From a virus (taxonomy: Duplodnaviria > Heunggongvirae > Uroviricota > Caudoviricetes): a stretch of 64,000 nucleotides of DNA. Both the position numbers and the translations under genes were made by a program. Where the stretch lies: positions 44,671 to 108,670 of IMG/VR virus record IMGVR_UViG_3300031867_003838. One strand, 5' to 3'. Positions 1-64,000 of the stretch are shown piece by piece (within the stretch, counting starts at the first letter, position 1; each line of letters opens with the position of its first letter). The notes beneath the pieces are model-generated. The model was not told the DNA's origin and did no database searches. It was given only the letters and a program-made list of their open reading frames with translations.

Positions 1-3000
1 GTGCCGTAGGTGGTTTTGTTAAACTACTTACAAGTGCTATCACAAAGGACCCAAGCGTAGGGCCAGAGATAATTAAGAACCTGCATAAGCTGTTTACCAG
101 TGAACAAGTTGGATCTCTAATATTCAAGAATTTCAAAGGCAAAGCGTTCAAAGGTCTTATAGACTCAGCAGATGATCTTACTGAAGCAATAGCAACTCCA
201 ATCGAGAAAGGCTTCACGCTTGGAGCAGAAGGATCAAGCTCTGCAGTTAGTGAGATTGTAGAAAAGTTTGCAACCGATGGTACTATAGAGGCAGCCGCTG
301 AAACGGCTGGCAGTGTTATGGCGGAAGCCACCGAGAAGGCAACAAAAAAAGGTGTAACCAAAGCCGTTCAAGATGCTGGAAAGGATGCGGCTGTCAGTGG
401 TGCTGCAGAAGCTATGGGTAATACTATTGGTGATGCTTCCGGTAAAGCTGCTAAAGAAGGTGTAACCAAAGCTGTCAAAGAGATCGGATCTGACGCAGGT
501 GCTGAAGCAGTAGGTGAAGCCATTGGTAAAAAAATTGGTGGAACCGCAGGCGAAATAATACCAGAAGGTTTAGAGAAGGCCGGTGTCGAAGGCGGAACAA
601 AAGCTGCTGCCGGTATAGCAACTGGTCTTACCGCATTTGGATGGGCTGCTGTTGCTGCTGCAATTGTGGCAGTTGTAGGCGGAGCAATTTATCTAGGATA
701 TAAACAGCAGCAAGAGAAAATCAAAAAAGAACTTGAACAAGGCGTTTCCCAATGGGATGATGACAAATCCAAGATTGAGGAATATAGACAAAGAATTAGA
801 GAACTTCGCGATGAGCTTAAAGACACAGATCTTTCTCAGGAAGATCAATCTCGAATCAAGAGTGAGCTCCTTGAAATACAGAAAGACATAGTTGAGCAAT
901 ATGGCGAGGAAGCCAGAACAATTGATTTAATTAATGGTGATCTGGAACGCCAGATGAATATATTGTCTGGCATTGCAAAAGAAAAAGCAGAGGAAAACCT
1001 GCGCACAAATCGAGAGGGTTACGAAGAAGCGAAGCGTGTAATGAATTCCAAAGTGTCTGCTACTTCATCAGGAAATATTATTCTTGAAGATCCAAATGAC
1101 GTTAAAACGATGAGTGACCTCATGAGCAGATTAAATTCCATTGAAGGCGTAAATGCATCAGTCGGAAATTATATGCGAGGGCACGATGGAATGTTTGGTT
1201 ATACGCCTGGTACCCTTCAGTATACCGTTGACATCGATTATCAAGATGTATATGACACAGTCGATGGACTTGATGAAATCGATGCAGAGATTAATAAACT
1301 TCTCAATAATCCACAAATTGATTTTAATACAAAGACGACCCTTAACACACTGCGTGCAAATTTGTTTGGCACAGATATGGTTAGCGGTGACTTCGGCAAA
1401 AACTACAGCAACTATACTCAATTTGCTGCCGGTGACAGAGCGAGGCGCGAACAGGAATTTAGCCTCCAAGGCGGAGAAGAACACATAGGCAAATTAGAAG
1501 ATGCCGTAAAGAGTTATAATAATGCAATCGCAGAAGGTGATCCTTCAAAGATCAAGGAAACACAGTTGGCCTTCGAAGATACTGCTGACGCTTTCAAGGA
1601 ATGGGCTAACCAAAAAGGATTCACGAAAGAATACGAAACATATTTTAAAGACCTCACAAGTACCATCAGCACGACAAGAGTCAACTTAATTGAATTACAA
1701 GATGCACTCTCGAATTCAACCAATTCTAACACAAAGAAACTTAACGAATCTCGCAAAGAAATCAGCTCTATGCTTGAAGAAATTAGTTCGGCTGGATTCA
1801 CGAAAGATGATACTAAATTTGGTAACGTGCTTCTTGACCAATCTAGGCAGAGTATAAGATGGACGGAAGAGAACCTTAATAAGTATAAGAAAGAGATTGA
1901 ATCTTGGGACCACCTTCAGGCAGAAGATCTTGCAAATACTGTAACGTCTGCGCTTGCAAAATCTAATACGTTTAATGTTAACGGTAAAAAGTTTGAAGTA
2001 GCGTTTAGTCCTATTCTTCAAGGTAAAGACGGTAGAGCGCAACTACTCGATTCGTCAACTCTTAATAAGTATATTAATCAAGTATTGTCTGAAGCTATGG
2101 CTGATGATGGCAAACTTGACTTGAAGGAAGTTCTTAAGATTGATACCCGTGGGATAAAAGTTGATGGTATAGAAATCAAGAATGTCATTGGTGATGTGGG
2201 CGAAGCTCTTAAAGGTCAGGCATCGCAAGCAGAGAATACAGCCAAAGCTATGAACTATCTCGGCGAGAACGGGAAGATCTCCCAGAAGGAATTGGAAGCT
2301 CAGGCTTTAGAACAAGTAGTTGCTCTTCAAAAATTAAATGAAGCTGTCAAAGAGTTTAATCTTGATTCAACGGACATTGAGAATATTCTCATACGCTTAA
2401 AAGAAGGTTTAATAAATCCGAGAGCTCTTTCAGAGGAAGAACAGGCTGTTTATGATCTTGCAAAAGCATATGGTATTATCCCGGAAAAGATTAATGAGAT
2501 AAAAGATGAAAGCATTGCGGAGTTAATTGACGTATTAAGTGCGTCTGGAACTGCTATTAAACATTTCGATGATATTGTCTCAGATTCTTTCGAGGAAATG
2601 GCTAGCGATTTGAAATCGAGTATTCGCAATGCCATTGATGGCATAGGTATGATCAATTCGGCCATCGTCAACAATATGTCTGGCAAAGGTCTGAAGATGG
2701 AATATGATGAAGAAGCTAAGAAATATATTAGCGACATCGACAATCTAAACGAATTGTTCGCAGGCTTAGAAGGCTATGACTCTTCGAAACTCTTTGAAGA
2801 TACGGCTATGGGTGTACGCCTTAATACTGATGAGTTACGTAAGCTCGAAGCTCAGAAACGCAATATTGATAAGCAGGAATTCGAGAAGAAAGAACTTACC
2901 ATGAGGCACGAGCTTCTAATCCTGAACGCAGAGATGGCTTCTCAGAACTACAGAGACGGCAAGAAGATAATAGACATCGAAAACGAAAAGATTAAGAAGC

Positions 3001-6000
3001 ATAAAGAAGAACTTGAGCAGATTGGGCATCTTAAATCCGCATACGAAGGTGAAGCGAATGCATATCAAAGATGGCTCGCCGCTCAGCAGGCAGGTGATCC
3101 AGATGCGTTATATAATAATATTGCTCAGACCGGGCTAACCCGCCTTGATGATTTAGTTGGCCAGAATAAATATAACCATCCGGAAGTCCGAGCAATACTC
3201 GAACTTCTTACTGGCAAAGATCTTTCTACTGCATCTGTCGATCAGTTAGCCGAGGCATATAGAAATCTCAATCAGTGGCTTGGCGAAACTGATTATAGTA
3301 TGAGAGAAATTCTTTCAGACAATAACAACGAGGACTTACGCCGCTTTGGAAACGAACTTGAAAAACTTGGTTATCTTGTAAATGAAGGTGGCAAGTATAA
3401 GCTATCTGATGCACTCAGCATGGATGAGGCTGCCTCAGAGCTTCAGATGGGAGTTGAAACGCTCCAAGCAATTATTGATGCATTAAATACGTATGTCACC
3501 ACATTTACTTCTGTAAAAGAGCAGCTTATTTATGAATATAATGCAACGTCTGATCGATTAGCTAAAGATCTCAATACAGCGATTACGCGTATAGACGAAG
3601 TTAATGCTGCTCTTGTTAATAACAAGTCTGGGAAAGGTTTGTCGTTTAGTTATGATCCAGTAACTAAAAAGTACACTGGCGATGTCATCAATCTGACAAA
3701 CGCATTCAAGAATTTAAAGCACTCTGTTAATGGATTTAACCCTGCCACTCTCTTCTACCGTTCCGCAACGGGCATCCGTTTGAATACTGACGAACTTCGA
3801 AAACTCCAGGCGGCAGAGAGAGGAATAATGAATCAGAAGTTTGAATCCCAAAAGATCAAACTGCAGAGAGAATTAAGTGCTTTAATGCACGAGATGCAAA
3901 TCACCTCGTTAAATGATACGGCAAAGCTCACAGATGCTGAGAAAGAGCATATTCTTACTCTCCAAGAAAAGCTTCGTAACGTCGAAATGCTTAAGGCTTC
4001 ATACGATGGTGCTACCAATGCATATCAGCGCTGGCTCGACGCACAGTCTGCTGGAGATCCTGGCGACATATACGAAAACATTGCAAACAATGGTATAAAG
4101 CGTCTCGACGAATTAATGTCGCAAGGTAAGGTAGGACATACAGAAGTCCGTGCATTGCTTGAGCTGATCACAGGTAAAGATTTATCAACTGCAAAAATCG
4201 ACCAGTTAATTGATTTATATAACGATCTTGATCGTACTATTGGGCAGACGTCAATTACTGTACGCGATCTTTTTGATACTGAGAACGGGAAAGGTGTACA
4301 AAACTTTGCTGAGGTATTGAAATCAATTGGGTATGCTACTGGCGGCGAAGGTCAAATGCAATTGACAAAATGGATCAACACGGAAGATATAGCCTATTTA
4401 ACTGGGCTATCCGAGGAATTTGTGGAAGCGAATCTTAACGCTATGAAGACCTATGGCGCTGAGTTTACGATTTTGTCCAAGGAGGTAGCAGATGCCCTCA
4501 ACTTCCTCGATCCAAAAATCGACGATTATATGGCAAAGATAAATGGCATCGCCGAGGAAAAAGGGTTGAGTGAATTACAGATTCGTTTTGACATAGCAGA
4601 ACTTAATGATACAGCAGAGATAGAAGCCGAAATTCAACATCTTACAGAAATGAGAGATAATCTTCTCGCGGAAGGTAAGATGCAGATTGATAGTACTGAA
4701 TATCAATTATTTGATAATTTGTTGGGCACATTAAACAATAAGGTGTCATGGCTTAAAGACGAACTGCCATTTCAAATACTTGATTCATCTACGATTGATG
4801 CATTAAAGCAAGCAGATGAAACATTAGATAAGCTCACGGAGACATATAGATATGCATCTAAAGCTGGTGGAACTGTAGATATCAAAGCAGATACTGCATT
4901 ATATGAAGCTATAGATGCCCTTAAAAAGTTTAAGCCGGAAGATTTAGAGTTATCCTTAAAGATGCACAACATTGATGTTTCGCCAGATGCTACCACAGAT
5001 CAAATTGTTGATGCATATATCAAAGCATTTGAAGAAGGAACTCTTAGAACCGTAGCAGAATATAATGAAAGTATTGGTGAAGGGACGGAGTCTGCTGCTG
5101 ATAATCTCACAAAGGCTTCGAAGACCATTGGCGAGACAATTACTGGAGCTGCTGATTATCTTAAGAAGAAGATTGAAGAGGCTGCCAAATCATTTGCAGA
5201 TTTCGTGACAGGAAAATCGGATAATCCTTTCTCGAAATTCTTTACGAAGGATTCTCAATCAGGTGATGGTAATGTAACCACGTCTCCCAAAATTGATACA
5301 GAATCTATACGTACTCAGACAAAAGAACTAGAAGAGTTGTCCAAGGAGCTTGAGGCTGCTCGTGCCAAAGTCAGAGAGGCGGGCCTTGATCCGTCTCAAA
5401 CCCTTGTGGGCAATATTGACTTTAGATCTGGTAGACAGGAAATACAATGGACATCTGATCTTCTTAAAGACTATGGCACACAGATTCAGTCATGGGGCGG
5501 AAACGCAGAAGATCTCCTCGGTAAGGTTTCGTCTGCAATGGTCGAAGTAGAAAAGATGCCGGTTAATGGTATGAACTTCGATGTTGCATTTACGCCTATG
5601 CTCCAAGGCGCAGGCACTGGTGGTGGCCCTGCTATTCTCAGCAAGGATTTAATGAAGTCATATCTTCATGCTGTAATCCTTGAGGCAATGAATGGTGGCG
5701 AACCATTCTCGTTTGACGCCATTTTGAAAATTGATCAGCAAGGTGTCGAAGGGTTTAAAGTGAATGGCATTCAGATACAAAATATGATTGGTGCTATTAG
5801 TGAATCTCTGGATGACGGGAAAAGCCAAGCCGAAAAGATGGGCGAGGCTATGTACTATCTCGGAAATAATGGAGAGATTGAGAAACTCGTCAAGGAGATG
5901 GATGAACTTGGGAAACCTGTTGACACTAAGGTTCAGATTAGTGTTGAAGGACAGGAGCGTATCAAAGAACTGCAGGGTTATCTTGATAAGCTCCAAGATG

Positions 6001-9000
6001 GCGAGCTGATAAATGTTGATGACCCAGAACTTCTTGGCATCCTAAGTAAAATCAATTCTTTACCAGATTCAACAAGGGTTGAAGTACTGACTCATTTTGG
6101 GCTTGATGCTGGAGCATACGACACCGCAGAGGAAATTGCGCGTGCTCTAGCCAATTCGTTTAATGAGAGTATGAATTCTGGCGCTGCTGTAACAAGTGAG
6201 AAAGTTGGATCTATAGCATCGACGGTTGAGCAAGCAGTTCAATCGATGTCCGGTGCCGTAGCACATACGGCTGAAATAGCAGAAGGATCGTCCGAGAGAA
6301 TCAAGACTAATAGCGAACTGATGTCGCAATCTCTTATCCAAGCATCAGATAAGATGACAGAGACTGCGAAGATCGTAGCATCTAGCCTTGATACAACTAC
6401 ACAGTTCTCGAAAGCTTATCAATCATCTGGGAGTAGCAATTCCACAGAATCGTCTAATTCTTCTGGCGAATCAATTAATACTGACGACGAAGTAGAAGCG
6501 TTAGAACGTCTGAAGACTGCTGCTGAAGAAGCTGCAGCCGCGAAAGAAAGTGTTAAGACCGCTAATGAAGATCTTAACATATCGGCACAAGCGTCAACCG
6601 AGGCTTTGACAAATGAAGCCCAGTCTATGGAAATGGTGGCTACTTCGGGCAGAAATGCGGCAGACGCAAAGAACGAATTAGGCGTGGCGAATCAGGCACT
6701 TACCACATCCATTGATGAAACGATTACGAAACTGAATGCTGAAGCCGAAGCACTCAATTCTTTTCTCTCGCAGAATCAGGATGGTTCAGGTATTAAAATA
6801 GGACTTGATACTACAGAGTACGATGAATTCTCCGAGAAGCTTGCTAACGATGAATCACAAGATCACATAATAAACGCCAAAGCAACGCTTGCCGTAGAAG
6901 GTCAAGAGTTATTCGACACGGCATCCGCATCAAAGGAATATTTGGCGACAGATACAAAGGGTGTATCTGCTCAAGATGTACAGAACATCCCTGAGCTTCA
7001 GACGCAGAATACCCTGAAGATGGAGAATGCAAAGAGTACGACCGGTACTTCGGCGCAGAATGTTCTTAATATGGATGAAATGCAGAACGCATTGAGCCTT
7101 AAGAATAGTCTCGCTGGTACAACGACAGGATACATCTACCTTAATATAGATGGTGCTATCAATGCTCTTAATAGTCTCCAGGATCGTATTAATAGCATGC
7201 AAAACCAGACGATCTATGTCAATGGATCTGCCAACTCATCATTCGCAACTGGTACTGCCCTCTCTCGCTTCTATGGGAATGCTTATGCCAAAGGTAACTG
7301 GGGTACTAAAAAGACTGAAGAAGCCTTACTAGCAGAAGTAGGTCCTGAGATATTGGTCAATCCGTCTACAGGCAGATGGGAACTCGTAGGTCAACATGGG
7401 CCTGTCATGAAGAAGGTTCCTAAGGGATCTATCATCTTCAACCACAAGCAAACCGAAGAGATCCTGAAACACGGACATACCAATAGTCGTGGCCAGGTCG
7501 AAGGTGCGGCACACTTATCAGGCACCGCGTATGGTTATGGTGGTTGGAATTGGGATTCTAATAAAAATAGAACCAACGATTCTTACTTCCCAGATTCTGA
7601 AGATAATGATGTTGAGATCGCAGACGAGATCAACAACTACGACTATTCTTCTCCTACCTATAATAATTATGGTAGTGACAGTGGCACCATCAATGGGCAA
7701 CAGAATTATTCCAGTGGTGGAGATATAGCTGAGGAAATACCATATCATGAAGGCGGAGATGAACCTGATCGCGTTTATACTAAAATGTATCGGTTGCCAG
7801 ATGGAGCCAAAGATGAGTTTCTTGATCCTTCAGAAGCCAGACTTTATACCGGATATTATGAACCTCTCAAGAATAGGGATTATGTCAATAATGGCCCTAA
7901 ACCGGTAAGTCAAAACATTGCGCCTGATAGCTATATATCAGATACTACATCTTCAACCAAACCAATAACATCTGAAGGGCCAGATGAGTTTATTGATGAT
8001 GTTACAGACACGGTTACTAAGACTTCTGAAAAAGTCAGTAAGAGTGCAGAGAAAGCATTCGACCAAATTGTAGACTGGATTGAAATCTATGTTGATCGAC
8101 TTGACAACCGCTTGGCTGACCTTGCGAAGAAAGCGGACGACGCATTTTTAGGATATAACGACCGCATTAAAGCGTCTAAGAAATATGTCGCTGTCGCTGA
8201 ATCGAAGATAGATGATTATAAAGCGGCTGCGGATGCTTATCTTAATATGGCAAATAACGTCGACATTAGTCATAGCGAAATGCGCCGTATCAGAAACGGT
8301 GACCTTGACATAGAACATGTTAAAGACGAGGAAAAGTACGACAAACTGATGGAGTACAAAGATTACTATGAAAAGTATCTTGCTGCTCTTGAGAAAGTTG
8401 AAGGACTTAGTACCGCAAAGTATGAACAGATGCAGAAGCGTTTCCAGTTGACCAACGATTTGTTCTCTCAAAAGGATGAAGAATTCCAGTCCAAGATGGA
8501 AGTAGTCCAGGCGACGATTGAATCATTGCGTGCTAATGGTGAGGATATTTCTGAACACTTTGAAGATTATCAGGAACTTCAGCAGCTTGAGAAAGATACA
8601 ATAAGGGAAAGAGCTCGTCATATTAAAGCGCTGCAAAAGAGTTATAAGGAAGCCATAGATAATGGTCTCGATGAAACATCGGAAGCCGCCATTCAAATGC
8701 GCAGTACAATTAATAGCCTTGAGGCAGAGAACAAAAAGGCGACTGCAAATATCACTAGCTATTGGCGGGCATGGATGCAGCAAGTCAAGGAACAGTTTGA
8801 TGACATTGACGAATACTATTCATTGAAGTCACAGGTTATTGACAACCGTATTACTGCAATTTCTACTACCAAAGACATATCAACTGAAATGGGATATAAG
8901 GAATCGGCCGTATACCAGAAGCAGATGATGCGTTATGAGGAGTTGCGGAAACCTATTCTCGAAGCAGAACTGGAACGTCTTGAAAACATGCTTACCAATG

Positions 9001-11657
9001 TTAAGAAAGGTACTAAGCAATGGTACACCATGCTCAATACGATTGACGGTGTTAAAGAGGAGATAAGACAGTCTACTCTCTCATTGCTTCAAATGCAGAA
9101 CGCGATTGATAAGCTTAAGTTCCAGCAGTTTGAAGATTACATCGCTAAGATCCATACGAACCTTGTTGACGATCCGCAATTCATGATCGATTACATGAGT
9201 TACTTCAAACTATTCAACGACAACGGTTCATACAATAAACTTGGTCAGGCTACGGAAGCTCTGCACACGGAGAAGTATTTTGCACTGATCAACGAGCGTG
9301 ATAGGTATAATAATAAAGTCGCTGATATAGAAAAACAGCTTCAGAGTAATCCAAATGATGAGGAACTTCTGAGTAAGAAGAAGGAATATATTGAGCTGAG
9401 TCAGCAAGCGACAATCGCCGCAATGAATGAGAGGAAGGCCGTCCAAGACCTTGTAAAGGAAGGTATGCAGATTGAGCTTGATAACCTTCAGAAGCTGATC
9501 AATAAATACAACGAGTCTTTGGATAACGCAAAGAACCTGTATGACTATCAGAAGAACATTGCTAAGCAGACTAAGAACATTGCCAAACTTGAGAAACAGG
9601 CGACTGCTTTCTCATTCGACAATTCCGAAGAAGGTCAGGCAATGCGTCAGAAGATTTCTGTCCAGCTTGAAGAAGCGAAAGAACAGCTTGAGGAAACCGA
9701 GTATCAACATTACATCACCGAACAGAAGAAGATCCTCAGCGACATGTACTCCAAATATGAGCAGAGACTCAACGAGCTTTCGGATAACATCACCGCACTC
9801 TTTAAGGATGCGATGGCAAGATCCGAATCGAACAAGAACCAAATCTGTAGTACGATTCTTGAATCTCTCGGAGTAGATGTCAACCCATATCTCGAAAATA
9901 TTTTCAAGTCGGAAGAAACTATAAAGTCGGCTACGATTCATGAGACCAGGGCAATCGACAAAGATGAACTTGAACTGATTCATTCAGCAGATGATTACGC
10001 GAGAACTCCTCATGATAGAAAGGAGTATGAAGGCGGTACTGGAAAACCTCCTATCCCAGAAAAGACCGAAACCAAAGAGGATAAATCAAAAGACGAAGAC
10101 AAAAACAAAAAACAGGATGATAAAACTGATGAAGTAAAATTCGAAAAAGAAACAATATTCAGGGCTACTTCCAAAGTTTATAATGAGGCCATTCAGAATT
10201 TATTAAATCAGTATCAAAAGGAGATCAACAACAATCAAACCCAAATGGCAAAACAAACAGTATCGGACCTGACCAAAATTCTTAACCAAATTATTGCTCA
10301 AGGCAACGCAGACAAGTTAGAACTTGATAAAGTTAAGAAGGCTTATTCGAATATCGAGGCGGCTGTTAGATCAACAGGTATTGATTCGACACAAACAAAG
10401 TTTGGTAATGTTGACCTTAGCAATCGTAAGAGTATTGCGTGGACTAACACCAACCTGAATAAATACGCAACACAGCTTGGATCGTGGGGCATCAAAGCTG
10501 AAGACATCAAGGGTACAACCACGAATCTTATGGCAGATACACACAGGTTTGATGTCAATGGTCAGAAAGTATCCGTGACATTTACCCCAATGTTAGAGGG
10601 GGCAGATGGCAAGGCAACATTGCTCACCCAGGATTCCGTTTATAAATACATTGAGACCATACTCAAGAAAGCCACATGGAATGGCGAAGAGTTAAACTTC
10701 GACAAGGTTCTTAAGCTTGATGCCAAAGGTCTTGAAATTGAAGGCGAGAAGGTCAAAGGTATTATTGCCGAAATCAGTAACGCAAAACAGGGACAGCAAA
10801 GTCACGCCGAGAAGCTTTGGAAAGCATTACAATACATAGGACCAGACGGAGAACTCGGAAAAATTAAAACAGCTCTCGAAGAATTAGAAAGGATCGAGGC
10901 TCTTAAGACTATGGCAGAACAGCTTAAGAAGCTCGGCATTGAAGCCGTTGATGTCGAGAAGGTGATTAAACGTCTGAAAGAAGCAGGCACTGAAGCTGTC
11001 ACGGCCACTGATATCAAGAAAGTTACTACCACACTTCCTACAAAACCAACTACGAACACGCCCAAAACACCTACTACCAAAACATCTACCCCAACAGTAG
11101 ATAAGTCGCTAGAAGAAAAAATAAATAATCACATAGATGAACTTAAGAAGAAAGTAGCTGCCGGTAGCAAGGCAGCGAAGGCTTACTGGACAGACGATAA
11201 AATTGAATCGTATCGTGCGTATTTGTTACGAACAGGTGGTCTTGCATCTGGATCGAAGAAGATCTCTAAAAACGAAATTGCATGGACACAGGAAAATAAG
11301 CCGGAAACGATTGTGCGCAAATCAGATCACGCAGTGCTTACACGTCTTGGCAAAGGCGACCGCGTTTATAACGCAGCTGCTTCAGAGAATATGTGGAAGG
11401 CTGCAAATGATCCGCTTACTTATATTAAAGATGCCTTGTCTGACACACCTGTTCAGGCAGGATCTTCTGTGGCCGGTACGTCAATTGGCAATATTACGTA
11501 TAGCGTGAACATTCCAATTGAGCGCGTACAGGATTACAACGATTTCGTAAACCAGATGCGTGCAGATGGCAAATTTGAAAAGATGATCCAGTCGATGACG
11601 ATTGACAGGATTACAGGTGGAAGCAAACTTGCCAAAAATAAATATCAGTGGTCTTAA
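1..11657 (+). CDS. Tail tape measure protein, 5'-truncated by the window edge (3779 aa visible; frame open back to nt 3)
   Basis: Giant ORF with no stop upstream in frame. N-terminal Gly/Ala-rich hydrophobic segment (GIATGLTAFGWAAVAAAIVAVVGGAIYLGY) followed by long coiled-coil, K/E-rich sequence. Internal protein-level repeats: three ~150-aa units (KFGNV.L...R.SI.WT..NLNKY...WG) and two ~230-aa units (VNNKSGKGL...NAYQRWL.AQ.AGDP). Lies immediately upstream of Dit/Tal-like genes. Confidence 0.7.
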   Translation, partial: AVGGFVKLLTSAITKDPSVGPEIIKNLHKLFTSEQVGSLIFKNFKGKAFKGLIDSADDLTEAIATPIEKGFTLGAEGSSSAVSEIVEKFATDGTIEAAAETAGSVMAEATEKATKKGVTKAVQDAGKDAAVSGAAEAMGNTIGDASGKAAKEGVTKAVKEIGSDAGAEAVGEAIGKKIGGTAGEIIPEGLEKAGVEGGTKAAAGIATGLTAFGWAAVAAAIVAVVGGAIYLGYKQQQEKIKKELEQGVSQWDDDKSKIEEYRQRIRELRDELKDTDLSQEDQSRIKSELLEIQKDIVEQYGEEARTIDLINGDLERQMNILSGIAKEKAEENLRTNREGYEEAKRVMNSKVSATSSGNIILEDPNDVKTMSDLMSRLNSIEGVNASVGNYMRGHDGMFGYTPGTLQYTVDIDYQDVYDTVDGLDEIDAEINKLLNNPQIDFNTKTTLNTLRANLFGTDMVSGDFGKNYSNYTQFAAGDRARREQEFSLQGGEEHIGKLEDAVKSYNNAIAEGDPSKIKETQLAFEDTADAFKEWANQKGFTKEYETYFKDLTSTISTTRVNLIELQDALSNSTNSNTKKLNESRKEISSMLEEISSAGFTKDDTKFGNVLLDQSRQSIRWTEENLNKYKKEIESWDHLQAEDLANTVTSALAKSNTFNVNGKKFEVAFSPILQGKDGRAQLLDSSTLNKYINQVLSEAMADDGKLDLKEVLKIDTRGIKVDGIEIKNVIGDVGEALKGQASQAENTAKAMNYLGENGKISQKELEAQALEQVVALQKLNEAVKEFNLDSTDIENILIRLKEGLINPRALSEEEQAVYDLAKAYGIIPEKINEIKDESIAELIDVLSASGTAIKHFDDIVSDSFEEMASDLKSSIRNAIDGIGMINSAIVNNMSGKGLKMEYDEEAKKYISDIDNLNELFAGLEGYDSSKLFEDTAMGVRLNTDELRKLEAQKRNIDKQEFEKKELTMRHELLILNAEMASQNYRDGKKIIDIENEKIKKHKEELEQIGHLKSAYEGEANAYQRWLAAQQAGDPDALYNNIAQTGLTRLDDLVGQNKYNHPEVRAILELLTGKDLSTASVDQLAEAYRNLNQWLGETDYSMREILSDNNNEDLRRFGNELEKLGYLVNEGGKYKLSDALSMDEAASELQMGVETLQAIIDALNTYVTTFTSVKEQLIYEYNATSDRLAKDLNTAITRIDEVNAALVNNKSGKGLSFSYDPVTKKYTGDVINLTNAFKNLKHSVNGFNPATLFYRSATGIRLNTDELRKLQAAERGIMNQKFESQKIKLQRELSALMHEMQITSLNDTAKLTDAEKEHILTLQEKLRNVEMLKASYDGATNAYQRWLDAQSAGDPGDIYENIANNGIKRLDELMSQGKVGHTEVRALLELITGKDLSTAKIDQLIDLYNDLDRTIGQTSITVRDLFDTENGKGVQNFAEVLKSIGYATGGEGQMQLTKWINTEDIAYLTGLSEEFVEANLNAMKTYGAEFTILSKEVADALNFLDPKIDDYMAKINGIAEEKGLSELQIRFDIAELNDTAEIEAEIQHLTEMRDNLLAEGKMQIDSTEYQLFDNLLGTLNNKVSWLKDELPFQILDSSTIDALKQADETLDKLTETYRYASKAGGTVDIKADTALYEAIDALKKFKPEDLELSLKMHNIDVSPDATTDQIVDAYIKAFEEGTLRTVAEYNESIGEGTESAADNLTKASKTIGETITGAADYLKKKIEEAAKSFADFVTGKSDNPFSKFFTKDSQSGDGNVTTSPKIDTESIRTQTKELEELSKELEAARAKVREAGLDPSQTLVGNIDFRSGRQEIQWTSDLLKDYGTQIQSWGGNAEDLLGKVSSAMVEVEKMPVNGMNFDVAFTPMLQGAGTGGGPAILSKDLMKSYLHAVILEAMNGGEPFSFDAILKIDQQGVEGFKVNGIQIQNMIGAISESLDDGKSQAEKMGEAMYYLGNNGEIEKLVKEMDELGKPVDTKVQISVEGQERIKELQGYLDKLQDGELINVDDPELLGILSKINSLPDSTRVEVLTHFGLDAGAYDTAEEIARALANSFNESMNSGAAVTSEKVGSIASTVEQAVQSMSGAVAHTAEIAEGSSERIKTNSELMSQSLIQASDKMTETAKIVASSLDTTTQFSKAYQSSGSSNSTESSNSSGESINTDDEVEALERLKTAAEEAAAAKESVKTANEDLNISAQASTEALTNEAQSMEMVATSGRNAADAKNELGVANQALTTSIDETITKLNAEAEALNSFLSQNQDGSGIKIGLDTTEYDEFSEKLANDESQDHIINAKATLAVEGQELFDTASASKEYLATDTKGVSAQDVQNIPELQTQNTLKMENAKSTTGTSAQNVLNMDEMQNALSLKNSLAGTTTGYIYLNIDGAINALNSLQDRINSMQNQTIYVNGSANSSFATGTALSRFYGNAYAKGNWGTKKTEEALLAEVGPEILVNPSTGRWELVGQHGPVMKKVPKGSIIFNHKQTEEILKHGHTNSRGQVEGAAHLSGTAYGYGGWNWDSNKNRTNDSYFPDSEDNDVEIADEINNYDYSSPTYNNYGSDSGTINGQQNYSSGGDIAEEIPYHEGGDEPDRVYTKMYRLPDGAKDEFLDPSEARLYTGYYEPLKNRDYVNNGPKPVSQNIAPDSYISDTTSSTKPITSEGPDEFIDDVTDTVTKTSEKVSKSAEKAFDQIVDWIEIYVDRLDNRLADLAKKADDAFLGYNDRIKASKKYVAVAESKIDDYKAAADAYLNMANNVDISHSEMRRIRNGDLDIEHVKDEEKYDKLMEYKDYYEKYLAALEKVEGLSTAKYEQMQKRFQLTNDLFSQKDEEFQSKMEVVQATIESLRANGEDISEHFEDYQELQQLEKDTIRERARHIKALQKSYKEAIDNGLDETSEAAIQMRSTINSLEAENKKATANITSYWRAWMQQVKEQFDDIDEYYSLKSQVIDNRITAISTTKDISTEMGYKESAVYQKQMMRYEELRKPILEAELERLENMLTNVKKGTKQWYTMLNTIDGVKEEIRQSTLSLLQMQNAIDKLKFQQFEDYIAKIHTNLVDDPQFMIDYMSYFKLFNDNGSYNKLGQATEALHTEKYFALINERDRYNNKVADIEKQLQSNPNDEELLSKKKEYIELSQQATIAAMNERKAVQDLVKEGMQIELDNLQKLINKYNESLDNAKNLYDYQKNIAKQTKNIAKLEKQATAFSFDNSEEGQAMRQKISVQLEEAKEQLEETEYQHYITEQKKILSDMYSKYEQRLNELSDNITALFKDAMARSESNKNQICSTILESLGVDVNPYLENIFKSEETIKSATIHETRAIDKDELELIHSADDYARTPHDRKEYEGGTGKPPIPEKTETKEDKSKDEDKNKKQDDKTDEVKFEKETIFRATSKVYNEAIQNLLNQYQKEINNNQTQMAKQTVSDLTKILNQIIAQGNADKLELDKVKKAYSNIEAAVRSTGIDSTQTKFGNVDLSNRKSIAWTNTNLNKYATQLGSWGIKAEDIKGTTTNLMADTHRFDVNGQKVSVTFTPMLEGADGKATLLTQDSVYKYIETILKKATWNGEELNFDKVLKLDAKGLEIEGEKVKGIIAEISNAKQGQQSHAEKLWKALQYIGPDGELGKIKTALEELERIEALKTMAEQLKKLGIEAVDVEKVIKRLKEAGTEAVTATDIKKVTTTLPTKPTTNTPKTPTTKTSTPTVDKSLEEKINNHIDELKKKVAAGSKAAKAYWTDDKIESYRAYLLRTGGLASGSKKISKNEIAWTQENKPETIVRKSDHAVLTRLGKGDRVYNAAASENMWKAANDPLTYIKDALSDTPVQAGSSVAGTSIGNITYSVNIPIERVQDYNDFVNQMRADGKFEKMIQSMTIDRITGGSKLAKNKYQWS

Positions 11658-11666
11658 ATATAGATT

Positions 11667-11695
11667 GGGCTGCCGCTTAATGCGGCAGCTCTTAT
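11667..11695 (+). terminator. Hairpin after the tape measure gene (gctgccgc-ttaat-gcggcagc + tcttat)
   Basis: 8-bp perfect stem directly after the TMP stop. Weak U-tract. Confidence 0.3.
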
Positions 11696-11712
11696 GATTG
11701 GAGGAAAGGAAT

Positions 11713-12021
11713 ATGTTTGACGGAATAAAACTGAAAATGCTTCAAAAGGAAAACGCTTCATTGAAAGATTTGGTCATGTCACTCAAAGAAGAGAATGAAT
11801 CACTCGTTACTCAGAAGGAAGACTTGGAACGACGCATTAAATTATACGAGGGAAGAATGCATCTGGCAGATGACATGATCTCACATTACCAGGATGCGAT
11901 GAAGAACATTGAAGAAATGAAGAAGGAATACAACAGAGCAATTGAAGAAACCCAATTGATGAGGTCGGAATACCGAGGAAAGTTAGACGACCTGCTTAAT
12001 AGCATAAGGATAGAGGAATGA
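11713..12021 (+). CDS. Hypothetical coiled-coil protein
   Basis: ORF with RBS GGAGGAAAGGAAT before the second ATG (the ORF track starts at 11698). Heptad-like E/K-rich sequence. Confidence 0.5.
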   Translation: MFDGIKLKMLQKENASLKDLVMSLKEENESLVTQKEDLERRIKLYEGRMHLADDMISHYQDAMKNIEEMKKEYNRAIEETQLMRSEYRGKLDDLLNSIRIEE

Positions 12022-12022
12022 T

Positions 12023-12832
12023 ATGTACGCCTTGGATTTTGAATATGACGGCCGTAGGTTAAGCGATTACAATTTTATGATTTGTAATTTTGGCGATGGA
12101 GAAGATACGGCGACAGCTGGATCGAAGATTACCTTTGAGACCGTCCCTGTTCATGACGGCAAACGGTATCTTCTATCACACACAAAATATGATGAATATA
12201 TTGAAACGACGTTTACGATTTGTAAGAACCCATGTTATTACGATGACTTGGTTATTACCAACGCAGAATACAGAGATATAATGCGTTGGCTGAATCGACG
12301 CAACTTTTACAGGTTCCAGCTTTTCGACCAGTATGATCAGTATAGGGAATCATGCTGGTATGAGGCTAGTTTCAATATTGAAAAATATATGTCAGAAGGA
12401 AAGCTGGTAGGACTTATATTAACTTTGACTACTAATACTCCATTCGGATACGGGCAAGATCAAACCGTAACGTGGAATATCACGGACACTGGTACACCGA
12501 AGATCCTGAGCAATATTTCAGACGAGATCGGTTACATATATCCGTCCATGAAGATCACGCTTCGGTCTTCTGGTAATCTCAGAATCTATAATGATCTTGA
12601 AGATTGTGAGATGATCATCAAGAATTGTTCGTCCGGTGAAGTAATCACAATAGATGGAATGACTCATATTATACAGTCGTCCAATAGTTCTCATAAGATT
12701 TACAATGATTTTAATTTTGTATATCTGAGAATTGCAAATACTTTGAATAATCGAAACAACAGGATTACGGTTTCATTACCGTGCTTGTTTGAATTAACTT
12801 ATACACCAATCATTAAAGACGCGCCAGACTAA
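12023..12832 (+). CDS. Distal tail protein (Dit)-like, by position
   Basis: 269 aa, RBS GGAGGAATGAT ATG. Sits between the TMP and the Tal-like gene as in siphovirus tail-tip modules. Assignment is positional, not from a recognised motif. Confidence 0.4.
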   Translation: MYALDFEYDGRRLSDYNFMICNFGDGEDTATAGSKITFETVPVHDGKRYLLSHTKYDEYIETTFTICKNPCYYDDLVITNAEYRDIMRWLNRRNFYRFQLFDQYDQYRESCWYEASFNIEKYMSEGKLVGLILTLTTNTPFGYGQDQTVTWNITDTGTPKILSNISDEIGYIYPSMKITLRSSGNLRIYNDLEDCEMIIKNCSSGEVITIDGMTHIIQSSNSSHKIYNDFNFVYLRIANTLNNRNNRITVSLPCLFELTYTPIIKDAPD

Positions 12833-12839
12833 GAAAGGG

Positions 12840-15800
12840 GTGACACATATGGCGGTAAGGATACAATTCGACAGCAATCATACTGCGATCAGGCCGACAT
12901 TTGTTGTTGCCACTAGATCAGGAGACAAACTTGGGTATATCCCTACGGCAGAATTGCATGTGCATGATATATTTTCTGCGACAGGTCAAGCGGCAGAGGT
13001 CTCCTTCGACGTTTATAAATATGATGGTGAAGTACGCTATACTCACTGGGAAGAGATCAAGAACCTCCGCCTATGTTGGTGCAAGGAATGGGACCAGTGG
13101 TACGAGATGCAAGTTGACACGCAGGATGAACGAGCCATAGTAAAGCACGTAACGTGTACTGCTTTGGGTGAAGCAGAATTGTCTCAAACTATGATTTATG
13201 GTCTTGAGATCAATACGGAAAACGACATCGCAAGAGATGATTACAACCATTATGGACTTCCGGATGAGACGCACGCACTCTGGGATGACCGCTTCATGCA
13301 CAACTCGATCTTGTATAGACTTATGTCTAAAGTACCACATTACTCAATTGATCATGTCGACGCGACGATTGCAAAAGAACAAAGGACATTTTCATTCAAC
13401 GGAATGAGCGTCTATGACTGCCTTCAGGAAATTGCCCTTGAATATGAATGCGTTGTATTTGTCCACGCAAATTCAAATCCAGACGGAAGTATACACCGAG
13501 GTATTAGTCTCTATGATTTACAAAATACTTGCCAATCATGTGGAGAGCGTGGAGAGTTTTTACACGTATGCAGCAAGTGTGGTAGTTCAAATATCAAACG
13601 CGGGTACGGCGAAGACACGACGGTATTTGTTAACACTGAGAATCTTGCTGAAAATATCTCGTTGACAACAGATCTCGGAGAAGTAAAGAACTGCTTTAAA
13701 CTAAGCGGCGGAGATGATCTGATGACAGCCGCCATTGTTTCATGTCTGCCAACGGGTACACCGTATATCTGGATGTTTACGGAAGAAACCAAGAACGATT
13801 TTACGCCGGCATTGAAATCCAGGTTTGAACAGTACCAACGAGATTACGAGTATTACAATAATACATACCCGACTTACATCGACGCATCATTAGTTTCGAA
13901 TTACAACAGTCACATCATGAAGTACCGCCAGTATGACGGGAAACTTGAAGCTATCCAAAATCCGATTGTTGGATATTCGAGATTGATGAAAATCTATTAC
14001 GACGTAATTGATTTCGAACTGTACCTTGAGCACTCGCTTATGCCGACTAGAAAGATGTCGTCGACCAGCGCGTACTCACAGTCACTTAAGATTAGCAATT
14101 CCGACTCTTCTATGAAGAAGGTTGCGGTAAACATAATCAATATTGATTACTGCACGGTCAGTACTGCAGATGGAGCTGCTCTATCTGTGGCAAAATCACT
14201 TGTCGACCCACGTTATAGTGTCGAGCTTGAGAGTTCAACTTATGACGAGGGAACTCATAAGTGGTCAGGCACGTTCAAGATTAAGAATTATTCTGATGAG
14301 ACAGACTCAACCACTAGAAGTGTAAGTAATGTCGAAATCATTTCTGACAAAGATCTGTATACAAGACAGCTGATGAAGCGTGCGCTGAAAGACAAGATCA
14401 GTTCTGCGACAGAAGAAACCGCAAGTGACATTGTAGAACTCTGCGAATTGTCGAGAACTTCTTTCAGAAGAGCATTGAAGAATTACAGCCAAGCTTGTTT
14501 GAAGGAATTCTCAATGTTAATCCAAACGTGTTTGGATGTCATGACGGAACAGGGAGTCACAGACGGAAGCAGTTGGGACGCAGAAATATATCCTCATCTA
14601 TACGAGCCGTATCATACGAAGCTGTGTGATGTACAGGATGAACTAGCAATTCGTGATCACGAAGTCATGACAATCACTGGCGTTGTCGACGCAAATGGTA
14701 AGATTATACGTCCAGGTTTAAAGACTGTGATCGAAGAAAAGCTCGACTATATTCAGAAGCAACTCGAAATGAAACCGTATTTCGGAGAACAGCTTTACAA
14801 TGAGCTTCTGGCATTCAGACGAGAAGACGAATATACGAACAGCAATTACATTTCTGATGGTCTAAGCAACCACGAATTATTTGCCAGAGCGAAGAAGTTT
14901 CTTGAACTGGCAGAAAGAGATTTGTTCAAGTCAGCTCATATTCAACATACGATCGACTCAACCATGCAGAATCTTCTTGCCATGGAAGAGTTCAAGCCCA
15001 TTGTCGATTACTTCACGGTAGGCAACTGGATCAGGATTGAAATTGACGAGCAGCTATTTATGCTTCGACTTGTTTCATATGATATCAACTTCGAAGACTT
15101 GTCCGAGTTTAGTGTCACATTCTCTGACGCAAAGCTATTAACCAATGGTATCAGTGACCTAGAGTCGTTATTGAAAGGCGCATCTGGAATGGCTACATCA
15201 TTCACGTCCGTGCAACGACAGGTAGCGAAGGTTGCAGATACGGCCGGTCAAGTTGATGATTGGTTTACAAATGGACTTGATGTTTCAAAATCGCTCGTTA
15301 CTGATCAGTCAAACAACTGCTGTGTCACATGGGATGCGAACGGAATTTTGTGTAGGGACTACTCTCCCACTACAGATTCCTATAGCGATTGTCAGCTTAA
15401 GATCCTTACGAACGGCATGTATTTGACAACAGACAACTGGTTAACCATCAGAGCCGCCATTGGCAAATTCTACTACTACGATCCTTTCGACGAAATGACG
15501 CTTAAAGAAGGTTATGGTATCAACGGCGAAACGATTGTCGGCAGATTGATTCTTGGGCAAGAGCTTGGCATTTATAACGCCGAAGCCAACATGGCGTTCA
15601 ACGAAGACGGCCTTCTAATCCGCAATACATCTGGATCGATTGAAGTCGCGATCAATCCAAACGACCCTGACGTCATCTCGATTAAGAACAACACTGAAAC
15701 GGTTTTGGGATTCACGACCGATGTTGAAGACGGCGAGACACGTCTTTATATTCGTGGAATGATTGAAGCTGATAAGGGTCAGATTGGCGGTTGGTCAATT

Positions 15801-16676
15801 GGCAAATCGAAAATCTACGCGGGCGATGCTGTCACTGGTACGGTGGCGCTCAGACGTCCGCAGGCAGGTAGGAGCACAATTGTTTTTGCGGCAGGCGGAA
15901 AGAGCCATGATGACTACCATGACTGTCCTTTCATTATTAGATCGACTGGTGATTTCGAAGCTAAGAAAGGTAGCATAGCCAATTGGAAAATTGCTACTGA
16001 TAAATTGTACGGAGGCAGAGAAGGCGACGGTAGCTGTACGATGGTTGGTATTGCAACACGTGAAGGTGGTGCGGTTTTTGCTGCCGGTGGTTATACATTT
16101 GAAACGCAGGATACGTACCGCTTCAAGGTGACAAAGCGCGGTCAGTGCTTCACATCGGACGGCATGGTTCATACATCTGACGCAAAGATGAAGGACATTA
16201 TTGGGGACATCGGATTTGCAAAGGATTTCATAATGAACCTTGAGCCAAAGACTTACATGTGGAAGATGGGCGATCATCGCAGAACCAGGATGGGATTCGT
16301 AGCACAAGATGTCGCGAGGATTTGCAAGGACATGAATAGAAATTTGGCAGTTGTAACTGCTTCTTATAAAGGTGAAGTTGATGGCGCATACTACGGCGAG
16401 GAGACCGATGATACGAAACTCACATGGGGAATCACTTATGACGAGATCATTGCTCCCCTTGTTAAGGTGGTGCAAGATCAGCAACGTGAAATAGAAATTT
16501 TGAAGGAGAGAATAAATGGAGATAACGAATGGCAGCTTGCTGCTGATGAACGACGTGCTGAACAAGTACGCGAACAGGAGACTTCCGCAGAAGATATCAT
16601 ACGCGATAGTTCGCAACCTGACGATTCTGGCGAAGGAGATGAACGTGTACAACAGAGCACTGGAAAAGATTATTGA
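12840..16676 (+). CDS. Tail-associated lysin/fibre (Tal-like) with C-terminal intramolecular chaperone (peptidase S74-like) domain
   Basis: 1278 aa. C-terminus GFVAQDVARI...WGITYDEIIAPLVKVVQDQQREIEILKERI matches the autoproteolytic chaperone motif of endosialidase and tail-spike proteins. Internal Zn-ribbon CQSCGERGEFLHVCSKCGSSN. Follows the Dit-like gene. Confidence 0.6.
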   Translation: MTHMAVRIQFDSNHTAIRPTFVVATRSGDKLGYIPTAELHVHDIFSATGQAAEVSFDVYKYDGEVRYTHWEEIKNLRLCWCKEWDQWYEMQVDTQDERAIVKHVTCTALGEAELSQTMIYGLEINTENDIARDDYNHYGLPDETHALWDDRFMHNSILYRLMSKVPHYSIDHVDATIAKEQRTFSFNGMSVYDCLQEIALEYECVVFVHANSNPDGSIHRGISLYDLQNTCQSCGERGEFLHVCSKCGSSNIKRGYGEDTTVFVNTENLAENISLTTDLGEVKNCFKLSGGDDLMTAAIVSCLPTGTPYIWMFTEETKNDFTPALKSRFEQYQRDYEYYNNTYPTYIDASLVSNYNSHIMKYRQYDGKLEAIQNPIVGYSRLMKIYYDVIDFELYLEHSLMPTRKMSSTSAYSQSLKISNSDSSMKKVAVNIINIDYCTVSTADGAALSVAKSLVDPRYSVELESSTYDEGTHKWSGTFKIKNYSDETDSTTRSVSNVEIISDKDLYTRQLMKRALKDKISSATEETASDIVELCELSRTSFRRALKNYSQACLKEFSMLIQTCLDVMTEQGVTDGSSWDAEIYPHLYEPYHTKLCDVQDELAIRDHEVMTITGVVDANGKIIRPGLKTVIEEKLDYIQKQLEMKPYFGEQLYNELLAFRREDEYTNSNYISDGLSNHELFARAKKFLELAERDLFKSAHIQHTIDSTMQNLLAMEEFKPIVDYFTVGNWIRIEIDEQLFMLRLVSYDINFEDLSEFSVTFSDAKLLTNGISDLESLLKGASGMATSFTSVQRQVAKVADTAGQVDDWFTNGLDVSKSLVTDQSNNCCVTWDANGILCRDYSPTTDSYSDCQLKILTNGMYLTTDNWLTIRAAIGKFYYYDPFDEMTLKEGYGINGETIVGRLILGQELGIYNAEANMAFNEDGLLIRNTSGSIEVAINPNDPDVISIKNNTETVLGFTTDVEDGETRLYIRGMIEADKGQIGGWSIGKSKIYAGDAVTGTVALRRPQAGRSTIVFAAGGKSHDDYHDCPFIIRSTGDFEAKKGSIANWKIATDKLYGGREGDGSCTMVGIATREGGAVFAAGGYTFETQDTYRFKVTKRGQCFTSDGMVHTSDAKMKDIIGDIGFAKDFIMNLEPKTYMWKMGDHRRTRMGFVAQDVARICKDMNRNLAVVTASYKGEVDGAYYGEETDDTKLTWGITYDEIIAPLVKVVQDQQREIEILKERINGDNEWQLAADERRAEQVREQETSAEDIIRDSSQPDDSGEGDERVQQSTGKDY

Positions 16677-16905
16677 TGATTATAAAGACTATCAAATTGA
16701 TGGGGAGACGTTTAACAACGGGTTACCGGCCGTAGATAACGATCATAAAAATGCGTATTTTAATGATGTCAACGAGCTGCTTCATATAAAGCTGAATGTG
16801 GACTTGTACAAAATCGACCAGTCCGTATTCGATTATGAAGAGTCAGACCGGTATGATCCCCTATCTGCTCTGGAGATTATTGAGCTTCAGGGAATATTAT
16901 GTTGA
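16516..16905 (+). CDS. Hypothetical protein; gene overlaps the 3' end of the Tal-like gene in another frame
   Basis: Strong RBS GAAGGAGAGAATAA ATG. The translation is globular-looking, whereas the overlapping frame-0 tail of the Tal gene is low complexity. Confidence 0.45.
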   Translation: MEITNGSLLLMNDVLNKYANRRLPQKISYAIVRNLTILAKEMNVYNRALEKIIDDYKDYQIDGETFNNGLPAVDNDHKNAYFNDVNELLHIKLNVDLYKIDQSVFDYEESDRYDPLSALEIIELQGILC

Positions 16906-16919
16906 AAGGACGGTAGGTC

Positions 16920-17489
16920 ATGGATGTTTTAGTGGACGTATCTAATCAGCGTATTCGTCTTTCAACCCATATCAATGCTTTTGTCGCAGGTACAAAGAGT
17001 TTTATACGGTTCGTATTTAACCTATCTGACGAGTGGAGAGATCTGAACAAGTACGCGCAATTCACACAAGGTAATATCTCGTACAATCAGTCGCTGTTTA
17101 ATGACTACTATTGCTGGCTACCAGAGGATTTAAGACCGGGCGAATGTACGATGACCCTTGTCGGCGAAAACGGTACTACAAAAGCAGTCACAGATGCGCT
17201 TACATTTAAAATTATTGATTCTATCCTGTACGACGGCGGAGAGAGCGATCCTGGACAGCCCGACCTTTCAGTCGCATTAATTGATGGTAGAGAACATTAT
17301 ATCGTGACGAATGGCGGATTGGGCATTGTAGCAGGTGCGACTAGTGCCAGAATCACAGATTTAAACACATCTACTTTCTTCGATGAGTCAGACTACCTGA
17401 TGATTGATAGCAGATTATATGGTTCGAGAAAATTCAGGTTCGACATATTGACAGAGGAAGAGATTGAGAACATCTGGGAGGGCTCGTAA
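16920..17489 (+). CDS. Baseplate/receptor-binding protein paralog A (shared N-terminal domain, short C-terminus)
   Basis: N-terminus MDVLVDVSNQRIRL...FIRFVFNLSDEW is homologous to the N-termini of 17489..18757 and 21614..22633. Confidence 0.5.
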   Translation: MDVLVDVSNQRIRLSTHINAFVAGTKSFIRFVFNLSDEWRDLNKYAQFTQGNISYNQSLFNDYYCWLPEDLRPGECTMTLVGENGTTKAVTDALTFKIIDSILYDGGESDPGQPDLSVALIDGREHYIVTNGGLGIVAGATSARITDLNTSTFFDESDYLMIDSRLYGSRKFRFDILTEEEIENIWEGS

Positions 17490-18757
17490 TGGATTTACTT
17501 GTCAGTGTTACAAACCAGCAGCTCCGCATGGAAAGCCAGATTAAGAAATTAATTTATGGGACGAAAGATTTTATACGTTTGGTGTTCTCATTGACCGGCG
17601 ACTGGGAAGGACTTCGTGTCTGCGCCCAATTCCGCCAGGGGCAAAATGTTTATAATAAATATCTTGATTCAGATAATTCGGTATACTTCCCGTCTGAGAT
17701 TCAGCCCGGCACTTGCTTCCTATTATTATATGGAACTGACGGTGAAAGAACGGCATTGACCGACATGATGAAAATCGTGGTAGATGAGAATCAGTATATC
17801 ACAAATGCTTCCAGCACGCAGATTACACAGACGCTGTATGAGCAATTGATTTCTTACATTAATAGCACGGTAAGTGGGATTGATTCAAGAGTAGCATCTT
17901 TGGAGGCGTCAAGTCCGACGCATGCTACCACTGCTGCTCTTACGGCAGAAACGGAACGTGCTTCGAATGCAGAGTCAGTTTTGTCAAATCGTGACGATGC
18001 TATTTCGGACAGTTTAGCAAATGAAATAAGCCGCGCAACTCTAGCTGAAAATGCCATTACCGGCAGAGTTGATGCAATAGAACACAGCATTGGCAATATT
18101 TCAGGTGGAGAAACAGCGTCAGGCGGCTCGAAGAATCTTCTATGTATAGACAAACTGAATGGCGTGGTCGGTACTCGTTCATATGATCCTGGCAAATCAA
18201 ACGGCGAAGGAGCCTCATTAGGCGATGGTATTATTTTTGAATACGAAGGACCAAAGTATGGGGCGTATGAGATTACGGGATTGTCGAACCTTGAGGTTGG
18301 AAGTTATATAGCAAGTGTCGAGTTAGTCAAGCTCGATCCAGAAGACGAAGGGGACATAGACGAGTACGCGAACTATGTCTATATGACCGTGAAACTAAAT
18401 GAATCTTCTGGGGAACTTGCCGCCAAGCATGGCAACCCAGTTCTATTCGAATTGAATGGCGAGACCTTAATGACAGCAAAAGCGTACTTAAGAATTGTTG
18501 TTCCGGAAGATGAAACACTTGGTAGAGTTCTGTTCAAGCCAATGATCCGTGTCGCCGGTAATGGCGATGCAACTTATCAAAGATATACGCCAAACAACTC
18601 GATGCTGTATGAAATGATCAATGTAGTAAAAGAAGATGAAACCATACCAGGCAACTTGACCATAGGCGGGAATTTGCAAATCGGAAATGTAGTTCTAACC
18701 GAAGAACAACTTAACATGTTGGTCAATATCAAAAACGCCAATACTATACATTACTAA
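17489..18757 (+). CDS. Baseplate/receptor-binding protein paralog B
   Basis: N-terminus MDLLVSVTNQQLRM...YGTKDFIRLVFSLTGDWEG...NVYNKYLDSDNSVYFP. It is followed by an Ala/Ser/Thr-rich (coiled-coil-like) segment and a divergent C-terminal domain. The ATG overlaps the upstream stop (TAATG). Confidence 0.55.
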   Translation: MDLLVSVTNQQLRMESQIKKLIYGTKDFIRLVFSLTGDWEGLRVCAQFRQGQNVYNKYLDSDNSVYFPSEIQPGTCFLLLYGTDGERTALTDMMKIVVDENQYITNASSTQITQTLYEQLISYINSTVSGIDSRVASLEASSPTHATTAALTAETERASNAESVLSNRDDAISDSLANEISRATLAENAITGRVDAIEHSIGNISGGETASGGSKNLLCIDKLNGVVGTRSYDPGKSNGEGASLGDGIIFEYEGPKYGAYEITGLSNLEVGSYIASVELVKLDPEDEGDIDEYANYVYMTVKLNESSGELAAKHGNPVLFELNGETLMTAKAYLRIVVPEDETLGRVLFKPMIRVAGNGDATYQRYTPNNSMLYEMINVVKEDETIPGNLTIGGNLQIGNVVLTEEQLNMLVNIKNANTIHY

Positions 18758-18772
18758 GAAAGGGAGGATCTT

Positions 18773-21601
18773 ATGGCTGATGTATTAGTTGAAGAGTCCT
18801 CTCTGGAGGAACTTGGAGATGCAATCAGAACTGTTAACCGTTCTGATAACACTTATTTACCTGAAGAAATGCCACAGGCAGTTTTGGACTTGGCAAATAC
18901 TAACTTCGAAAAACAGATATTTTTGGATGTAATTGCTAGGGCTTCTACATGTGATGAGGTTCTCAATCTTGAGGGCACGACTGAAATTGGAGATTTAGCA
19001 TTCTGTCAAGAACGTAGGATAAAAAAGATCTACGCAAATAACGTTGAACGTGTTGGCGCTGGAGCTTTTGCAAATTGTTATGTGTACCTTGACGGAAACC
19101 AATGGCATGTGCAGGATGGTATTATTGACAGCGGATCGTTAGAAGAAATAGTACTATCAAAATGTACGGAACTTGGATATGGGACATTCGCAAACAATAA
19201 AATGATTAGAAATATATATATACCATTAATTGATACTATACCACCGTATTGTTTTTACCAATGCACAAATTTAATGATTACGGAAATACCATCTACGATA
19301 ACGTCGATTGGGGAACGTGCATTTTTTGGGTGTACAAATTTAATGATTACGGAAATACCATCTACGATAACGTCGATTGGGGAACGTGCATTTTTTGGGT
19401 GTACAAATTTAACGATTACGGAAATACCATCTACGATAACGTCGATTGGGCAGTATACGTTTTATAGCTGCGGAGGTATAAAAACTCTTACATTAGACAT
19501 ACCAAATTGTAGTGGTCTTAAGTCATACACATTTGAATATTGTAATGGTTTAACGGACTTAGTAATCAAATATGTTAGGTATGTAAATGACCCACAAAAT
19601 ATCTTTGGATATTGTACAAATTTAACAACGGTTGATTTCTATCAGGATACTGATCAGGATAAAATTGCGCCTTGTATGTTCATTGGTTGTACTAACCTTA
19701 GAAGTTTCATTTTTCCACCAAATTTAACAACGATTGCCAATAATGCTTTTCGTGATTGTACAAATCTCAATCAAATAGAGTTGCCTGACACTGTTACATC
19801 CATTGAGTCTTATGCATTTTATTACTGTAATGAAATGGTACTAAATAGAATGCCGAGAGATTTACAAACAATTGGTAATTACGCTTTTTATTATTGTTAT
19901 AAATTGAAAAGGCTCATATTTAATACTAAATTGAAATCAATTGGATCAAATGCATTCTATAATTGTACCGGGATAGACGTAGTAGATTTGCCGTCATCAC
20001 TAACCACTGTGAGTTCGCAAGCATTCTATAATAATACTGCTTTACAATGTGTTGTGTTTCATGGCAAAACAACATCATTAAGTAGTAATGCATTTTCGAA
20101 TTGTATAAATCTGAGAGATATCTATGTACCATGGGCACAAGGGGAAGTATCATACGCGCCATGGGGAGCTACTAACGCAACTGTGCATTATAATACAACA
20201 GATGCAGATTTTGAGCGTCTGTATTCTGTAACAGAATTTGATGTTCGTGGATCAAATTTAATCCTTTGGTTTGAAGGATCGGAAACCTTTCTATCCACAT
20301 CATTTAATATATTATGTAGTGATGAGAATAAAGAAATCCAATGGAGTGTGCCAAATGGAGTTGAGGTAATAGATGACAAATTACTTAGATTGGTACGCAA
20401 TAATACAGTTGGCAACATAATATCTGTAACTGCTACTCCAGTAAATAATCCTTCTCTGGCAAAGACTGTCGAAATTGAAGTAGTTGAGCCATCAGACATC
20501 TTTAATGGAGCAAATACTATATCTCTTGCTCATTCGACTGGTGTTACAATTGAGTCGAGTAATATAGATGAATATGGAATTATGAATATGATGGGTTATG
20601 AATCAAGCGCTGGGTATGAAGGTTTTAATATAATGCTTTCTAATTTAGAGCCATATAGATTATATGAGTTGCATTTTGATTTTCAAGTCACGCAAGGCGG
20701 CGATTATATAAGCGGATACGCTCTTGATTATAAAGCGTTTGATGATCTTAGGTCAGATTATAATTATTATAATTACTATTGGGAAAATAAAATTGACCGT
20801 GATTTTCAAAAACACAATCATGTTATAAGATTTATGCCTTGCGGTACTACAGCTTATTTATCATTTAATCTGACTGCGTTGTCAGATGACACACAGAATT
20901 ATTTCAATATAAGTAATTTTTATGCGATTAAACCGAATATAACGCCATTGATTAATGATGTATCGACTCGAAGCTCAGGGTTACGTTTATATTACGATGC
21001 TCTGCTTAATGGCTCAGATACAACAAAATTGATTGATTTGAGTGGTAATGATAATGATGGCATTTCATATGGCATCACGTTCAATACAGATAGTTTTGGG
21101 TTTTCTGGGAATAGCAATTCTTATGTTGATTGTGGAGATGTTCAGAACGCACTAAGTTCATTCGAAATATACTGCAAACCAAATGGTAGTTCTGATTATT
21201 TAATATTTAACAATTTACAATATGGTGGTTGGTATTTTGGAATTTATAATTATCAGCCAAGAGTTGGCTATAATATAAACGGTATAGAACGATATTTTTA
21301 TTACAATGGGCCAAGAGTTACTTCAACTGAATATACTCATTTTATAGGGACATATGACGGTAATTCTATAAAGCTGTATGTTAATGGTGAATTAGGGCAA
21401 ACATCAAACTACGTTGGTAGGATTACTCCGCCACGTTATAATACACATATAATTCTTGGCGGCGGTGCTTATCAAAATAGATCAAGTAACTACTATTACA
21501 ACGGTCAGATTCGCACGGCTCGCGTCTATGCTCGTGCTTTAACCGCCGAAGAAGTACAGGCACACTACGAATATGATTACAATAGATACGAAAATGTTTA
21601 A
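18773..21601 (+). CDS. BspA-type leucine-rich-repeat protein with C-terminal LamG/concanavalin-like lectin domain (putative adhesin/RBP)
   Basis: Tandem ~23-aa LRRs (CTNL.ITEIPSTITSIG..AF..C) of the BspA/Treponema-type class. C-terminal segment (YTHFIGTYDGNSIKLYVNGELGQ...RVYARALTAEEV) is typical of a LamG domain. Confidence 0.6.
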   Translation: MADVLVEESSLEELGDAIRTVNRSDNTYLPEEMPQAVLDLANTNFEKQIFLDVIARASTCDEVLNLEGTTEIGDLAFCQERRIKKIYANNVERVGAGAFANCYVYLDGNQWHVQDGIIDSGSLEEIVLSKCTELGYGTFANNKMIRNIYIPLIDTIPPYCFYQCTNLMITEIPSTITSIGERAFFGCTNLMITEIPSTITSIGERAFFGCTNLTITEIPSTITSIGQYTFYSCGGIKTLTLDIPNCSGLKSYTFEYCNGLTDLVIKYVRYVNDPQNIFGYCTNLTTVDFYQDTDQDKIAPCMFIGCTNLRSFIFPPNLTTIANNAFRDCTNLNQIELPDTVTSIESYAFYYCNEMVLNRMPRDLQTIGNYAFYYCYKLKRLIFNTKLKSIGSNAFYNCTGIDVVDLPSSLTTVSSQAFYNNTALQCVVFHGKTTSLSSNAFSNCINLRDIYVPWAQGEVSYAPWGATNATVHYNTTDADFERLYSVTEFDVRGSNLILWFEGSETFLSTSFNILCSDENKEIQWSVPNGVEVIDDKLLRLVRNNTVGNIISVTATPVNNPSLAKTVEIEVVEPSDIFNGANTISLAHSTGVTIESSNIDEYGIMNMMGYESSAGYEGFNIMLSNLEPYRLYELHFDFQVTQGGDYISGYALDYKAFDDLRSDYNYYNYYWENKIDRDFQKHNHVIRFMPCGTTAYLSFNLTALSDDTQNYFNISNFYAIKPNITPLINDVSTRSSGLRLYYDALLNGSDTTKLIDLSGNDNDGISYGITFNTDSFGFSGNSNSYVDCGDVQNALSSFEIYCKPNGSSDYLIFNNLQYGGWYFGIYNYQPRVGYNINGIERYFYYNGPRVTSTEYTHFIGTYDGNSIKLYVNGELGQTSNYVGRITPPRYNTHIILGGGAYQNRSSNYYYNGQIRTARVYARALTAEEVQAHYEYDYNRYENV
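19265..19450 (+). repeat. 69-bp tandem repeat (2 perfect copies + 48-nt third copy with 1 mismatch) encoding one LRR unit
   Basis: The 69-nt unit acaaatttaatgattacggaaataccatctacgataacgtcgattggggaacgtgcattttttgggtgt is repeated at 19265 and 19334. Partial copy at 19403. Confidence 0.9.
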
Positions 21602-21613
21602 GGGAGGTGAAGT

Positions 21614-22633
21614 ATGGATCTATTAGTTAGTGTAGTCAATCAACAATTACGTCTTGAAACAAATGTGAGCAATCTTATCTATGGTACACAGGAATTCATT
21701 AGGTTCGTCTTCTCTCTCACCGGTGATTGGGATACATTCACAACGTTTGCGCAGTTCCAACAGGATGGTAATGTCTATAACAAATACCTGGATTCAGACA
21801 ATTCAGTTTATCTGCCGGCAGAAATCCATACTGGAAAATGCAATATGTTACTGTGTGGTAACAATGGAACAAACGTTGCGGTAACAAATTTCTTAACGCT
21901 TACGATTGATGACAACATCTATGTTGTTAATGCAGAGAATACGGAGATCACTCAATCGTTGTATGATCAGCTTGTGGAAAATGTGCAAACACAGATATCA
22001 ACTTTTGCAAATCGGGTTTCAGATTTGGAAGTAGCGTCTGCCCAGCATGCGAAACAAGTTGATCTCGACGCGGAAATTGAACGTGCAAAATCGACGGAAC
22101 GACAATTGGCAGATCTAATTGACGGTTCTGAAGTTCCAATCGGAACTCTTGCTTATAATATAGAAGTACTTAATGAACCGAGTGAAAGCTTCGCAAAGTC
22201 ATATCAGCTTAAGCGAATGGGCGTTGATGTTGGAGAACCAATTGATATAGCTATATCAGAAGGCGAAGGGCATTGCAGCGCAAAGACGGCAAAAGCTGGG
22301 ATGGCTTCTGGTTTCTACTCTTTTGCTCAAGGGTTCAATAATATTGCAACACGTAAATGCCAACATGTATTTGGCGAATTCAACATTGGTGAAGATGATG
22401 AAATAGCTGAGTCTCAACGCGGTGAATTCGTCGAGATAGTTGGTAATGGTGAAGACGAAGATAATAGGTCAAATGCGAGAACGCTCGACTGGGAAGGGAA
22501 CGAGAAGCTGGCAGGTAATATAACTGCTCTTGGCGGTAGCTTAATCCTTAATGAAACTGAGATGGATGAGTTGACGCTTATGAGAGTGCTGCTCATGCTC
22601 GACGTTATGTTCGCAGATGACATTGCATATTAA
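21614..22633 (+). CDS. Baseplate/receptor-binding protein paralog C
   Basis: N-terminal ~110 aa are homologous to paralogs A and B (MDLLVSVVNQQLRLE...FIRFVFSLTGDWD...NVYNKYLDSDNSVYLP). Ala/Glu-rich coiled-coil-like segment and a unique C-terminus. Confidence 0.55.
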   Translation: MDLLVSVVNQQLRLETNVSNLIYGTQEFIRFVFSLTGDWDTFTTFAQFQQDGNVYNKYLDSDNSVYLPAEIHTGKCNMLLCGNNGTNVAVTNFLTLTIDDNIYVVNAENTEITQSLYDQLVENVQTQISTFANRVSDLEVASAQHAKQVDLDAEIERAKSTERQLADLIDGSEVPIGTLAYNIEVLNEPSESFAKSYQLKRMGVDVGEPIDIAISEGEGHCSAKTAKAGMASGFYSFAQGFNNIATRKCQHVFGEFNIGEDDEIAESQRGEFVEIVGNGEDEDNRSNARTLDWEGNEKLAGNITALGGSLILNETEMDELTLMRVLLMLDVMFADDIAY

Positions 22634-22645
22634 GGAGAAAAGGAA

Positions 22646-24568
22646 ATGGCGCAAGCACTTGGGGATCTGCCAGTTGGTTCACTGGTGATTGATCCCAAAT
22701 CAAAATATAATAGAGCCGTCATTGTATGGCGAGTTGAAGGCCCTGGAAATGAGGAGTATCCTAAGAATTCGATTGTCCTCACGTCCAGGGATATTATTTC
22801 ATTAAAATGCTTTGATGCACGAGAGCCGTTTAATAGCGATCCAGATCGTATAGAATATGGCAACAATCGGTATAGTCAATCAAATCTTTTGCAGTGGCTA
22901 AACAGTGATAACGAGGACTGGTTCTATAAACAGCATGATCGCGACATGGACCCAAAGAACATGTATGTCTTTGGCAAATTCAACGAATATGCTCGCGAGG
23001 GTGGTTTCCTAAGAAATATTTCAAAGGCTTTGAAGTATTCGATGCTTAATATCAAACAGAAAATGGACATCCCAGAAGTAGACGGTGGGGACGCTGAGGT
23101 TATCATGACTAGAATCTTCATTCAGAGCGAGGACGAACTCAGCGACGAGTTACTTCGTAAACCAACAGAACAAGCTATTGATAGATCTGAATTCAAGAAC
23201 TGGGATGCGCTTGTATTAAAAGCACAAAAGAGAGGTATACCAATAGATGAAATTAACGAGGCAGAAGTATTATTAAGTAAAGATCTGCCGTGGAGCTACT
23301 GGATCAGATCATCTAATACTTCAACTTCGCAGATGGCTAAGGTTGTTACGAACGAAGGAACTATAGAAGATGCGGAATCGTTTAGAGGATATCACGGCGT
23401 AGTCCCGGCATTTGCGTTATTCAATACCACTCTCGTTTCCGACGAACCAAATGAAGATGGATATTATGAATTCATCTTTGGAAAGGTAACAGAGGAAGAT
23501 AATGCTACCGATGAAGAAATCGAGAGTGATGATGTGGCAGCTGGCGATAGTTCATCAAATGTTGACGATGATGCTATTCAAGATGAAGAAGAGGAAGAAC
23601 CTGAAGTAGTCATTGGTGATGAATATGTTCTTGTCCGCGAGAGTAGGATTCGCGACATAGCTAGTGCTATTAATCAAAAGAAAGAGACAGATAAACTATA
23701 TAAACCTTGCGAGTTTGCTACTGCTATCAGAAATATCAGAAAACATGGCGTTCTAAAAATTACTGAAATGTCTGGTGAAAAATATGATGTTTCTGCATAT
23801 GAATATGTTTGGCTAGAGATTCCCGAAGATGAAGACGATAAAGGTAGGAACGTAGTTTCTATACAATTAACAAAAGCTCCTGACACCAACTATTCATACG
23901 GTGATGTGTTTTCAATAGAAGAATATGAAGTGAAAGCATTGTATGATAATAAAACATCCGAGGTGATAACATCACAGTGTGACTTCAGTATAGATGATGG
24001 ATTCGTCTTTCATTATAACGATGTAGATATTCTCAATATAGATTATTATATTAATGATACGCACTTTAATATTAAACGGTCGTTGACAACGGAGAAGAAG
24101 ACGTATGAGTGGATCGAAAGCGAAGCTGATTTCATCCAATATAGCGTAGTTTATAATCATACATTCTTGAATAGAATTCCAGATCAATATGTCTGGGGTG
24201 CAAGTATTTATGGATTATCTCCAAGAAGGTTCACTACGATCAGATATAAATCAGACGGCTTTGATAAATCAACTATAATCATAGCTTCAATTGAACCGTT
24301 TATCTATATCAGATATTGCCCTGATGGCAGAATATTCCATTATGATTTCAGGATGTATACTGCTACAAAGGAAAAGAAAACAGTTTATTATATAGTTGAT
24401 ACTCATCGTGGTGTTTTAATGACTGATACTATTGATATGTCTAAAATCGATGAAGAGGCTGGAGATCCATTTAATTATGGTCCTATTGCTCTTTCTATGT
24501 TTGATGAAGATCCTGATAAAGAAATCATTGAAGATATTGTTGATGATGGAGAGGTTGCAACTGGATAA
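22646..24568 (+). CDS. Hypothetical structural protein with an acidic central region
   Basis: 640 aa, RBS AAGGAGAAAAGGAA ATG. The N-terminal segment GSLVID...AVIVWRV...LLQWLN..NEDWF resembles the fold found in the C-terminal halves of the DGR targets. Confidence 0.45.
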   Translation: MAQALGDLPVGSLVIDPKSKYNRAVIVWRVEGPGNEEYPKNSIVLTSRDIISLKCFDAREPFNSDPDRIEYGNNRYSQSNLLQWLNSDNEDWFYKQHDRDMDPKNMYVFGKFNEYAREGGFLRNISKALKYSMLNIKQKMDIPEVDGGDAEVIMTRIFIQSEDELSDELLRKPTEQAIDRSEFKNWDALVLKAQKRGIPIDEINEAEVLLSKDLPWSYWIRSSNTSTSQMAKVVTNEGTIEDAESFRGYHGVVPAFALFNTTLVSDEPNEDGYYEFIFGKVTEEDNATDEEIESDDVAAGDSSSNVDDDAIQDEEEEEPEVVIGDEYVLVRESRIRDIASAINQKKETDKLYKPCEFATAIRNIRKHGVLKITEMSGEKYDVSAYEYVWLEIPEDEDDKGRNVVSIQLTKAPDTNYSYGDVFSIEEYEVKALYDNKTSEVITSQCDFSIDDGFVFHYNDVDILNIDYYINDTHFNIKRSLTTEKKTYEWIESEADFIQYSVVYNHTFLNRIPDQYVWGASIYGLSPRRFTTIRYKSDGFDKSTIIIASIEPFIYIRYCPDGRIFHYDFRMYTATKEKKTVYYIVDTHRGVLMTDTIDMSKIDEEAGDPFNYGPIALSMFDEDPDKEIIEDIVDDGEVATG

Positions 24569-25245
24569 TGCTAAATTATGTTTTATTAAAGAAATCACAA
24601 TTGGAAGATATAGGTGAGGCATTAAGATATAAACTAGATGTAGAGGATCAATTTCTTGTTGATGATATGGTAGATGCCGTATTAAACATTGGGAATGGGG
24701 ATGTGTGTACTGGATATACTAATGGATTCTATGACGTAGGTAAATATTCTTCGTTTATATTATTAGATAAAGATATATTTGAAAGAGGCGTCGCCTTTGT
24801 TTTTGACACTCCATTTATTACGAGCTATGGTAATGTATTAACGGATATGGTTGGTGGATTTATTAAATGCGAAGATGACGAAAATCCTATATATAGGATA
24901 GCATACTATTTTGCTGGACAGCATACTGGGAATTCTATTATGTATTCTGTATATTTTTCTTTTAAGAATTTCGTATCAGCAAAATATACTGTTCGGTTAG
25001 TACATTATAACGCATATAATGGTAAACAAGTATTTAACAGTATAGATCATCCGCAACATCTTAATACTTTTACATTTTCAAATTATTATAATTACTATAA
25101 ATCGCCAGAAATTAACTGGAATCATTTCAGAGACGTAAATGGCGTTTATGTTGACAATTATATTATTAAATCATTTAGTAAAAATTCTAAAGTAGTATTT
25201 AATACGCAAGAAGCAATCGACTATGTTCTTGGCAGAATAAACTAA
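24568..25245 (+). CDS. Hypothetical protein
   Basis: 225 aa ORF; ATG overlaps the upstream stop. Followed by a terminator hairpin. Confidence 0.45.
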   Translation: MLNYVLLKKSQLEDIGEALRYKLDVEDQFLVDDMVDAVLNIGNGDVCTGYTNGFYDVGKYSSFILLDKDIFERGVAFVFDTPFITSYGNVLTDMVGGFIKCEDDENPIYRIAYYFAGQHTGNSIMYSVYFSFKNFVSAKYTVRLVHYNAYNGKQVFNSIDHPQHLNTFTFSNYYNYYKSPEINWNHFRDVNGVYVDNYIIKSFSKNSKVVFNTQEAIDYVLGRIN

Positions 25246-25250
25246 TCACA

Positions 25251-25282
25251 GACGTGCTATTAAGCACGTCTTTCTTATTATA
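25251..25282 (+). terminator. Rho-independent terminator-like hairpin (agacgtgc-tattaa-gcacgtct + ttctt)
   Basis: 8-bp perfect stem plus T-rich tail. Confidence 0.5.
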
Positions 25283-25293
25283 AGGAGACAACA

Positions 25294-25695
25294 ATGCTAG
25301 ATGGAATTAAACATTTTCTACAGCTTGTTAATGACAACTGGACAACGATTCTTGTCATAGCTGGTCTTGCGGTAGCGATCTGGAAAAAGATCCAGTCATA
25401 CTTGGCTCAGACAGACGAAGCGAAAATCGAATTTGCGAAGAAGCAAATCAGTCACGTTGTCCTAAAAATGATTACCGATGCTGAAACTGAATATCAGCAA
25501 TATGCAAAAGCCGGTGAAATCAAACGGTCACAGGTAATCAAACAGATATTCGCTGACTACCCAGTGTTGCAAAAGGTCGTGGATCAGGATGCATTGATTT
25601 CTTTGATTGATACCGAAATCAACAACGCCCTCAAGACACTTAGGGAAGTTATAAAAGAAACTAAGAAGGAGGAGGAATTAAGCAATGGCGTATAA
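25294..25695 (+). CDS. Small membrane protein (one N-terminal transmembrane helix)
   Basis: RBS AAGGAGACAACA ATG. Hydrophobic segment TTILVIAGLAVAIW. Confidence 0.45.
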   Translation: MLDGIKHFLQLVNDNWTTILVIAGLAVAIWKKIQSYLAQTDEAKIEFAKKQISHVVLKMITDAETEYQQYAKAGEIKRSQVIKQIFADYPVLQKVVDQDALISLIDTEINNALKTLREVIKETKKEEELSNGV

Positions 25696-25909
25696 AGAAT
25701 TTGGTTCGCCAGATAAGCACATCCATGAGAATGGAAAGATTCATCTGGTTAGTTATCACAGCTATATATGCTTTGATAAGAGCGAAATTGGAAGTTTGCC
25801 TGATGCTGAGAGTACGGCCCTTGGCTCTCTGGCTCTGCTCGTACCCGACGGGGTTGTGTATTCACTGACTGCCGACGGGTGGAAACCTGTAGGAGACAGC
25901 AATGATTAA
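25685..25909 (+). CDS. Hypothetical small protein
   Basis: 74 aa ORF overlapping its neighbours by a few nucleotides. Confidence 0.35.
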   Translation: MAYKEFGSPDKHIHENGKIHLVSYHSYICFDKSEIGSLPDAESTALGSLALLVPDGVVYSLTADGWKPVGDSND

Positions 25910-26210
25910 AGAAGCAAACATTGACGAGTTAGCCTTACTATTAGCGATTAGCAATTCAAGGGCCGGTGGCGGCAGTGGATCCGTCACAGAATCGCAAGTT
26001 AAAGGCGTAGTCGAAGAATACTTGGCAAAACACACAGCAACCACTGATGCAGCCGGCGTCATTAAGATTGGCAGTGGCATCAAGGTTGACGAGGACGGCG
26101 TTGCCTCGATTGACGAGGTGATGCTCACAGATATGGTCGCCGATCTGCTCGAACAGCTTACTGTCGAGATTACAGACGACGAGATTAATTCACTTTGGGG
26201 AAACGGCTGA
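25902..26210 (+). CDS. Small fibre-like protein with conserved C-terminal ITD.E...W motif
   Basis: RBS TAGGAGACAGCA ATG. C-terminus VEITDDEINSLWGNG parallels the C-termini of 26295..27179 and 32794..33366. Confidence 0.45.
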   Translation: MIKEANIDELALLLAISNSRAGGGSGSVTESQVKGVVEEYLAKHTATTDAAGVIKIGSGIKVDEDGVASIDEVMLTDMVADLLEQLTVEITDDEINSLWGNG

Positions 26211-26243
26211 TATCCAGCCTTTCTTATATATTACATTAACCAA

Positions 26244-26276
26244 AGCAGGCATAAGCCTGCTTAATTTTATTTTATT
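26244..26276 (+). terminator. Terminator hairpin (aagcaggc-ataa-gcctgctt + T-rich)
   Basis: Perfect 8-bp stem followed by aattttattttatttt. Confidence 0.55.
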
Positions 26277-26294
26277 TTATAGGAGGACAAATAT

Positions 26295-27179
26295 ATGTCT
26301 ATTACTTATGCAAGTTTACAAACCCTTCAGAAGTTCCAGCAGGAAGTTGATTCTCGTTACGCAAAGAAGTTTACCCTTGGCGTAGCAAAACTGGCTACCG
26401 CTACTAGCGGATATGCTGCATCTTACAAGATCACCCTCGACGGCACTCAGGTCGGCGAAACCATCAACATCCCGAAGGACTTCCTTGTTAAGTCCGCGAC
26501 TGTTGAAACTTGCGCTACAGCTGATACACCGGTTACCGGCCTTGCAGTTGGCGACAAGTACATCGACTTCGTGGTTAACTCTGTTGAAAACGATGACACG
26601 GCTTCCCATATCTACCTTCCGGTTCAGGATCTCGTAGATATCTACACATCCGGCAACGGTGTTAACGTTTCCGCTGGCAACGTTATCTCCGCAGTTGTTG
26701 ATTCTAGCAACGCTAACGGTCTGTCCGTTGGTGCTAACGGCCTTGCTATGGCTACAGTTGTTGCTTCCACCTCTGGCGTTGGCGGATCTAACGGTGCTAT
26801 GACAGCTGCTCAGGCTGAAAAGCTTGCTGGTCTTGACAACTATAGCGAAGGCAATGGTATTGATATCACAAACCGCGTTGTGTCTGTTGATATTGATTCC
26901 ACGAACGCTAACGGCCTTGCTACTACGCAGGATGGTCTGAAGATCGGTCTTGCTGATGCATCTCACAATGGTGCGCTCAGCTCTACTGATTGGAGTAACT
27001 TCAATACGGCTTATAGCCGCAGCGTTGCGACTCCGACTGGTGACGGAAACGTTATCACAGCCATCGGCATTGACTCTACGACAAAGGATATCACGGTTAC
27101 TAAGGGCATCACTGCTCTTCAGGCATCCGACTTTGTTGCTATTACAGATGCAGAAGTTACTGCCCTTTGGGGTGCTTGA
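26295..27179 (+). CDS. Fibre-like structural protein, probably highly expressed
   Basis: Strong RBS TAGGAGGACAAATAT ATG. Flanked by terminators on both sides. Codon usage is markedly biased (ggt/gct/gtt/aac/cgt) relative to its neighbours. C-terminal FVAITDAEVTALWGA motif. The internal segment is homologous to the frame upstream of 32794. Confidence 0.6.
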   Translation: MSITYASLQTLQKFQQEVDSRYAKKFTLGVAKLATATSGYAASYKITLDGTQVGETINIPKDFLVKSATVETCATADTPVTGLAVGDKYIDFVVNSVENDDTASHIYLPVQDLVDIYTSGNGVNVSAGNVISAVVDSSNANGLSVGANGLAMATVVASTSGVGGSNGAMTAAQAEKLAGLDNYSEGNGIDITNRVVSVDIDSTNANGLATTQDGLKIGLADASHNGALSSTDWSNFNTAYSRSVATPTGDGNVITAIGIDSTTKDITVTKGITALQASDFVAITDAEVTALWGA

Positions 27180-27195
27180 TATTGACTTAATCTCG

Positions 27196-27226
27196 GCGCT
27201 GAGCTTTTGCTCAGCGCCTCTTTGAT
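27196..27226 (+). terminator. Terminator hairpin (ggcgctgagc-tttt-gctcagcgcc + tcttt)
   Basis: 10-bp perfect stem. Confidence 0.55.
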
Positions 27227-27241
27227 GGAGAGCCGAATACA

Positions 27242-29686
27242 ATGAAATTAATAGATGAAGAAGGAATTATAAAATTACGGAATTTAATAAAGAGTGATAT
27301 CCAAGAAGTGAGGGATGAAATTCCAGATTTTCCAAAAGATGCATATCCAATTGAGGGAAGCCATAATCCGATTGAATCTGGCGGTGTATATGATGCATTG
27401 GCAGATAAGCAGGACGTTCTTACATTTGATAATACACCTACTGCAAACAGCGAGAATCCTGTAAAAAGCGGCGGTGTTTATCAAGTTGTAACTGGCAAAC
27501 AGGATCGTCTGACATTTGATGAAGTGCCAACGCTTGGAAGCCAGAACATGGTTCGTTCCGGCGCGATTGCTCTGGCTCTCAATAATAAAAACGACATGGC
27601 AACTCCAGTTGATACGATCTCATCGTCTGTTGATAATCCAGTGAAGTCTAGCGCGATTTATGAGGCTCTTCAAGGTAAACAGGATACATTAACTTTCGAT
27701 GCTGTACCGACTGAAGGGAGTGATAATGTTGTTAGCAGTAATGGTATTTATGAGGCGTTAAGCCATGCAGGAGGAACGCCTGATTGGAATCAAGATGACA
27801 GCAATGGTGTTGGATATATCAAAAATAGAACACATTATATAGAGTATACATTCTCTGAAAAATTAATTGATGCAAACACCATTGATTGGAATGATAGTTC
27901 AACATCAACCACTATTGGCGGCTTATCTTATAAATTGATTTATACATTGTCGTCAAATATAAAGGACGCGTTGAGGACTACAGGAAAATTCAGAGTTTCA
28001 TTTGGGAGCAAATATGCAATAGCCAGTTCGACATATAGTTCCAATGCATACAGGACAGCCGTCGAAGATCTTGGTTTGTATATTATAACCACATCTTCCA
28101 CTATTGATGTTTATGTCAATTGGAAATCGCCTTCACAGCTTTTAACAATTGAGAAAGTTATAAGTGAGACATATCATAAGTTGGATAATAATTATCTAGA
28201 TATTTCAACAACACCGACTTCTGGAAGTGTGAAACCAATTTCGTCTGGTGCTGTATATACAGTTTTGCAAGATACGGCAGGTATGCCAGACTGGTGGCAA
28301 GACGACAGCACGCAAAGAAATTATATAAAACATAGAACTCATTATACAACATATGAATGGTCATTATATAAAAGCAGCACTCTCACAAATTCATTTAGTG
28401 ACACGTATACCAGTAATAATAAAACTTATTACAAACATTTTTCTGGTACTGGCAGTTCCTATGCGATTAGTGCCGGCACTATGTGTAAAGTAAATTATCT
28501 TGGCAAAACTTGTCAGGCTTACTTCTATATGATAACTCAGTATGGTAGTGGCAGAGATGGAGTTTATGAGCTTAATGCAAGTGACATAGGATTTATTGCT
28601 CATCTTTCATATGAACGTGATATATATACATTTTCTATTTATACATCTACTCAAAATGATACTTCTACGTTTCAGATTTATCGTGCGACAAATGAAAGCG
28701 TCGTAAAATTACCACAAAAATATATAGACACAGCAAGTAGTATTTCAGAGTTTGATAATAGACCTGTTCCAGCAAATGTCGTATATACCGCTTTACAGAA
28801 TGTAGGCGGGGTTTCTGATTGGGATCAGAATAATTCTCAAGAGAATGATTATGTTAAAAATAGAACGCATTATTCAGTTCCTGTTTGGACTACAGTTTTA
28901 GATGATACGCTCAATTATACTACAGTTACTTATGTTTATAATGGTGTTACATATTATCGTAATTATTATGGAGCCAATATGGGTAATTTTGTAACTAGAG
29001 GCAACAGATTTAGAATTATATATAATTCATTGACCTATATAGGTGATATTGTCTATTCCAATGGAGTATATATATTAGATGCATCAAGTATAGGCATTCT
29101 TCTACGAGTAACGCATTCTGATATTATGTATTCGTTTTATGCGTACACTCCAATCAGTAACAATAGTTCACTTTTTATATTGGATATAATGACAGATGAG
29201 AACATCACCAAACTTCCAAACAAATATCTTGATCTTGCGGCAGAACCTCAACAAAACGGCGTACAACCAATTACAAGTGGTGGTGTTTATGACGCAACCG
29301 TAGGCAAAGAGGATGTCGAGAATAAAGTTACACAAATTACAAGTAATTCAACTGACATCGAGTATCCTTCTGCTCTGGCCGTTTGGAAGCTATTCAATGA
29401 TCTAAATCGCAGAATTGCTAGATTAGAGGCTGAGCTTGGTGGTGGCACATCTGCTATTGTCGAAGACAATATTCTTGAAGTGTTTAATGGAGAAGAGAAT
29501 GATAATATTCTTGAATTGGATGATCGGTCGTACGTCGACGAAAACAATATTTTGAACTTTATAAACAGTTCTTCAACTGCATCAGTGGATAATAATATAC
29601 TAACAGATGACAGTATCTCAGTCGACAATGGGATACTCAATGTACCTAATGCAACAGTAGATGATTCAATGATAGATTTAGGATAA
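27242..29686 (+). CDS. Tail fibre protein with short fibre repeats
   Basis: 814 aa. Repeated units NP(V/I).SGGVY.AL..KQD.LTFD..PT.GS.N.V.S, as seen in phage tail fibres. Confidence 0.55.
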   Translation: MKLIDEEGIIKLRNLIKSDIQEVRDEIPDFPKDAYPIEGSHNPIESGGVYDALADKQDVLTFDNTPTANSENPVKSGGVYQVVTGKQDRLTFDEVPTLGSQNMVRSGAIALALNNKNDMATPVDTISSSVDNPVKSSAIYEALQGKQDTLTFDAVPTEGSDNVVSSNGIYEALSHAGGTPDWNQDDSNGVGYIKNRTHYIEYTFSEKLIDANTIDWNDSSTSTTIGGLSYKLIYTLSSNIKDALRTTGKFRVSFGSKYAIASSTYSSNAYRTAVEDLGLYIITTSSTIDVYVNWKSPSQLLTIEKVISETYHKLDNNYLDISTTPTSGSVKPISSGAVYTVLQDTAGMPDWWQDDSTQRNYIKHRTHYTTYEWSLYKSSTLTNSFSDTYTSNNKTYYKHFSGTGSSYAISAGTMCKVNYLGKTCQAYFYMITQYGSGRDGVYELNASDIGFIAHLSYERDIYTFSIYTSTQNDTSTFQIYRATNESVVKLPQKYIDTASSISEFDNRPVPANVVYTALQNVGGVSDWDQNNSQENDYVKNRTHYSVPVWTTVLDDTLNYTTVTYVYNGVTYYRNYYGANMGNFVTRGNRFRIIYNSLTYIGDIVYSNGVYILDASSIGILLRVTHSDIMYSFYAYTPISNNSSLFILDIMTDENITKLPNKYLDLAAEPQQNGVQPITSGGVYDATVGKEDVENKVTQITSNSTDIEYPSALAVWKLFNDLNRRIARLEAELGGGTSAIVEDNILEVFNGEENDNILELDDRSYVDENNILNFINSSSTASVDNNILTDDSISVDNGILNVPNATVDDSMIDLG

Positions 29687-29698
29687 GGAGTTGTTAAT

Positions 29699-30898
29699 AT
29701 GCCACAAAATATTATTCAAGGTGTAAAAGTAGATGGTACCATCTACAAATATGATTATGAAAGTCTGGAGAACCTTCCAGACCCGGAACTGCCATCAGCT
29801 ACGGCAAGTGATGAAGGGAAAGCACTTGTGATCAACTCTACCGGTGATCCGGCGTGGAAAACACCCGCGTCTGGCCTGCCGTCAGCTACGGCAAGTGATG
29901 AAGGAAAAGCGCTTGTGGTCAATTCCACCGGTGATCCGGCGTGGAAAACACCCGTGTCTGGCCTGCCGTCATCTACAGCGAGCGATTCAGGGAAAGCACT
30001 TATGGTCAATTCCACCGGTGATCCGGCATGGTCAGCAATCCCGTCGGACTTACCTGCCCATGTTTCCAATGACAATGGTAAAGCCCTTGTGCTTAACAGT
30101 ACAGGAAATCCAGCCTGGCGAGATATCCTTCCAAAATATTCACCGCAAGATGCAGGAAAGGTTCTTGTTCTTGGATCATCAGAACCAGGAGGGAGCGGAA
30201 ATGAAGGACCTCAGTGGGGCAGTGCACTTCCGACTGGTTCTTCTATCGGATTTGCACTGGTGATCGACTCGACAAGGAAACCGGCATGGAAAGATCTGAA
30301 ATATCCTGCCTGTGGTTCCCAAGATAGGGGAAAGACACTTGTGGTTAATACGACAGGTGAACCTGTCTGGAGCACTCCAAGTGGAGCACTCCCGACCCTT
30401 GGATCTCATGATGAGGGAAAGGCTCTGGTCGTTAATGATAGTGGCCGTGTAGCATGGGCCGAAGTACTGCCGACATGTGACACCCCCGATAGTGGCAAGG
30501 TACTACGAGTCAATTCAACTGGTAATGCGGCATGGAGTAATATGTCTGATGTATTAGTGTGTGATAGTACCGACGCAGGGAAAGCACTCGTGGTTAACCC
30601 GTCAGGTAAACCGGTGTGGGAAGAACTTCTTCCGACACATGATACCAGTTATGATGGATCTGATGCAGGTAAAGTACTTACGGTGGCTACTAATGGTTCA
30701 CTTACCTGGGAAGAAGGAGGAAGCGGCGGCCTGTCACTCCCGGACCCAAGCGACACTAATGAAGGGGATGTTCTGAAGGCTGATGGGTCTGGTGCTTATT
30801 CTTGGGGAAGTCTTCTTCCAGTTTATGATACGTCTGATGACGCGGGAAAAGTGCTCACGGTTACATCGAGCGGGCTCCGCTGGAACAGTCTGTCGTAA
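29699..30898 (+). CDS. Repeat protein (about 12 copies of a ~29-aa motif ..D.GK.LVVN.TG.P.W...LP)
   Basis: 399 aa. The first three repeats are near-identical at DNA level. Confidence 0.5.
   Translation: MPQNIIQGVKVDGTIYKYDYESLENLPDPELPSATASDEGKALVINSTGDPAWKTPASGLPSATASDEGKALVVNSTGDPAWKTPVSGLPSSTASDSGKALMVNSTGDPAWSAIPSDLPAHVSNDNGKALVLNSTGNPAWRDILPKYSPQDAGKVLVLGSSEPGGSGNEGPQWGSALPTGSSIGFALVIDSTRKPAWKDLKYPACGSQDRGKTLVVNTTGEPVWSTPSGALPTLGSHDEGKALVVNDSGRVAWAEVLPTCDTPDSGKVLRVNSTGNAAWSNMSDVLVCDSTDAGKALVVNPSGKPVWEELLPTHDTSYDGSDAGKVLTVATNGSLTWEEGGSGGLSLPDPSDTNEGDVLKADGSGAYSWGSLLPVYDTSDDAGKVLTVTSSGLRWNSLS
29789..30049 (+). repeat. 3 x 87-bp tandem repeat (about 90 percent identical), each encoding LPSATASDEGKALV.NSTGDPAWKTP.SG
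   Basis: Units start at 29789, 29876 and 29963. Confidence 0.85.
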
Positions 30899-30930
30899 TA
30901 AACAACCAAACAAACAAAAGGAGAAAACCA

Positions 30931-32673
30931 ATGACTTTGGAAATTTTAGTGAACCACTATCAGGAAAATGAATCAATCGTAGAACGCTTCTTTTCATCCC
31001 TTGCCATGCAGAGGGGTGTGGAGTTCCGGGTTATGCTTTGCAGTGACGGGGGTGTGAGACTGCCCCCCGATCTTTTTTGTAAGTTCCAATTTGAAATTAC
31101 CTACCAGTACCTTCCCCACACCGGTGTGTGCCATACGAGGAACGTCATGCTGGAAAAGGCGACAGCTGATTATCTGATGTTCTGCGATGTGGATGACTGT
31201 TTTTCTTCCCCGTATGGGCTTAGCAGTCTGATGGCTGCAGCTGAGAAGTCGCGTGCGGACGTAATCGGATCGCCGTATCAGTGCGAAAGGCTCATAAACG
31301 GAAAATATGAGTACGCTACCTATAAGAACGACACGATCCGCGTCCATGGGAAGATCTTCAGGAGAGCGTACCTGACTGAGAACCACATCCGTTTCCCGGA
31401 TGAACTGGAAACGAGCGGCGACATGTCTTTCCTGTGGCTCACCTATGCGTTGACGGACAGAATCGTTTGGGTTCCTGAGAACTTCTACATCTGGAAGTGG
31501 AATCCGGACTCAGTGACCAGGGCTGATCCGTACAGCCATGTGATGAATTATGATCGGACGCTCAGGTGTTATGAGCTTTTGGCGAAGGATCTTGTGAGAA
31601 GGAAGCGGGGGGATCTGTTCCAGAATCTGGTGTCGACAACGATTTCTATGATTTATGTGGATATGACGCATCCGAGATGGAGACAGGCACCAAAGGAGTA
31701 TCAGGAGAGGGCGCGGAAAGCTGTCTGCGGTTATCTGTCCGAGTACTATGAGTTTTATGCGTCCGTAGATGAGAATTACAGGAAAAGCAAGTACCTTCTC
31801 ATGCTGAACTATAAGAATTTCCAGGGATTTTCTGATCCTTTTGAAAAGATTGATGAGTGGGCGCATTCTTTACTTCCTGCAGCCGATCAACCCAAAGGTA
31901 ATGGAGAAGAGAAAAGAGAAGAAGGCAGCGTCCTCATCATCGGCTATGGTGTCGTCGGTTCCAATCTGGCCAAGGAGTTGAGTCCTCTAAACCCCGAAAC
32001 CTATGATAAATACAAGGAAATCGACACACGGACAGCCGACAAATACAAAGTCGCCTTCATCTGTGTGGACACACCGGCGACTGGTGATTCGGACTGTGAC
32101 ACGACTGAAGTAAAGAACGCGATCATGGAGAATGAAGCACTTATATATGTGGTGAAGAGCACAGTTCTCCCCGGCACAACGGAGAGATTGATGCGTGAGA
32201 CAGGAAAGCACATAATCTTCAGTCCGGAGTATTATGGCGGCACGCAGCACTGCAATAACTATAATTTCGATTTTACAATCCTTGGCGGTGAGAAGGATGC
32301 CTGTATCAAAGTCGTTCAAGTATTACAGAAAGTATATGACGCTCGTCATCAATTTAGGATTACTGATTCGAAGACAGCAGAACTTGCGAAATATATGGAG
32401 AATAGCTATCTTGCAATGAAGGTATCATTCTGCAATCAGTTTTACGAAATCGCAAAGAAAGCCGGTGTGTGCTACGAAGAACTCCGTGAGCTGTTCGTTC
32501 TTGACCCACGAGTGGAACCATCACATACATTTGTGTACAGGGATCACCCTTGGTGGAGCAGCCATTGTTTAAATAAAGATGTTCCTGCTATTGCAAATGC
32601 TTATGACGCGAAATTATTACAAGACGTGATTGATTACAACACTGAATGTAAGACGGGCGATAGGGTATTATAA
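30931..32673 (+). CDS. Fusion protein: family-2 glycosyltransferase (N-terminal) + UDP-glucose/GDP-mannose dehydrogenase-like domains (C-terminal, truncated)
   Basis: GT2 signatures: VMLCSDGG and DxD motif FCDVDD. Rossmann motif IIGYGVVGS. UGDH central-domain match ENSYLAMKVSFCNQFYEIAKKAGV...LDPRV...SSHCLNKD. The region is much more GC-rich than the surrounding genes. The UDP-sugar-binding C-terminal domain is absent. Confidence 0.6.
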   Translation: MTLEILVNHYQENESIVERFFSSLAMQRGVEFRVMLCSDGGVRLPPDLFCKFQFEITYQYLPHTGVCHTRNVMLEKATADYLMFCDVDDCFSSPYGLSSLMAAAEKSRADVIGSPYQCERLINGKYEYATYKNDTIRVHGKIFRRAYLTENHIRFPDELETSGDMSFLWLTYALTDRIVWVPENFYIWKWNPDSVTRADPYSHVMNYDRTLRCYELLAKDLVRRKRGDLFQNLVSTTISMIYVDMTHPRWRQAPKEYQERARKAVCGYLSEYYEFYASVDENYRKSKYLLMLNYKNFQGFSDPFEKIDEWAHSLLPAADQPKGNGEEKREEGSVLIIGYGVVGSNLAKELSPLNPETYDKYKEIDTRTADKYKVAFICVDTPATGDSDCDTTEVKNAIMENEALIYVVKSTVLPGTTERLMRETGKHIIFSPEYYGGTQHCNNYNFDFTILGGEKDACIKVVQVLQKVYDARHQFRITDSKTAELAKYMENSYLAMKVSFCNQFYEIAKKAGVCYEELRELFVLDPRVEPSHTFVYRDHPWWSSHCLNKDVPAIANAYDAKLLQDVIDYNTECKTGDRVL

Positions 32674-32793
32674 AAGCAAAATTTTGTAATTAACACGGCC
32701 GACTCAGACGGAAATACAACTCACCTTTATCTGCTTGTCAGTGATCTGATTGACACATACACGGCTGGGGACGGCATCACGATTTCAAACAAT

Positions 32794-33366
32794 GTGGTCA
32801 GCGCCAAAATTGTAACCGCAAATGGCCTGACTATCGACGCGACAAATGGCATTAGTTTCACACATCCCGCAAGCGGAGTGACGCCTGGGACTTACACACA
32901 AGTAACTACCGATGCGCAGGGTCATGTTACCACTGGTGCAAATCCTAGCACTATTTCAGGCTACGGGATTCTTGATGCATACACTAAGACGGAAGTGGAT
33001 ACCGCCCTTTCTGGCAAAGTAAGCACTGAACAGGGCAAAGGATTATCCGCTAACGACTTTACCAATACATTGAAGACAAAGCTCGAAGGGATTTCGGCAG
33101 GCGCAGAAGTCAACGTTAACGCAGATTGGAATGCTTCATCAGGCGACGCGCAGATTCTAAACAAACCGACAACAGTTGCGGGATATGGTATTACGAACGC
33201 GTACACCAAGACAGAAATTGATTCTGCATTGTCAGGCAAAGTCAATACCGAATCTGGTAAAGGACTTTCATCTAATGACTTCACAACCGCGCTAAAAACA
33301 AAGCTTGAAGATATCGAGCCAATTACCGACGCTGAAATCATTGCCATTTGGAGCGGAAAATCTTAA
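32794..33366 (+). CDS. Fibre-repeat protein (GKGLS.NDFT repeats), probably the C-terminal remnant of a disrupted fibre gene
   Basis: No ATG and no SD; the ORF track starts it at a GTG. The reading frame is open back to the TAA of the upstream gene (32671-32673), and the upstream in-frame sequence is homologous to 26295..27179. C-terminus ITDAEIIAIWSGKS. Confidence 0.4.
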   Translation: MVSAKIVTANGLTIDATNGISFTHPASGVTPGTYTQVTTDAQGHVTTGANPSTISGYGILDAYTKTEVDTALSGKVSTEQGKGLSANDFTNTLKTKLEGISAGAEVNVNADWNASSGDAQILNKPTTVAGYGITNAYTKTEIDSALSGKVNTESGKGLSSNDFTTALKTKLEDIEPITDAEIIAIWSGKS

Positions 33367-33377
33367 AAGGAGGCACT

Positions 33378-35174
33378 ATGAAATACTTAACCTATGATGG
33401 TTTAAGAACATTAACCAATTTAATTAAAGGCGACATAAACGGTATTTCAGGTAATGTCATCCCTACATTCGAAGAAGTATACGACAACCTGATAAACCTT
33501 GACGAAGACACGAGCGGCCATACAGAAGGGAGCTTCCAATCCGCTGAAGGTCTTCACGGCCTTAGATATATCAACGGCGCATTCGAAGTCGCCGTTCCTA
33601 CATATACACCCGTCACTCCTTCGTCTGGCGACAACCCAAGCGAAGAAGGATGGTACGAAGAAACAAGTGGTACGTACTCTCCCACCGATGATACTACACC
33701 GACACAAGACAAAACTTATTACGAGAAAACGGTATCATGGACGGAGGTACAGGAAAAAGCCGTTGGAGAGATTGAAGTGATCCCAGAATTTTCGCAGAAA
33801 ACCTATACAGGTTCTGCACAGACCGTAGTTACTGCTGGTGAAGGAACGGGTGACATGTATTACTATTTGTCCGATTCTTCTACGGCTCCGGCAAGCAACG
33901 CGTATTCAACGTCACTTCCGACTCTGACGAATGCGACAGCCAATACGTATTACTTGTGGTATTACTCAGGAAAAACGAGTCAATATAAAGCAACAACGCC
34001 TACGTATGTCGTATGGCCTGGCGCTGCGGATCACATGCTGATGCAGAAAGCAACACCGACTATTACAAAGTCAACTAGTTCTGTATCATTAGACAGTTCA
34101 AATATGACACAAGATGTAACTATTACTGTTGTAACTGACGGAAGTCTAACTGTGTCTTCTTCAGATGTTACAATTGCAACTGTTTCCAATCTTTCTGGTA
34201 GCACCTATCGAATTTCTGCGGTTGGGGGTGGTAGTTGTACAATTAATATCAGTGCTACGAATGGGGTAAACTTTAATTTTTTGAGCGACTCTATTTCAGT
34301 TACTTGTACACTTATAAAATCGTTAAATGATTCTACTTGGTCTGAGATTTCTCAAGCTTCATCATCTGGTGTAGCCAATTCATATTGGAATGTAGGTGAC
34401 TGTAAGGAGATCACATTAAATGGTACGGTCGGTACTTTGGCACTTAGTAACAAGAAACTGTGCGTGTACATTCTTGGGTTTGATCACAACTCAGCGATTG
34501 AAGGTAGTGGTATTACTTTCGGCGGATTCAAGACGGCTGTTACGGGTGGAAAAGATGTGTGTTTGATTGATGGTAATTATAATTCATACACTACTAACGG
34601 TAGCAAATGGTTTAATATGAACCACTGGGGTAATTATAACTATGGTGGCTGGGCTGCAAGTGATGTGCGTTACGACGTTCTTGGAAGCACAAACAGTGCA
34701 CCATCTTCATATGGTAGTGCGAGAACAACATCCTCAACTGGTAATAATCCAACTAACACATGTGCTACAAGCCCAGTCAGTAACACACTGATGGCCGCAC
34801 TTCCAGAAGATTTAAGGGCTGTGATGAAACCAATCACAAAGTATACAGATAACAAAGGTAATAGTTCAACTGCTGCTGCAAATGTAACTACAACCATTGA
34901 TTACTTGCCGTTAATGTCTGAGTACGAAGTATTTGGTTCTACTTCTTACGCTAATACTAATGAGGCAACTAATCAGGCAAGGTATGCTTACTACGCCAAC
35001 AACAACAGCCGTGTGAAGTATGGGCATAGTTCAACTGGGTCTACCGCCCATTGGTGGCTTCGTTCTCCTGGCCGTTCGTACGCGAACCGCTTCGTGCGTG
35101 TTCACACTGACGGCAGTGTCTCCAACAGCCCCTCTAGGCTTTCGCGTGGCCTGGCGCCGCTCATTTTGATCTGA
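33378..35174 (+). CDS. DGR target protein 1: BIG2-like Ig domains + C-terminal lectin-like variable domain (WWLRSP...GLAPLILI)
   Basis: RBS AAAGGAGGCACT ATG. Paralog of 35536..37356. The C-terminal ~40 codons form variable repeat VR1. Confidence 0.65.
   Translation: MKYLTYDGLRTLTNLIKGDINGISGNVIPTFEEVYDNLINLDEDTSGHTEGSFQSAEGLHGLRYINGAFEVAVPTYTPVTPSSGDNPSEEGWYEETSGTYSPTDDTTPTQDKTYYEKTVSWTEVQEKAVGEIEVIPEFSQKTYTGSAQTVVTAGEGTGDMYYYLSDSSTAPASNAYSTSLPTLTNATANTYYLWYYSGKTSQYKATTPTYVVWPGAADHMLMQKATPTITKSTSSVSLDSSNMTQDVTITVVTDGSLTVSSSDVTIATVSNLSGSTYRISAVGGGSCTINISATNGVNFNFLSDSISVTCTLIKSLNDSTWSEISQASSSGVANSYWNVGDCKEITLNGTVGTLALSNKKLCVYILGFDHNSAIEGSGITFGGFKTAVTGGKDVCLIDGNYNSYTTNGSKWFNMNHWGNYNYGGWAASDVRYDVLGSTNSAPSSYGSARTTSSTGNNPTNTCATSPVSNTLMAALPEDLRAVMKPITKYTDNKGNSSTAAANVTTTIDYLPLMSEYEVFGSTSYANTNEATNQARYAYYANNNSRVKYGHSSTGSTAHWWLRSPGRSYANRFVRVHTDGSVSNSPSRLSRGLAPLILI
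35042..35166 (+). repeat. DGR variable repeat VR1
   Basis: 125 nt aligning with the template repeat at 37983..38107. 21 of 24 differences fall on template adenines. Confidence 0.6.
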
Positions 35175-35535
35175 TTTTTTTCATCGAGAAAAAAGAATAA
35201 AACACTCAAAGGCGTATGCGCACGAAAGTGTGCATCGCCTTAAATGAGAACCAAAAAAACATTAAGTTAATGTTCTTAACGTGACGCCGCGAAGCGGCTG
35301 AAAATTATTAGTTTATACAACAACTACAAAACCCTTTTGTGGAAACAACAACAAAATTCCAACGGTGGTCAATAAAACGACAATTTTATGGGTGTTTTGA
35401 CCACAATATGTTGTGGTTTTTGAAATTTCAAAAACTATATATAGTGGGTGTCGATACCTATAGAACTACTAATTGTGGTATGACACTAATTTTGTAACTG
35501 TAAACCGCATTTCCTCGTAAGGATAAGGAGGAACT

Positions 35536-37356
35536 ATGAAATATTTAGATTATAACGGCTTGACAGTTCTGTCAAATGCGATCAAAGGTGATTTGTCTAG
35601 TTTTACAGATACCGTGATCCCGACATTTGAAGAAGTGTATAGCAATTTGTTTACAATCGACCAGGATATTGAGGAACACAAGGAAGGTGAAGTCACTGAT
35701 CCTGACGGGATTCATGGCATTCGCTACGCAGATGGCGCTTTTCAGGTGGCGAATCCGACTTACGCAGAGGCTTCGCCCGCATCAGGAAGCAACCCGAAAG
35801 AATTAGGATTGTATGAATTGGTTAATGGCAACTATGTTCTAACTGATGATGAGGAAATTGTTTCTGGCAAAACTTATTACACAAGAAATGATTCATGGGA
35901 TGATGTAATCACGAAACCTGCTGGAAGTGTTACGACAACACCTTCATTCTCTCAGAAGACTTATAACGGATCTGCACAGACTATTGCTACTGCTGGCGAG
36001 GGAACTGGCACGATGTATTATTGTCTGTCAAACTCTTCTACTGCTCCGGCGCGTTCAAGCTATAGCACGACGTTGCCGACATTGACTGACGCGACAGATG
36101 CCACATATTATCTGTGGTATTATGCTGGCGCGTCTTCAAGCTATAAGGCTACTACGCCTGACTATGTAACATGGATCGGATCTGCAAATAACATGCTTAT
36201 GCAGAAAGCCGAACCGACTATCACAAAATCGAAATCATCTGTTTCACTCAGCACTGCGCAAATGTCCGATGATGTGACAATCACTGTGGTGACAGATGGC
36301 ACATATACGGTTACTTCGTCAGATACATCTGTTGCGACTGTGACAAACACATCTGGCAATACCTATCATATTGCTGTTGTGGCAAATGGTACGTGTACGA
36401 TCAATATTGATGTGGCAGAAGGATCGAACTATGCAGCAGCGTCAGACACTATTTCAGTTAGTTGTGCGTTGGTGAATAATACACTTGATAACAATGACTG
36501 GTCTACTATATCCGCGATTTCTGCGGCAGGTACTGGTAGTACATATTGGTCTGTTGGTGACTGCAAAGCGATTACACTCAATGGTACTGTTGGCACACTG
36601 AGTTTAAGTAATGTAACAACTTATGTTTATATTCTTGGATTCAATCACAACTCAAGTGTAGAAGGAACTGGCATTACGTTTGGTGGATTTAAAACTGCGG
36701 CATCTGGCGGTACAGATGTATGCTTGGTTGATAGTAAATATAATTCAAATGCTGGAAATAGTGGTGGCAAATATTTCCAGATGAACCATTGGGGATCATC
36801 GTCAAACCCGTACAATACTAACTATGGTGGCTGGGCGGCTTGCGATATGAGATATGACATCCTTGGTAGTACCGATTCACAACCGACTCCATATGGTAGC
36901 ACAAAGACTACATCCGCTACTGGTGTAAATGCAAGTAGTACATGCGCAACTAATCCAGTAGCAAATACCTTAATGGCAGCGCTTCCATCAGATCTTCGTG
37001 CGGTGATGAAACCGATTACTAAGTATACGGATAATAAGGGTAATTCAAGTACAGCGGCCGCTAACGTGACGGCTACTATTGATTATCTTCCGCTTCCGGC
37101 AGAAAAGGAAATATTTGGGTCAATTAGTAATGCAAATACAAATGAGGGTACAAACCAGGCACAGTATGCTTACTATGCTAACAACAATAGCAAGGTGAAG
37201 TATCGGCATGACGGCACGTCAACAGCCGCCCGTTGGTGGCTTCGTTCTCCTTACCGTTCGTACGCGTCCCACTTCGTGTCTGTTTACACTAGCGGCATTG
37301 TCAACTTCAACGGCTCGGGCAATTCGTTTGGCCTGGCGCCGCTCATTTTGATCTGA
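35536..37356 (+). CDS. DGR target protein 2 (paralog of target 1)
   Basis: RBS TAAGGAGGAACT ATG. Same domain order as target 1. The C-terminus carries VR2. Confidence 0.7.
   Translation: MKYLDYNGLTVLSNAIKGDLSSFTDTVIPTFEEVYSNLFTIDQDIEEHKEGEVTDPDGIHGIRYADGAFQVANPTYAEASPASGSNPKELGLYELVNGNYVLTDDEEIVSGKTYYTRNDSWDDVITKPAGSVTTTPSFSQKTYNGSAQTIATAGEGTGTMYYCLSNSSTAPARSSYSTTLPTLTDATDATYYLWYYAGASSSYKATTPDYVTWIGSANNMLMQKAEPTITKSKSSVSLSTAQMSDDVTITVVTDGTYTVTSSDTSVATVTNTSGNTYHIAVVANGTCTINIDVAEGSNYAAASDTISVSCALVNNTLDNNDWSTISAISAAGTGSTYWSVGDCKAITLNGTVGTLSLSNVTTYVYILGFNHNSSVEGTGITFGGFKTAASGGTDVCLVDSKYNSNAGNSGGKYFQMNHWGSSSNPYNTNYGGWAACDMRYDILGSTDSQPTPYGSTKTTSATGVNASSTCATNPVANTLMAALPSDLRAVMKPITKYTDNKGNSSTAAANVTATIDYLPLPAEKEIFGSISNANTNEGTNQAQYAYYANNNSKVKYRHDGTSTAARWWLRSPYRSYASHFVSVYTSGIVNFNGSGNSFGLAPLILI
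37226..37348 (+). repeat. DGR variable repeat VR2
   Basis: Aligns with the template repeat. 19 of 20 differences are at template adenines (AAC to TAC/TCC/CAC/TTC/GGC and similar). A GC-rich hairpin lies about 35 nt downstream (37386-37420). Confidence 0.75.
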
Positions 37357-37453
37357 TTTTTTCATCGAGAAAGAAACAAGACACTCATTGGGCGTGGGCA
37401 CGCGGAAGTGTGCCTCGCCCTTCACAATACTGAAGAAAGGAGAAATTCTCGTT

Positions 37454-37951
37454 ATGTCTGTATTAAAGAGTAAACGAAAAGAAAGTAAAGTTGAATTTCT
37501 GCGTGTAGCAAACGAAATCTATGAAGATACTCTGTGGTTTTTAAGCAGACTATCTGATCGTTATCAACGGTTCTTATGTGAGCATGTAATGAAACTTGGA
37601 TGTGAAGTAATCAGTGAAACTGTAAAAGCGAATCATATTATAATTCAGAGTAAGGCATCGTATGAAGCAAGAAAGATCCACTTATCAGAAGCACTATCTT
37701 CGCTCAATGCATTAGATGTTCAGTTAGGACATATATGGGCACTATTAATGAGGAATCCAGAAGGGTGTTTCAGAAACTCCGCAGGAGAATCGAAACCGCC
37801 CTCGGAGGCAATCAGCAAACTCAACTCTATGGCTGAAAATCTTGGAAACAAAATCGAGTACGAAGAAAACATGATCAAAAAGATTATGAAAAGCGACAAA
37901 GAAAAGTATAACAAGATAAAAGCTGAAGAGAAAGAGACAATCAAAAACTAA
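37454..37951 (+). CDS. Accessory variability determinant (Avd)-like small basic helical protein
   Basis: Lies between VR2 and the template repeat. RBS AAAGGAG before the internal ATG at 37454 (the ORF track starts at 37388). 165 aa, predicted helical, K/R-rich. Confidence 0.45.
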   Translation: MSVLKSKRKESKVEFLRVANEIYEDTLWFLSRLSDRYQRFLCEHVMKLGCEVISETVKANHIIIQSKASYEARKIHLSEALSSLNALDVQLGHIWALLMRNPEGCFRNSAGESKPPSEAISKLNSMAENLGNKIEYEENMIKKIMKSDKEKYNKIKAEEKETIKN

Positions 37952-37982
37952 AACAGGAGGAATAAAGGGTGCATTTCTGTAT

Positions 37983-38107
37983 TACCGCCAATTGGTGGCT
38001 TCGTTCTCCTAACCGTTCGAACGCGAACAACTTCGTGAATGTTAACACTAGCGGCAGTGTCAACAACAACAACTCGAACAATTCGAATGGCCTGGCGCCG
38101 ATCATTT
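37983..38107 (+). other. DGR template repeat (TR)
   Basis: Non-coding copy of the target 3' ends. It reads through in the VR reading frame and is adenine- and AAC-rich (aac cgt tcg aac gcg aac aac ... gtc aac aac aac aac tcg aac aat tcg aat). It has no start codon and no downstream hairpin. Confidence 0.75.
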
Positions 38108-38162
38108 ATAAACGTGTCGCAATTTCATAAGACATATAAATGAGGAGAAATGTTTCCCGTGG

Positions 38163-39467
38163 TTGCAATGCCACAAAAGTGCTAATGTACGTCAGGCACG
38201 GACGCTTCTTGCATGGTGGAGAATGGGTACTACCTCCATTTCATGTGCTGTGACTACGCATCGTGAAGGTATCCCCTACAACAGCGATGTGGCGTTAGCG
38301 AATAATTTAAAAATGACCAGTATTGAACGACATGAAAGGCGTTATCAACGACGTAAACAGAAAAGAGAAGAACGTCGCGAAGAACGCTTAAGTAAAATTA
38401 AATCAGTGGATGAGATCTTCGCATTTAACAAGATGTTTAAATACGGCGAACAGTGCTGTAGAGGTGTAATGTGGAAACATTCTGCGCAGATGTTTAAACT
38501 GCATCTGTTCTCGCGCACTGCTTCCAACATCAAGAGAGCGAAGAATGATTACAAACCAAAGCCGCTTTCAAAGTTTACGATCAGTGAACGCGGTAAAACA
38601 AGACAGATTGAGGCGCCGCATATTGATGACAGACAAATCCAGAAAGCGCTTGTGCATGAAGTGCTTTTGCCTGTGTATCTGCCACATATGATCTATAACA
38701 ATGGCGCGTCACTAAAGGGTAAAGGCTTACACTTTTCACAGGCACAACTTGACAAGATGCTTCACAGGCATATCAATCGGTATGGTATGAATGGGTGGAT
38801 CATCACGGCTGATATGAAGGGTTTCTTTCCGAATGCGGATCGCAACGTCGTAAAAGAGAATCACAAGATGATCAAGAATGAGCAAGTGCGCAATATCCTC
38901 GACACGATTACAGACATCGGAAGCGGCGACAGAGGACTACCACTTGGCGTTGAGCCGTCACAGGTTGAAATGATCGCACTTCCCTCTCCGCTCGACAACT
39001 TTATGTGTTGCCAGATGGGATTAAAGGGCTTCGGTCATTACATGGACGATTATCATATCATCGTGCCGCCCGACAGAGATCCGAAAGAGATTCTCGAAGT
39101 GTTTATTGAAAAGGCAGCAAGCATCGGAATTACCGTGAGTCGTGATAAAACAAGAATTATTCCATTCGGTAAGCCTTTTAAGTTCTGTAAGATGAAGAGA
39201 ATATTTGACAAGGACAGGATCATTCATCGCGGATGCAGAGATAGCGTAAAACGGCTCCGCACTAAGATTAAGAAGTTTTCAAAAACGGAAATGAACATGG
39301 AGGATATTGCAACCTCGATTGGTAGCTCATTATCTTACTTCGGGATAACGGATGATCATTACACGGTGTTGAAACTCAAGCGGCTATTTTATAAAGAATT
39401 TGGTTTTACATGTGAGGAATTACAAAGGAGAAATAAAGATGGAGTATATTTGCCACAGGCCGTATAG
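38163..39467 (+). CDS. DGR reverse transcriptase
   Basis: RT motifs in order: RQIEAPHIDDRQIQKAL, ITADMKGFF, LPLGVEPSQ (the DGR-type GxxxSQ signature) and GHYMDDYHII (YxDD). Start uncertain: the track uses TTG at 38163; ATGs at 38223 and 38313 are alternatives. Confidence 0.8.
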   Translation: MQCHKSANVRQARTLLAWWRMGTTSISCAVTTHREGIPYNSDVALANNLKMTSIERHERRYQRRKQKREERREERLSKIKSVDEIFAFNKMFKYGEQCCRGVMWKHSAQMFKLHLFSRTASNIKRAKNDYKPKPLSKFTISERGKTRQIEAPHIDDRQIQKALVHEVLLPVYLPHMIYNNGASLKGKGLHFSQAQLDKMLHRHINRYGMNGWIITADMKGFFPNADRNVVKENHKMIKNEQVRNILDTITDIGSGDRGLPLGVEPSQVEMIALPSPLDNFMCCQMGLKGFGHYMDDYHIIVPPDRDPKEILEVFIEKAASIGITVSRDKTRIIPFGKPFKFCKMKRIFDKDRIIHRGCRDSVKRLRTKIKKFSKTEMNMEDIATSIGSSLSYFGITDDHYTVLKLKRLFYKEFGFTCEELQRRNKDGVYLPQAV

Positions 39468-39837
39468 AGGAGTTTGTGCGGCAGGTAAGAAGCACTTTTT
39501 TAAAAAAGGATCAAAATTAGAATGCGTTAACGGATGGCTCATTAAAGGAGTAGAATGCATTTGCCACATGAATAGCGAGCTCGCGCATCTGTACTTTGCA
39601 CGCAATGATGATGGGCAAGGATTTCATAGAGGTGAGCTGACGCACAAAATCGCGTATGCTGACCGTCATCCTAACGAAGATAACGGATTCAGATTTACAC
39701 CTGAAGAGTGCGAAATGATTGAAACAGAATACGGTAAGTGGGTGAAACAGGAAGCGGAGACGCTTCTTTTTAATAACGATTTTTTCAATGCTGAGATCGG
39801 CGAACTGGAAGAATTAGCAAATAAATTGGAGGCGTAA
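39438..39837 (+). CDS. Cys-rich small protein (putative Zn-binding)
   Basis: RBS AAAGGAGAAATAAAG ATG. Motifs CHRPYRGVCAAGKKH and CVNGWLIKGVECICH. Overlaps the 3' end of the RT gene by 30 nt. Confidence 0.45.
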
Positions 39838-39839
39838 AT

Positions 39840-40166
39840 ATGTATGCAATTATAAAAGGCAGTGAAGTCATCAGCCTGTGTGACGAGCCGCGATTCGTGC
39901 GCGACAAGGACGGAATCTGGGTTGAATCAGATCGGGAACACGCGGATAAAGTCGCAGTAGGTAATGAGAATTACGGACTGGACGAAATTTATATAAGAGA
40001 AGTTGACGGCGCTGAGTACGTGTTCGGCGAAAGTGTCAAACTCGCCAGCGCACAGACGGATATTGTAGATACACAGGAAGCACTTTGTGAAGCGTCAGGC
40101 GATTTTGAACAGAGGATTGCCGACCTTGAAGACGCACTTTGTGACTTAAGTATAATGGAGGAATGA
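39840..40166 (+). CDS. Hypothetical protein
   Basis: RBS GGAGGCGTAAAT ATG; 108 aa, acidic. Confidence 0.45.
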   Translation: MYAIIKGSEVISLCDEPRFVRDKDGIWVESDREHADKVAVGNENYGLDEIYIREVDGAEYVFGESVKLASAQTDIVDTQEALCEASGDFEQRIADLEDALCDLSIMEE

Positions 40167-40170
40167 TATT

Positions 40171-40371
40171 ATGGCTAAGATTTGGAGAAATCGTATTGAA
40201 GCAGGAACTAAGAAACTGAGTAATTGCCCCGCCAAGTACAGGGCAGATGTCATCGCGCTGATTCAGGAAGACATCGCGAATGGCGCGTTTACGACTGATC
40301 AGCTTAGACAGCTTGTCGAAATGGACATGATGACGGAAGCGGAATATGAGGAAATCGCCGGAGTGGAATAA
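40171..40371 (+). CDS. Hypothetical small protein
   Basis: RBS GGAGGAATGATATT ATG; 66 aa. Confidence 0.45.
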   Translation: MAKIWRNRIEAGTKKLSNCPAKYRADVIALIQEDIANGAFTTDQLRQLVEMDMMTEAEYEEIAGVE

Positions 40372-40382
40372 TAAAAATAACG

Positions 40383-40410
40383 AGCGGGAATCTTGTTATT
40401 CCCGCTCTAT
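40383..40410. terminator. Bidirectional terminator hairpin (gagcgggaat-cttgtt-attcccgctc)
   Basis: 10-bp perfect stem between convergent genes. T-run on the plus side. Confidence 0.5.
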
Positions 40411-40578
40411 CTCTTTCAATGATTCGTATGCCAGATGCAAAATCAGTTCGTCTCTGACGATGTATGACTCGCGCCACGGATAATTTTTGAACGCTATTGA
40501 TGAGTTCATGTCATTAATCTGGTCTTCTGCCACAGATACAATCCATTTGAGTAACAATTCCGTTTCAGTGATTCCCAT
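40396..40578 (-). CDS. Antisense small protein (60 aa) with its own promoter
   Basis: RBS AAGGAGATTACCAAA ATG on the minus strand, preceded by a consensus-like sigma70 promoter. Confidence 0.45.
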   Translation of the reverse strand: MGITETELLLKWIVSVAEDQINDMNSSIAFKNYPWRESYIVRDELILHLAYESLKEIERE

Positions 40579-40614
40579 TTTGGTAATCTCCTTATTTATA
40601 TTTTAGTACGGTAT

Positions 40615-40643
40615 ATGATACCGCAATGATATTTATTTGTCAA
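40615..40643 (-). promoter_or_regulatory. Sigma70-like promoter (TTGACA-17-TATCAT) for the antisense small gene
   Basis: Minus-strand -35 at 40638-40643 and -10 at 40615-40620, with a 17-nt spacer. Confidence 0.5.
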
Positions 40644-40681
40644 TTATTCGAAATAAATTTGTTTTACAGGGAGGGATGCGT

Positions 40682-41074
40682 ATGGATAAAAGAACACTGG
40701 AAGTCAATCACGAGAAGCGGATGAAACAGATTGAACTGGAAAATCTGAGAGAAGAATACAGACAGCAAGAGGAAGATGCGAAGCAGAAGAAGCACAAGAA
40801 GATCCCATACTCAAAGATCGTCATGGGACTGTTGTTTGTACTGGCCATTCAGATCGTGGCGTTTTCTGAAATCATGATGTATAGGACTGGGAACCTGTCA
40901 GCGCTGTATGCATTGATCGGTATTAGTGCGTCGCTTACGGCAGGCTACTTCGGCTATCTGTCTCATAGCAAAGCCGAGAACACAAAGGGCGGCATTGTAT
41001 ACGATTCTGCGATGGCAGAAATGGGAATGCAGGAAGAAAGTGAATACAGCGGCGAGGATGACGCTGTTGGGTAA
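40682..41074 (+). CDS. Holin-like membrane protein (two predicted transmembrane helices after an N-terminal coiled coil)
   Basis: RBS GGGAGGGATGCGT ATG (the track start at 40637 has no SD). Transmembrane segments IVMGLLFVLAIQIVAF and LYALIGISASLTAGYFGYL. Confidence 0.45.
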   Translation: MDKRTLEVNHEKRMKQIELENLREEYRQQEEDAKQKKHKKIPYSKIVMGLLFVLAIQIVAFSEIMMYRTGNLSALYALIGISASLTAGYFGYLSHSKAENTKGGIVYDSAMAEMGMQEESEYSGEDDAVG

Positions 41075-41086
41075 GAGGTGATTAAC

Positions 41087-42079
41087 ATGGGTAGTTATAA
41101 ACTGACTGATACAAAATACCGCAGGATTGCGAACCTGGCCGTGCAGGAAAACGGTGAACGGGCGGTCAGGGATTATGTGTCTCTGATGCTGAATCTGTTT
41201 GAGCTGTACGGTTCAAAGTATGAGGACTTGTATGATTACTGCCTGAACAGCGGATGGTTCTACAAACCTTCTAAGTACATGTTCGAGGATCAGGCAAGTA
41301 AATCGGCAATCGCTGCGACGAAAGAACTAATTGAAGACGAAACTAAACGGACACTTCCGAGGTATATAGATGAACATGATGCGATTTCAGACGTCAAGTC
41401 TTGTGATAATAATGGTAATTACTTTGATCCATACGATAGGTCTATGTACAAAAGTGGTATTACAAAAATTAAAAACAAGATGGGATCAACATACACATTC
41501 GTAAAGTTCTTTGTCCCAGAAAACATAGGCGATCCGATGGGGTATACAAAATATGCGTATGACAAGTTTGGCGCATCTGGGGGAGTAATAAGCACGCCCG
41601 TAACACCGATGACAATCACAACACTTAAGAAAGGTGACGAGAATGCAAAGGTGGCAATGGTGCAGACGATGTTACACGCGCTTGGATATTTAACGGGCGG
41701 CATTGATGGTATTTTCGGAAGTGCAACGGAGCAGGCGATTAAGGTATTTCAGGCTACGATTGGTATGGAAGCGAGCGGACATTTTGGGGTGAACACGCGG
41801 AAGAAATTGATTGAAGCATATAAGAAAGTTCTTGGGCTTGGTATTGCAGAAAAGCGTGACGCATCACTTAGTGGTGACTATACGGTGACAGCTTCATCTC
41901 TCAATCTGAGGGATAGAGCTGGCACATCTGGCACAAACGTGGTGACAAAAATTCCACGCGGATCGACAGTTACGTCAAAGGGATATTACACAACCATCGA
42001 CGGAACTCGCTGGCTTTATGTTTTATACGACAAATCAAAATGCGGTTTTATTAGCATGGATTACATAGAAAAGAAATAG
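41087..42079 (+). CDS. Putative cell-wall hydrolase: unknown N-terminal domain + peptidoglycan-binding (PG_binding_1-like) + SH3-like C-terminus
   Basis: RBS AAGAGGTGATTAAC ATG. VAMVQTMLHALGYLTGGIDGIFGSATEQAIKVFQ matches the PG-binding motif. SH3b-like C-terminus. Confidence 0.45.
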   Translation: MGSYKLTDTKYRRIANLAVQENGERAVRDYVSLMLNLFELYGSKYEDLYDYCLNSGWFYKPSKYMFEDQASKSAIAATKELIEDETKRTLPRYIDEHDAISDVKSCDNNGNYFDPYDRSMYKSGITKIKNKMGSTYTFVKFFVPENIGDPMGYTKYAYDKFGASGGVISTPVTPMTITTLKKGDENAKVAMVQTMLHALGYLTGGIDGIFGSATEQAIKVFQATIGMEASGHFGVNTRKKLIEAYKKVLGLGIAEKRDASLSGDYTVTASSLNLRDRAGTSGTNVVTKIPRGSTVTSKGYYTTIDGTRWLYVLYDKSKCGFISMDYIEKK

Positions 42080-42091
42080 GAGGGCAACCAT

Positions 42092-42613
42092 ATGGATGTA
42101 GTTACGACAGGCGATGTTGTTAACACTCTGAATGCCGTGCCAATCGGTTCCGTCATTGCATGGGTTATGGTAATCAGCGGAATTATTGGAGCGATCATTT
42201 ACGCCATACGGAAAACATACAAAGGCTATGAGATCATGCATGATCTGCATGAACAAGAGGAAGAATTCCGTGACATGGTTAAGGAGCACGATGAAAAGAT
42301 TAAAGAAATCGAAGAAAAGCACGAGAGTGAATTTGATGCCATTGATAAGAAAATTGACTCGATCTTAGACTGGATCAGTGAGAAAGATGATGCAGATCTG
42401 CGCAAGCTGAGGCATAGCCTCGTCAGGGCTGGCGAAGAAGCACTACGGTCTGAACGGATCACCGTCAGGGAACTCAAGTCGATGTCTGAGTTATACGACT
42501 TATACCACGTAAAGATGAAACAAAATAGTTATGTGACCACACTTATGTCGCGTGTGAACGAGCTTCCCGTCATTGGCAAATTAGACGAACACGGGAATGA
42601 CGTTGAGGAGTAA
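42092..42613 (+). CDS. Membrane-anchored coiled-coil protein (holin/spanin-like)
   Basis: RBS AGGAGGGCAACCAT ATG. N-terminal transmembrane segment IGSVIAWVMVISGIIGAIIYAI followed by a charged helical region. Confidence 0.45.
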   Translation: MDVVTTGDVVNTLNAVPIGSVIAWVMVISGIIGAIIYAIRKTYKGYEIMHDLHEQEEEFRDMVKEHDEKIKEIEEKHESEFDAIDKKIDSILDWISEKDDADLRKLRHSLVRAGEEALRSERITVRELKSMSELYDLYHVKMKQNSYVTTLMSRVNELPVIGKLDEHGNDVEE

Positions 42614-42671
42614 GATCCTATGCGCTATTGTGTGGATCTGCATCACGATTGGATTGACAGGAGGAAATGTT

Positions 42672-44174
42672 ATGGCGGCATCGGTAGATAAACTTCTCTC
42701 GGTCGCATATGAAGAAGTAGGATATTTAGAAAAGAGATCGAACTCGCAGCTTGATAGTAAGACGGCAAATGCGGGTGAGAATAATTACACAAAATACTGG
42801 CGAGATATGGATCCGTCTCTGCAAGGACAGGCATGGTGCTGCTGTTTTACTTGTTGGTGTTTTAAGAAAGCCTATGGTGAAGCAACTGCAAATAAGCTGA
42901 TGTGCGGAGGGCTCTATGAGTTTTACACACCAGAGTCGGCGCAGTATTTCAAGAATAAAGGCCAGTGGTATACCTCATCCCCTAAGAAAGGGGATGTTAT
43001 TTATTTCAAGAACAGTGAACGGATTCATCATGTCGGCATTGTCGTTGAGGTTACATCTGCAACCGTCTATACCATTGAGGGGAATACATCTGCCGGCGAG
43101 CAGGTCATCCCAAATGGTGGCGCGGTCTGCAAGAAATCGTATGCCATCAACAATCCGAGGATTGCAGGTTACGGCAGACCGAAGTACGACAACGTGTCTT
43201 CTTCCGGATCAACGTCGTCTACACCGGCAGAACCAGAGTCGACGCTCAATGAGGTGGCGAAATACCACGGCTATGTTACAGCCTCGTCTCTCAATGTTCG
43301 CACTGGCCCAGGCGCTGACTTTGATAAGGTCAGCTTCTCTCCTCTCCCAAATGGTACGAAGGTCGGCGTGTGTGACGAATTAGAATCTATGGAAGGTGAC
43401 AAATGGTATTATATTTCGTATAACGGAAAGCATGGCTTCGTGTCAGCAGCTTATATCAGCAAGTCATCTTCGGATCAAACGGAATCGAAAAAGAAGATAA
43501 CTGCCGAGGATATTTCGGTAGCAGCACTACTCAAGTCCGCAAAGACGGTCATGGATAAGGCCCAGAAAGAAGGATGGCAGCACGGAACAACGAAGTCGAA
43601 GGTTCCGTGTAAGGATGGTGTCATATCTGGTGTCAGTCTTGTTACCAGAGCGCTGTACGATCTTGGGTTTACTGACCAGATTAGCGGCGGTGAAACGTAT
43701 AAGACACTCGACAAGTATCTGCAATCACACGGCTTTAAGCGTTCGACAAAACTTTCCGCAATTAGAAAAGGATCTATTGTCCTTGTCAAACATGAAGGAA
43801 AGAATTCTGTATCGCACGCCTTCATCGCGCTGTCGTTCGTACAGTCAACTCTGCTGACGTCACGCTATGACGCTGGTACTCAGCAGAGGATCGAAACGGA
43901 TCAGCCATTGAAGAACGTCAAGTGGACTTACAAGAAGGATGATGTGATTGTCTACAATCTTCCCTCTTCTGCTTCTGCATGGACGCCGTGTCAGGCTGAT
44001 TATAAGGCCGGGCTTCTCAGGATATTTGAGACGCCATCATCAACTGCCAGGGTTCTTCGCAGAATTCCGTACGGCGGAAAGATGGAGACAGACGGTAAGA
44101 CATCGGGCATCTTCATCCATGTCAGAAACGGAAACGTCGAGGGATGGGCGAAAGAACGCTACGTGAAACGCTAG
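42672..44174 (+). CDS. Endolysin: CHAP/NlpC-P60-type amidase-peptidase + SH3b domains
   Basis: RBS GGAGGAAATGTT ATG. Cys/His catalytic arrangement (QAWCCCFTCWCF ... IHHVGIVVEV). SH3b-like segments YHGYVTASSLNVRTGPG... and LLRIFETPSSTARVLRRI. The track's upstream start (42597) would add a hydrophobic signal-anchor-like N-terminus. Confidence 0.6.
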   Translation: MAASVDKLLSVAYEEVGYLEKRSNSQLDSKTANAGENNYTKYWRDMDPSLQGQAWCCCFTCWCFKKAYGEATANKLMCGGLYEFYTPESAQYFKNKGQWYTSSPKKGDVIYFKNSERIHHVGIVVEVTSATVYTIEGNTSAGEQVIPNGGAVCKKSYAINNPRIAGYGRPKYDNVSSSGSTSSTPAEPESTLNEVAKYHGYVTASSLNVRTGPGADFDKVSFSPLPNGTKVGVCDELESMEGDKWYYISYNGKHGFVSAAYISKSSSDQTESKKKITAEDISVAALLKSAKTVMDKAQKEGWQHGTTKSKVPCKDGVISGVSLVTRALYDLGFTDQISGGETYKTLDKYLQSHGFKRSTKLSAIRKGSIVLVKHEGKNSVSHAFIALSFVQSTLLTSRYDAGTQQRIETDQPLKNVKWTYKKDDVIVYNLPSSASAWTPCQADYKAGLLRIFETPSSTARVLRRIPYGGKMETDGKTSGIFIHVRNGNVEGWAKERYVKR

Positions 44175-44245
44175 GGTCCTCTGTGAGCGGGTTTCTGCTC
44201 TCGAAGGTATCCATATACACCTGAATACTGAAAAGCCCGTACAGG

Positions 44246-44281
44246 GCATCTGGAGTCACTCAGTCGGGTGGCTCCTTTTTT
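44246..44281 (+). terminator. Rho-independent terminator (ggagtcac-tcagtcgg-gtggctcc + tttttt)
   Basis: Hairpin plus a T6 run after the endolysin. Confidence 0.55.
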
Positions 44282-44296
44282 GTTACGGAGGAATAT

Positions 44297-45478
44297 ATGA
44301 CTGATTTGAATGAACTTCTGAAGTATGGTATACTATCAGAAGAGGAAATCCACAAACAATTAAAAATGAAGAAAACTGAATCAATGCTTAAGGAGCATCC
44401 TCATCCGATCACGCAGCTCTCGAACGGTCGATGGCAGACTTACTACGACGATCCTGTAACTGGCAAGAAGATTGAAGTTAAACTTGCTACCAGGGATAAG
44501 GTTATAGACCGGCTGTACGACTTGTATTACAAGAAGAGTTACACGTTTGAACAACTCTTCCCAGAATGGCTTGAGTACAAGAGAAGCATCACGGCAAGTC
44601 CTAACACGATCACGAGGCATCAGCAGCATTACAACAAGTATCTCTCTGGCAGATCGGTCGTTACGAAAGATATCCGTCACATCAAGAAGACGGAGCTCAA
44701 CTCATTCTGCAACTCACTGGTCAAGGATTTCGCCCTATCCTCCAAGGAGTGGATGAACGTCAAGACGGTGATTAACGGAGTGTTCGACTATGCTGTCGAC
44801 AAAGAGATTCTGGGATTCAATCCGATGTCTCATGTGAAGATCACGGTCAAGTACCGGCAGGTCAACCGCAAGCCGTCTTCGACACAGTGCTTCAACACGA
44901 ACGAACTGGCGGATTTTAAGTCGTACATGTACGGGAAATATGCGGAGACGAAGGATTCCAGTTTCGCATCTTCCATCGTGCAGATGCTGACTGGACTCAG
45001 GATCGGGGAGCTTGCCGTGATTAAGTGGGCAGATGTGGACTACGAAGCGCATCAGCTTCATGTGGTAAGAGAAGAAACAAAGGTATTTGATACTGGCGAA
45101 TTCGAAGTCGTACCGCACACGAAGGGCAATCGTGACCGCTTCGTCGTACTTGTTCCGGAGGTAGAATCTCTGCTGAAAGAAGTGTACGCAAATGAAAAAC
45201 GTCACGGGGAATATGTCTTCACCCGTGACGGTGAGCGCCTTACCGCTAGGCAGCTCGCATATGTGTATAAAAAATATGCACGTAATACAAAGTCCGACTT
45301 CAAGAGTTCACACAAGGCTAGGAAGACCTACGCCAGTATGCTCCAGAAAGCCGGTGTTCCCATCGAAGTGATCCGTGAAATGCTCGGTCACAAGGATCTG
45401 GCGACTACTTTCGCGTATCTGTTCAGCACAGAAACGCCGGAAGAAACCTACGACAGCGTCGTGACGGCCATGTCTTAA
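44297..45478 (+). CDS. int: Tyrosine site-specific integrase
   Basis: C-terminal catalytic region HKARKTYASMLQKAGVPIEVIREMLGHKDLATTFAYL (R...HxxR...Y pattern). RBS GGAGGAATAT ATG. Confidence 0.75.
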   Translation: MTDLNELLKYGILSEEEIHKQLKMKKTESMLKEHPHPITQLSNGRWQTYYDDPVTGKKIEVKLATRDKVIDRLYDLYYKKSYTFEQLFPEWLEYKRSITASPNTITRHQQHYNKYLSGRSVVTKDIRHIKKTELNSFCNSLVKDFALSSKEWMNVKTVINGVFDYAVDKEILGFNPMSHVKITVKYRQVNRKPSSTQCFNTNELADFKSYMYGKYAETKDSSFASSIVQMLTGLRIGELAVIKWADVDYEAHQLHVVREETKVFDTGEFEVVPHTKGNRDRFVVLVPEVESLLKEVYANEKRHGEYVFTRDGERLTARQLAYVYKKYARNTKSDFKSSHKARKTYASMLQKAGVPIEVIREMLGHKDLATTFAYLFSTETPEETYDSVVTAMS

Positions 45479-45654
45479 ACTGTCTTTTGCCAGGAATGGC
45501 AACAAACCCTTGTTTTCTCGCATAAAAATAATGCGGAAGACGGGACTTGAACTTTTACACAACGTTGAAACCCTTGTATTATAAGGGATTTAGACGACGA
45601 ATTTCAAGTGTCTTTAAAGTGTCTTTGAAGAAAGGAGAAGTGGATTTCCTCCAT

Positions 45655-45690
45655 TCAAATCAAACAGGGCGAAAGGATTCATTCCTCTCG
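45655..45690 (+). terminator. Hairpin (gggcgaaagg...cctctcgccc + ttttt)
   Basis: Between the integrase and the convergent minus-strand gene. Confidence 0.4.
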
Positions 45691-45984
45691 CCCTTTTTCG
45701 TGTATTCGTCTGTAATTATCCCATTCATTCATGGCATCGAAGCTACCGCCATCCTTCAAGAATTGTTCAAACAGCGGGTTAAGGGTGTACATCGCAAGTG
45801 CACCATCATATGGGTCGACACTCAGATAATCGTTTCTGCATTCCTTAATTCCTTCTTCGTCAAAGGTCATCCCCATCTTAGTACCGTCTTTGCATTTAGC
45901 TTTTACTTTGAGTTTCACTGCATCCTTCGGCACCCATATAACGGTCGCCATCTGAGATCCTTCATATTTTATACGGTTCCCCAT
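45679..45984 (-). CDS. Hypothetical protein
   Basis: RBS GGGAGACGG ATG on the minus strand; 101 aa. Confidence 0.45.
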   Translation of the reverse strand: MGNRIKYEGSQMATVIWVPKDAVKLKVKAKCKDGTKMGMTFDEEGIKECRNDYLSVDPYDGALAMYTLNPLFEQFLKDGGSFDAMNEWDNYRRIHEKGREE

Positions 45985-46228
45985 CCGTCTCCCCCATCGT
46001 TACTCAATGCAATATATATGATTATCAATGCTATTAGAATAGAACAGATTATATATGATTGTACCATATTATTATCCTCAAACGGCCGTGCGGAGCCTCT
46101 CACTCCTGCAGCACCTCTGCGTGGATGTCAGTATCTTTTTAACGTGGTACGATCCCACTTGTTCCACCGTACGGAGGCAGATTATTGTCTTCACCGCGTT
46201 TATCTTTCGCCAACGACCACGGTTGTTA

Positions 46229-46492
46229 TTATTTTTCCTTTTCAAATCCAAGGTTAATTAGTGTCTTGAAAAATTCACTGTCGAGTTTATCAGCGCAGTT
46301 CATACACAAACATTTTCTCAATATCATGCTATAATTTCTACGGGTTTTTACTCTTTGTATATATTCACCATACTTAAAATATTCTCCATCATATGTTTCG
46401 CCAGATTCTCCTAAGTATTTACCACATTCGTCGCAGTAAAATTCGCGCATATTTTTGATCGTTAACCTTCCAACCCAACGTATTTTTTCCAT
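46229..46492 (-). CDS. Zn-ribbon small protein
   Basis: CDECGKY...CLCMNCADK cysteine pairs. Confidence 0.4.
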   Translation of the reverse strand: MEKIRWVGRLTIKNMREFYCDECGKYLGESGETYDGEYFKYGEYIQRVKTRRNYSMILRKCLCMNCADKLDSEFFKTLINLGFEKEK

Positions 46493-46496
46493 ATGG

Positions 46497-47486
46497 TTAT
46501 CCTACTGGCTGAGCCTCGACCACATCATCACCCAAGTTACCGATGTCGACAATCGTTGCTCCTGACCCAGATACCGCCGGCAGCTTGCCATCCCACTGAG
46601 AAATCTTATTATTCTCAATGAGCTCAGGAGTCAAAGATTCCGCGATCATTCTGTTAGCTTCAGCTTCTGCTTCTGCCTTAATCTTGGTGGCGTTCGCATG
46701 GCCCTCTGCTTTAATCTTAGCCTGTTCAGCATTAATGATAGCCGTCTCTTTATCCTGTTCTGCTTTAATCAGTGCAACTTCTTTATCTTTATTAGCCTGG
46801 ACATTCGCTGTCTTCTGCTCGATTCTCGCAAGTTCAAGCTCCTGCTGCGCGGTAACTTTGCGCTGCACCGCCTCTCTTGTATCTTGGTCGGCGTCAATAT
46901 TGATTAATGATACATTGTCTACGATGATACCATATGGTTCAAATTTGCTTCTGATGTAATCAGATACTTCTGTGTTTAACTTCGCACGCTCTTCGCCGAG
47001 GATTTCAGTCACCGGATATTTTGCCGTGATTTCTTTCGTCCATGAGATAATGTTAGGTTTGATGAACGTATCTCTCACTTCTGTACCAGAACGTCCTTTA
47101 AACCGTGTGAACAGATCCGTCACTTTGTCGACATCGTATCTATAAGTAAATGTGAGATCCACGGTCAGCCCTTTGCCATCAGATGTAGGAACTTCGAAAC
47201 TGTCGTCATTTTTTGAATCACCATCTTCGCCAGATGTAAGATACGATTGCTCAATCCCGATGCTGTATAAGATCACATCTTTCGTAGGTGGTACAACATG
47301 CCATCCTTGTGTCAGTACTTCGTCTGATACGCCGCCATTCATCGAATAGATGATGCCGACCTGTCCTGCCGGGACCTTCTTCATGCACATCAGTAATATC
47401 ACTATTACAATGAAAATCAAAGCACCAACCACTATTGCACCTATCTTACCATTCTTTTTCATCCGTTTCGTCCTCTTCCTTCTCAT
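46497..47486 (-). CDS. SPFH/band-7 (prohibitin/flotillin-like) membrane protein
   Basis: N-terminal transmembrane helix, SPFH core, and an Ala/Glu/Lys-rich C-terminal coiled coil (QAKIKAEGHANATKIKAEAEAEANRMIAE). Confidence 0.6.
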   Translation of the reverse strand: MRRKRTKRMKKNGKIGAIVVGALIFIVIVILLMCMKKVPAGQVGIIYSMNGGVSDEVLTQGWHVVPPTKDVILYSIGIEQSYLTSGEDGDSKNDDSFEVPTSDGKGLTVDLTFTYRYDVDKVTDLFTRFKGRSGTEVRDTFIKPNIISWTKEITAKYPVTEILGEERAKLNTEVSDYIRSKFEPYGIIVDNVSLINIDADQDTREAVQRKVTAQQELELARIEQKTANVQANKDKEVALIKAEQDKETAIINAEQAKIKAEGHANATKIKAEAEAEANRMIAESLTPELIENNKISQWDGKLPAVSGSGATIVDIGNLGDDVVEAQPVG

Positions 47487-47627
47487 TAATCAATTCTTTT
47501 GTATCTCCTAGTATTTTATCTATCAACATTCCTATCCAAGGGAATGTAATTGCGAAGATAAACCACAGTAAAATTCCCGCGCAAATTATTAAAAATATAA
47601 GTATTGGATTCATATTTGACTACCGTT

Positions 47628-48125
47628 TTAAAAACAAAGCCCAAGTCTCTCTTTTATATTGTCGCGACTTGTCTTTTCTGATACCTTTTTAGTTTGTTTC
47701 TTCGGCTGCGTCTTTGTCTTTTTATCCTTTGCCTTCGGATGATAAATCCACTTGTCGAGGTCGGAGTAGAATTTAATGTTGTTGTTGTAGTATTTCTTGA
47801 GTACACAAAGCAGGAACCCAACTCTCTCATCGAATCTATCCTCCTTATCACATTTGACAACCGTCTTATCTCCATCAGACCATTTAACAATTGTAGCCGG
47901 AGCGTTGAAAATTACATCCACTATTTCGAGATCATCGTTATCAGAATATAAATGATCTAAGAAAGTCTTTGCGGCCGCCTCCGGATCATTATTCCCATAA
48001 CAAGCATCTATGAAAAGCTCTGCCGCTGACGGGTTATAGGTTTTTAAGATAATTGGTGGTTGTGGCCATCCACCATGTGAACTCCATGTTTTATCTAACA
48101 TCTTGTAAAGATCACTCCTCATCAT
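47628..48125 (-). CDS. Hypothetical protein with Lys-rich C-terminal tail
   Basis: 165 aa ORF in the leftward operon. Confidence 0.4.
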   Translation of the reverse strand: MMRSDLYKMLDKTWSSHGGWPQPPIILKTYNPSAAELFIDACYGNNDPEAAAKTFLDHLYSDNDDLEIVDVIFNAPATIVKWSDGDKTVVKCDKEDRFDERVGFLLCVLKKYYNNNIKFYSDLDKWIYHPKAKDKKTKTQPKKQTKKVSEKTSRDNIKERLGLCF

Positions 48126-48128
48126 ATA

Positions 48129-48713
48129 TTACTCTCCTTCAGTAAAACACAGTTCCATAAAATGTGGAAACCCTTTAACCTGTTCGCAGAATCGTTTCCA
48201 CTCAGGTAGGCGATGATTCTCTCTCTGCATCACCATTGTTTTCAACTGCCTATAGTTTGTAGTCATTCGCGCCGTCAACCTAAAGCCAGCAGGATTGCTA
48301 TATAAAATCTCAAGATAAATCTCGTTCTTTAGTTCAGGATCCGACTCCAGATTATAAGCAAGGACTTTATCTTTCATGATGTCAATGATACGCGGATCTA
48401 CATATTCACTATATTGCTTGTCAAGATCGAATTTCGTTATTTTATGCTGTTGACTCTGGCTTGAAATAAATTCAAACCAGTGATATCTCTGAGCCTCAGT
48501 CCACGCTTTGACTGTAAATGTCAAGTCGAATTGAGCAATAATACCATTCAGAAAGTTATCATGTCCTGTACCTGGCTTCGCAGATCCGAGCTTCTTAACA
48601 GTGTCTGTGAGTTCACAGTTAAGCGAACTCACATCAACACTCATAGGATATTTACTGGCTTTGATTGAATCTGCAAGGCCGTAAATCTTTACGTTACTAA
48701 TTACATCAGTCAT
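48129..48713 (-). CDS. Hypothetical protein (weak resemblance to flavin-dependent thymidylate synthase; not supported)
   Basis: 194 aa. Lacks the RHR ThyX motif. Confidence 0.3.
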   Translation of the reverse strand: MTDVISNVKIYGLADSIKASKYPMSVDVSSLNCELTDTVKKLGSAKPGTGHDNFLNGIIAQFDLTFTVKAWTEAQRYHWFEFISSQSQQHKITKFDLDKQYSEYVDPRIIDIMKDKVLAYNLESDPELKNEIYLEILYSNPAGFRLTARMTTNYRQLKTMVMQRENHRLPEWKRFCEQVKGFPHFMELCFTEGE

Positions 48714-48915
48714 TGTTCAGCATATCCGTTTCTTGTTTTGTAGTGATCACCATGTTGATATCTTTATCCTTGAAGTTATTAAAGAGATCTGCCACAGTGA
48801 TAGTCTGCTCTGAGTCACCGTTAAGATATGTGACGGCTGTTCCCGCAGTGTTAACAGTTCCTTTAAGTCTTACTGTATCAGATGTTGCTCTTTTATATTT
48901 ATAATTTACTGCCAT
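48706..48915 (-). CDS. Hypothetical small protein
   Basis: 69 aa ORF overlapping its neighbours by a few nucleotides. Confidence 0.3.
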   Translation of the reverse strand: MAVNYKYKRATSDTVRLKGTVNTAGTAVTYLNGDSEQTITVADLFNNFKDKDINMVITTKQETDMLNND

Positions 48916-49210
48916 AAGTATCTCCTCTCGTCATTAAATACATAGTCGGTTCTTTGATTTCAAAGCCACATTTTTCATAAACATGGATCGCCTTCTTGTT
49001 GTCTGCATTAACCCATAGACAATCCAACCCATATTCGTTGCACAGATCTTCTACGATCTTTGTACCATATCCTTTATCCTGATACGGCTCATAGATATTC
49101 AATCTACTAAGCATTTTGCCGTTAATGTCGACCTCAACCTCCCCTATCTTTACTCCATCAACGAACAATTCTATCTCCTGGTACAACTCATTCTTTCTGT
49201 ACTCAATCAT
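48899..49210 (-). CDS. GNAT-family N-acetyltransferase
   Basis: Acetyl-CoA-binding-like motif YGTKIVEDL...LWVNADNKKAIHVYEKCGFE. Confidence 0.5.
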   Translation of the reverse strand: MIEYRKNELYQEIELFVDGVKIGEVEVDINGKMLSRLNIYEPYQDKGYGTKIVEDLCNEYGLDCLWVNADNKKAIHVYEKCGFEIKEPTMYLMTRGDTYGSKL

Positions 49211-49641
49211 TTGAATAACTCCCCTATTGCTCTTGGCTCATATTTTTGATGGCCTATTCTCATTAAGAACCCTTTCGATTTTGCGTCGAATTCTTGACTC
49301 TTATTTATCATGTTTTTGAGATAATATATCTCGTCTTTGATCTTTCTACGCTTCACCAGTCTCTCACGAAGCATCACATATGCGTTATATCCACGGTATG
49401 CATCCAATTTCGACATTTCAATATAATGGTTGATATCAGTTATTTCCAAATCGACTTTACTTAATTCTTCATAAGAAGAAGCAAGTTTTGATTTCATATC
49501 CCCATAAATTGAATTGATACGATCTGAAAATTCTGCGACGGAACTACAGTAATTATCGGTCTCAATTATCTCTCTTGTATTTGTAATCCCTTTGTACCTT
49601 TTATTCCTATTCATCTTTGATCGCTGTCGTTTTTCACCCAT
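49207..49641 (-). CDS. Hypothetical protein
   Basis: 144 aa ORF. Confidence 0.4.
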   Translation of the reverse strand: MGEKRQRSKMNRNKRYKGITNTREIIETDNYCSSVAEFSDRINSIYGDMKSKLASSYEELSKVDLEITDINHYIEMSKLDAYRGYNAYVMLRERLVKRRKIKDEIYYLKNMINKSQEFDAKSKGFLMRIGHQKYEPRAIGELFK

Positions 49642-50794
49642 GATATTTCAGCAAGTATTCGTTCGACACGGCCTTGAAAGAATCACTGCCATCCTTCGCC
49701 CGGAACACAACGCCTTCTCTCATGCCACCGTCTATCTGCGATGATTCTGATCCCGCATACTCAAGGATTTCATCGATTGTATCAGGAAGCATGTAGTTCG
49801 AATCGACAATCGGCACGCACGGGATTCCGCATCTGTCTCGCAGAATCTCTTCCATCTCTTCAGTTCCGTATCTGCCATTCTCAGAAGTGATAAGATTGAA
49901 CGCAGCGAAGTCAATATCTTTCATGCCGTAATCGCGCTTCTGGATTTTGTGCCCGTAAATCTCGCCCTGAATTGTGATCCAATCTACGTCTAGTAAGTCC
50001 ATCAGAACAGACAGAACAGCTCTCATGTTATAGATCTTTTCAATTTCCCAGTACACGTTGGTGTCGTACCAGTTGTCTTGATCAGGAGTTTCCTGGACTA
50101 CATTGCGACTGCAGACATAGAATTCATCTTTGCCGAAAAGACCGCGACCGCGTTTGAGTGCATACGAGGCACTGCAGCCGTCCAGCTTCTCACTGGCGAC
50201 CCAAGGACCTTTATTATCAAGGATCCATGGGATGTTCTGGCACCTTGGTTCGTCTGTCTTAATTACCCATTCAGGCCACCCGCGCCTCTTGTCACTCTTT
50301 CTGCCGAAGAGCGCAAACATGACCTTCTTACTCCACGGCCTTTTCATCATCCATCTAGCCCAACGATGTTTGAAAAGTTTCGGATTTCTACGAGCCATCT
50401 GCTTATATTTATCAGCGCTCGGGCGCTTTCTGTAGTTGTCTTCCGGTGTGCTGTATCTAATATGAAGTTTCTCTGTAAGCCCGTCGCCTTCTCGTACTGA
50501 ATTTGCAGGGATATTTAAGTCGTCAAGCGACATGAGCAGCCCCTGAGACAGGACGGTTCCTTTGAAATATTTCTGAGTCTTAATCTTGTAGTGATTCTTC
50601 TCAAGGAACGTAAACGGCTCTTCATGCGGACACTCGGAATCGATCTCAATGTATACGGCCAGATCTCCGACCTTGAACTGCCCCTTACGAACCATCACTT
50701 TCCATCCTAATACTGTCGCCAGTTCAACTCTATCAGCACCAGGAATCGGCTGAATATCTACTATCTTCTCTACGTGTGCTAACTCACGTTCCAC
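49634..50794 (-). CDS. ATP-dependent RNA/DNA ligase-family nucleotidyltransferase
   Basis: Motif I KxDG (SEKLDGCSAS). Overall layout is ligase-like. Confidence 0.5.
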   Translation of the reverse strand: MERELAHVEKIVDIQPIPGADRVELATVLGWKVMVRKGQFKVGDLAVYIEIDSECPHEEPFTFLEKNHYKIKTQKYFKGTVLSQGLLMSLDDLNIPANSVREGDGLTEKLHIRYSTPEDNYRKRPSADKYKQMARRNPKLFKHRWARWMMKRPWSKKVMFALFGRKSDKRRGWPEWVIKTDEPRCQNIPWILDNKGPWVASEKLDGCSASYALKRGRGLFGKDEFYVCSRNVVQETPDQDNWYDTNVYWEIEKIYNMRAVLSVLMDLLDVDWITIQGEIYGHKIQKRDYGMKDIDFAAFNLITSENGRYGTEEMEEILRDRCGIPCVPIVDSNYMLPDTIDEILEYAGSESSQIDGGMREGVVFRAKDGSDSFKAVSNEYLLKYHG

Positions 50795-50828
50795 ATTATT
50801 ATCCTCCCAAATTTTTCTTCATATATAA

Positions 50829-51020
50829 TCAGACCTCTTTCCGACCCAGATCGTCGACGACTGTCTGTAACTTGGAATGAATTGGATAGAAGCAATCATC
50901 CTTCTCAACTCCCCTGAAGAAGGCATAGCTCTGATAAATCGGATCCGGCTCCGCTTTGAATCTGTAGCAATTATCTTTTACGCTACATTTGCTATTCTTG
51001 CACATTGTAATGTCTGGCAT
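50829..51020 (-). CDS. Cys-rich small protein
   Basis: RBS GAAGAGGAACAGTG ATG at an internal start (the track ORF is longer and overlaps the next gene by 118 nt). Confidence 0.4.
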   Translation of the reverse strand: MPDITMCKNSKCSVKDNCYRFKAEPDPIYQSYAFFRGVEKDDCFYPIHSKLQTVVDDLGRKEV

Positions 51021-51307
51021 CACTGTTCCTCTTCGGTATATAAGTAATCCGTAATCGCGTTTCTGAATGCGATCCAGCGCTCCTGATCGTCGGTTATGAT
51101 TGTTGCATCGATGTTCGGCATGGAACAAATACCACACATTCCGAGAATGCTTTTGCCGTCGATGATATAGCGACCAGCTTTCACATCAATATCTTCCTTG
51201 AATGTTGTGCAGATATTGACGAAGTGAATGACTTTATCTATGTCGTTGTTGAATGTTATTCTCATTACTGAACTCCTTCGAAATGATAAAGGGTGGATTA
51301 AATCCAC
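51020..51307 (-). CDS. Hypothetical protein
   Basis: 95 aa ORF. Confidence 0.4.
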   Translation of the reverse strand: MDLIHPLSFRRSSVMRITFNNDIDKVIHFVNICTTFKEDIDVKAGRYIIDGKSILGMCGICSMPNIDATIITDDQERWIAFRNAITDYLYTEEEQ

Positions 51308-51316
51308 CCATATTCA

Positions 51317-51937
51317 TCAGGGGAACTCACCTAACGGGACTCCAAGACTACTGTTCTTCAACCATGTAAATGCATATCCGAGTGCGTTCTCGTTCTTGTT
51401 GCAAAGCAGATCCGTGAAAATAACATCGTGTGCGGTGTTATTGATAATCACGAGAGCCGCTCTCTTCTTGGCGTTCGGTGTAACAGGTGTAACTTCTGCC
51501 GCAAAAATAAGGTTTATACCATTTACGACCTGGCTACCAAGATAAGCGAACGGCTCAACATTTGATCCGACGAAACCATCGAAGGCTTCATCCCATGCCG
51601 CCTTTGCGTCATCCGGAATGTCAGTAGTGGGATCGACTACAATTCCTCCGAGTTCTCCACCACTTTCTACGACACGTTCGATGCCTACAAGAGCAGCTTC
51701 CATATCACCTGGCTTCTCATTGAAAACAATCAGAACAATATTCTCTGTATCCTTGCCCGTAAGAACTGTCTGCTTTGCAAGCACAGCGTGATTCGTTCCA
51801 TTTACAACCTGATGACCAATATATGCAATGGGCTCATATTCAGCCCCAACAAGAGTTTCATTAATCTTCGCAAATGCCGTGGCAACCTTCTGCGGCATGC
51901 CGTTTGTATTGATATTTACTTCCCAATTACCTAACAT
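51317..51937 (-). CDS. Hypothetical protein with an internal tandem domain duplication
   Basis: GAEYEPIAYIGHQVVNGTNHAVLAKQTV...IVLIVFNEKPGD is duplicated as GSNVEPFAYLGSQVVNGINLIFAAEVTP...AALVIINNTAHD. Confidence 0.45.
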   Translation of the reverse strand: MLGNWEVNINTNGMPQKVATAFAKINETLVGAEYEPIAYIGHQVVNGTNHAVLAKQTVLTGKDTENIVLIVFNEKPGDMEAALVGIERVVESGGELGGIVVDPTTDIPDDAKAAWDEAFDGFVGSNVEPFAYLGSQVVNGINLIFAAEVTPVTPNAKKRAALVIINNTAHDVIFTDLLCNKNENALGYAFTWLKNSSLGVPLGEFP

Positions 51938-51996
51938 AGTTTCTCCTTTGTAATCAGATTTACTATTTGCTACAACCTATTTCCCGGGATAGGTAG

Positions 51997-52129
51997 TGCC
52001 GGCGGAGGAATTCGAACCCTCATGGATTTTCGATCCGAAGGATTAATTAACCTGCGATCTGAATCTCACTCGTGGTAGGATTGTAAGCTAATTAAGTCCG
52101 TTGCGTCTGGCCAATTCCGCCACACCGGC
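51997..52129 (-). tRNA. Atypical 133-nt tRNA-like gene: tRNA-Leu-like acceptor/D-arm + canonical T-arm/acceptor, with an insertion of about 55 nt in the anticodon/variable region
   Basis: Minus-strand sense 5'-GCCGGTG TG GCGGAATTGGCCAGACGC ... GAGGG TTCGAAT TCCTC CGCCGGC A-3'. The acceptor halves pair 7/7 with one G-U. No canonical anticodon stem could be found. Confidence 0.3.
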
Positions 52130-52324
52130 TTATATTGCGGATAACTGGGTCGTCCGGGGTAGACGTGTTATCCGCGTAATCCCCTTGCGGTTCAGGCTGT
52201 TCCGAGTGCCGCCAATTATATGCCCAGTGTGCTATTTTTTAAGGTGGTTTCGGTTCCACCACTTCAGGCAAAGATTGATCGCGCAAAGCGTGAAATCTTT
52301 TCGTGTTGCTGACGAAAAGATTAA

Positions 52325-52396
52325 CTGGGGATCTGCGAATCGAACGCAGGATGTAGCAGTCAAAGTGCTATGCCTTAACCACTTGGCGAATCCCCA
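52325..52396 (-). tRNA. tRNA-Gln (anticodon UUG)
   Basis: Full 72-nt cloverleaf on the minus strand: TGGGGAT T C GCC-AAGTGGTTAA-GGC A TAGCA-CTTTGAC-TGCTA CATC CTGCG-TTCGATT-CGCAG ATCCCCA G. Confidence 0.8.
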
Positions 52397-52788
52397 AAGA
52401 AAGGAGCTGACCCTAACATCTCTCACGCCTAGGTCAGCACGGTTAATACCAGGCGATGTGTTATTCCCGTGCCAAAAATAAAGGATTATGAAACAGAGTG
52501 TGCTATTACGCCAAAGCATCCACGCCGACATATCTTGGGGAATATATAGGTATATTACATGTCGGTACTATCCTATATACCATGGTCGTGCCAAACCACA
52601 CACCCAAGTTGTGAGATCCATACCGTTAAGCGATGCCTTTCGCATAGGTACGTACAATGTACTTATCGGTCATGCCTGTAAATCATGTCCTGTCATCCCA
52701 CACACGGAATTCGCATGAAACGATTCCGTCCATCGCGATGCACTCTTTAGATGATGGCTGCTTCTAAGCCTACATCCTCTATTTCAAA

Positions 52789-52861
52789 CCGGAACGGCAG
52801 GAATCGAACCTGCATTCAAGCCATCAGCAATGTACCTGTTCTGCCATTAAACTACGTTCCG
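52789..52861 (-). tRNA. Degenerate tRNA-like element (tRNA pseudogene?)
   Basis: Perfect 7-bp acceptor (CGGAACG/CGTTCCG), U8A9, D-arm GTTT-AATGGCA-GAAC, T-arm GCAGG-TTCGATT-CCTGC and canonical spacing (73 nt). No anticodon stem can be formed. Confidence 0.25.
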
Positions 52862-53525
52862 AAATGCCTGTCTTTCCAGGCTGCCAGACCCTTTGCCTAC
52901 CTAGACATTTCACGGATTCGAACCGCACCTCGTCTTTACCAAAACTCGGTCAGCGAGCAGAATCGAACTGCATTTATTATGCGGGTGAAGATTTGCACCT
53001 CACATGAAGATGATTTTTTTCAATGCAGGGTTATCGCAATGGTCGTGTTAGCTCTTAATCTTAACGAGCTGTTCCTACTCGCAAGTCATCTTCTCCCTGT
53101 TGACCCCGTCTACCTATTCCGCCACCGCATAACATTTATTTTCAAACGCTACCTGTTCAAAATTGCTATCATAGCAGCTCCATATAAGCCTCGGCGTAAA
53201 CCAACATCCAACCGCACAGAATTGCACAGGAGATTTTCGTATTATTTACTACCTATTGTGTATTGTATACTGCTTATATAAAATTTACTGCTTATTGCTT
53301 ACACTACCTACTGAATACTAGCTACTGTCTACTACTTAAATCATCGACGCTGACAATTTTTAAATGTATTATAGGCACATTTAATATTTTGTCTGCATAA
53401 CTTTTATTTGTATATATTTCCTTGTTAGAGCAGATTTTTTATAGTTTTACATCTCTCAACCTGCAAAACTAGAGATGGGATGTTGAAGTGAGACTTTCGC
53501 TATGATAGCAATAATGTTATTAGTT

Positions 53526-54161
53526 TCAGTATTCGATTGTTATATCATGAGTTGCATTTGCGATCTGAATCGCTGTGTCAACACCGGCTTCGAACTTTGC
53601 AATTTCCTCTTCCAGATCTTTGATCTTGTCTCTGATCTTCAGCGGATCAATCAGTTCGTACTGATTTTTCTCGCGGTATGCTTCGAGGAACTTCAGGTAC
53701 TCAGCCTTGTCAGATTTCGCGTCACCCTCGAAACTCTGCTTCGCATGTTTCTCCGCAGCATCATCGAGTTTCTGACCGTTCTCGTTCTTAACTTTGTTCT
53801 CACCATCCCTAAGAGCCTTAACCAGAACGTCGAGCACAATCTTTTTCTCATTAATGCCGTAGTTCTTCATGTAGATCGCAGATGCTACGCTCATTTCTTT
53901 TCCGGCAATATTGACTTTTGTTCCGGCGTTAAATTCATTAATCGCTTCTTTCATTGCGTTATAGCGATTAATGAGAGTCGTAATTGAGTCATAATTGACC
54001 TTCGCCATACGATCAAATTCCTCTTTGGTGATACCATTTACCTTCTTTGCAGTGACCCTATTGGCCGCCACAGGTGTAAAGTTTATAAGGGATTTGGCGA
54101 TTCTGTCTTCCTGGATCTTGAGTTGACCAATCGCTTCAATGACTTTCATTGTCTCCTGCAT
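53526..54161 (-). CDS. Hypothetical protein
   Basis: 211 aa, K/E-rich. Confidence 0.45.
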   Translation of the reverse strand: MQETMKVIEAIGQLKIQEDRIAKSLINFTPVAANRVTAKKVNGITKEEFDRMAKVNYDSITTLINRYNAMKEAINEFNAGTKVNIAGKEMSVASAIYMKNYGINEKKIVLDVLVKALRDGENKVKNENGQKLDDAAEKHAKQSFEGDAKSDKAEYLKFLEAYREKNQYELIDPLKIRDKIKDLEEEIAKFEAGVDTAIQIANATHDITIEY

Positions 54162-54262
54162 TGTGTTCCTCCTATTTTTGATCTAGTATTCTGTCTTTGT
54201 GACTATACTGAGTATAGCACCATTGATTCATGTTGTCAACTCTAGTATTACGTTTTTGTAAA

Positions 54263-54700
54263 TTATTTTCCGGTCGATCCAAAGCCACCAGATCCGCGCC
54301 CAGTGAGATCAAGTTCGTCCACCTCTTCGAAATGTACATTATGATATGGAAGCAATACCATCTGCGCGACACGCTCACACTGCCCGATGTCATACGGCTT
54401 GTCTGAGTCGTTGTGGAGGGGGACCATAACTTCGCCAAGGTAGTCGCAGTCTACCACTCCAACACAATTTGCAGGTCTGACCCCGTGTTTAGTCGAGAGT
54501 CCGCTTCTAGCAAAGATCGCGCCGAAGTAACCTGCTGGCAGTTGCATCGCAAAGCCTGTATGAATCAGCGCTGTCTCACCTGGTTGCAGCAGGTAATCGT
54601 GAGCTGCATACAGGTCGAATCCTGCTGAGTATTCAGATCCTCTGGTAGGGATCGTTCCATCGGGTGAAAGTCTTTTGAGTTTTACGTTCAGATCACACAT
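54263..54700 (-). CDS. dut: dUTP diphosphatase (dUTPase)
   Basis: Motifs AGYFGAIFARSGLSTKHG, GVVDCDYLGEVMV and RGSGGFGSTG. Confidence 0.8.
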   Translation of the reverse strand: MCDLNVKLKRLSPDGTIPTRGSEYSAGFDLYAAHDYLLQPGETALIHTGFAMQLPAGYFGAIFARSGLSTKHGVRPANCVGVVDCDYLGEVMVPLHNDSDKPYDIGQCERVAQMVLLPYHNVHFEEVDELDLTGRGSGGFGSTGK

Positions 54701-55211
54701 CTTTCCAAAACCTTTCTGTAATATCTTTGTGAATATGGCTAATCTTATACATCCTCTGGTTCGTCGTCTTGCTGTCCAGACCGCCGAGCTCTTCCACGTA
54801 ATGGCCGACCTTCAGATAATCCACTGCATCCCAGATGGATTTGGGAGGATTATCGTCGCCTGTATACATTGCGATCTTTAATCCTGGGTAAAGAAATCTG
54901 AGCTTGTCAATCAACGAAAGTATCTCGCCACGTTCGTGATCTCCACCCATGAACAACACACAGCTGATCTCATCTCTATGCTCGTCGATTATGTCATAGA
55001 TGTCATCGTCTAATACACGGCCGGCATCTTCCCATAAGTTCTTTGAATGGCACCCTTCGCACCGCCACGGGCATCCAGTGATGTTGAAAGCCAGCGAAAT
55101 TTCGTCCGGCACTTCCTGTAATACTATTGAATATCCATCATACTTCAGCATTTGCGTAATACCTCCTCGTAAACTGATTGTTTGACGCCAGTTCAACTCC
55201 AAGTATCTCAT
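54693..55211 (-). CDS. nrdG: Anaerobic ribonucleotide reductase activating protein (radical-SAM NrdG)
   Basis: CxxxCxxC motif NITGCPWRCEGCHSKN. GGD...YTGD layout as in T4-type NrdG. Confidence 0.65.
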   Translation of the reverse strand: MRYLELNWRQTISLRGGITQMLKYDGYSIVLQEVPDEISLAFNITGCPWRCEGCHSKNLWEDAGRVLDDDIYDIIDEHRDEISCVLFMGGDHERGEILSLIDKLRFLYPGLKIAMYTGDDNPPKSIWDAVDYLKVGHYVEELGGLDSKTTNQRMYKISHIHKDITERFWKDV

Positions 55212-55629
55212 CGTATACTGGCTCGCTATTTGGAATATATCTTCCGAATTTGATAATAATATTGTTAAATTTGCGAAGAATCATCACCTTATCATCTATC
55301 TCGTCTGGGTAATATCCGGAGTAAATAACAATTGGATCCTGACAATCGTATTGATTTCGCAAAACAGAAACAAAACGCTTCAGCTCGTCAAACGAATCCA
55401 ATGGTTCAAGCCCCTGACATACAACAGCCTCTGTAATTGGATTGTTGATATAGCGTTTACAGAGCTTGTTAATGTCGACAGTGATCGGTTTCTCATCTTT
55501 CAACGATTGATTCTGGCAGAGATCTTTGCCACATTTAAAAGAGCAAGTTGGAAACATTAATGTCATTGACGGGACCCTGTAGTTAACAAAGTCCTCGTCG
55601 ATGATACCTTTAAGAGTAATTGTATTCAT
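55138..55629 (-). CDS. Second NrdG-like protein with non-canonical Cys spacing
   Basis: CSFKCGKDLC (C-x3-C-x4-C). CQGLEPLD...IVIYSGYYPDEID parallels NrdG GGDPL...WVWTGY. Overlaps nrdG by 74 nt. Confidence 0.45.
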   Translation of the reverse strand: MNTITLKGIIDEDFVNYRVPSMTLMFPTCSFKCGKDLCQNQSLKDEKPITVDINKLCKRYINNPITEAVVCQGLEPLDSFDELKRFVSVLRNQYDCQDPIVIYSGYYPDEIDDKVMILRKFNNIIIKFGRYIPNSEPVYDEILGVELASNNQFTRRYYANAEV

Positions 55630-58600
55630 GAGAATATATCCTCTGATGTCAAATTAATTGGTTCCCATTTCCTCAGTTTGTATTCTTTTGACCGTTCCTT
55701 TGACCATGTTTTAACTGGTGTATAGAAGCCGACGATCCTCGTGTACTCAGTCGCTACTGGCTCTCCGCATACCGGGCAGATTTTACCATAGAAGGCATGA
55801 TTGTGTTTACACGCTTGAATCTTAGTATTGAAGGCGAAGTATGTAACTCCACTATCAGCAATATAGTTCACCATCTTCCACGCTTTATCAAAACTATCAA
55901 ATGGCGAGTCTATGTTTGCATGAAGAATTGAACCGCCATTACAGTATCCGTCAAACTCTGCTGCAATCCTGACTCTTTCCTGCAACGTGGTCTTAATTCC
56001 AAGAGGGATGAACTGATTGCCATACAGTGGCAGGTCATAAATCCTTGCTCTTGGATAGAAGAATTTATCCTTCTGCATCAGTTTCGCCGCAGCACTTTCG
56101 CCAGGAATTTGTTCAGTGTTAATTTGGTAATCACATCCGTAGCTCTCGATGAATTCGTCCGCGACTCTTCTCATTGTCTGGAATATCTTCTGCCCGAATA
56201 TAGATGCTTTCTCGGTATAGTAAGTGTTACCAAATTCATCTACTTTGATATATTTGAATTTCTTCATTGTCTCGTATATGCCGAGGAACCCTATAGTATT
56301 GTAGAGGAACTCGAAACCTATAAGACCGTATGTGAAGTTTGGTAGAATACCCTTATCAACATTACGCTTAATAATATGCCGGACTGCATCGAGAGCGCAC
56401 AAGCAGACATATGTGCGATCTTCCAACTCTTTCAGATACTCTTCTTCAGTCTTTGTGTCGAGTGCTATTCTTGCCAAATTAATGGTATTAACTTTTACAG
56501 ATCCTACTTTCAGAGCCGTCCCGCCAATGCTGTTGAAATACCCAAGTTCTCGTATATCAGACTTTAATCTGCAATTGTGTGTCATTATTCCATTTGGTAA
56601 CGTAAAATACGGATCTGTTTCATCACTCATTTCAAAACAATATACATAGTCGTCATCACTCTCATATTCTTCTATGTTTTTAATCTTAAAAAATATTGAA
56701 TTATTACGCTTTATATATATACCACTTTGATTTCGTCTGTTACACCTCTCATACCATCTTATACAATATACAGGGTAATTCCTATTAAATGCTTCGCCCC
56801 TGATAATAACTTCACCATCACCTGTTCTGTCAGACACATCAATGATACTCTGAAGCCCAAGTGTTGTTATAAGAGCTTCCATATCATAGATAAGACCAGG
56901 CGATGTCGAGTAAATTCGATTGCTATTTCCGCCGTCGGTTAAATAATAACCATCTAAAACTCCCTGTCGAAACTCATATGACTGGAGAAGACAATCGAGG
57001 TTTAATCTTTTCTCAAATGAATATCTACCAGAGACAAATTTTCTAATAAATAAACCGACTTTGTTGCTACAAATTAACAGAGGATATACATTATTGAATG
57101 GCGTATTCAATGAAAACGCTTTTGATTCGCCGATGTCTTTAAGTGCAACTTTTAAAATATGTTTTGATACGTTATATTTTTCTTCGTTAAGAGATAAAGA
57201 TACTACAATCGAATTACTGGTATCAGTATTATCGTTATACATAGAGCCATCTCCAAGGTACATACCAACTAAATATCCCTGTTCGTATGTAAGCGACTCA
57301 TCTACCTCTCTGACAGAATATAATGGAACATTGTTGAACATTAAATAATCATCTGTTGTTAATTGATCAGTAGCTACTTCACCTCTATGAGTTAAATTAA
57401 TGTGATTGTCAGTGACAAGTATCTCTTTATTATTTACAGTAGTAACTTTATATAGCTTTCGTTTTGGAAGTCTAATAATCTTCCCCTTCGTCCATCCGCC
57501 ATTATTAAACACTGTAAAATTACGCTTAGTTTCGTTATATGGCGCTTCATACAATTCTTTGAACGTCATAAAATTCACGCCGTCTGAAGACTTAGTAAGC
57601 GTCATTTGTGAACCATCGAAACAACAATTACTTAAGCTATTAACGCTTGAATCGACAAATAGATTCGAGTCAGACCATTTCATATTATGTTTGATCGCCC
57701 ACTTTGCAAATTCTTCATCGACAAATTTGCCATCCTGTCGTAGTAAAGAAATGGTACTGACCGGGAAAGTGAACATATTGTCACTTCTAATTTCAGACAT
57801 GACTTCCATATACCACTTCTGAAACTCAATTATCTCATCTTCATAGTCAATCATGAACGTCCCATCTGGGAACATCGCTCCTCCAAAGAGCGCTTCGAAA
57901 TAAGGTCTGTCAAACACTGAACTGTTAGTGAAGGCAGATTGACTTCCATCGCGGACGTAGGGCTGGTTAACTGCAAAAATAAAACGCTGAAAATTCTGGC
58001 GAGCGTAATACTTTTCATTGCCACTACTTCTTACGCCCATATAGTCTGCATCAACATCTTTCTTCCAGAAATAAAACATGTACGGTATTATATTAGGTAA
58101 GCCAACTGCACCACTTGTTCGATTACACGCAAAGCTGACAAACTCCTTAACAAAATCTACGAATGTGGTCAAGTGTTTTGCAGGTAAAGCGTTCTGCCCA
58201 TCTATAAAATAAAGCCCCTTCTCAGCCAGATCCTTCAGATCATATGCAAAACAGTATGACCTAAACGTACTTGAAGGAGCGTCATGCAAATAAAGATCCC
58301 CTATCCACTCCATTCTCAACCAGGCATTTGCTGTTTTAAAACCAAACTTCTTCGAAATTTCATAATAGATTTTATTGAATGCAAGCAGCTTAGAGTGCGG
58401 TTTAGGCATTTCACGCTCAAGGGTCACAATATCTTTATGACTTACATTAGAATTGCCATCAATACTTGAATCTGCCACCACCTGTTCGTCAACAAAATTG
58501 TCAATAAAATCAGTATAACTTAATTGATTGTCATCAAAACCGTTCAGTCTAGCTATATCTGTTCCGAATTCTGTTTGAAGTTTATTGTATTGAGAAACGA

Positions 58601-58655
58601 AGTTCTTAACTAGCTTAATGTTTATCTCCATCCTTATAACCTCTGGTTTACCCAA
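55626..58655 (-). CDS. nrdD: Anaerobic ribonucleoside-triphosphate reductase NrdD (class III RNR), interrupted by an intein
   Basis: Extein junction SLSNC|CRLKSD (conserved NrdD CCRL). C-terminal Zn-ribbon CPVCGEP and glycyl-radical region TRIVGFYTP. Confidence 0.75.
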   Translation of the reverse strand: MGKPEVIRMEINIKLVKNFVSQYNKLQTEFGTDIARLNGFDDNQLSYTDFIDNFVDEQVVADSSIDGNSNVSHKDIVTLEREMPKPHSKLLAFNKIYYEISKKFGFKTANAWLRMEWIGDLYLHDAPSSTFRSYCFAYDLKDLAEKGLYFIDGQNALPAKHLTTFVDFVKEFVSFACNRTSGAVGLPNIIPYMFYFWKKDVDADYMGVRSSGNEKYYARQNFQRFIFAVNQPYVRDGSQSAFTNSSVFDRPYFEALFGGAMFPDGTFMIDYEDEIIEFQKWYMEVMSEIRSDNMFTFPVSTISLLRQDGKFVDEEFAKWAIKHNMKWSDSNLFVDSSVNSLSNCCFDGSQMTLTKSSDGVNFMTFKELYEAPYNETKRNFTVFNNGGWTKGKIIRLPKRKLYKVTTVNNKEILVTDNHINLTHRGEVATDQLTTDDYLMFNNVPLYSVREVDESLTYEQGYLVGMYLGDGSMYNDNTDTSNSIVVSLSLNEEKYNVSKHILKVALKDIGESKAFSLNTPFNNVYPLLICSNKVGLFIRKFVSGRYSFEKRLNLDCLLQSYEFRQGVLDGYYLTDGGNSNRIYSTSPGLIYDMEALITTLGLQSIIDVSDRTGDGEVIIRGEAFNRNYPVYCIRWYERCNRRNQSGIYIKRNNSIFFKIKNIEEYESDDDYVYCFEMSDETDPYFTLPNGIMTHNCRLKSDIRELGYFNSIGGTALKVGSVKVNTINLARIALDTKTEEEYLKELEDRTYVCLCALDAVRHIIKRNVDKGILPNFTYGLIGFEFLYNTIGFLGIYETMKKFKYIKVDEFGNTYYTEKASIFGQKIFQTMRRVADEFIESYGCDYQINTEQIPGESAAAKLMQKDKFFYPRARIYDLPLYGNQFIPLGIKTTLQERVRIAAEFDGYCNGGSILHANIDSPFDSFDKAWKMVNYIADSGVTYFAFNTKIQACKHNHAFYGKICPVCGEPVATEYTRIVGFYTPVKTWSKERSKEYKLRKWEPINLTSEDIFS
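56574..57623 (-). mobile_element. Intein (350 aa) with LAGLIDADG homing-endonuclease domain inside nrdD
   Basis: Begins CFDGSQMTL and ends GIMTHN followed by a Cys. Two LAGLIDADG-like motifs: YLVGMYLGDGS and VLDGYYLTDGG. Confidence 0.65.
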
Positions 58656-58843
58656 TCAACGGCCAGCTTAAATTCCATCAGTTCGCCGTTCACTTCAAGA
58701 ACCGGAGCCGTTACAAATCCCTTCTTAATTAACTGGGACACATCAGTTTCTTTTGTATAAGCAACACCCGCACTGTCGAGCTTTGCTTCTAATACATTGC
58801 ATTTTGGACACCCCGTCGTATACAAAATTACCTTATCTTCCAT
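58634..58843 (-). CDS. Glutaredoxin/NrdH-like redoxin
   Basis: RBS GGAGGAGGATAAAA ATG at an internal start. CPKC active site (KVILYTTGCPKCNVLE). Confidence 0.55.
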   Translation of the reverse strand: MEDKVILYTTGCPKCNVLEAKLDSAGVAYTKETDVSQLIKKGFVTAPVLEVNGELMEFKLAVDWVNQRL

Positions 58844-59071
58844 TTTTATCCTCCTCCAAAATCCAGTACTTAAATCCATTATGCCCAGGCCAACAGTCGT
58901 TGTACGCAACGCACATAGCGCATTCAACCGTTATGTCGCACAGAAATCTTGCCAACTCTTCGTCGGACATCTGACGTATCTGATCCGCATGTGACATGCA
59001 TTCTCCTTTCTATAATCTAGTATTGCTTCGTTATAAAGAATTTTTAAGGCCCAGAAAACTGGGCCATTCGT

Positions 59072-59443
59072 TTACTGCTGCTTGAATGTCACTGACATGA
59101 CAAGCCCGTCGGCGTATACAATATAGTAATTCTCGCTTCCATCGTAATACGTTCTAGATGTTATCTCATCTATGTTTTTGTATCCGATCATAGCTCTATT
59201 CCTCCGATCCATCAGCTCTGCCCCGACTTCTGCAGAACGGATCTTCGGGTTTATTATCCTGGTGGTGCTCATCGACACGTTCTTTTTACTCTGCAAAGAG
59301 ATGTCGACGACGCCTTTAAATTGACCATTATCAAGTAACTGTTTGATCTCTGCGATCTTCCTCACTCTGTTCACCACCTTCTCGTTAAAATCGAACATAT
59401 GTTCGTGTGTTCGTATTATAACATGAATGAGGAGAAGCTTCAA
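59072..59443 (-). CDS. Hypothetical protein
   Basis: 123 aa ORF. Confidence 0.4.
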   Translation of the reverse strand: MKLLLIHVIIRTHEHMFDFNEKVVNRVRKIAEIKQLLDNGQFKGVVDISLQSKKNVSMSTTRIINPKIRSAEVGAELMDRRNRAMIGYKNIDEITSRTYYDGSENYYIVYADGLVMSVTFKQQ

Positions 59444-60457
59444 TTACGAGTTGGAAAAATTTCTATACCGTGCTTTCAGCGCAATGACATACGGTTCAAG
59501 AGTTTCAGAAATCTTAGCATAAGGCATATTGAATTGATAATCTTCTATCAATTTGATGACTTTATTTACTTCTGTCTGAGATTTTCTGCCGCCTCTCAGC
59601 AAATAAGCTGCGGTATCTTCACCTACTTCGCCACACATATATTCGAGGAAACCCTCGTAATATAATATGTAGCGATCCATCTGTGATCCAATTTCCTCCT
59701 GAATGCCTTTGAGTATTACAGTCACACTCTGTATAATGGCCTTACGTTTATTAGAGGATGTGGCGACCTTTATAATACTCCCCTCTGTAGCTGGATGTAC
59801 TGGATAATCTCTGTAGCCACTCATACTTCTTGTATGTCTGGAACTGAATACGTACACATCTTCCAAATCGCGGTACGCGTTTGCCAACTTTTGGCTGACT
59901 TTTCTTATGCCTCTTGGCGTCATAATAGTTCTGTCATTATAATTAAAGTCAGACCTCTTTAATTCAATAAGTTCATTTGAATCTGAAGCAACTCCTTCGT
60001 AATAAGACAGCATAACCGCGGCAACTAATGCTTTATTATTATCTGGCTGTCTTTCTATCATCTGTTCGATGTCAGCCCTTTTATAATACGGCATTACGAT
60101 GACCGAGTTCTCAACGACTCTCTTGGCAAAATCAGTTGGTCTTACAGACGCAGCAGGATTCAGCATGATGATCTCTCGCTCCTGCAGATACCTGTAAAAG
60201 CCGTCCGTGATTTCATACATCTTGACGATTGTTCTGTACTTAAATAGCTTTTCTCCTGTCAAATTGACAAAGAAGTCGTACAGATCTACCTCGGTGAAAT
60301 CAGAGAGCAGCTTGCCAGTTTTGTCGAAGTAGTCAGACGCTCTCGTTACCAAAAGTGATTGTTTTTGATAATTCGCGTCGCCTTCTTTTGCTATAAAATC
60401 TTCAACCAGGGTTAAATATTCTTGCTTTGTCATAGGCATCTCCTTTCTATAGTCCAA
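59444..60457 (-). CDS. Hypothetical protein
   Basis: 337 aa. No convincing catalytic motif. Confidence 0.4.
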   Translation of the reverse strand: MDYRKEMPMTKQEYLTLVEDFIAKEGDANYQKQSLLVTRASDYFDKTGKLLSDFTEVDLYDFFVNLTGEKLFKYRTIVKMYEITDGFYRYLQEREIIMLNPAASVRPTDFAKRVVENSVIVMPYYKRADIEQMIERQPDNNKALVAAVMLSYYEGVASDSNELIELKRSDFNYNDRTIMTPRGIRKVSQKLANAYRDLEDVYVFSSRHTRSMSGYRDYPVHPATEGSIIKVATSSNKRKAIIQSVTVILKGIQEEIGSQMDRYILYYEGFLEYMCGEVGEDTAAYLLRGGRKSQTEVNKVIKLIEDYQFNMPYAKISETLEPYVIALKARYRNFSNS

Positions 60458-60624
60458 TTATACTCTATTATTTTAGAGCAGTCAATTACAGGAAACGCCC
60501 CTTATCTCCCCCTTATTTACTGCATTTTCTGATAATTCTACCTCCTTTCTAAGTAATATTGTACTCTAGTATTTCGGTTTTGTCAATCATTTTTCGTGGG
60601 CTGAAATTGTCATAACGCTCCTCT

Positions 60625-60951
60625 TTATATTTTTTGATTTATTGAAGGCATATTACTCACAAAATCCAATACGCTCTCTGCGGAAATGGAATGCATACCG
60701 TTTGTTTTAACACCATGTTCAATAACTCTTCTCAGGCGTTCCTGGATCTCTTTACGACTCACCGCATCTTCAAGTATCTCCAGAGAAGTGATGGCCATAC
60801 GCATTGCTTCATCGTATTTTGCGGCGATAAAACTAGTGTCTTTACACTGTTCACCCGTATATGGCGAATCACCATCGTCAAGTAAACATTTCAATATTTT
60901 AATTGCCTCGTCAATTGTCATTGTTTGCCGTTCTTTCTCATTGTATGTCAT
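60625..60951 (-). CDS. Hypothetical protein
   Basis: 108 aa ORF. Confidence 0.4.
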   Translation of the reverse strand: MTYNEKERQTMTIDEAIKILKCLLDDGDSPYTGEQCKDTSFIAAKYDEAMRMAITSLEILEDAVSRKEIQERLRRVIEHGVKTNGMHSISAESVLDFVSNMPSINQKI

Positions 60952-60953
60952 GT

Positions 60954-61253
60954 TTATTCTTGTTCACTTCTCATTCCAGTAGTTATCCTATGCCACAGGC
61001 CTTTGTGCCATACCTCTGCTTTTCCGATCTCCACAGATATCTCGGCAAAGAATCTGTTTACTGGAATCGGCCTATCTGGGCGATATCCGATGAAATATAT
61101 CATGATCAAATCGTTCTTTGATAATGCGTTCTGTAGGGTCTTAATCTTCAGCGATAAATCTGCTTCGTCCTTAGCTCTCAAGACATACTTACCACCTTCT
61201 GGTGGGATATTATCAACTACTGGAAAACCCAGATCAAACGGAGTGCTACTCAT
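60954..61253 (-). CDS. Hypothetical protein
   Basis: 99 aa ORF. Confidence 0.4.
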   Translation of the reverse strand: MSSTPFDLGFPVVDNIPPEGGKYVLRAKDEADLSLKIKTLQNALSKNDLIMIYFIGYRPDRPIPVNRFFAEISVEIGKAEVWHKGLWHRITTGMRSEQE

Positions 61254-61884
61254 CCTGTTTACCTCTCATATCCGCAGAACAATTAGGGCAGAAGTTCATT
61301 TCAACATCTCCACAATCAATTTCAAGGTACGCTCCGCATTCAGAACATTTATACCCATATTGATAATTATCAAGCCACCGCCCAGTCTTCCGCTTCGGCG
61401 TGACGGATGGCACAGTGTCGAGTGCTTCTCTGATTTCTGTACCATTCAGTTCCCAAGTTTCACCAAGTCTGTATCTACGTGAGCGTTGTCCTTTTTCTAT
61501 CATTGCTTCATAAACAGCTTCTCTACTCACCGCATCCTCGCACGGTTCTGGTTCTCCACGCAATTCGACTACAAGTGCATAAAGCCGATGGATTCCAATT
61601 TTCTCAGCGAGATAATAAACATCTGCCCTCGGATCATCACACGGTTCAAGCTGTGCATCTTTTCTCCCTTGTTCATACGCTTTCATTAACAAATCCGCAT
61701 AAAAGTCAAACGCATAATTATATGTATTCCAGTCTATAACTCCGCAAGAATTTAACCCGTTCAAATAATCGGCCGACTCTGACTTTATCTTTTCTATTTC
61801 TGACGCTGTTTCAACTATCCCCCAACTCATCGGTTCTCCTTTCTGCTCTGTATGGCTCTGGCTCCGGCATCCACGCAATGACAT
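61246..61884 (-). CDS. Hypothetical protein with C-terminal Zn-ribbon (CSECG...CPNC)
   Basis: 212 aa; the start may be the internal ATG near 61830. Confidence 0.4.
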   Translation of the reverse strand: MSLRGCRSQSHTEQKGEPMSWGIVETASEIEKIKSESADYLNGLNSCGVIDWNTYNYAFDFYADLLMKAYEQGRKDAQLEPCDDPRADVYYLAEKIGIHRLYALVVELRGEPEPCEDAVSREAVYEAMIEKGQRSRRYRLGETWELNGTEIREALDTVPSVTPKRKTGRWLDNYQYGYKCSECGAYLEIDCGDVEMNFCPNCSADMRGKQDE

Positions 61885-62224
61885 TCAAAATTTTACAGTA
61901 GCCATATTCAGAACTAAGATAATACCACCCGGATTCGCCACGATTGCCGAAGAAATCCTCTTCATCAACATTGAATAAGTCTGTCGAATATGTCCCCCTG
62001 TCAACTAAAAAATTATTTGAACACCTGACAGATACCAGACAATTTTCACCGTCTTCCGGCATCCTCTCACTGACAGGTATCCACCGCTGTTCAGGCTGTG
62101 CGGATGGCAGTTTATTCAGTAAATCAACGATACTCTTTGTATCCATATAACCATAAGCACCATCCGTATTTGACTCTTTTAGCACTGCATCAATCGCCGT
62201 ATCTAAATCAATCAACCTACTCAT
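61811..62224 (-). CDS. Hypothetical protein
   Basis: 137 aa ORF. Confidence 0.4.
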   Translation of the reverse strand: MSRLIDLDTAIDAVLKESNTDGAYGYMDTKSIVDLLNKLPSAQPEQRWIPVSERMPEDGENCLVSVRCSNNFLVDRGTYSTDLFNVDEEDFFGNRGESGWYYLSSEYGYCKILNVIAWMPEPEPYRAERRTDELGDS

Positions 62225-62786
62225 CAGTTCTCCTTACCACAAAAGTGCAATAATCATCAGGTCTCCTCCATCTATCTCCGTCCAGTTCACAGGTGTACCA
62301 CTGCTCTTGTGGTATGCGATTATCTGCGAAGTAATAATGTTTGCAGTCTCCGCACCGCATGATTTCAGGCTGTACGGATGGCAGATTTGCGATAGCAGAT
62401 ACAGCATCTTCAGGGTCAAGTAATGCTGTCATCGGTGGTTGTGCCCCACCATAAAATCCACCATCATCTGCCCACCATGTAGGCAATCCCTTCAGCGCAT
62501 CAATCGCCGCCTGTCTGCTGATCGTGTCACTGACATTTGTGTCGGGAACATCCTGTGCACGAACTGCGGAGATCGCCATGTCAAACGCTTCGTTGATTGG
62601 CTGAATGGTTGACTCTAACCACGATTTATCATCTAATAAAATCTTTCTTACTTGATCCAAAAAGTAAATTACTTCTTTTTTCGTCATCGCTCGCACTCCT
62701 GTCATTGGCAACTTGTCCACGACTGGGACAAAAATTTCTGCGACATATTTTTTCTTCTCCTTAGTTCCTGCAACTCTCTTAGCCAT
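62217..62786 (-). CDS. Hypothetical protein
   Basis: 189 aa ORF. Confidence 0.4.
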   Translation of the reverse strand: MAKRVAGTKEKKKYVAEIFVPVVDKLPMTGVRAMTKKEVIYFLDQVRKILLDDKSWLESTIQPINEAFDMAISAVRAQDVPDTNVSDTISRQAAIDALKGLPTWWADDGGFYGGAQPPMTALLDPEDAVSAIANLPSVQPEIMRCGDCKHYYFADNRIPQEQWYTCELDGDRWRRPDDYCTFVVRRTDE

Positions 62787-62965
62787 TCCGCAAGTTGCCT
62801 GTGTTCATCAGCGCATTTCTTACATTCGACATATACACCTTCAGCATATTTTCGATCTGGATGAGTTTCCAATTTTGAAACTCGATAGAATTCCTTCGCA
62901 GCATCATCGCTTTCTTTCGCTACTTCCTCACAATGCTTAATTGCAGATTCTAAATCTAACACCAT
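62702..62965 (-). CDS. Hypothetical protein
   Basis: 87 aa ORF. Confidence 0.35.
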   Translation of the reverse strand: MVLDLESAIKHCEEVAKESDDAAKEFYRVSKLETHPDRKYAEGVYVECKKCADEHRQLAEWLRELQELRRRKNMSQKFLSQSWTSCQ

Positions 62966-63609
62966 TACACCACCTTTCTAAAGTGATAACCTCTTGCATT
63001 CTCGCTTAAACCACTTAATACATTTTGAATTGACGTTCTTAATATTCCCATATCTTCCGATGCCTGTTTGATACTTTCGTAAACAATTTTTGTTTCAATA
63101 CATTCAATGGATTTTTTATTACTTCCTTCTTTTCCTTTATGTGCATTGCTCATATTCTTCCGTCCTTGTTCCGATAATTTCTTGCCTTTTTTGTTTTTAC
63201 TAACCTTTTCTCTGGACTCGTCAGACCAAACTCTATTGTGTGCGTGTTCAGCCATCTTTTTTCTTCGATTATCACTATCTAAAACATTCCAAGCATGATA
63301 ATTATTCTCTTCTGAAGTACACCATTCTAAATTCTCGATTCTATTATCATCCTTAATTCCATTTATGTGATTTATATATGGCTTCCCTTCTGGGTTTGAT
63401 ATAAATGCTTCAGCTATCAATCTATGAATTTTATATAACTTTCTTTTTTGATGATGATATAAAGCACAAACCAAATATCCATATTTATCATGTTGCAGCT
63501 TTTTTAATTTACCTGTAATATCATTTCTTATTAATCCCGTATTTGATACACTATAGTTAGGAAAATCTTTTATCTTTTTCCACCTTATCGCTTCTTCCAG
63601 TTTCATCAC
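62965..63609 (-). CDS. Free-standing HNH homing endonuclease (HNH_3 + NUMOD-like repeats)
   Basis: INHINGIKDDNRIENLEWCTSEEN HNH core. K/R-rich C-terminal repeats KGKKLSEQGRKNMSNAHKGK. Confidence 0.6.
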   Translation of the reverse strand: MMKLEEAIRWKKIKDFPNYSVSNTGLIRNDITGKLKKLQHDKYGYLVCALYHHQKRKLYKIHRLIAEAFISNPEGKPYINHINGIKDDNRIENLEWCTSEENNYHAWNVLDSDNRRKKMAEHAHNRVWSDESREKVSKNKKGKKLSEQGRKNMSNAHKGKEGSNKKSIECIETKIVYESIKQASEDMGILRTSIQNVLSGLSENARGYHFRKVV

Positions 63610-63809
63610 TCGCCATCCTTATCTATCCATTCGCATTCAGCACTGTCTAACGCATCTTGCAATTCTTCTATAGCAGTTTCTGTTGTGATCATCCCTTTGT
63701 ATTCTTTTAGATAAGTCCTAAACAGCCGCATAACTTCAGACGGATTAACGTAATACATCACTCGTTCTCCTGTTTTATAAAAATTTGTTCCCACATCCAA
63801 TTCATACAC
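63606..63809 (-). CDS. Hypothetical small protein
   Basis: 67 aa ORF. Confidence 0.35.
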   Translation of the reverse strand: MYELDVGTNFYKTGERVMYYVNPSEVMRLFRTYLKEYKGMITTETAIEELQDALDSAECEWIDKDGE

Positions 63810-63949
63810 ACGAGCATCTGGTATTTAGGTATACTATTGTGATTCTCCATATCGATTACTGTACGGATAGCATCTCCTTTTTCTGCTATCGAATACCTAC
63901 TATCAAATAGGTTTTTAAAAATCGCTACTGCTGTTCCTTTGTCCATCAC
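63758..63949 (-). CDS. Hypothetical small protein
   Basis: 63 aa ORF. Confidence 0.3.
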   Translation of the reverse strand: MMDKGTAVAIFKNLFDSRYSIAEKGDAIRTVIDMENHNSIPKYQMLVCMNWMWEQIFIKQENE

Positions 63950-64000
63950 TCGCTCTCCATATATCTAAACCCATCTTTTCTTCTTTTTCTGCGGCTTAGT

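Follow-up and report, generated by a model that had tools for sequence, protein, structure and literature searches.

The two variable repeats (VR1 and VR2) of a phage diversity-generating retroelement (DGR) record different template histories. VR2 agrees with the template repeat (TR) that resides in the same cassette, whereas VR1 does not and has therefore not been rewritten by the present TR; instead, its changes match exactly another TR allele. We observed this allele match against a background of TR polymorphism, genome mosaicism and adenine-specific diversity at both VRs. We consider it probable, at roughly 0.78, that VR1 was last written by a template of this other type (designated DR; the resident type is W) and was not rewritten thereafter, the present combination having arisen through recombination among mosaic phages.

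Organization of the cassette

The analyzed DNA, a stretch of 64,000 nucleotides referred to as the window, contains a canonical DGR in the order target gene 1 with VR1, target gene 2 with VR2, accessory gene, TR, RT-2 spacer RNA and reverse transcriptase (RT) (Table 1). The two targets share 63% protein identity, in agreement with the 60–70% that a preliminary description had estimated by eye. Each VR lies at the 3′ end of its ORF, 8 nt ahead of the stop codon, at a distance from the TR of 2.8 kb (VR1) or 0.64 kb (VR2). Target 1 matches Pfam DUF6273 (E = 1.6e-9) and phrog_37900, and the gene call on the source contig likewise gives 598 aa; DUF6273 was the only sequence match for the target domain, with no sequence relative in the PDB. 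The RT ORF is open from 38163 with the ATG at 38313 as its likely start, in keeping with gene calls of 384 aa on related contigs. Its translation matches RVT_1 (E = 2.9e-10) and the reverse transcriptase family phrog_1423 (E = 4.8e-57), and carries the DGR-clade motif [I/V/L]GxxxSQ (LGVEPSQ) together with the YxDD catalytic site (YMDD). The RNA between TR and RT matches Rfam RT-2 over its full length (101 bits against a gathering score of 40, E = 5.5e-23). The accessory gene is conserved in all relatives and its protein has no Pfam match; a single-sequence AlphaFold model of low confidence (pLDDT 65) is all-helical with four long helices, and a Foldseek comparison with the PDB gave a best E = 0.08, which is not significant, the weak matches including the Xcc0516 bundle 2gsc.

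VR1 and VR2 were the only TR-like copies in the 64-kb window, with no third VR or second TR of at least 70% non-A identity. A DUF6273 protein at 22646–24568 was considered as a further target and rejected.

Table 1. Features of the DGR cassette, in coordinates of the window.
Feature	Position	Strand	Basis or remark
Target gene 1, 598 aa; C-terminal DUF6273 with VR1	33378–35174	+	ORF translation; ORF open from 33348
VR1, 123 nt	35044–35166	+	Ungapped comparison with TR
Foreign-allele signature stretch of VR1	35109–35138	+	TGAC 35108–35111, TCTAGG 35133–35138
IMH-like 3′ end of VR1	35148–35190	+	GC-rich GGCCTGGCGCCG, fixed C (TR: A), flank TGATCTGATTTTTT
GC-rich hairpin 3′ of VR1, loop GAAA (GRNA type)	35211–35239	+	Consensus per PMC3240598
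Target gene 2, 606 aa; C-terminal DUF6273 with VR2	35536–37356	+	ORF translation, Pfam; paralogue of target 1
VR2, 123 nt	37226–37348	+	Ungapped comparison with TR
GC-rich hairpin 3′ of VR2, loop GGAA (GRNA type)	37390–37420	+	Folding
Accessory gene in Avd position, 165 aa	37454–37951	+	phrog_30516 (phrog of unknown function)
TR, allele W, 33 adenines	37985–38107	+	Ungapped comparison
Structured RNA between TR and RT, position of DGR spacer RNA	38112–38319	+	Rfam RT-2 (RF03077)
DGR reverse transcriptase, 384 aa	38313–39467	+	LGVEPSQ and YMDD motifs

The GC-rich element is present in all three copies (VR1, VR2 and TR). The flank that follows it is identical behind VR1 and VR2, and also across strains, and is absent behind the TR, where ATAAACG is found instead. 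Judged by sequence, the VR 3′ ends thus carry an apparent IMH and the TR a diverged IMH*. As the preliminary description had held for the hairpins, both VRs retain the downstream GRNA-loop hairpin along with the IMH-like flank. These hairpins lie ~42–45 nt from the VR end and recur in every related VR flank, with folding z-scores of −6.4 for the 84-nt flank of VR1 and −2.8 for the flank of VR2; no such GRNA-loop hairpin was found in the TR flank.

Differences between the TR and the two VRs

The TR comprises 33 A and 90 non-A positions. VR1 differs from it at 24 positions, 21 of them TR adenines. The three non-A changes are G38051>A (35110; agc to gac together with A38050>G), G38076>T (35135; tcg to tct) and C38079>G (35138; aac to agg together with A38078>G). 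VR2 differs at 20 positions, 19 of them TR adenines, and its sole non-A difference is G38057>T at 37298 (agt to att). Ungapped comparison thereby reproduced the tally of the preliminary description, three non-A changes in VR1 and one in VR2, codon by codon; as counts, 3/90 and 1/90 do not differ significantly (Fisher p = 0.62). The VR2 change is private and no more than would be expected, RT noise at a template G or one point mutation being sufficient. At TR position 117 (A38101), in all strains, the TRs seen invariably have A and the VRs invariably C, which represents a fixed IMH/IMH* difference rather than mutagenesis.

TR alleles in related phages

Close relatives were obtained as ENA and Logan assembly contigs from exact-protein look-ups, one of which (P0021) returned no match. 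These phage contigs are 94–99% identical, come partly from bovine metagenomes and carry several TR alleles. The commonest of these, DR, differs from the TR of the window by TAGC>TGAC and TCGAAC>TCTAGG, that is, at five positions (66, 67, 92, 94 and 95), which are allele-diagnostic. DR states are present in the TRs of L009, L026–L032, L034 and L039–L041; for the 53-aa TR ORF of DR (P0009), 17 contigs were listed and 23 read, compared with 4 listed and 8 read for the W ORF.

Searches of phage GenBank records (blastn), of IMG/VR (exact VR-flank pattern) and of JGI metagenome contigs and GTDB genomes (IMH pattern) found no close relative, and 12 pattern matches without similarity to the cassette were discarded as chance. 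An RT-based search of IMG/VR returned only distant relatives (46–59% identity), which served as outgroups. The TR of one of these, L001 (RT 59% identical), also has GAC and AGG, indicating that the alleles predate the strains. VR-to-TR back-conversion was rejected as a source of the TR alleles, which keep 32–33 adenines and differ from one another in a manner that is not adenine-specific.

VRs generally track TR alleles. Those of DR strains carry DR states, VR2 of L010 fits a further allele (X), VR2 of L034 carries a C23 that is private to the TR of L034 itself, and G107 of the respective own TR is present in VR1 of L042 and VR2 of L039.

VR1 carries the imprint of the DR allele

VR1 of the window has all five DR states, with three non-A mismatches to W and none to DR. 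VR2 has the W states at all diagnostic non-A sites, with one non-A mismatch to W and four to DR. The probability that three non-A changes in VR1 would match DR at random is ~3e-7, and a perfect match at non-adenine sites is an accepted basis for pairing a VR with a TR (PMC10907252). The preliminary description had offered, as one of two interpretations, that the VR1 changes are ordinary mutations in the course of accumulation, which fails, as all three, along with two linked A-site states, constitute the DR allele. Its distinction between a clean VR2 and an impure VR1 survives in that VR2 alone agrees with the resident TR, but not as a property of VR1 itself, which is clean when compared with DR.

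We propose that mutagenic retrohoming from a DR-type template wrote VR1 last. Homologous recombination among co-circulating mosaic phages would be the simplest history of the mismatch between VR1 and TR, and may either have imported the 3′ end of target 1 or have replaced the VR2–TR block, presumably with no homing into VR1 afterwards. Since integration of the cDNA proceeds from the IMH at the 3′ end, later homing would be expected to overwrite the TCTAGG signature first. We infer this order of events, and recombination rather than an in-situ change of the TR as the cause of the mismatch, from the allele comparison and from the mosaicism described below.

Mosaicism is evident in the middle of target 1, where window identity to the L026 group is 61–73%, with flanks of 93–100%. 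Over 13.7 kb, L026 and L028 differ only in the two VRs, at seven scattered sites and in a ~200-nt patch that lies immediately upstream of VR1; gene conversion from target 2, the paralogue, was considered as the origin of the L028 patch and gave no clean match. A mismatch of VR and resident TR is seen again in VR1 of L028, VR1 of L034/37/38 (three samples), VR2 of L051/52 and VR2 of L054, the VR2 copies of L051/L052 and L054 having 3–4 non-A mismatches to their own TR allele. Among the relatives found, none has a target 1 close enough to show a breakpoint beside VR1 of the window.

Trans-homing and assembly chimerism

The same footprint as recombination would be left by trans-homing, in which VR1 was rewritten with cDNA from the DR-type TR of a related phage, either co-infecting or co-resident. 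As IMH and hairpin are shared, this route would need no DNA recombination. The identity of the IMH-like flank across strains and both VRs would permit it, DGR components act in trans both experimentally and in natural genomes (PMC5758913; PMC10907252), and several TR alleles co-occur within the same sample series. Elsewhere, however, the mismatch is accompanied by a recombination patch outside the VR, beyond the reach of homing (L026 vs L028), and the window holds no second TR-like copy; we therefore regard trans-homing as unlikely.

Linkage of VR1 to a W-type TR is given by one metagenome contig (k141_412684), and a different assembly, L025, confirms target 1 with VR1 and ends 10 nt past VR1. 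As a caveat, the contig could be a strain chimera, with a DR-type target 1 and VR1 joined to a W-type target 2, TR and RT across an identical stretch. It stems from a k141 metagenome assembly, the segment 35378–35528 is 99–100% identical among strains, and some VRs (e.g., that of L043) look as if their 5′ and 3′ parts came from different VRs of one biosample. We nevertheless judge an artifact of this kind to be quite improbable: three samples yielded the analogous mismatch of the L034 lineage in identical form, three sources contain the exact proteins of targets 1 and 2, and the mismatches between TR and VR2 in L051/L052 and L054 span only 0.64 kb.

Homing activity at VR1 and VR2

The preliminary description had also raised the possibility that the two targets are serviced unequally, to be checked by comparing VR polymorphism in relatives. 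A-site differences across strains are equal, 14–21 for VR1 and 13–20 for VR2. L026 and L032 differ at 18 positions in 5.2 kb, all within VR2; L026 and L043 differ at 19 positions in VR1 and at 7 in the other 5.6 kb; and the near-clonal L036 and L037 differ at 15 positions in VR2 and at none in VR1. VR variants of near-clonal genomes depart from their own TR at adenines only. Contig breaks, considered as a sign of hypervariability within a sample, fell inside VR2 in 5/16 and inside VR1 in 0/10 cases (p = 0.12) when restricted to non-Logan contigs, Logan (k = 31) breaks being confounded by a 37-nt repeat common to the VR flanks. Owing to the greater distance of VR1 from the TR, recombination alone would unlink VR1 more often. 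Systematic unequal servicing is thus not demonstrated: A sites are equally saturated, both VRs vary between near-clonal genomes, VR2 is the mismatched repeat in other strains, and tests of asymmetry between VR1 and VR2 gave p = 0.12–0.27.

These comparisons bear on the model put forward by the preliminary description, that VR1 is rarely homed and gathers point mutations. The larger number of non-A differences in VR1 than in VR2, the L036/L037 pair and the five non-Logan contigs that break inside VR2, with none inside VR1, are in its favor, yet the asymmetry is not significant, VR1 does vary on a near-clonal background (L026 vs L043), and a TR allele already present among the relatives has the same bases at the three positions, so that the model is highly improbable.

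Equally remote is non-canonical mutagenesis, in which the RT or the integration step made the non-A changes while homing from the resident W-type TR. Non-A-to-N differences are found in 23% of DGRs, often unlike between the targets of one DGR (PMC5758913), and the RT of BPP-1 (bRT) misincorporates at up to ~1.6% at template G (PMC7826257), giving an upper bound of ~0.7 events per cDNA here and a plausible origin for the VR2 G>T change, but this leaves unexplained why three independent errors in VR1 would reproduce the exact bases of another allele, and 12 of 15 VR2 copies and 3 of 7 VR1 copies have zero non-A mismatches to their own TR.

Implications

Recombination thus remains our preferred explanation, and the element itself is a standard DGR whose informative part is its template-allele history. 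Whereas non-adenine TR/VR mismatches are usually ascribed to RT error, to decay or to noise, those in VR1 could be traced to a specific alternative template allele. The case shows that, where a phage population recombines, a VR can persist after the template behind it is gone. How closely a VR agrees with the resident TR therefore says little about how active the DGR is at that target. Non-canonical mutagenesis should be invoked only once TR alleles have been surveyed, and allele-diagnostic non-A sites offer a cheap means of ordering homing and recombination events in metagenomes.

A broader reading, which we advance as doubtful, is that the TR forms a second, slower layer of variation, in which scaffold-codon (non-adenine) alleles are exchanged between genomes or act across them in co-infection, each VR keeping a datable imprint of its last template. 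If so, whether by recombination or by trans-homing, non-adenine TR/VR mismatches could serve as a clock of homing relative to recombination, and much of the surveyed "non-canonical mutagenesis" would be template turnover rather than RT infidelity. Had the imprint in VR1 arrived by trans-homing, it would represent a natural inter-genome transfer of DGR information.

Comparison with known systems

The cassette resembles the DGR of Bordetella phage BPP-1 (mtd-avd-TR-brt) in its order of target with 3′ VR, small accessory gene, TR, spacer RNA and RT, in its adenine-specific differences, in its GC-rich element with a VR-specific 3′ flank (IMH vs IMH*), in the RT motif [I/V/L]GxxxSQ and in the GC-rich GRNA-loop hairpin downstream of the VR (PMC3240598), although the gap between hairpin and VR end is ~42–45 nt here compared with the reported 4–34 bp (PMC3240598). 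It departs from BPP-1 in having two paralogous targets rather than one, a target domain that is DUF6273 by sequence rather than the Mtd C-type lectin domain, an accessory protein of 165 aa without a Pfam Avd match, and a spacer that matches Rfam RT-2.

The preliminary description was right that two targets per TR is the less common arrangement, found in 13% of 372 DGRs (PMC5758913). It is shared with the human-gut nd4/nd12 "tentaclin" phages, which likewise have one TR and two targets in the phage tail region (PMC10743442). In those phages, VR1 and VR2 are always unlike, and a few non-A (B>B) substitutions were seen across related genomes (PMC10743442). Their targets differ in architecture and the genomes were chosen for identical TRs (PMC10743442), whereas the targets here are paralogous; and their non-A changes were attributed to homing-independent mutation (PMC10743442), whereas those here are assignable to TR allele polymorphism.

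As in the multi-DGR loci of Thiohalocapsa PB-PSB1 (PMC10907252), we assigned a VR to the TR that matches it at all non-adenine positions, even if that TR is not adjacent. The TRs of PB-PSB1 share a single genome, in which they act in trans, whereas the TR allele that VR1 matches here occurs in other strains only. Wu et al. (PMC5758913) described non-A-to-N differences with patterns that differ between the two targets of one DGR, as well as codon-sized indels opposite AAC runs, which we see in L028 and L054. That study invoked RT infidelity, integration errors or independent mutation (PMC5758913), whereas here population data show a mismatch between template alleles.

Organization of the retroelement

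A complete diversity-generating retroelement (DGR) occupies this region, within the tail-to-lysis segment of a large phage genome; it is flanked by genes for tail-fibre-like proteins on its 5′ side and for an XkdX-like protein, endolysins and an integrase on its 3′ side. Its two target proteins are paralogues with 63% identity, in keeping with the 60–70% estimated by eye in a preliminary description. The reverse transcriptase (RT) is called as 434, 414 or 384 aa depending on the gene caller, with the opening 150 nt of the long ORF overlapping the RT-2 RNA (38163–38319); its true start is probably the ATG at 38313, right at the end of this RNA. Sequence identical to the window is contained in the ENA contig ERZ27256863:k141_412684 (151.7 kb), and complete-looking related contigs of 152–156 kb with an integrase suggest a large, temperate phage. 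Elsewhere, the window encodes a single 3779-aa ORF at its start (318–11657, +), two tRNAs (Gln, Ser; 52324–52862) and a 640-aa protein (22646–24568, +) with an N-terminal DUF6273 domain, a match to phrog_10993 ('Hoc-like head decoration') and a WSYWIRSS motif. The gene for the latter holds no copy of the template repeat (TR), and the protein appears to be related to the DGR target domain of the same phage but not to be diversified.

Features of the DGR cassette and of distantly related single-repeat cassettes (VR, variable repeat)
Feature	Position	Description
Target gene 1	33378–35174	DUF6273 domain at end; 123-nt repeat copy at extreme 3′ end
VR1	35044–35166	Repeat copy of target gene 1
VR1 hairpin	35211–35239	GC-rich; GRNA loop GAAA
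Target gene 2	35536–37356	DUF6273 domain at end; 123-nt repeat copy at extreme 3′ end
VR2	37226–37348	Repeat copy of target gene 2
VR2 hairpin	37390–37420	GC-rich; GRNA loop GGAA
Accessory gene	37454–37951	165 aa; Avd position, between target 2 and TR
TR	37985–38107	Third repeat copy; 123 nt
RT-2 RNA (Rfam)	38112–38319	3′ of TR; full-length match, 101 bits
Reverse transcriptase		3′ of RT-2 RNA; LGVEPSQ and YMDD motifs
Single-VR distant relatives	L001:7113–7912, L003:7087–7898, L004:372–1204

The three repeat copies align without gaps. Relative to the TR, VR1 has 21 differences at adenines and three at other positions (non-A; G38051>A, G38076>T, C38079>G), and VR2 has 19 and one (G38057>T), respectively, exactly the non-A counts first described; the difference between 3/90 and 1/90 is not significant (p = 0.62). 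The adenine differences include TR position 117, which is A in all TRs and C in all VRs of every strain examined, as part of the distinction between the IMH at the VR 3′ end and its diverged counterpart, IMH*, at the TR. The flank TGATCTGATTTTTT directly follows both VRs, and ~42–45 nt from the VR end each retains, as previously noted, a hairpin of the target-recognition class established in phage DGRs including that of BPP-1 (PMC3240598). No GC-rich hairpin with a GRNA loop is present in the TR flank.

TR alleles in related contigs

Public phage records, IMG/VR, JGI metagenomes and GTDB genomes yielded no close relatives; searches of ENA and Logan assemblies by exact protein match retrieved ~40 contigs with 94–99% identity over the cassette, several of them from bovine metagenomes. 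Since the TR is called as a 53-aa ORF, its alleles could be counted as proteins. The resident allele of the window, W (...NTSGS...NSNNS), was listed for 4 contigs and read in 8, and the commonest alternative, DR (...NTDGS...NSRNS), was listed for 17 and read in 23. In nucleotide sequence, five TR positions (66, 67, 92, 94 and 95) distinguish DR from W (TAGC>TGAC and TCGAAC>TCTAGG, W to DR). Further variation comprises a third allele, X, and the private variants T23C and C107G. The TR is the locally most divergent segment, with 6/123 differences compared to 7/993 in the flanks (within 37349–38464) between the window and contig L009 (p = 0.001), and 5/123 compared to 5/848 between the window and contig L041. 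These between-strain differences are not adenine-specific and most alter scaffold codons (S/D, N/R, S/A), suggesting that template alleles are under selection or are being exchanged.

VR1 carries the imprint of a DR-type template

All five diagnostic positions of the window VR1 are in the DR state, and its 21 adenine and three non-A differences from W become 19 and zero when measured against DR; VR2 has one non-A difference from W and four from DR. Three random non-A substitutions would match these exact positions and bases with a probability of ~3 × 10−7. Non-A states of VRs in other strains likewise track particular TR alleles: VR2 of L010 fits allele X, VR2 of L034 has the private C23 of the L034 TR, and G107 occurs in VR1 of L042 and VR2 of L039, as in the TR of that sample. 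What appeared as "impurities" in VR1 is thus the imprint left by a DR-type template, and the proposal that VR1 is accumulating ordinary mutations is rejected.

Integration of DGR cDNA begins at the IMH end, so that TCTAGG would be the first signature to be erased by later homing from the resident W template. As this motif is still in VR1, the repeat has not been rewritten since it was paired with the present TR, which supports, for this genome, a greater age of VR1 than of VR2 with respect to the resident template. VR1 would have been written from a DR-type template and then left unrewritten once paired with a W-type TR.

The single non-A change in VR2 matches no known TR allele and lies at a template G; among non-adenine bases, G shows the highest baseline misincorporation by BPP-1 bRT (~1.6%; PMC7826257). 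The composition of this TR gives, as an upper bound, ~0.7 expected non-A events per cDNA, so that one change is unremarkable. Codon-sized indels in the AAC AAC AAC AAC run of VR2 (+3 nt in L027/L028, L028:9062–9187; −3 nt in L054, L054:119–253), in copies whose remaining differences are all at adenines, fit register slippage in cDNA synthesis, as surveys describe. Chimeric VRs were also observed: VR1 of L043 (5351–5473) equals the 5′ half of L047 VR1 (4220–4342) plus the 3′ half of L028 VR1 (6884–7006), and VR2 of protein P0005 combines the 5′ part of P0004 with the 3′ part of P0003. These could reflect partial 3′-to-5′ homing replacement, recombination, or chimeric assembly within a single biosample.

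Origin of the VR1/TR mismatch

Mosaicism is plainly visible in the phage population. Over the middle of target 1 (34031–34480), the window shares 61–73% identity with the L026 group, compared to 93–100% in the flanks; L026, L028 and L034, which drop to this level there, are otherwise 93–99% identical to the window. In 90% protein clusters the window target 1 stands alone and target 2 groups with four other sequences. Over 13.7 kb, L026 and L028 differ in seven scattered positions, the two VRs and a ~200-nt patch directly upstream of VR1, of a kind that homing does not generate. An outgroup TR (RT only 59% identical) shares the DR states GAC and AGG, indicating that TR alleles predate the strains and undergo reshuffling. 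Because the population is mosaic, the alleles are older than the strains and the TR is locally most divergent, we favour recombination as the origin of the mismatch, through import of the VR1 end of target 1 or replacement of the VR2–TR block. Alternatively, the TR may have been replaced in situ, a co-infecting DR phage may have rewritten VR1 by trans-homing, or a strain-chimeric assembly may have joined VR1 to a W-type TR.

Directly 5′ of target 1, gene content varies from strain to strain (window 29699–33366; L026:2664–5206): the window encodes a 399-aa protein, a fusion of glycosyltransferase and UDP-glucose dehydrogenase (580 aa) and a protein of 190 aa, and the L026 group encodes proteins of 126, 296 and 341 aa. 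A cargo or tail-module swap adjoins the DGR.

Servicing of the two targets

Whether VR1 is also systematically served less than VR2 is unproven, the evidence being mixed and below significance. Non-A mismatches to the TR of the same strain are found in 4/7 VR1 copies (window, 3; L028, 2; L034 lineage, 1; L043, 1) and in 4/15 VR2 copies. In the L034 lineage, VR1 is the same in three samples and VR2 of one differs at 15 sites; two distinct VR2 variants occur within one sample, and contig breaks outside Logan fall five times inside VR2 and never inside VR1. However, saturation of adenine sites is equal (14–21 in VR1, 13–20 in VR2), Fisher tests gave p = 0.12–0.27, and L026 and L043 differ at 19 VR1 positions compared to 7 in the remaining 5.6 kb. 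VR2 of three contigs with a W-type TR (L051/L052, L054) has an X-like signature (A23, T50, C59; with T83 added in L051/L052), so that VR2, too, outlives its template. Moreover, the distance to the TR is 4.4-fold greater for VR1 than for VR2, so that recombination alone predicts excess VR1 mismatches. The earlier view that VR1 is homed less holds to the extent that, in this genome, the resident W template has not rewritten VR1; the VR1–VR2 comparison in relatives that it called for gave mismatches in a larger, but not significantly larger, share of VR1 copies at equal adenine-site saturation.

Comparison with known DGRs

Distant relatives (RT 46–59% identical) have a single VR, 672–699 nt upstream of the TR, a spacing that matches VR2–TR in the window, which has two VRs. 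Target 1 is thus a lineage-specific duplicate, and the two-target state arose through duplication within this lineage. As first described, this arrangement is the less common one, accounting for 13% of surveyed DGRs (PMC5758913). In the same survey, non-A-to-N differences occur in 23% of DGRs, are frequently unlike between targets of one DGR, and are ascribed to RT infidelity, integration errors or independent mutation; in two-target gut-phage DGRs, such changes were put down to homing-independent mutation (PMC10743442). It is established practice to pair VRs with the TRs that they match at non-adenine sites (PMC10907252). The element itself is of known type; modestly new is that, in contrast to these attributions, its non-canonical TR/VR differences are accounted for by turnover of TR alleles.
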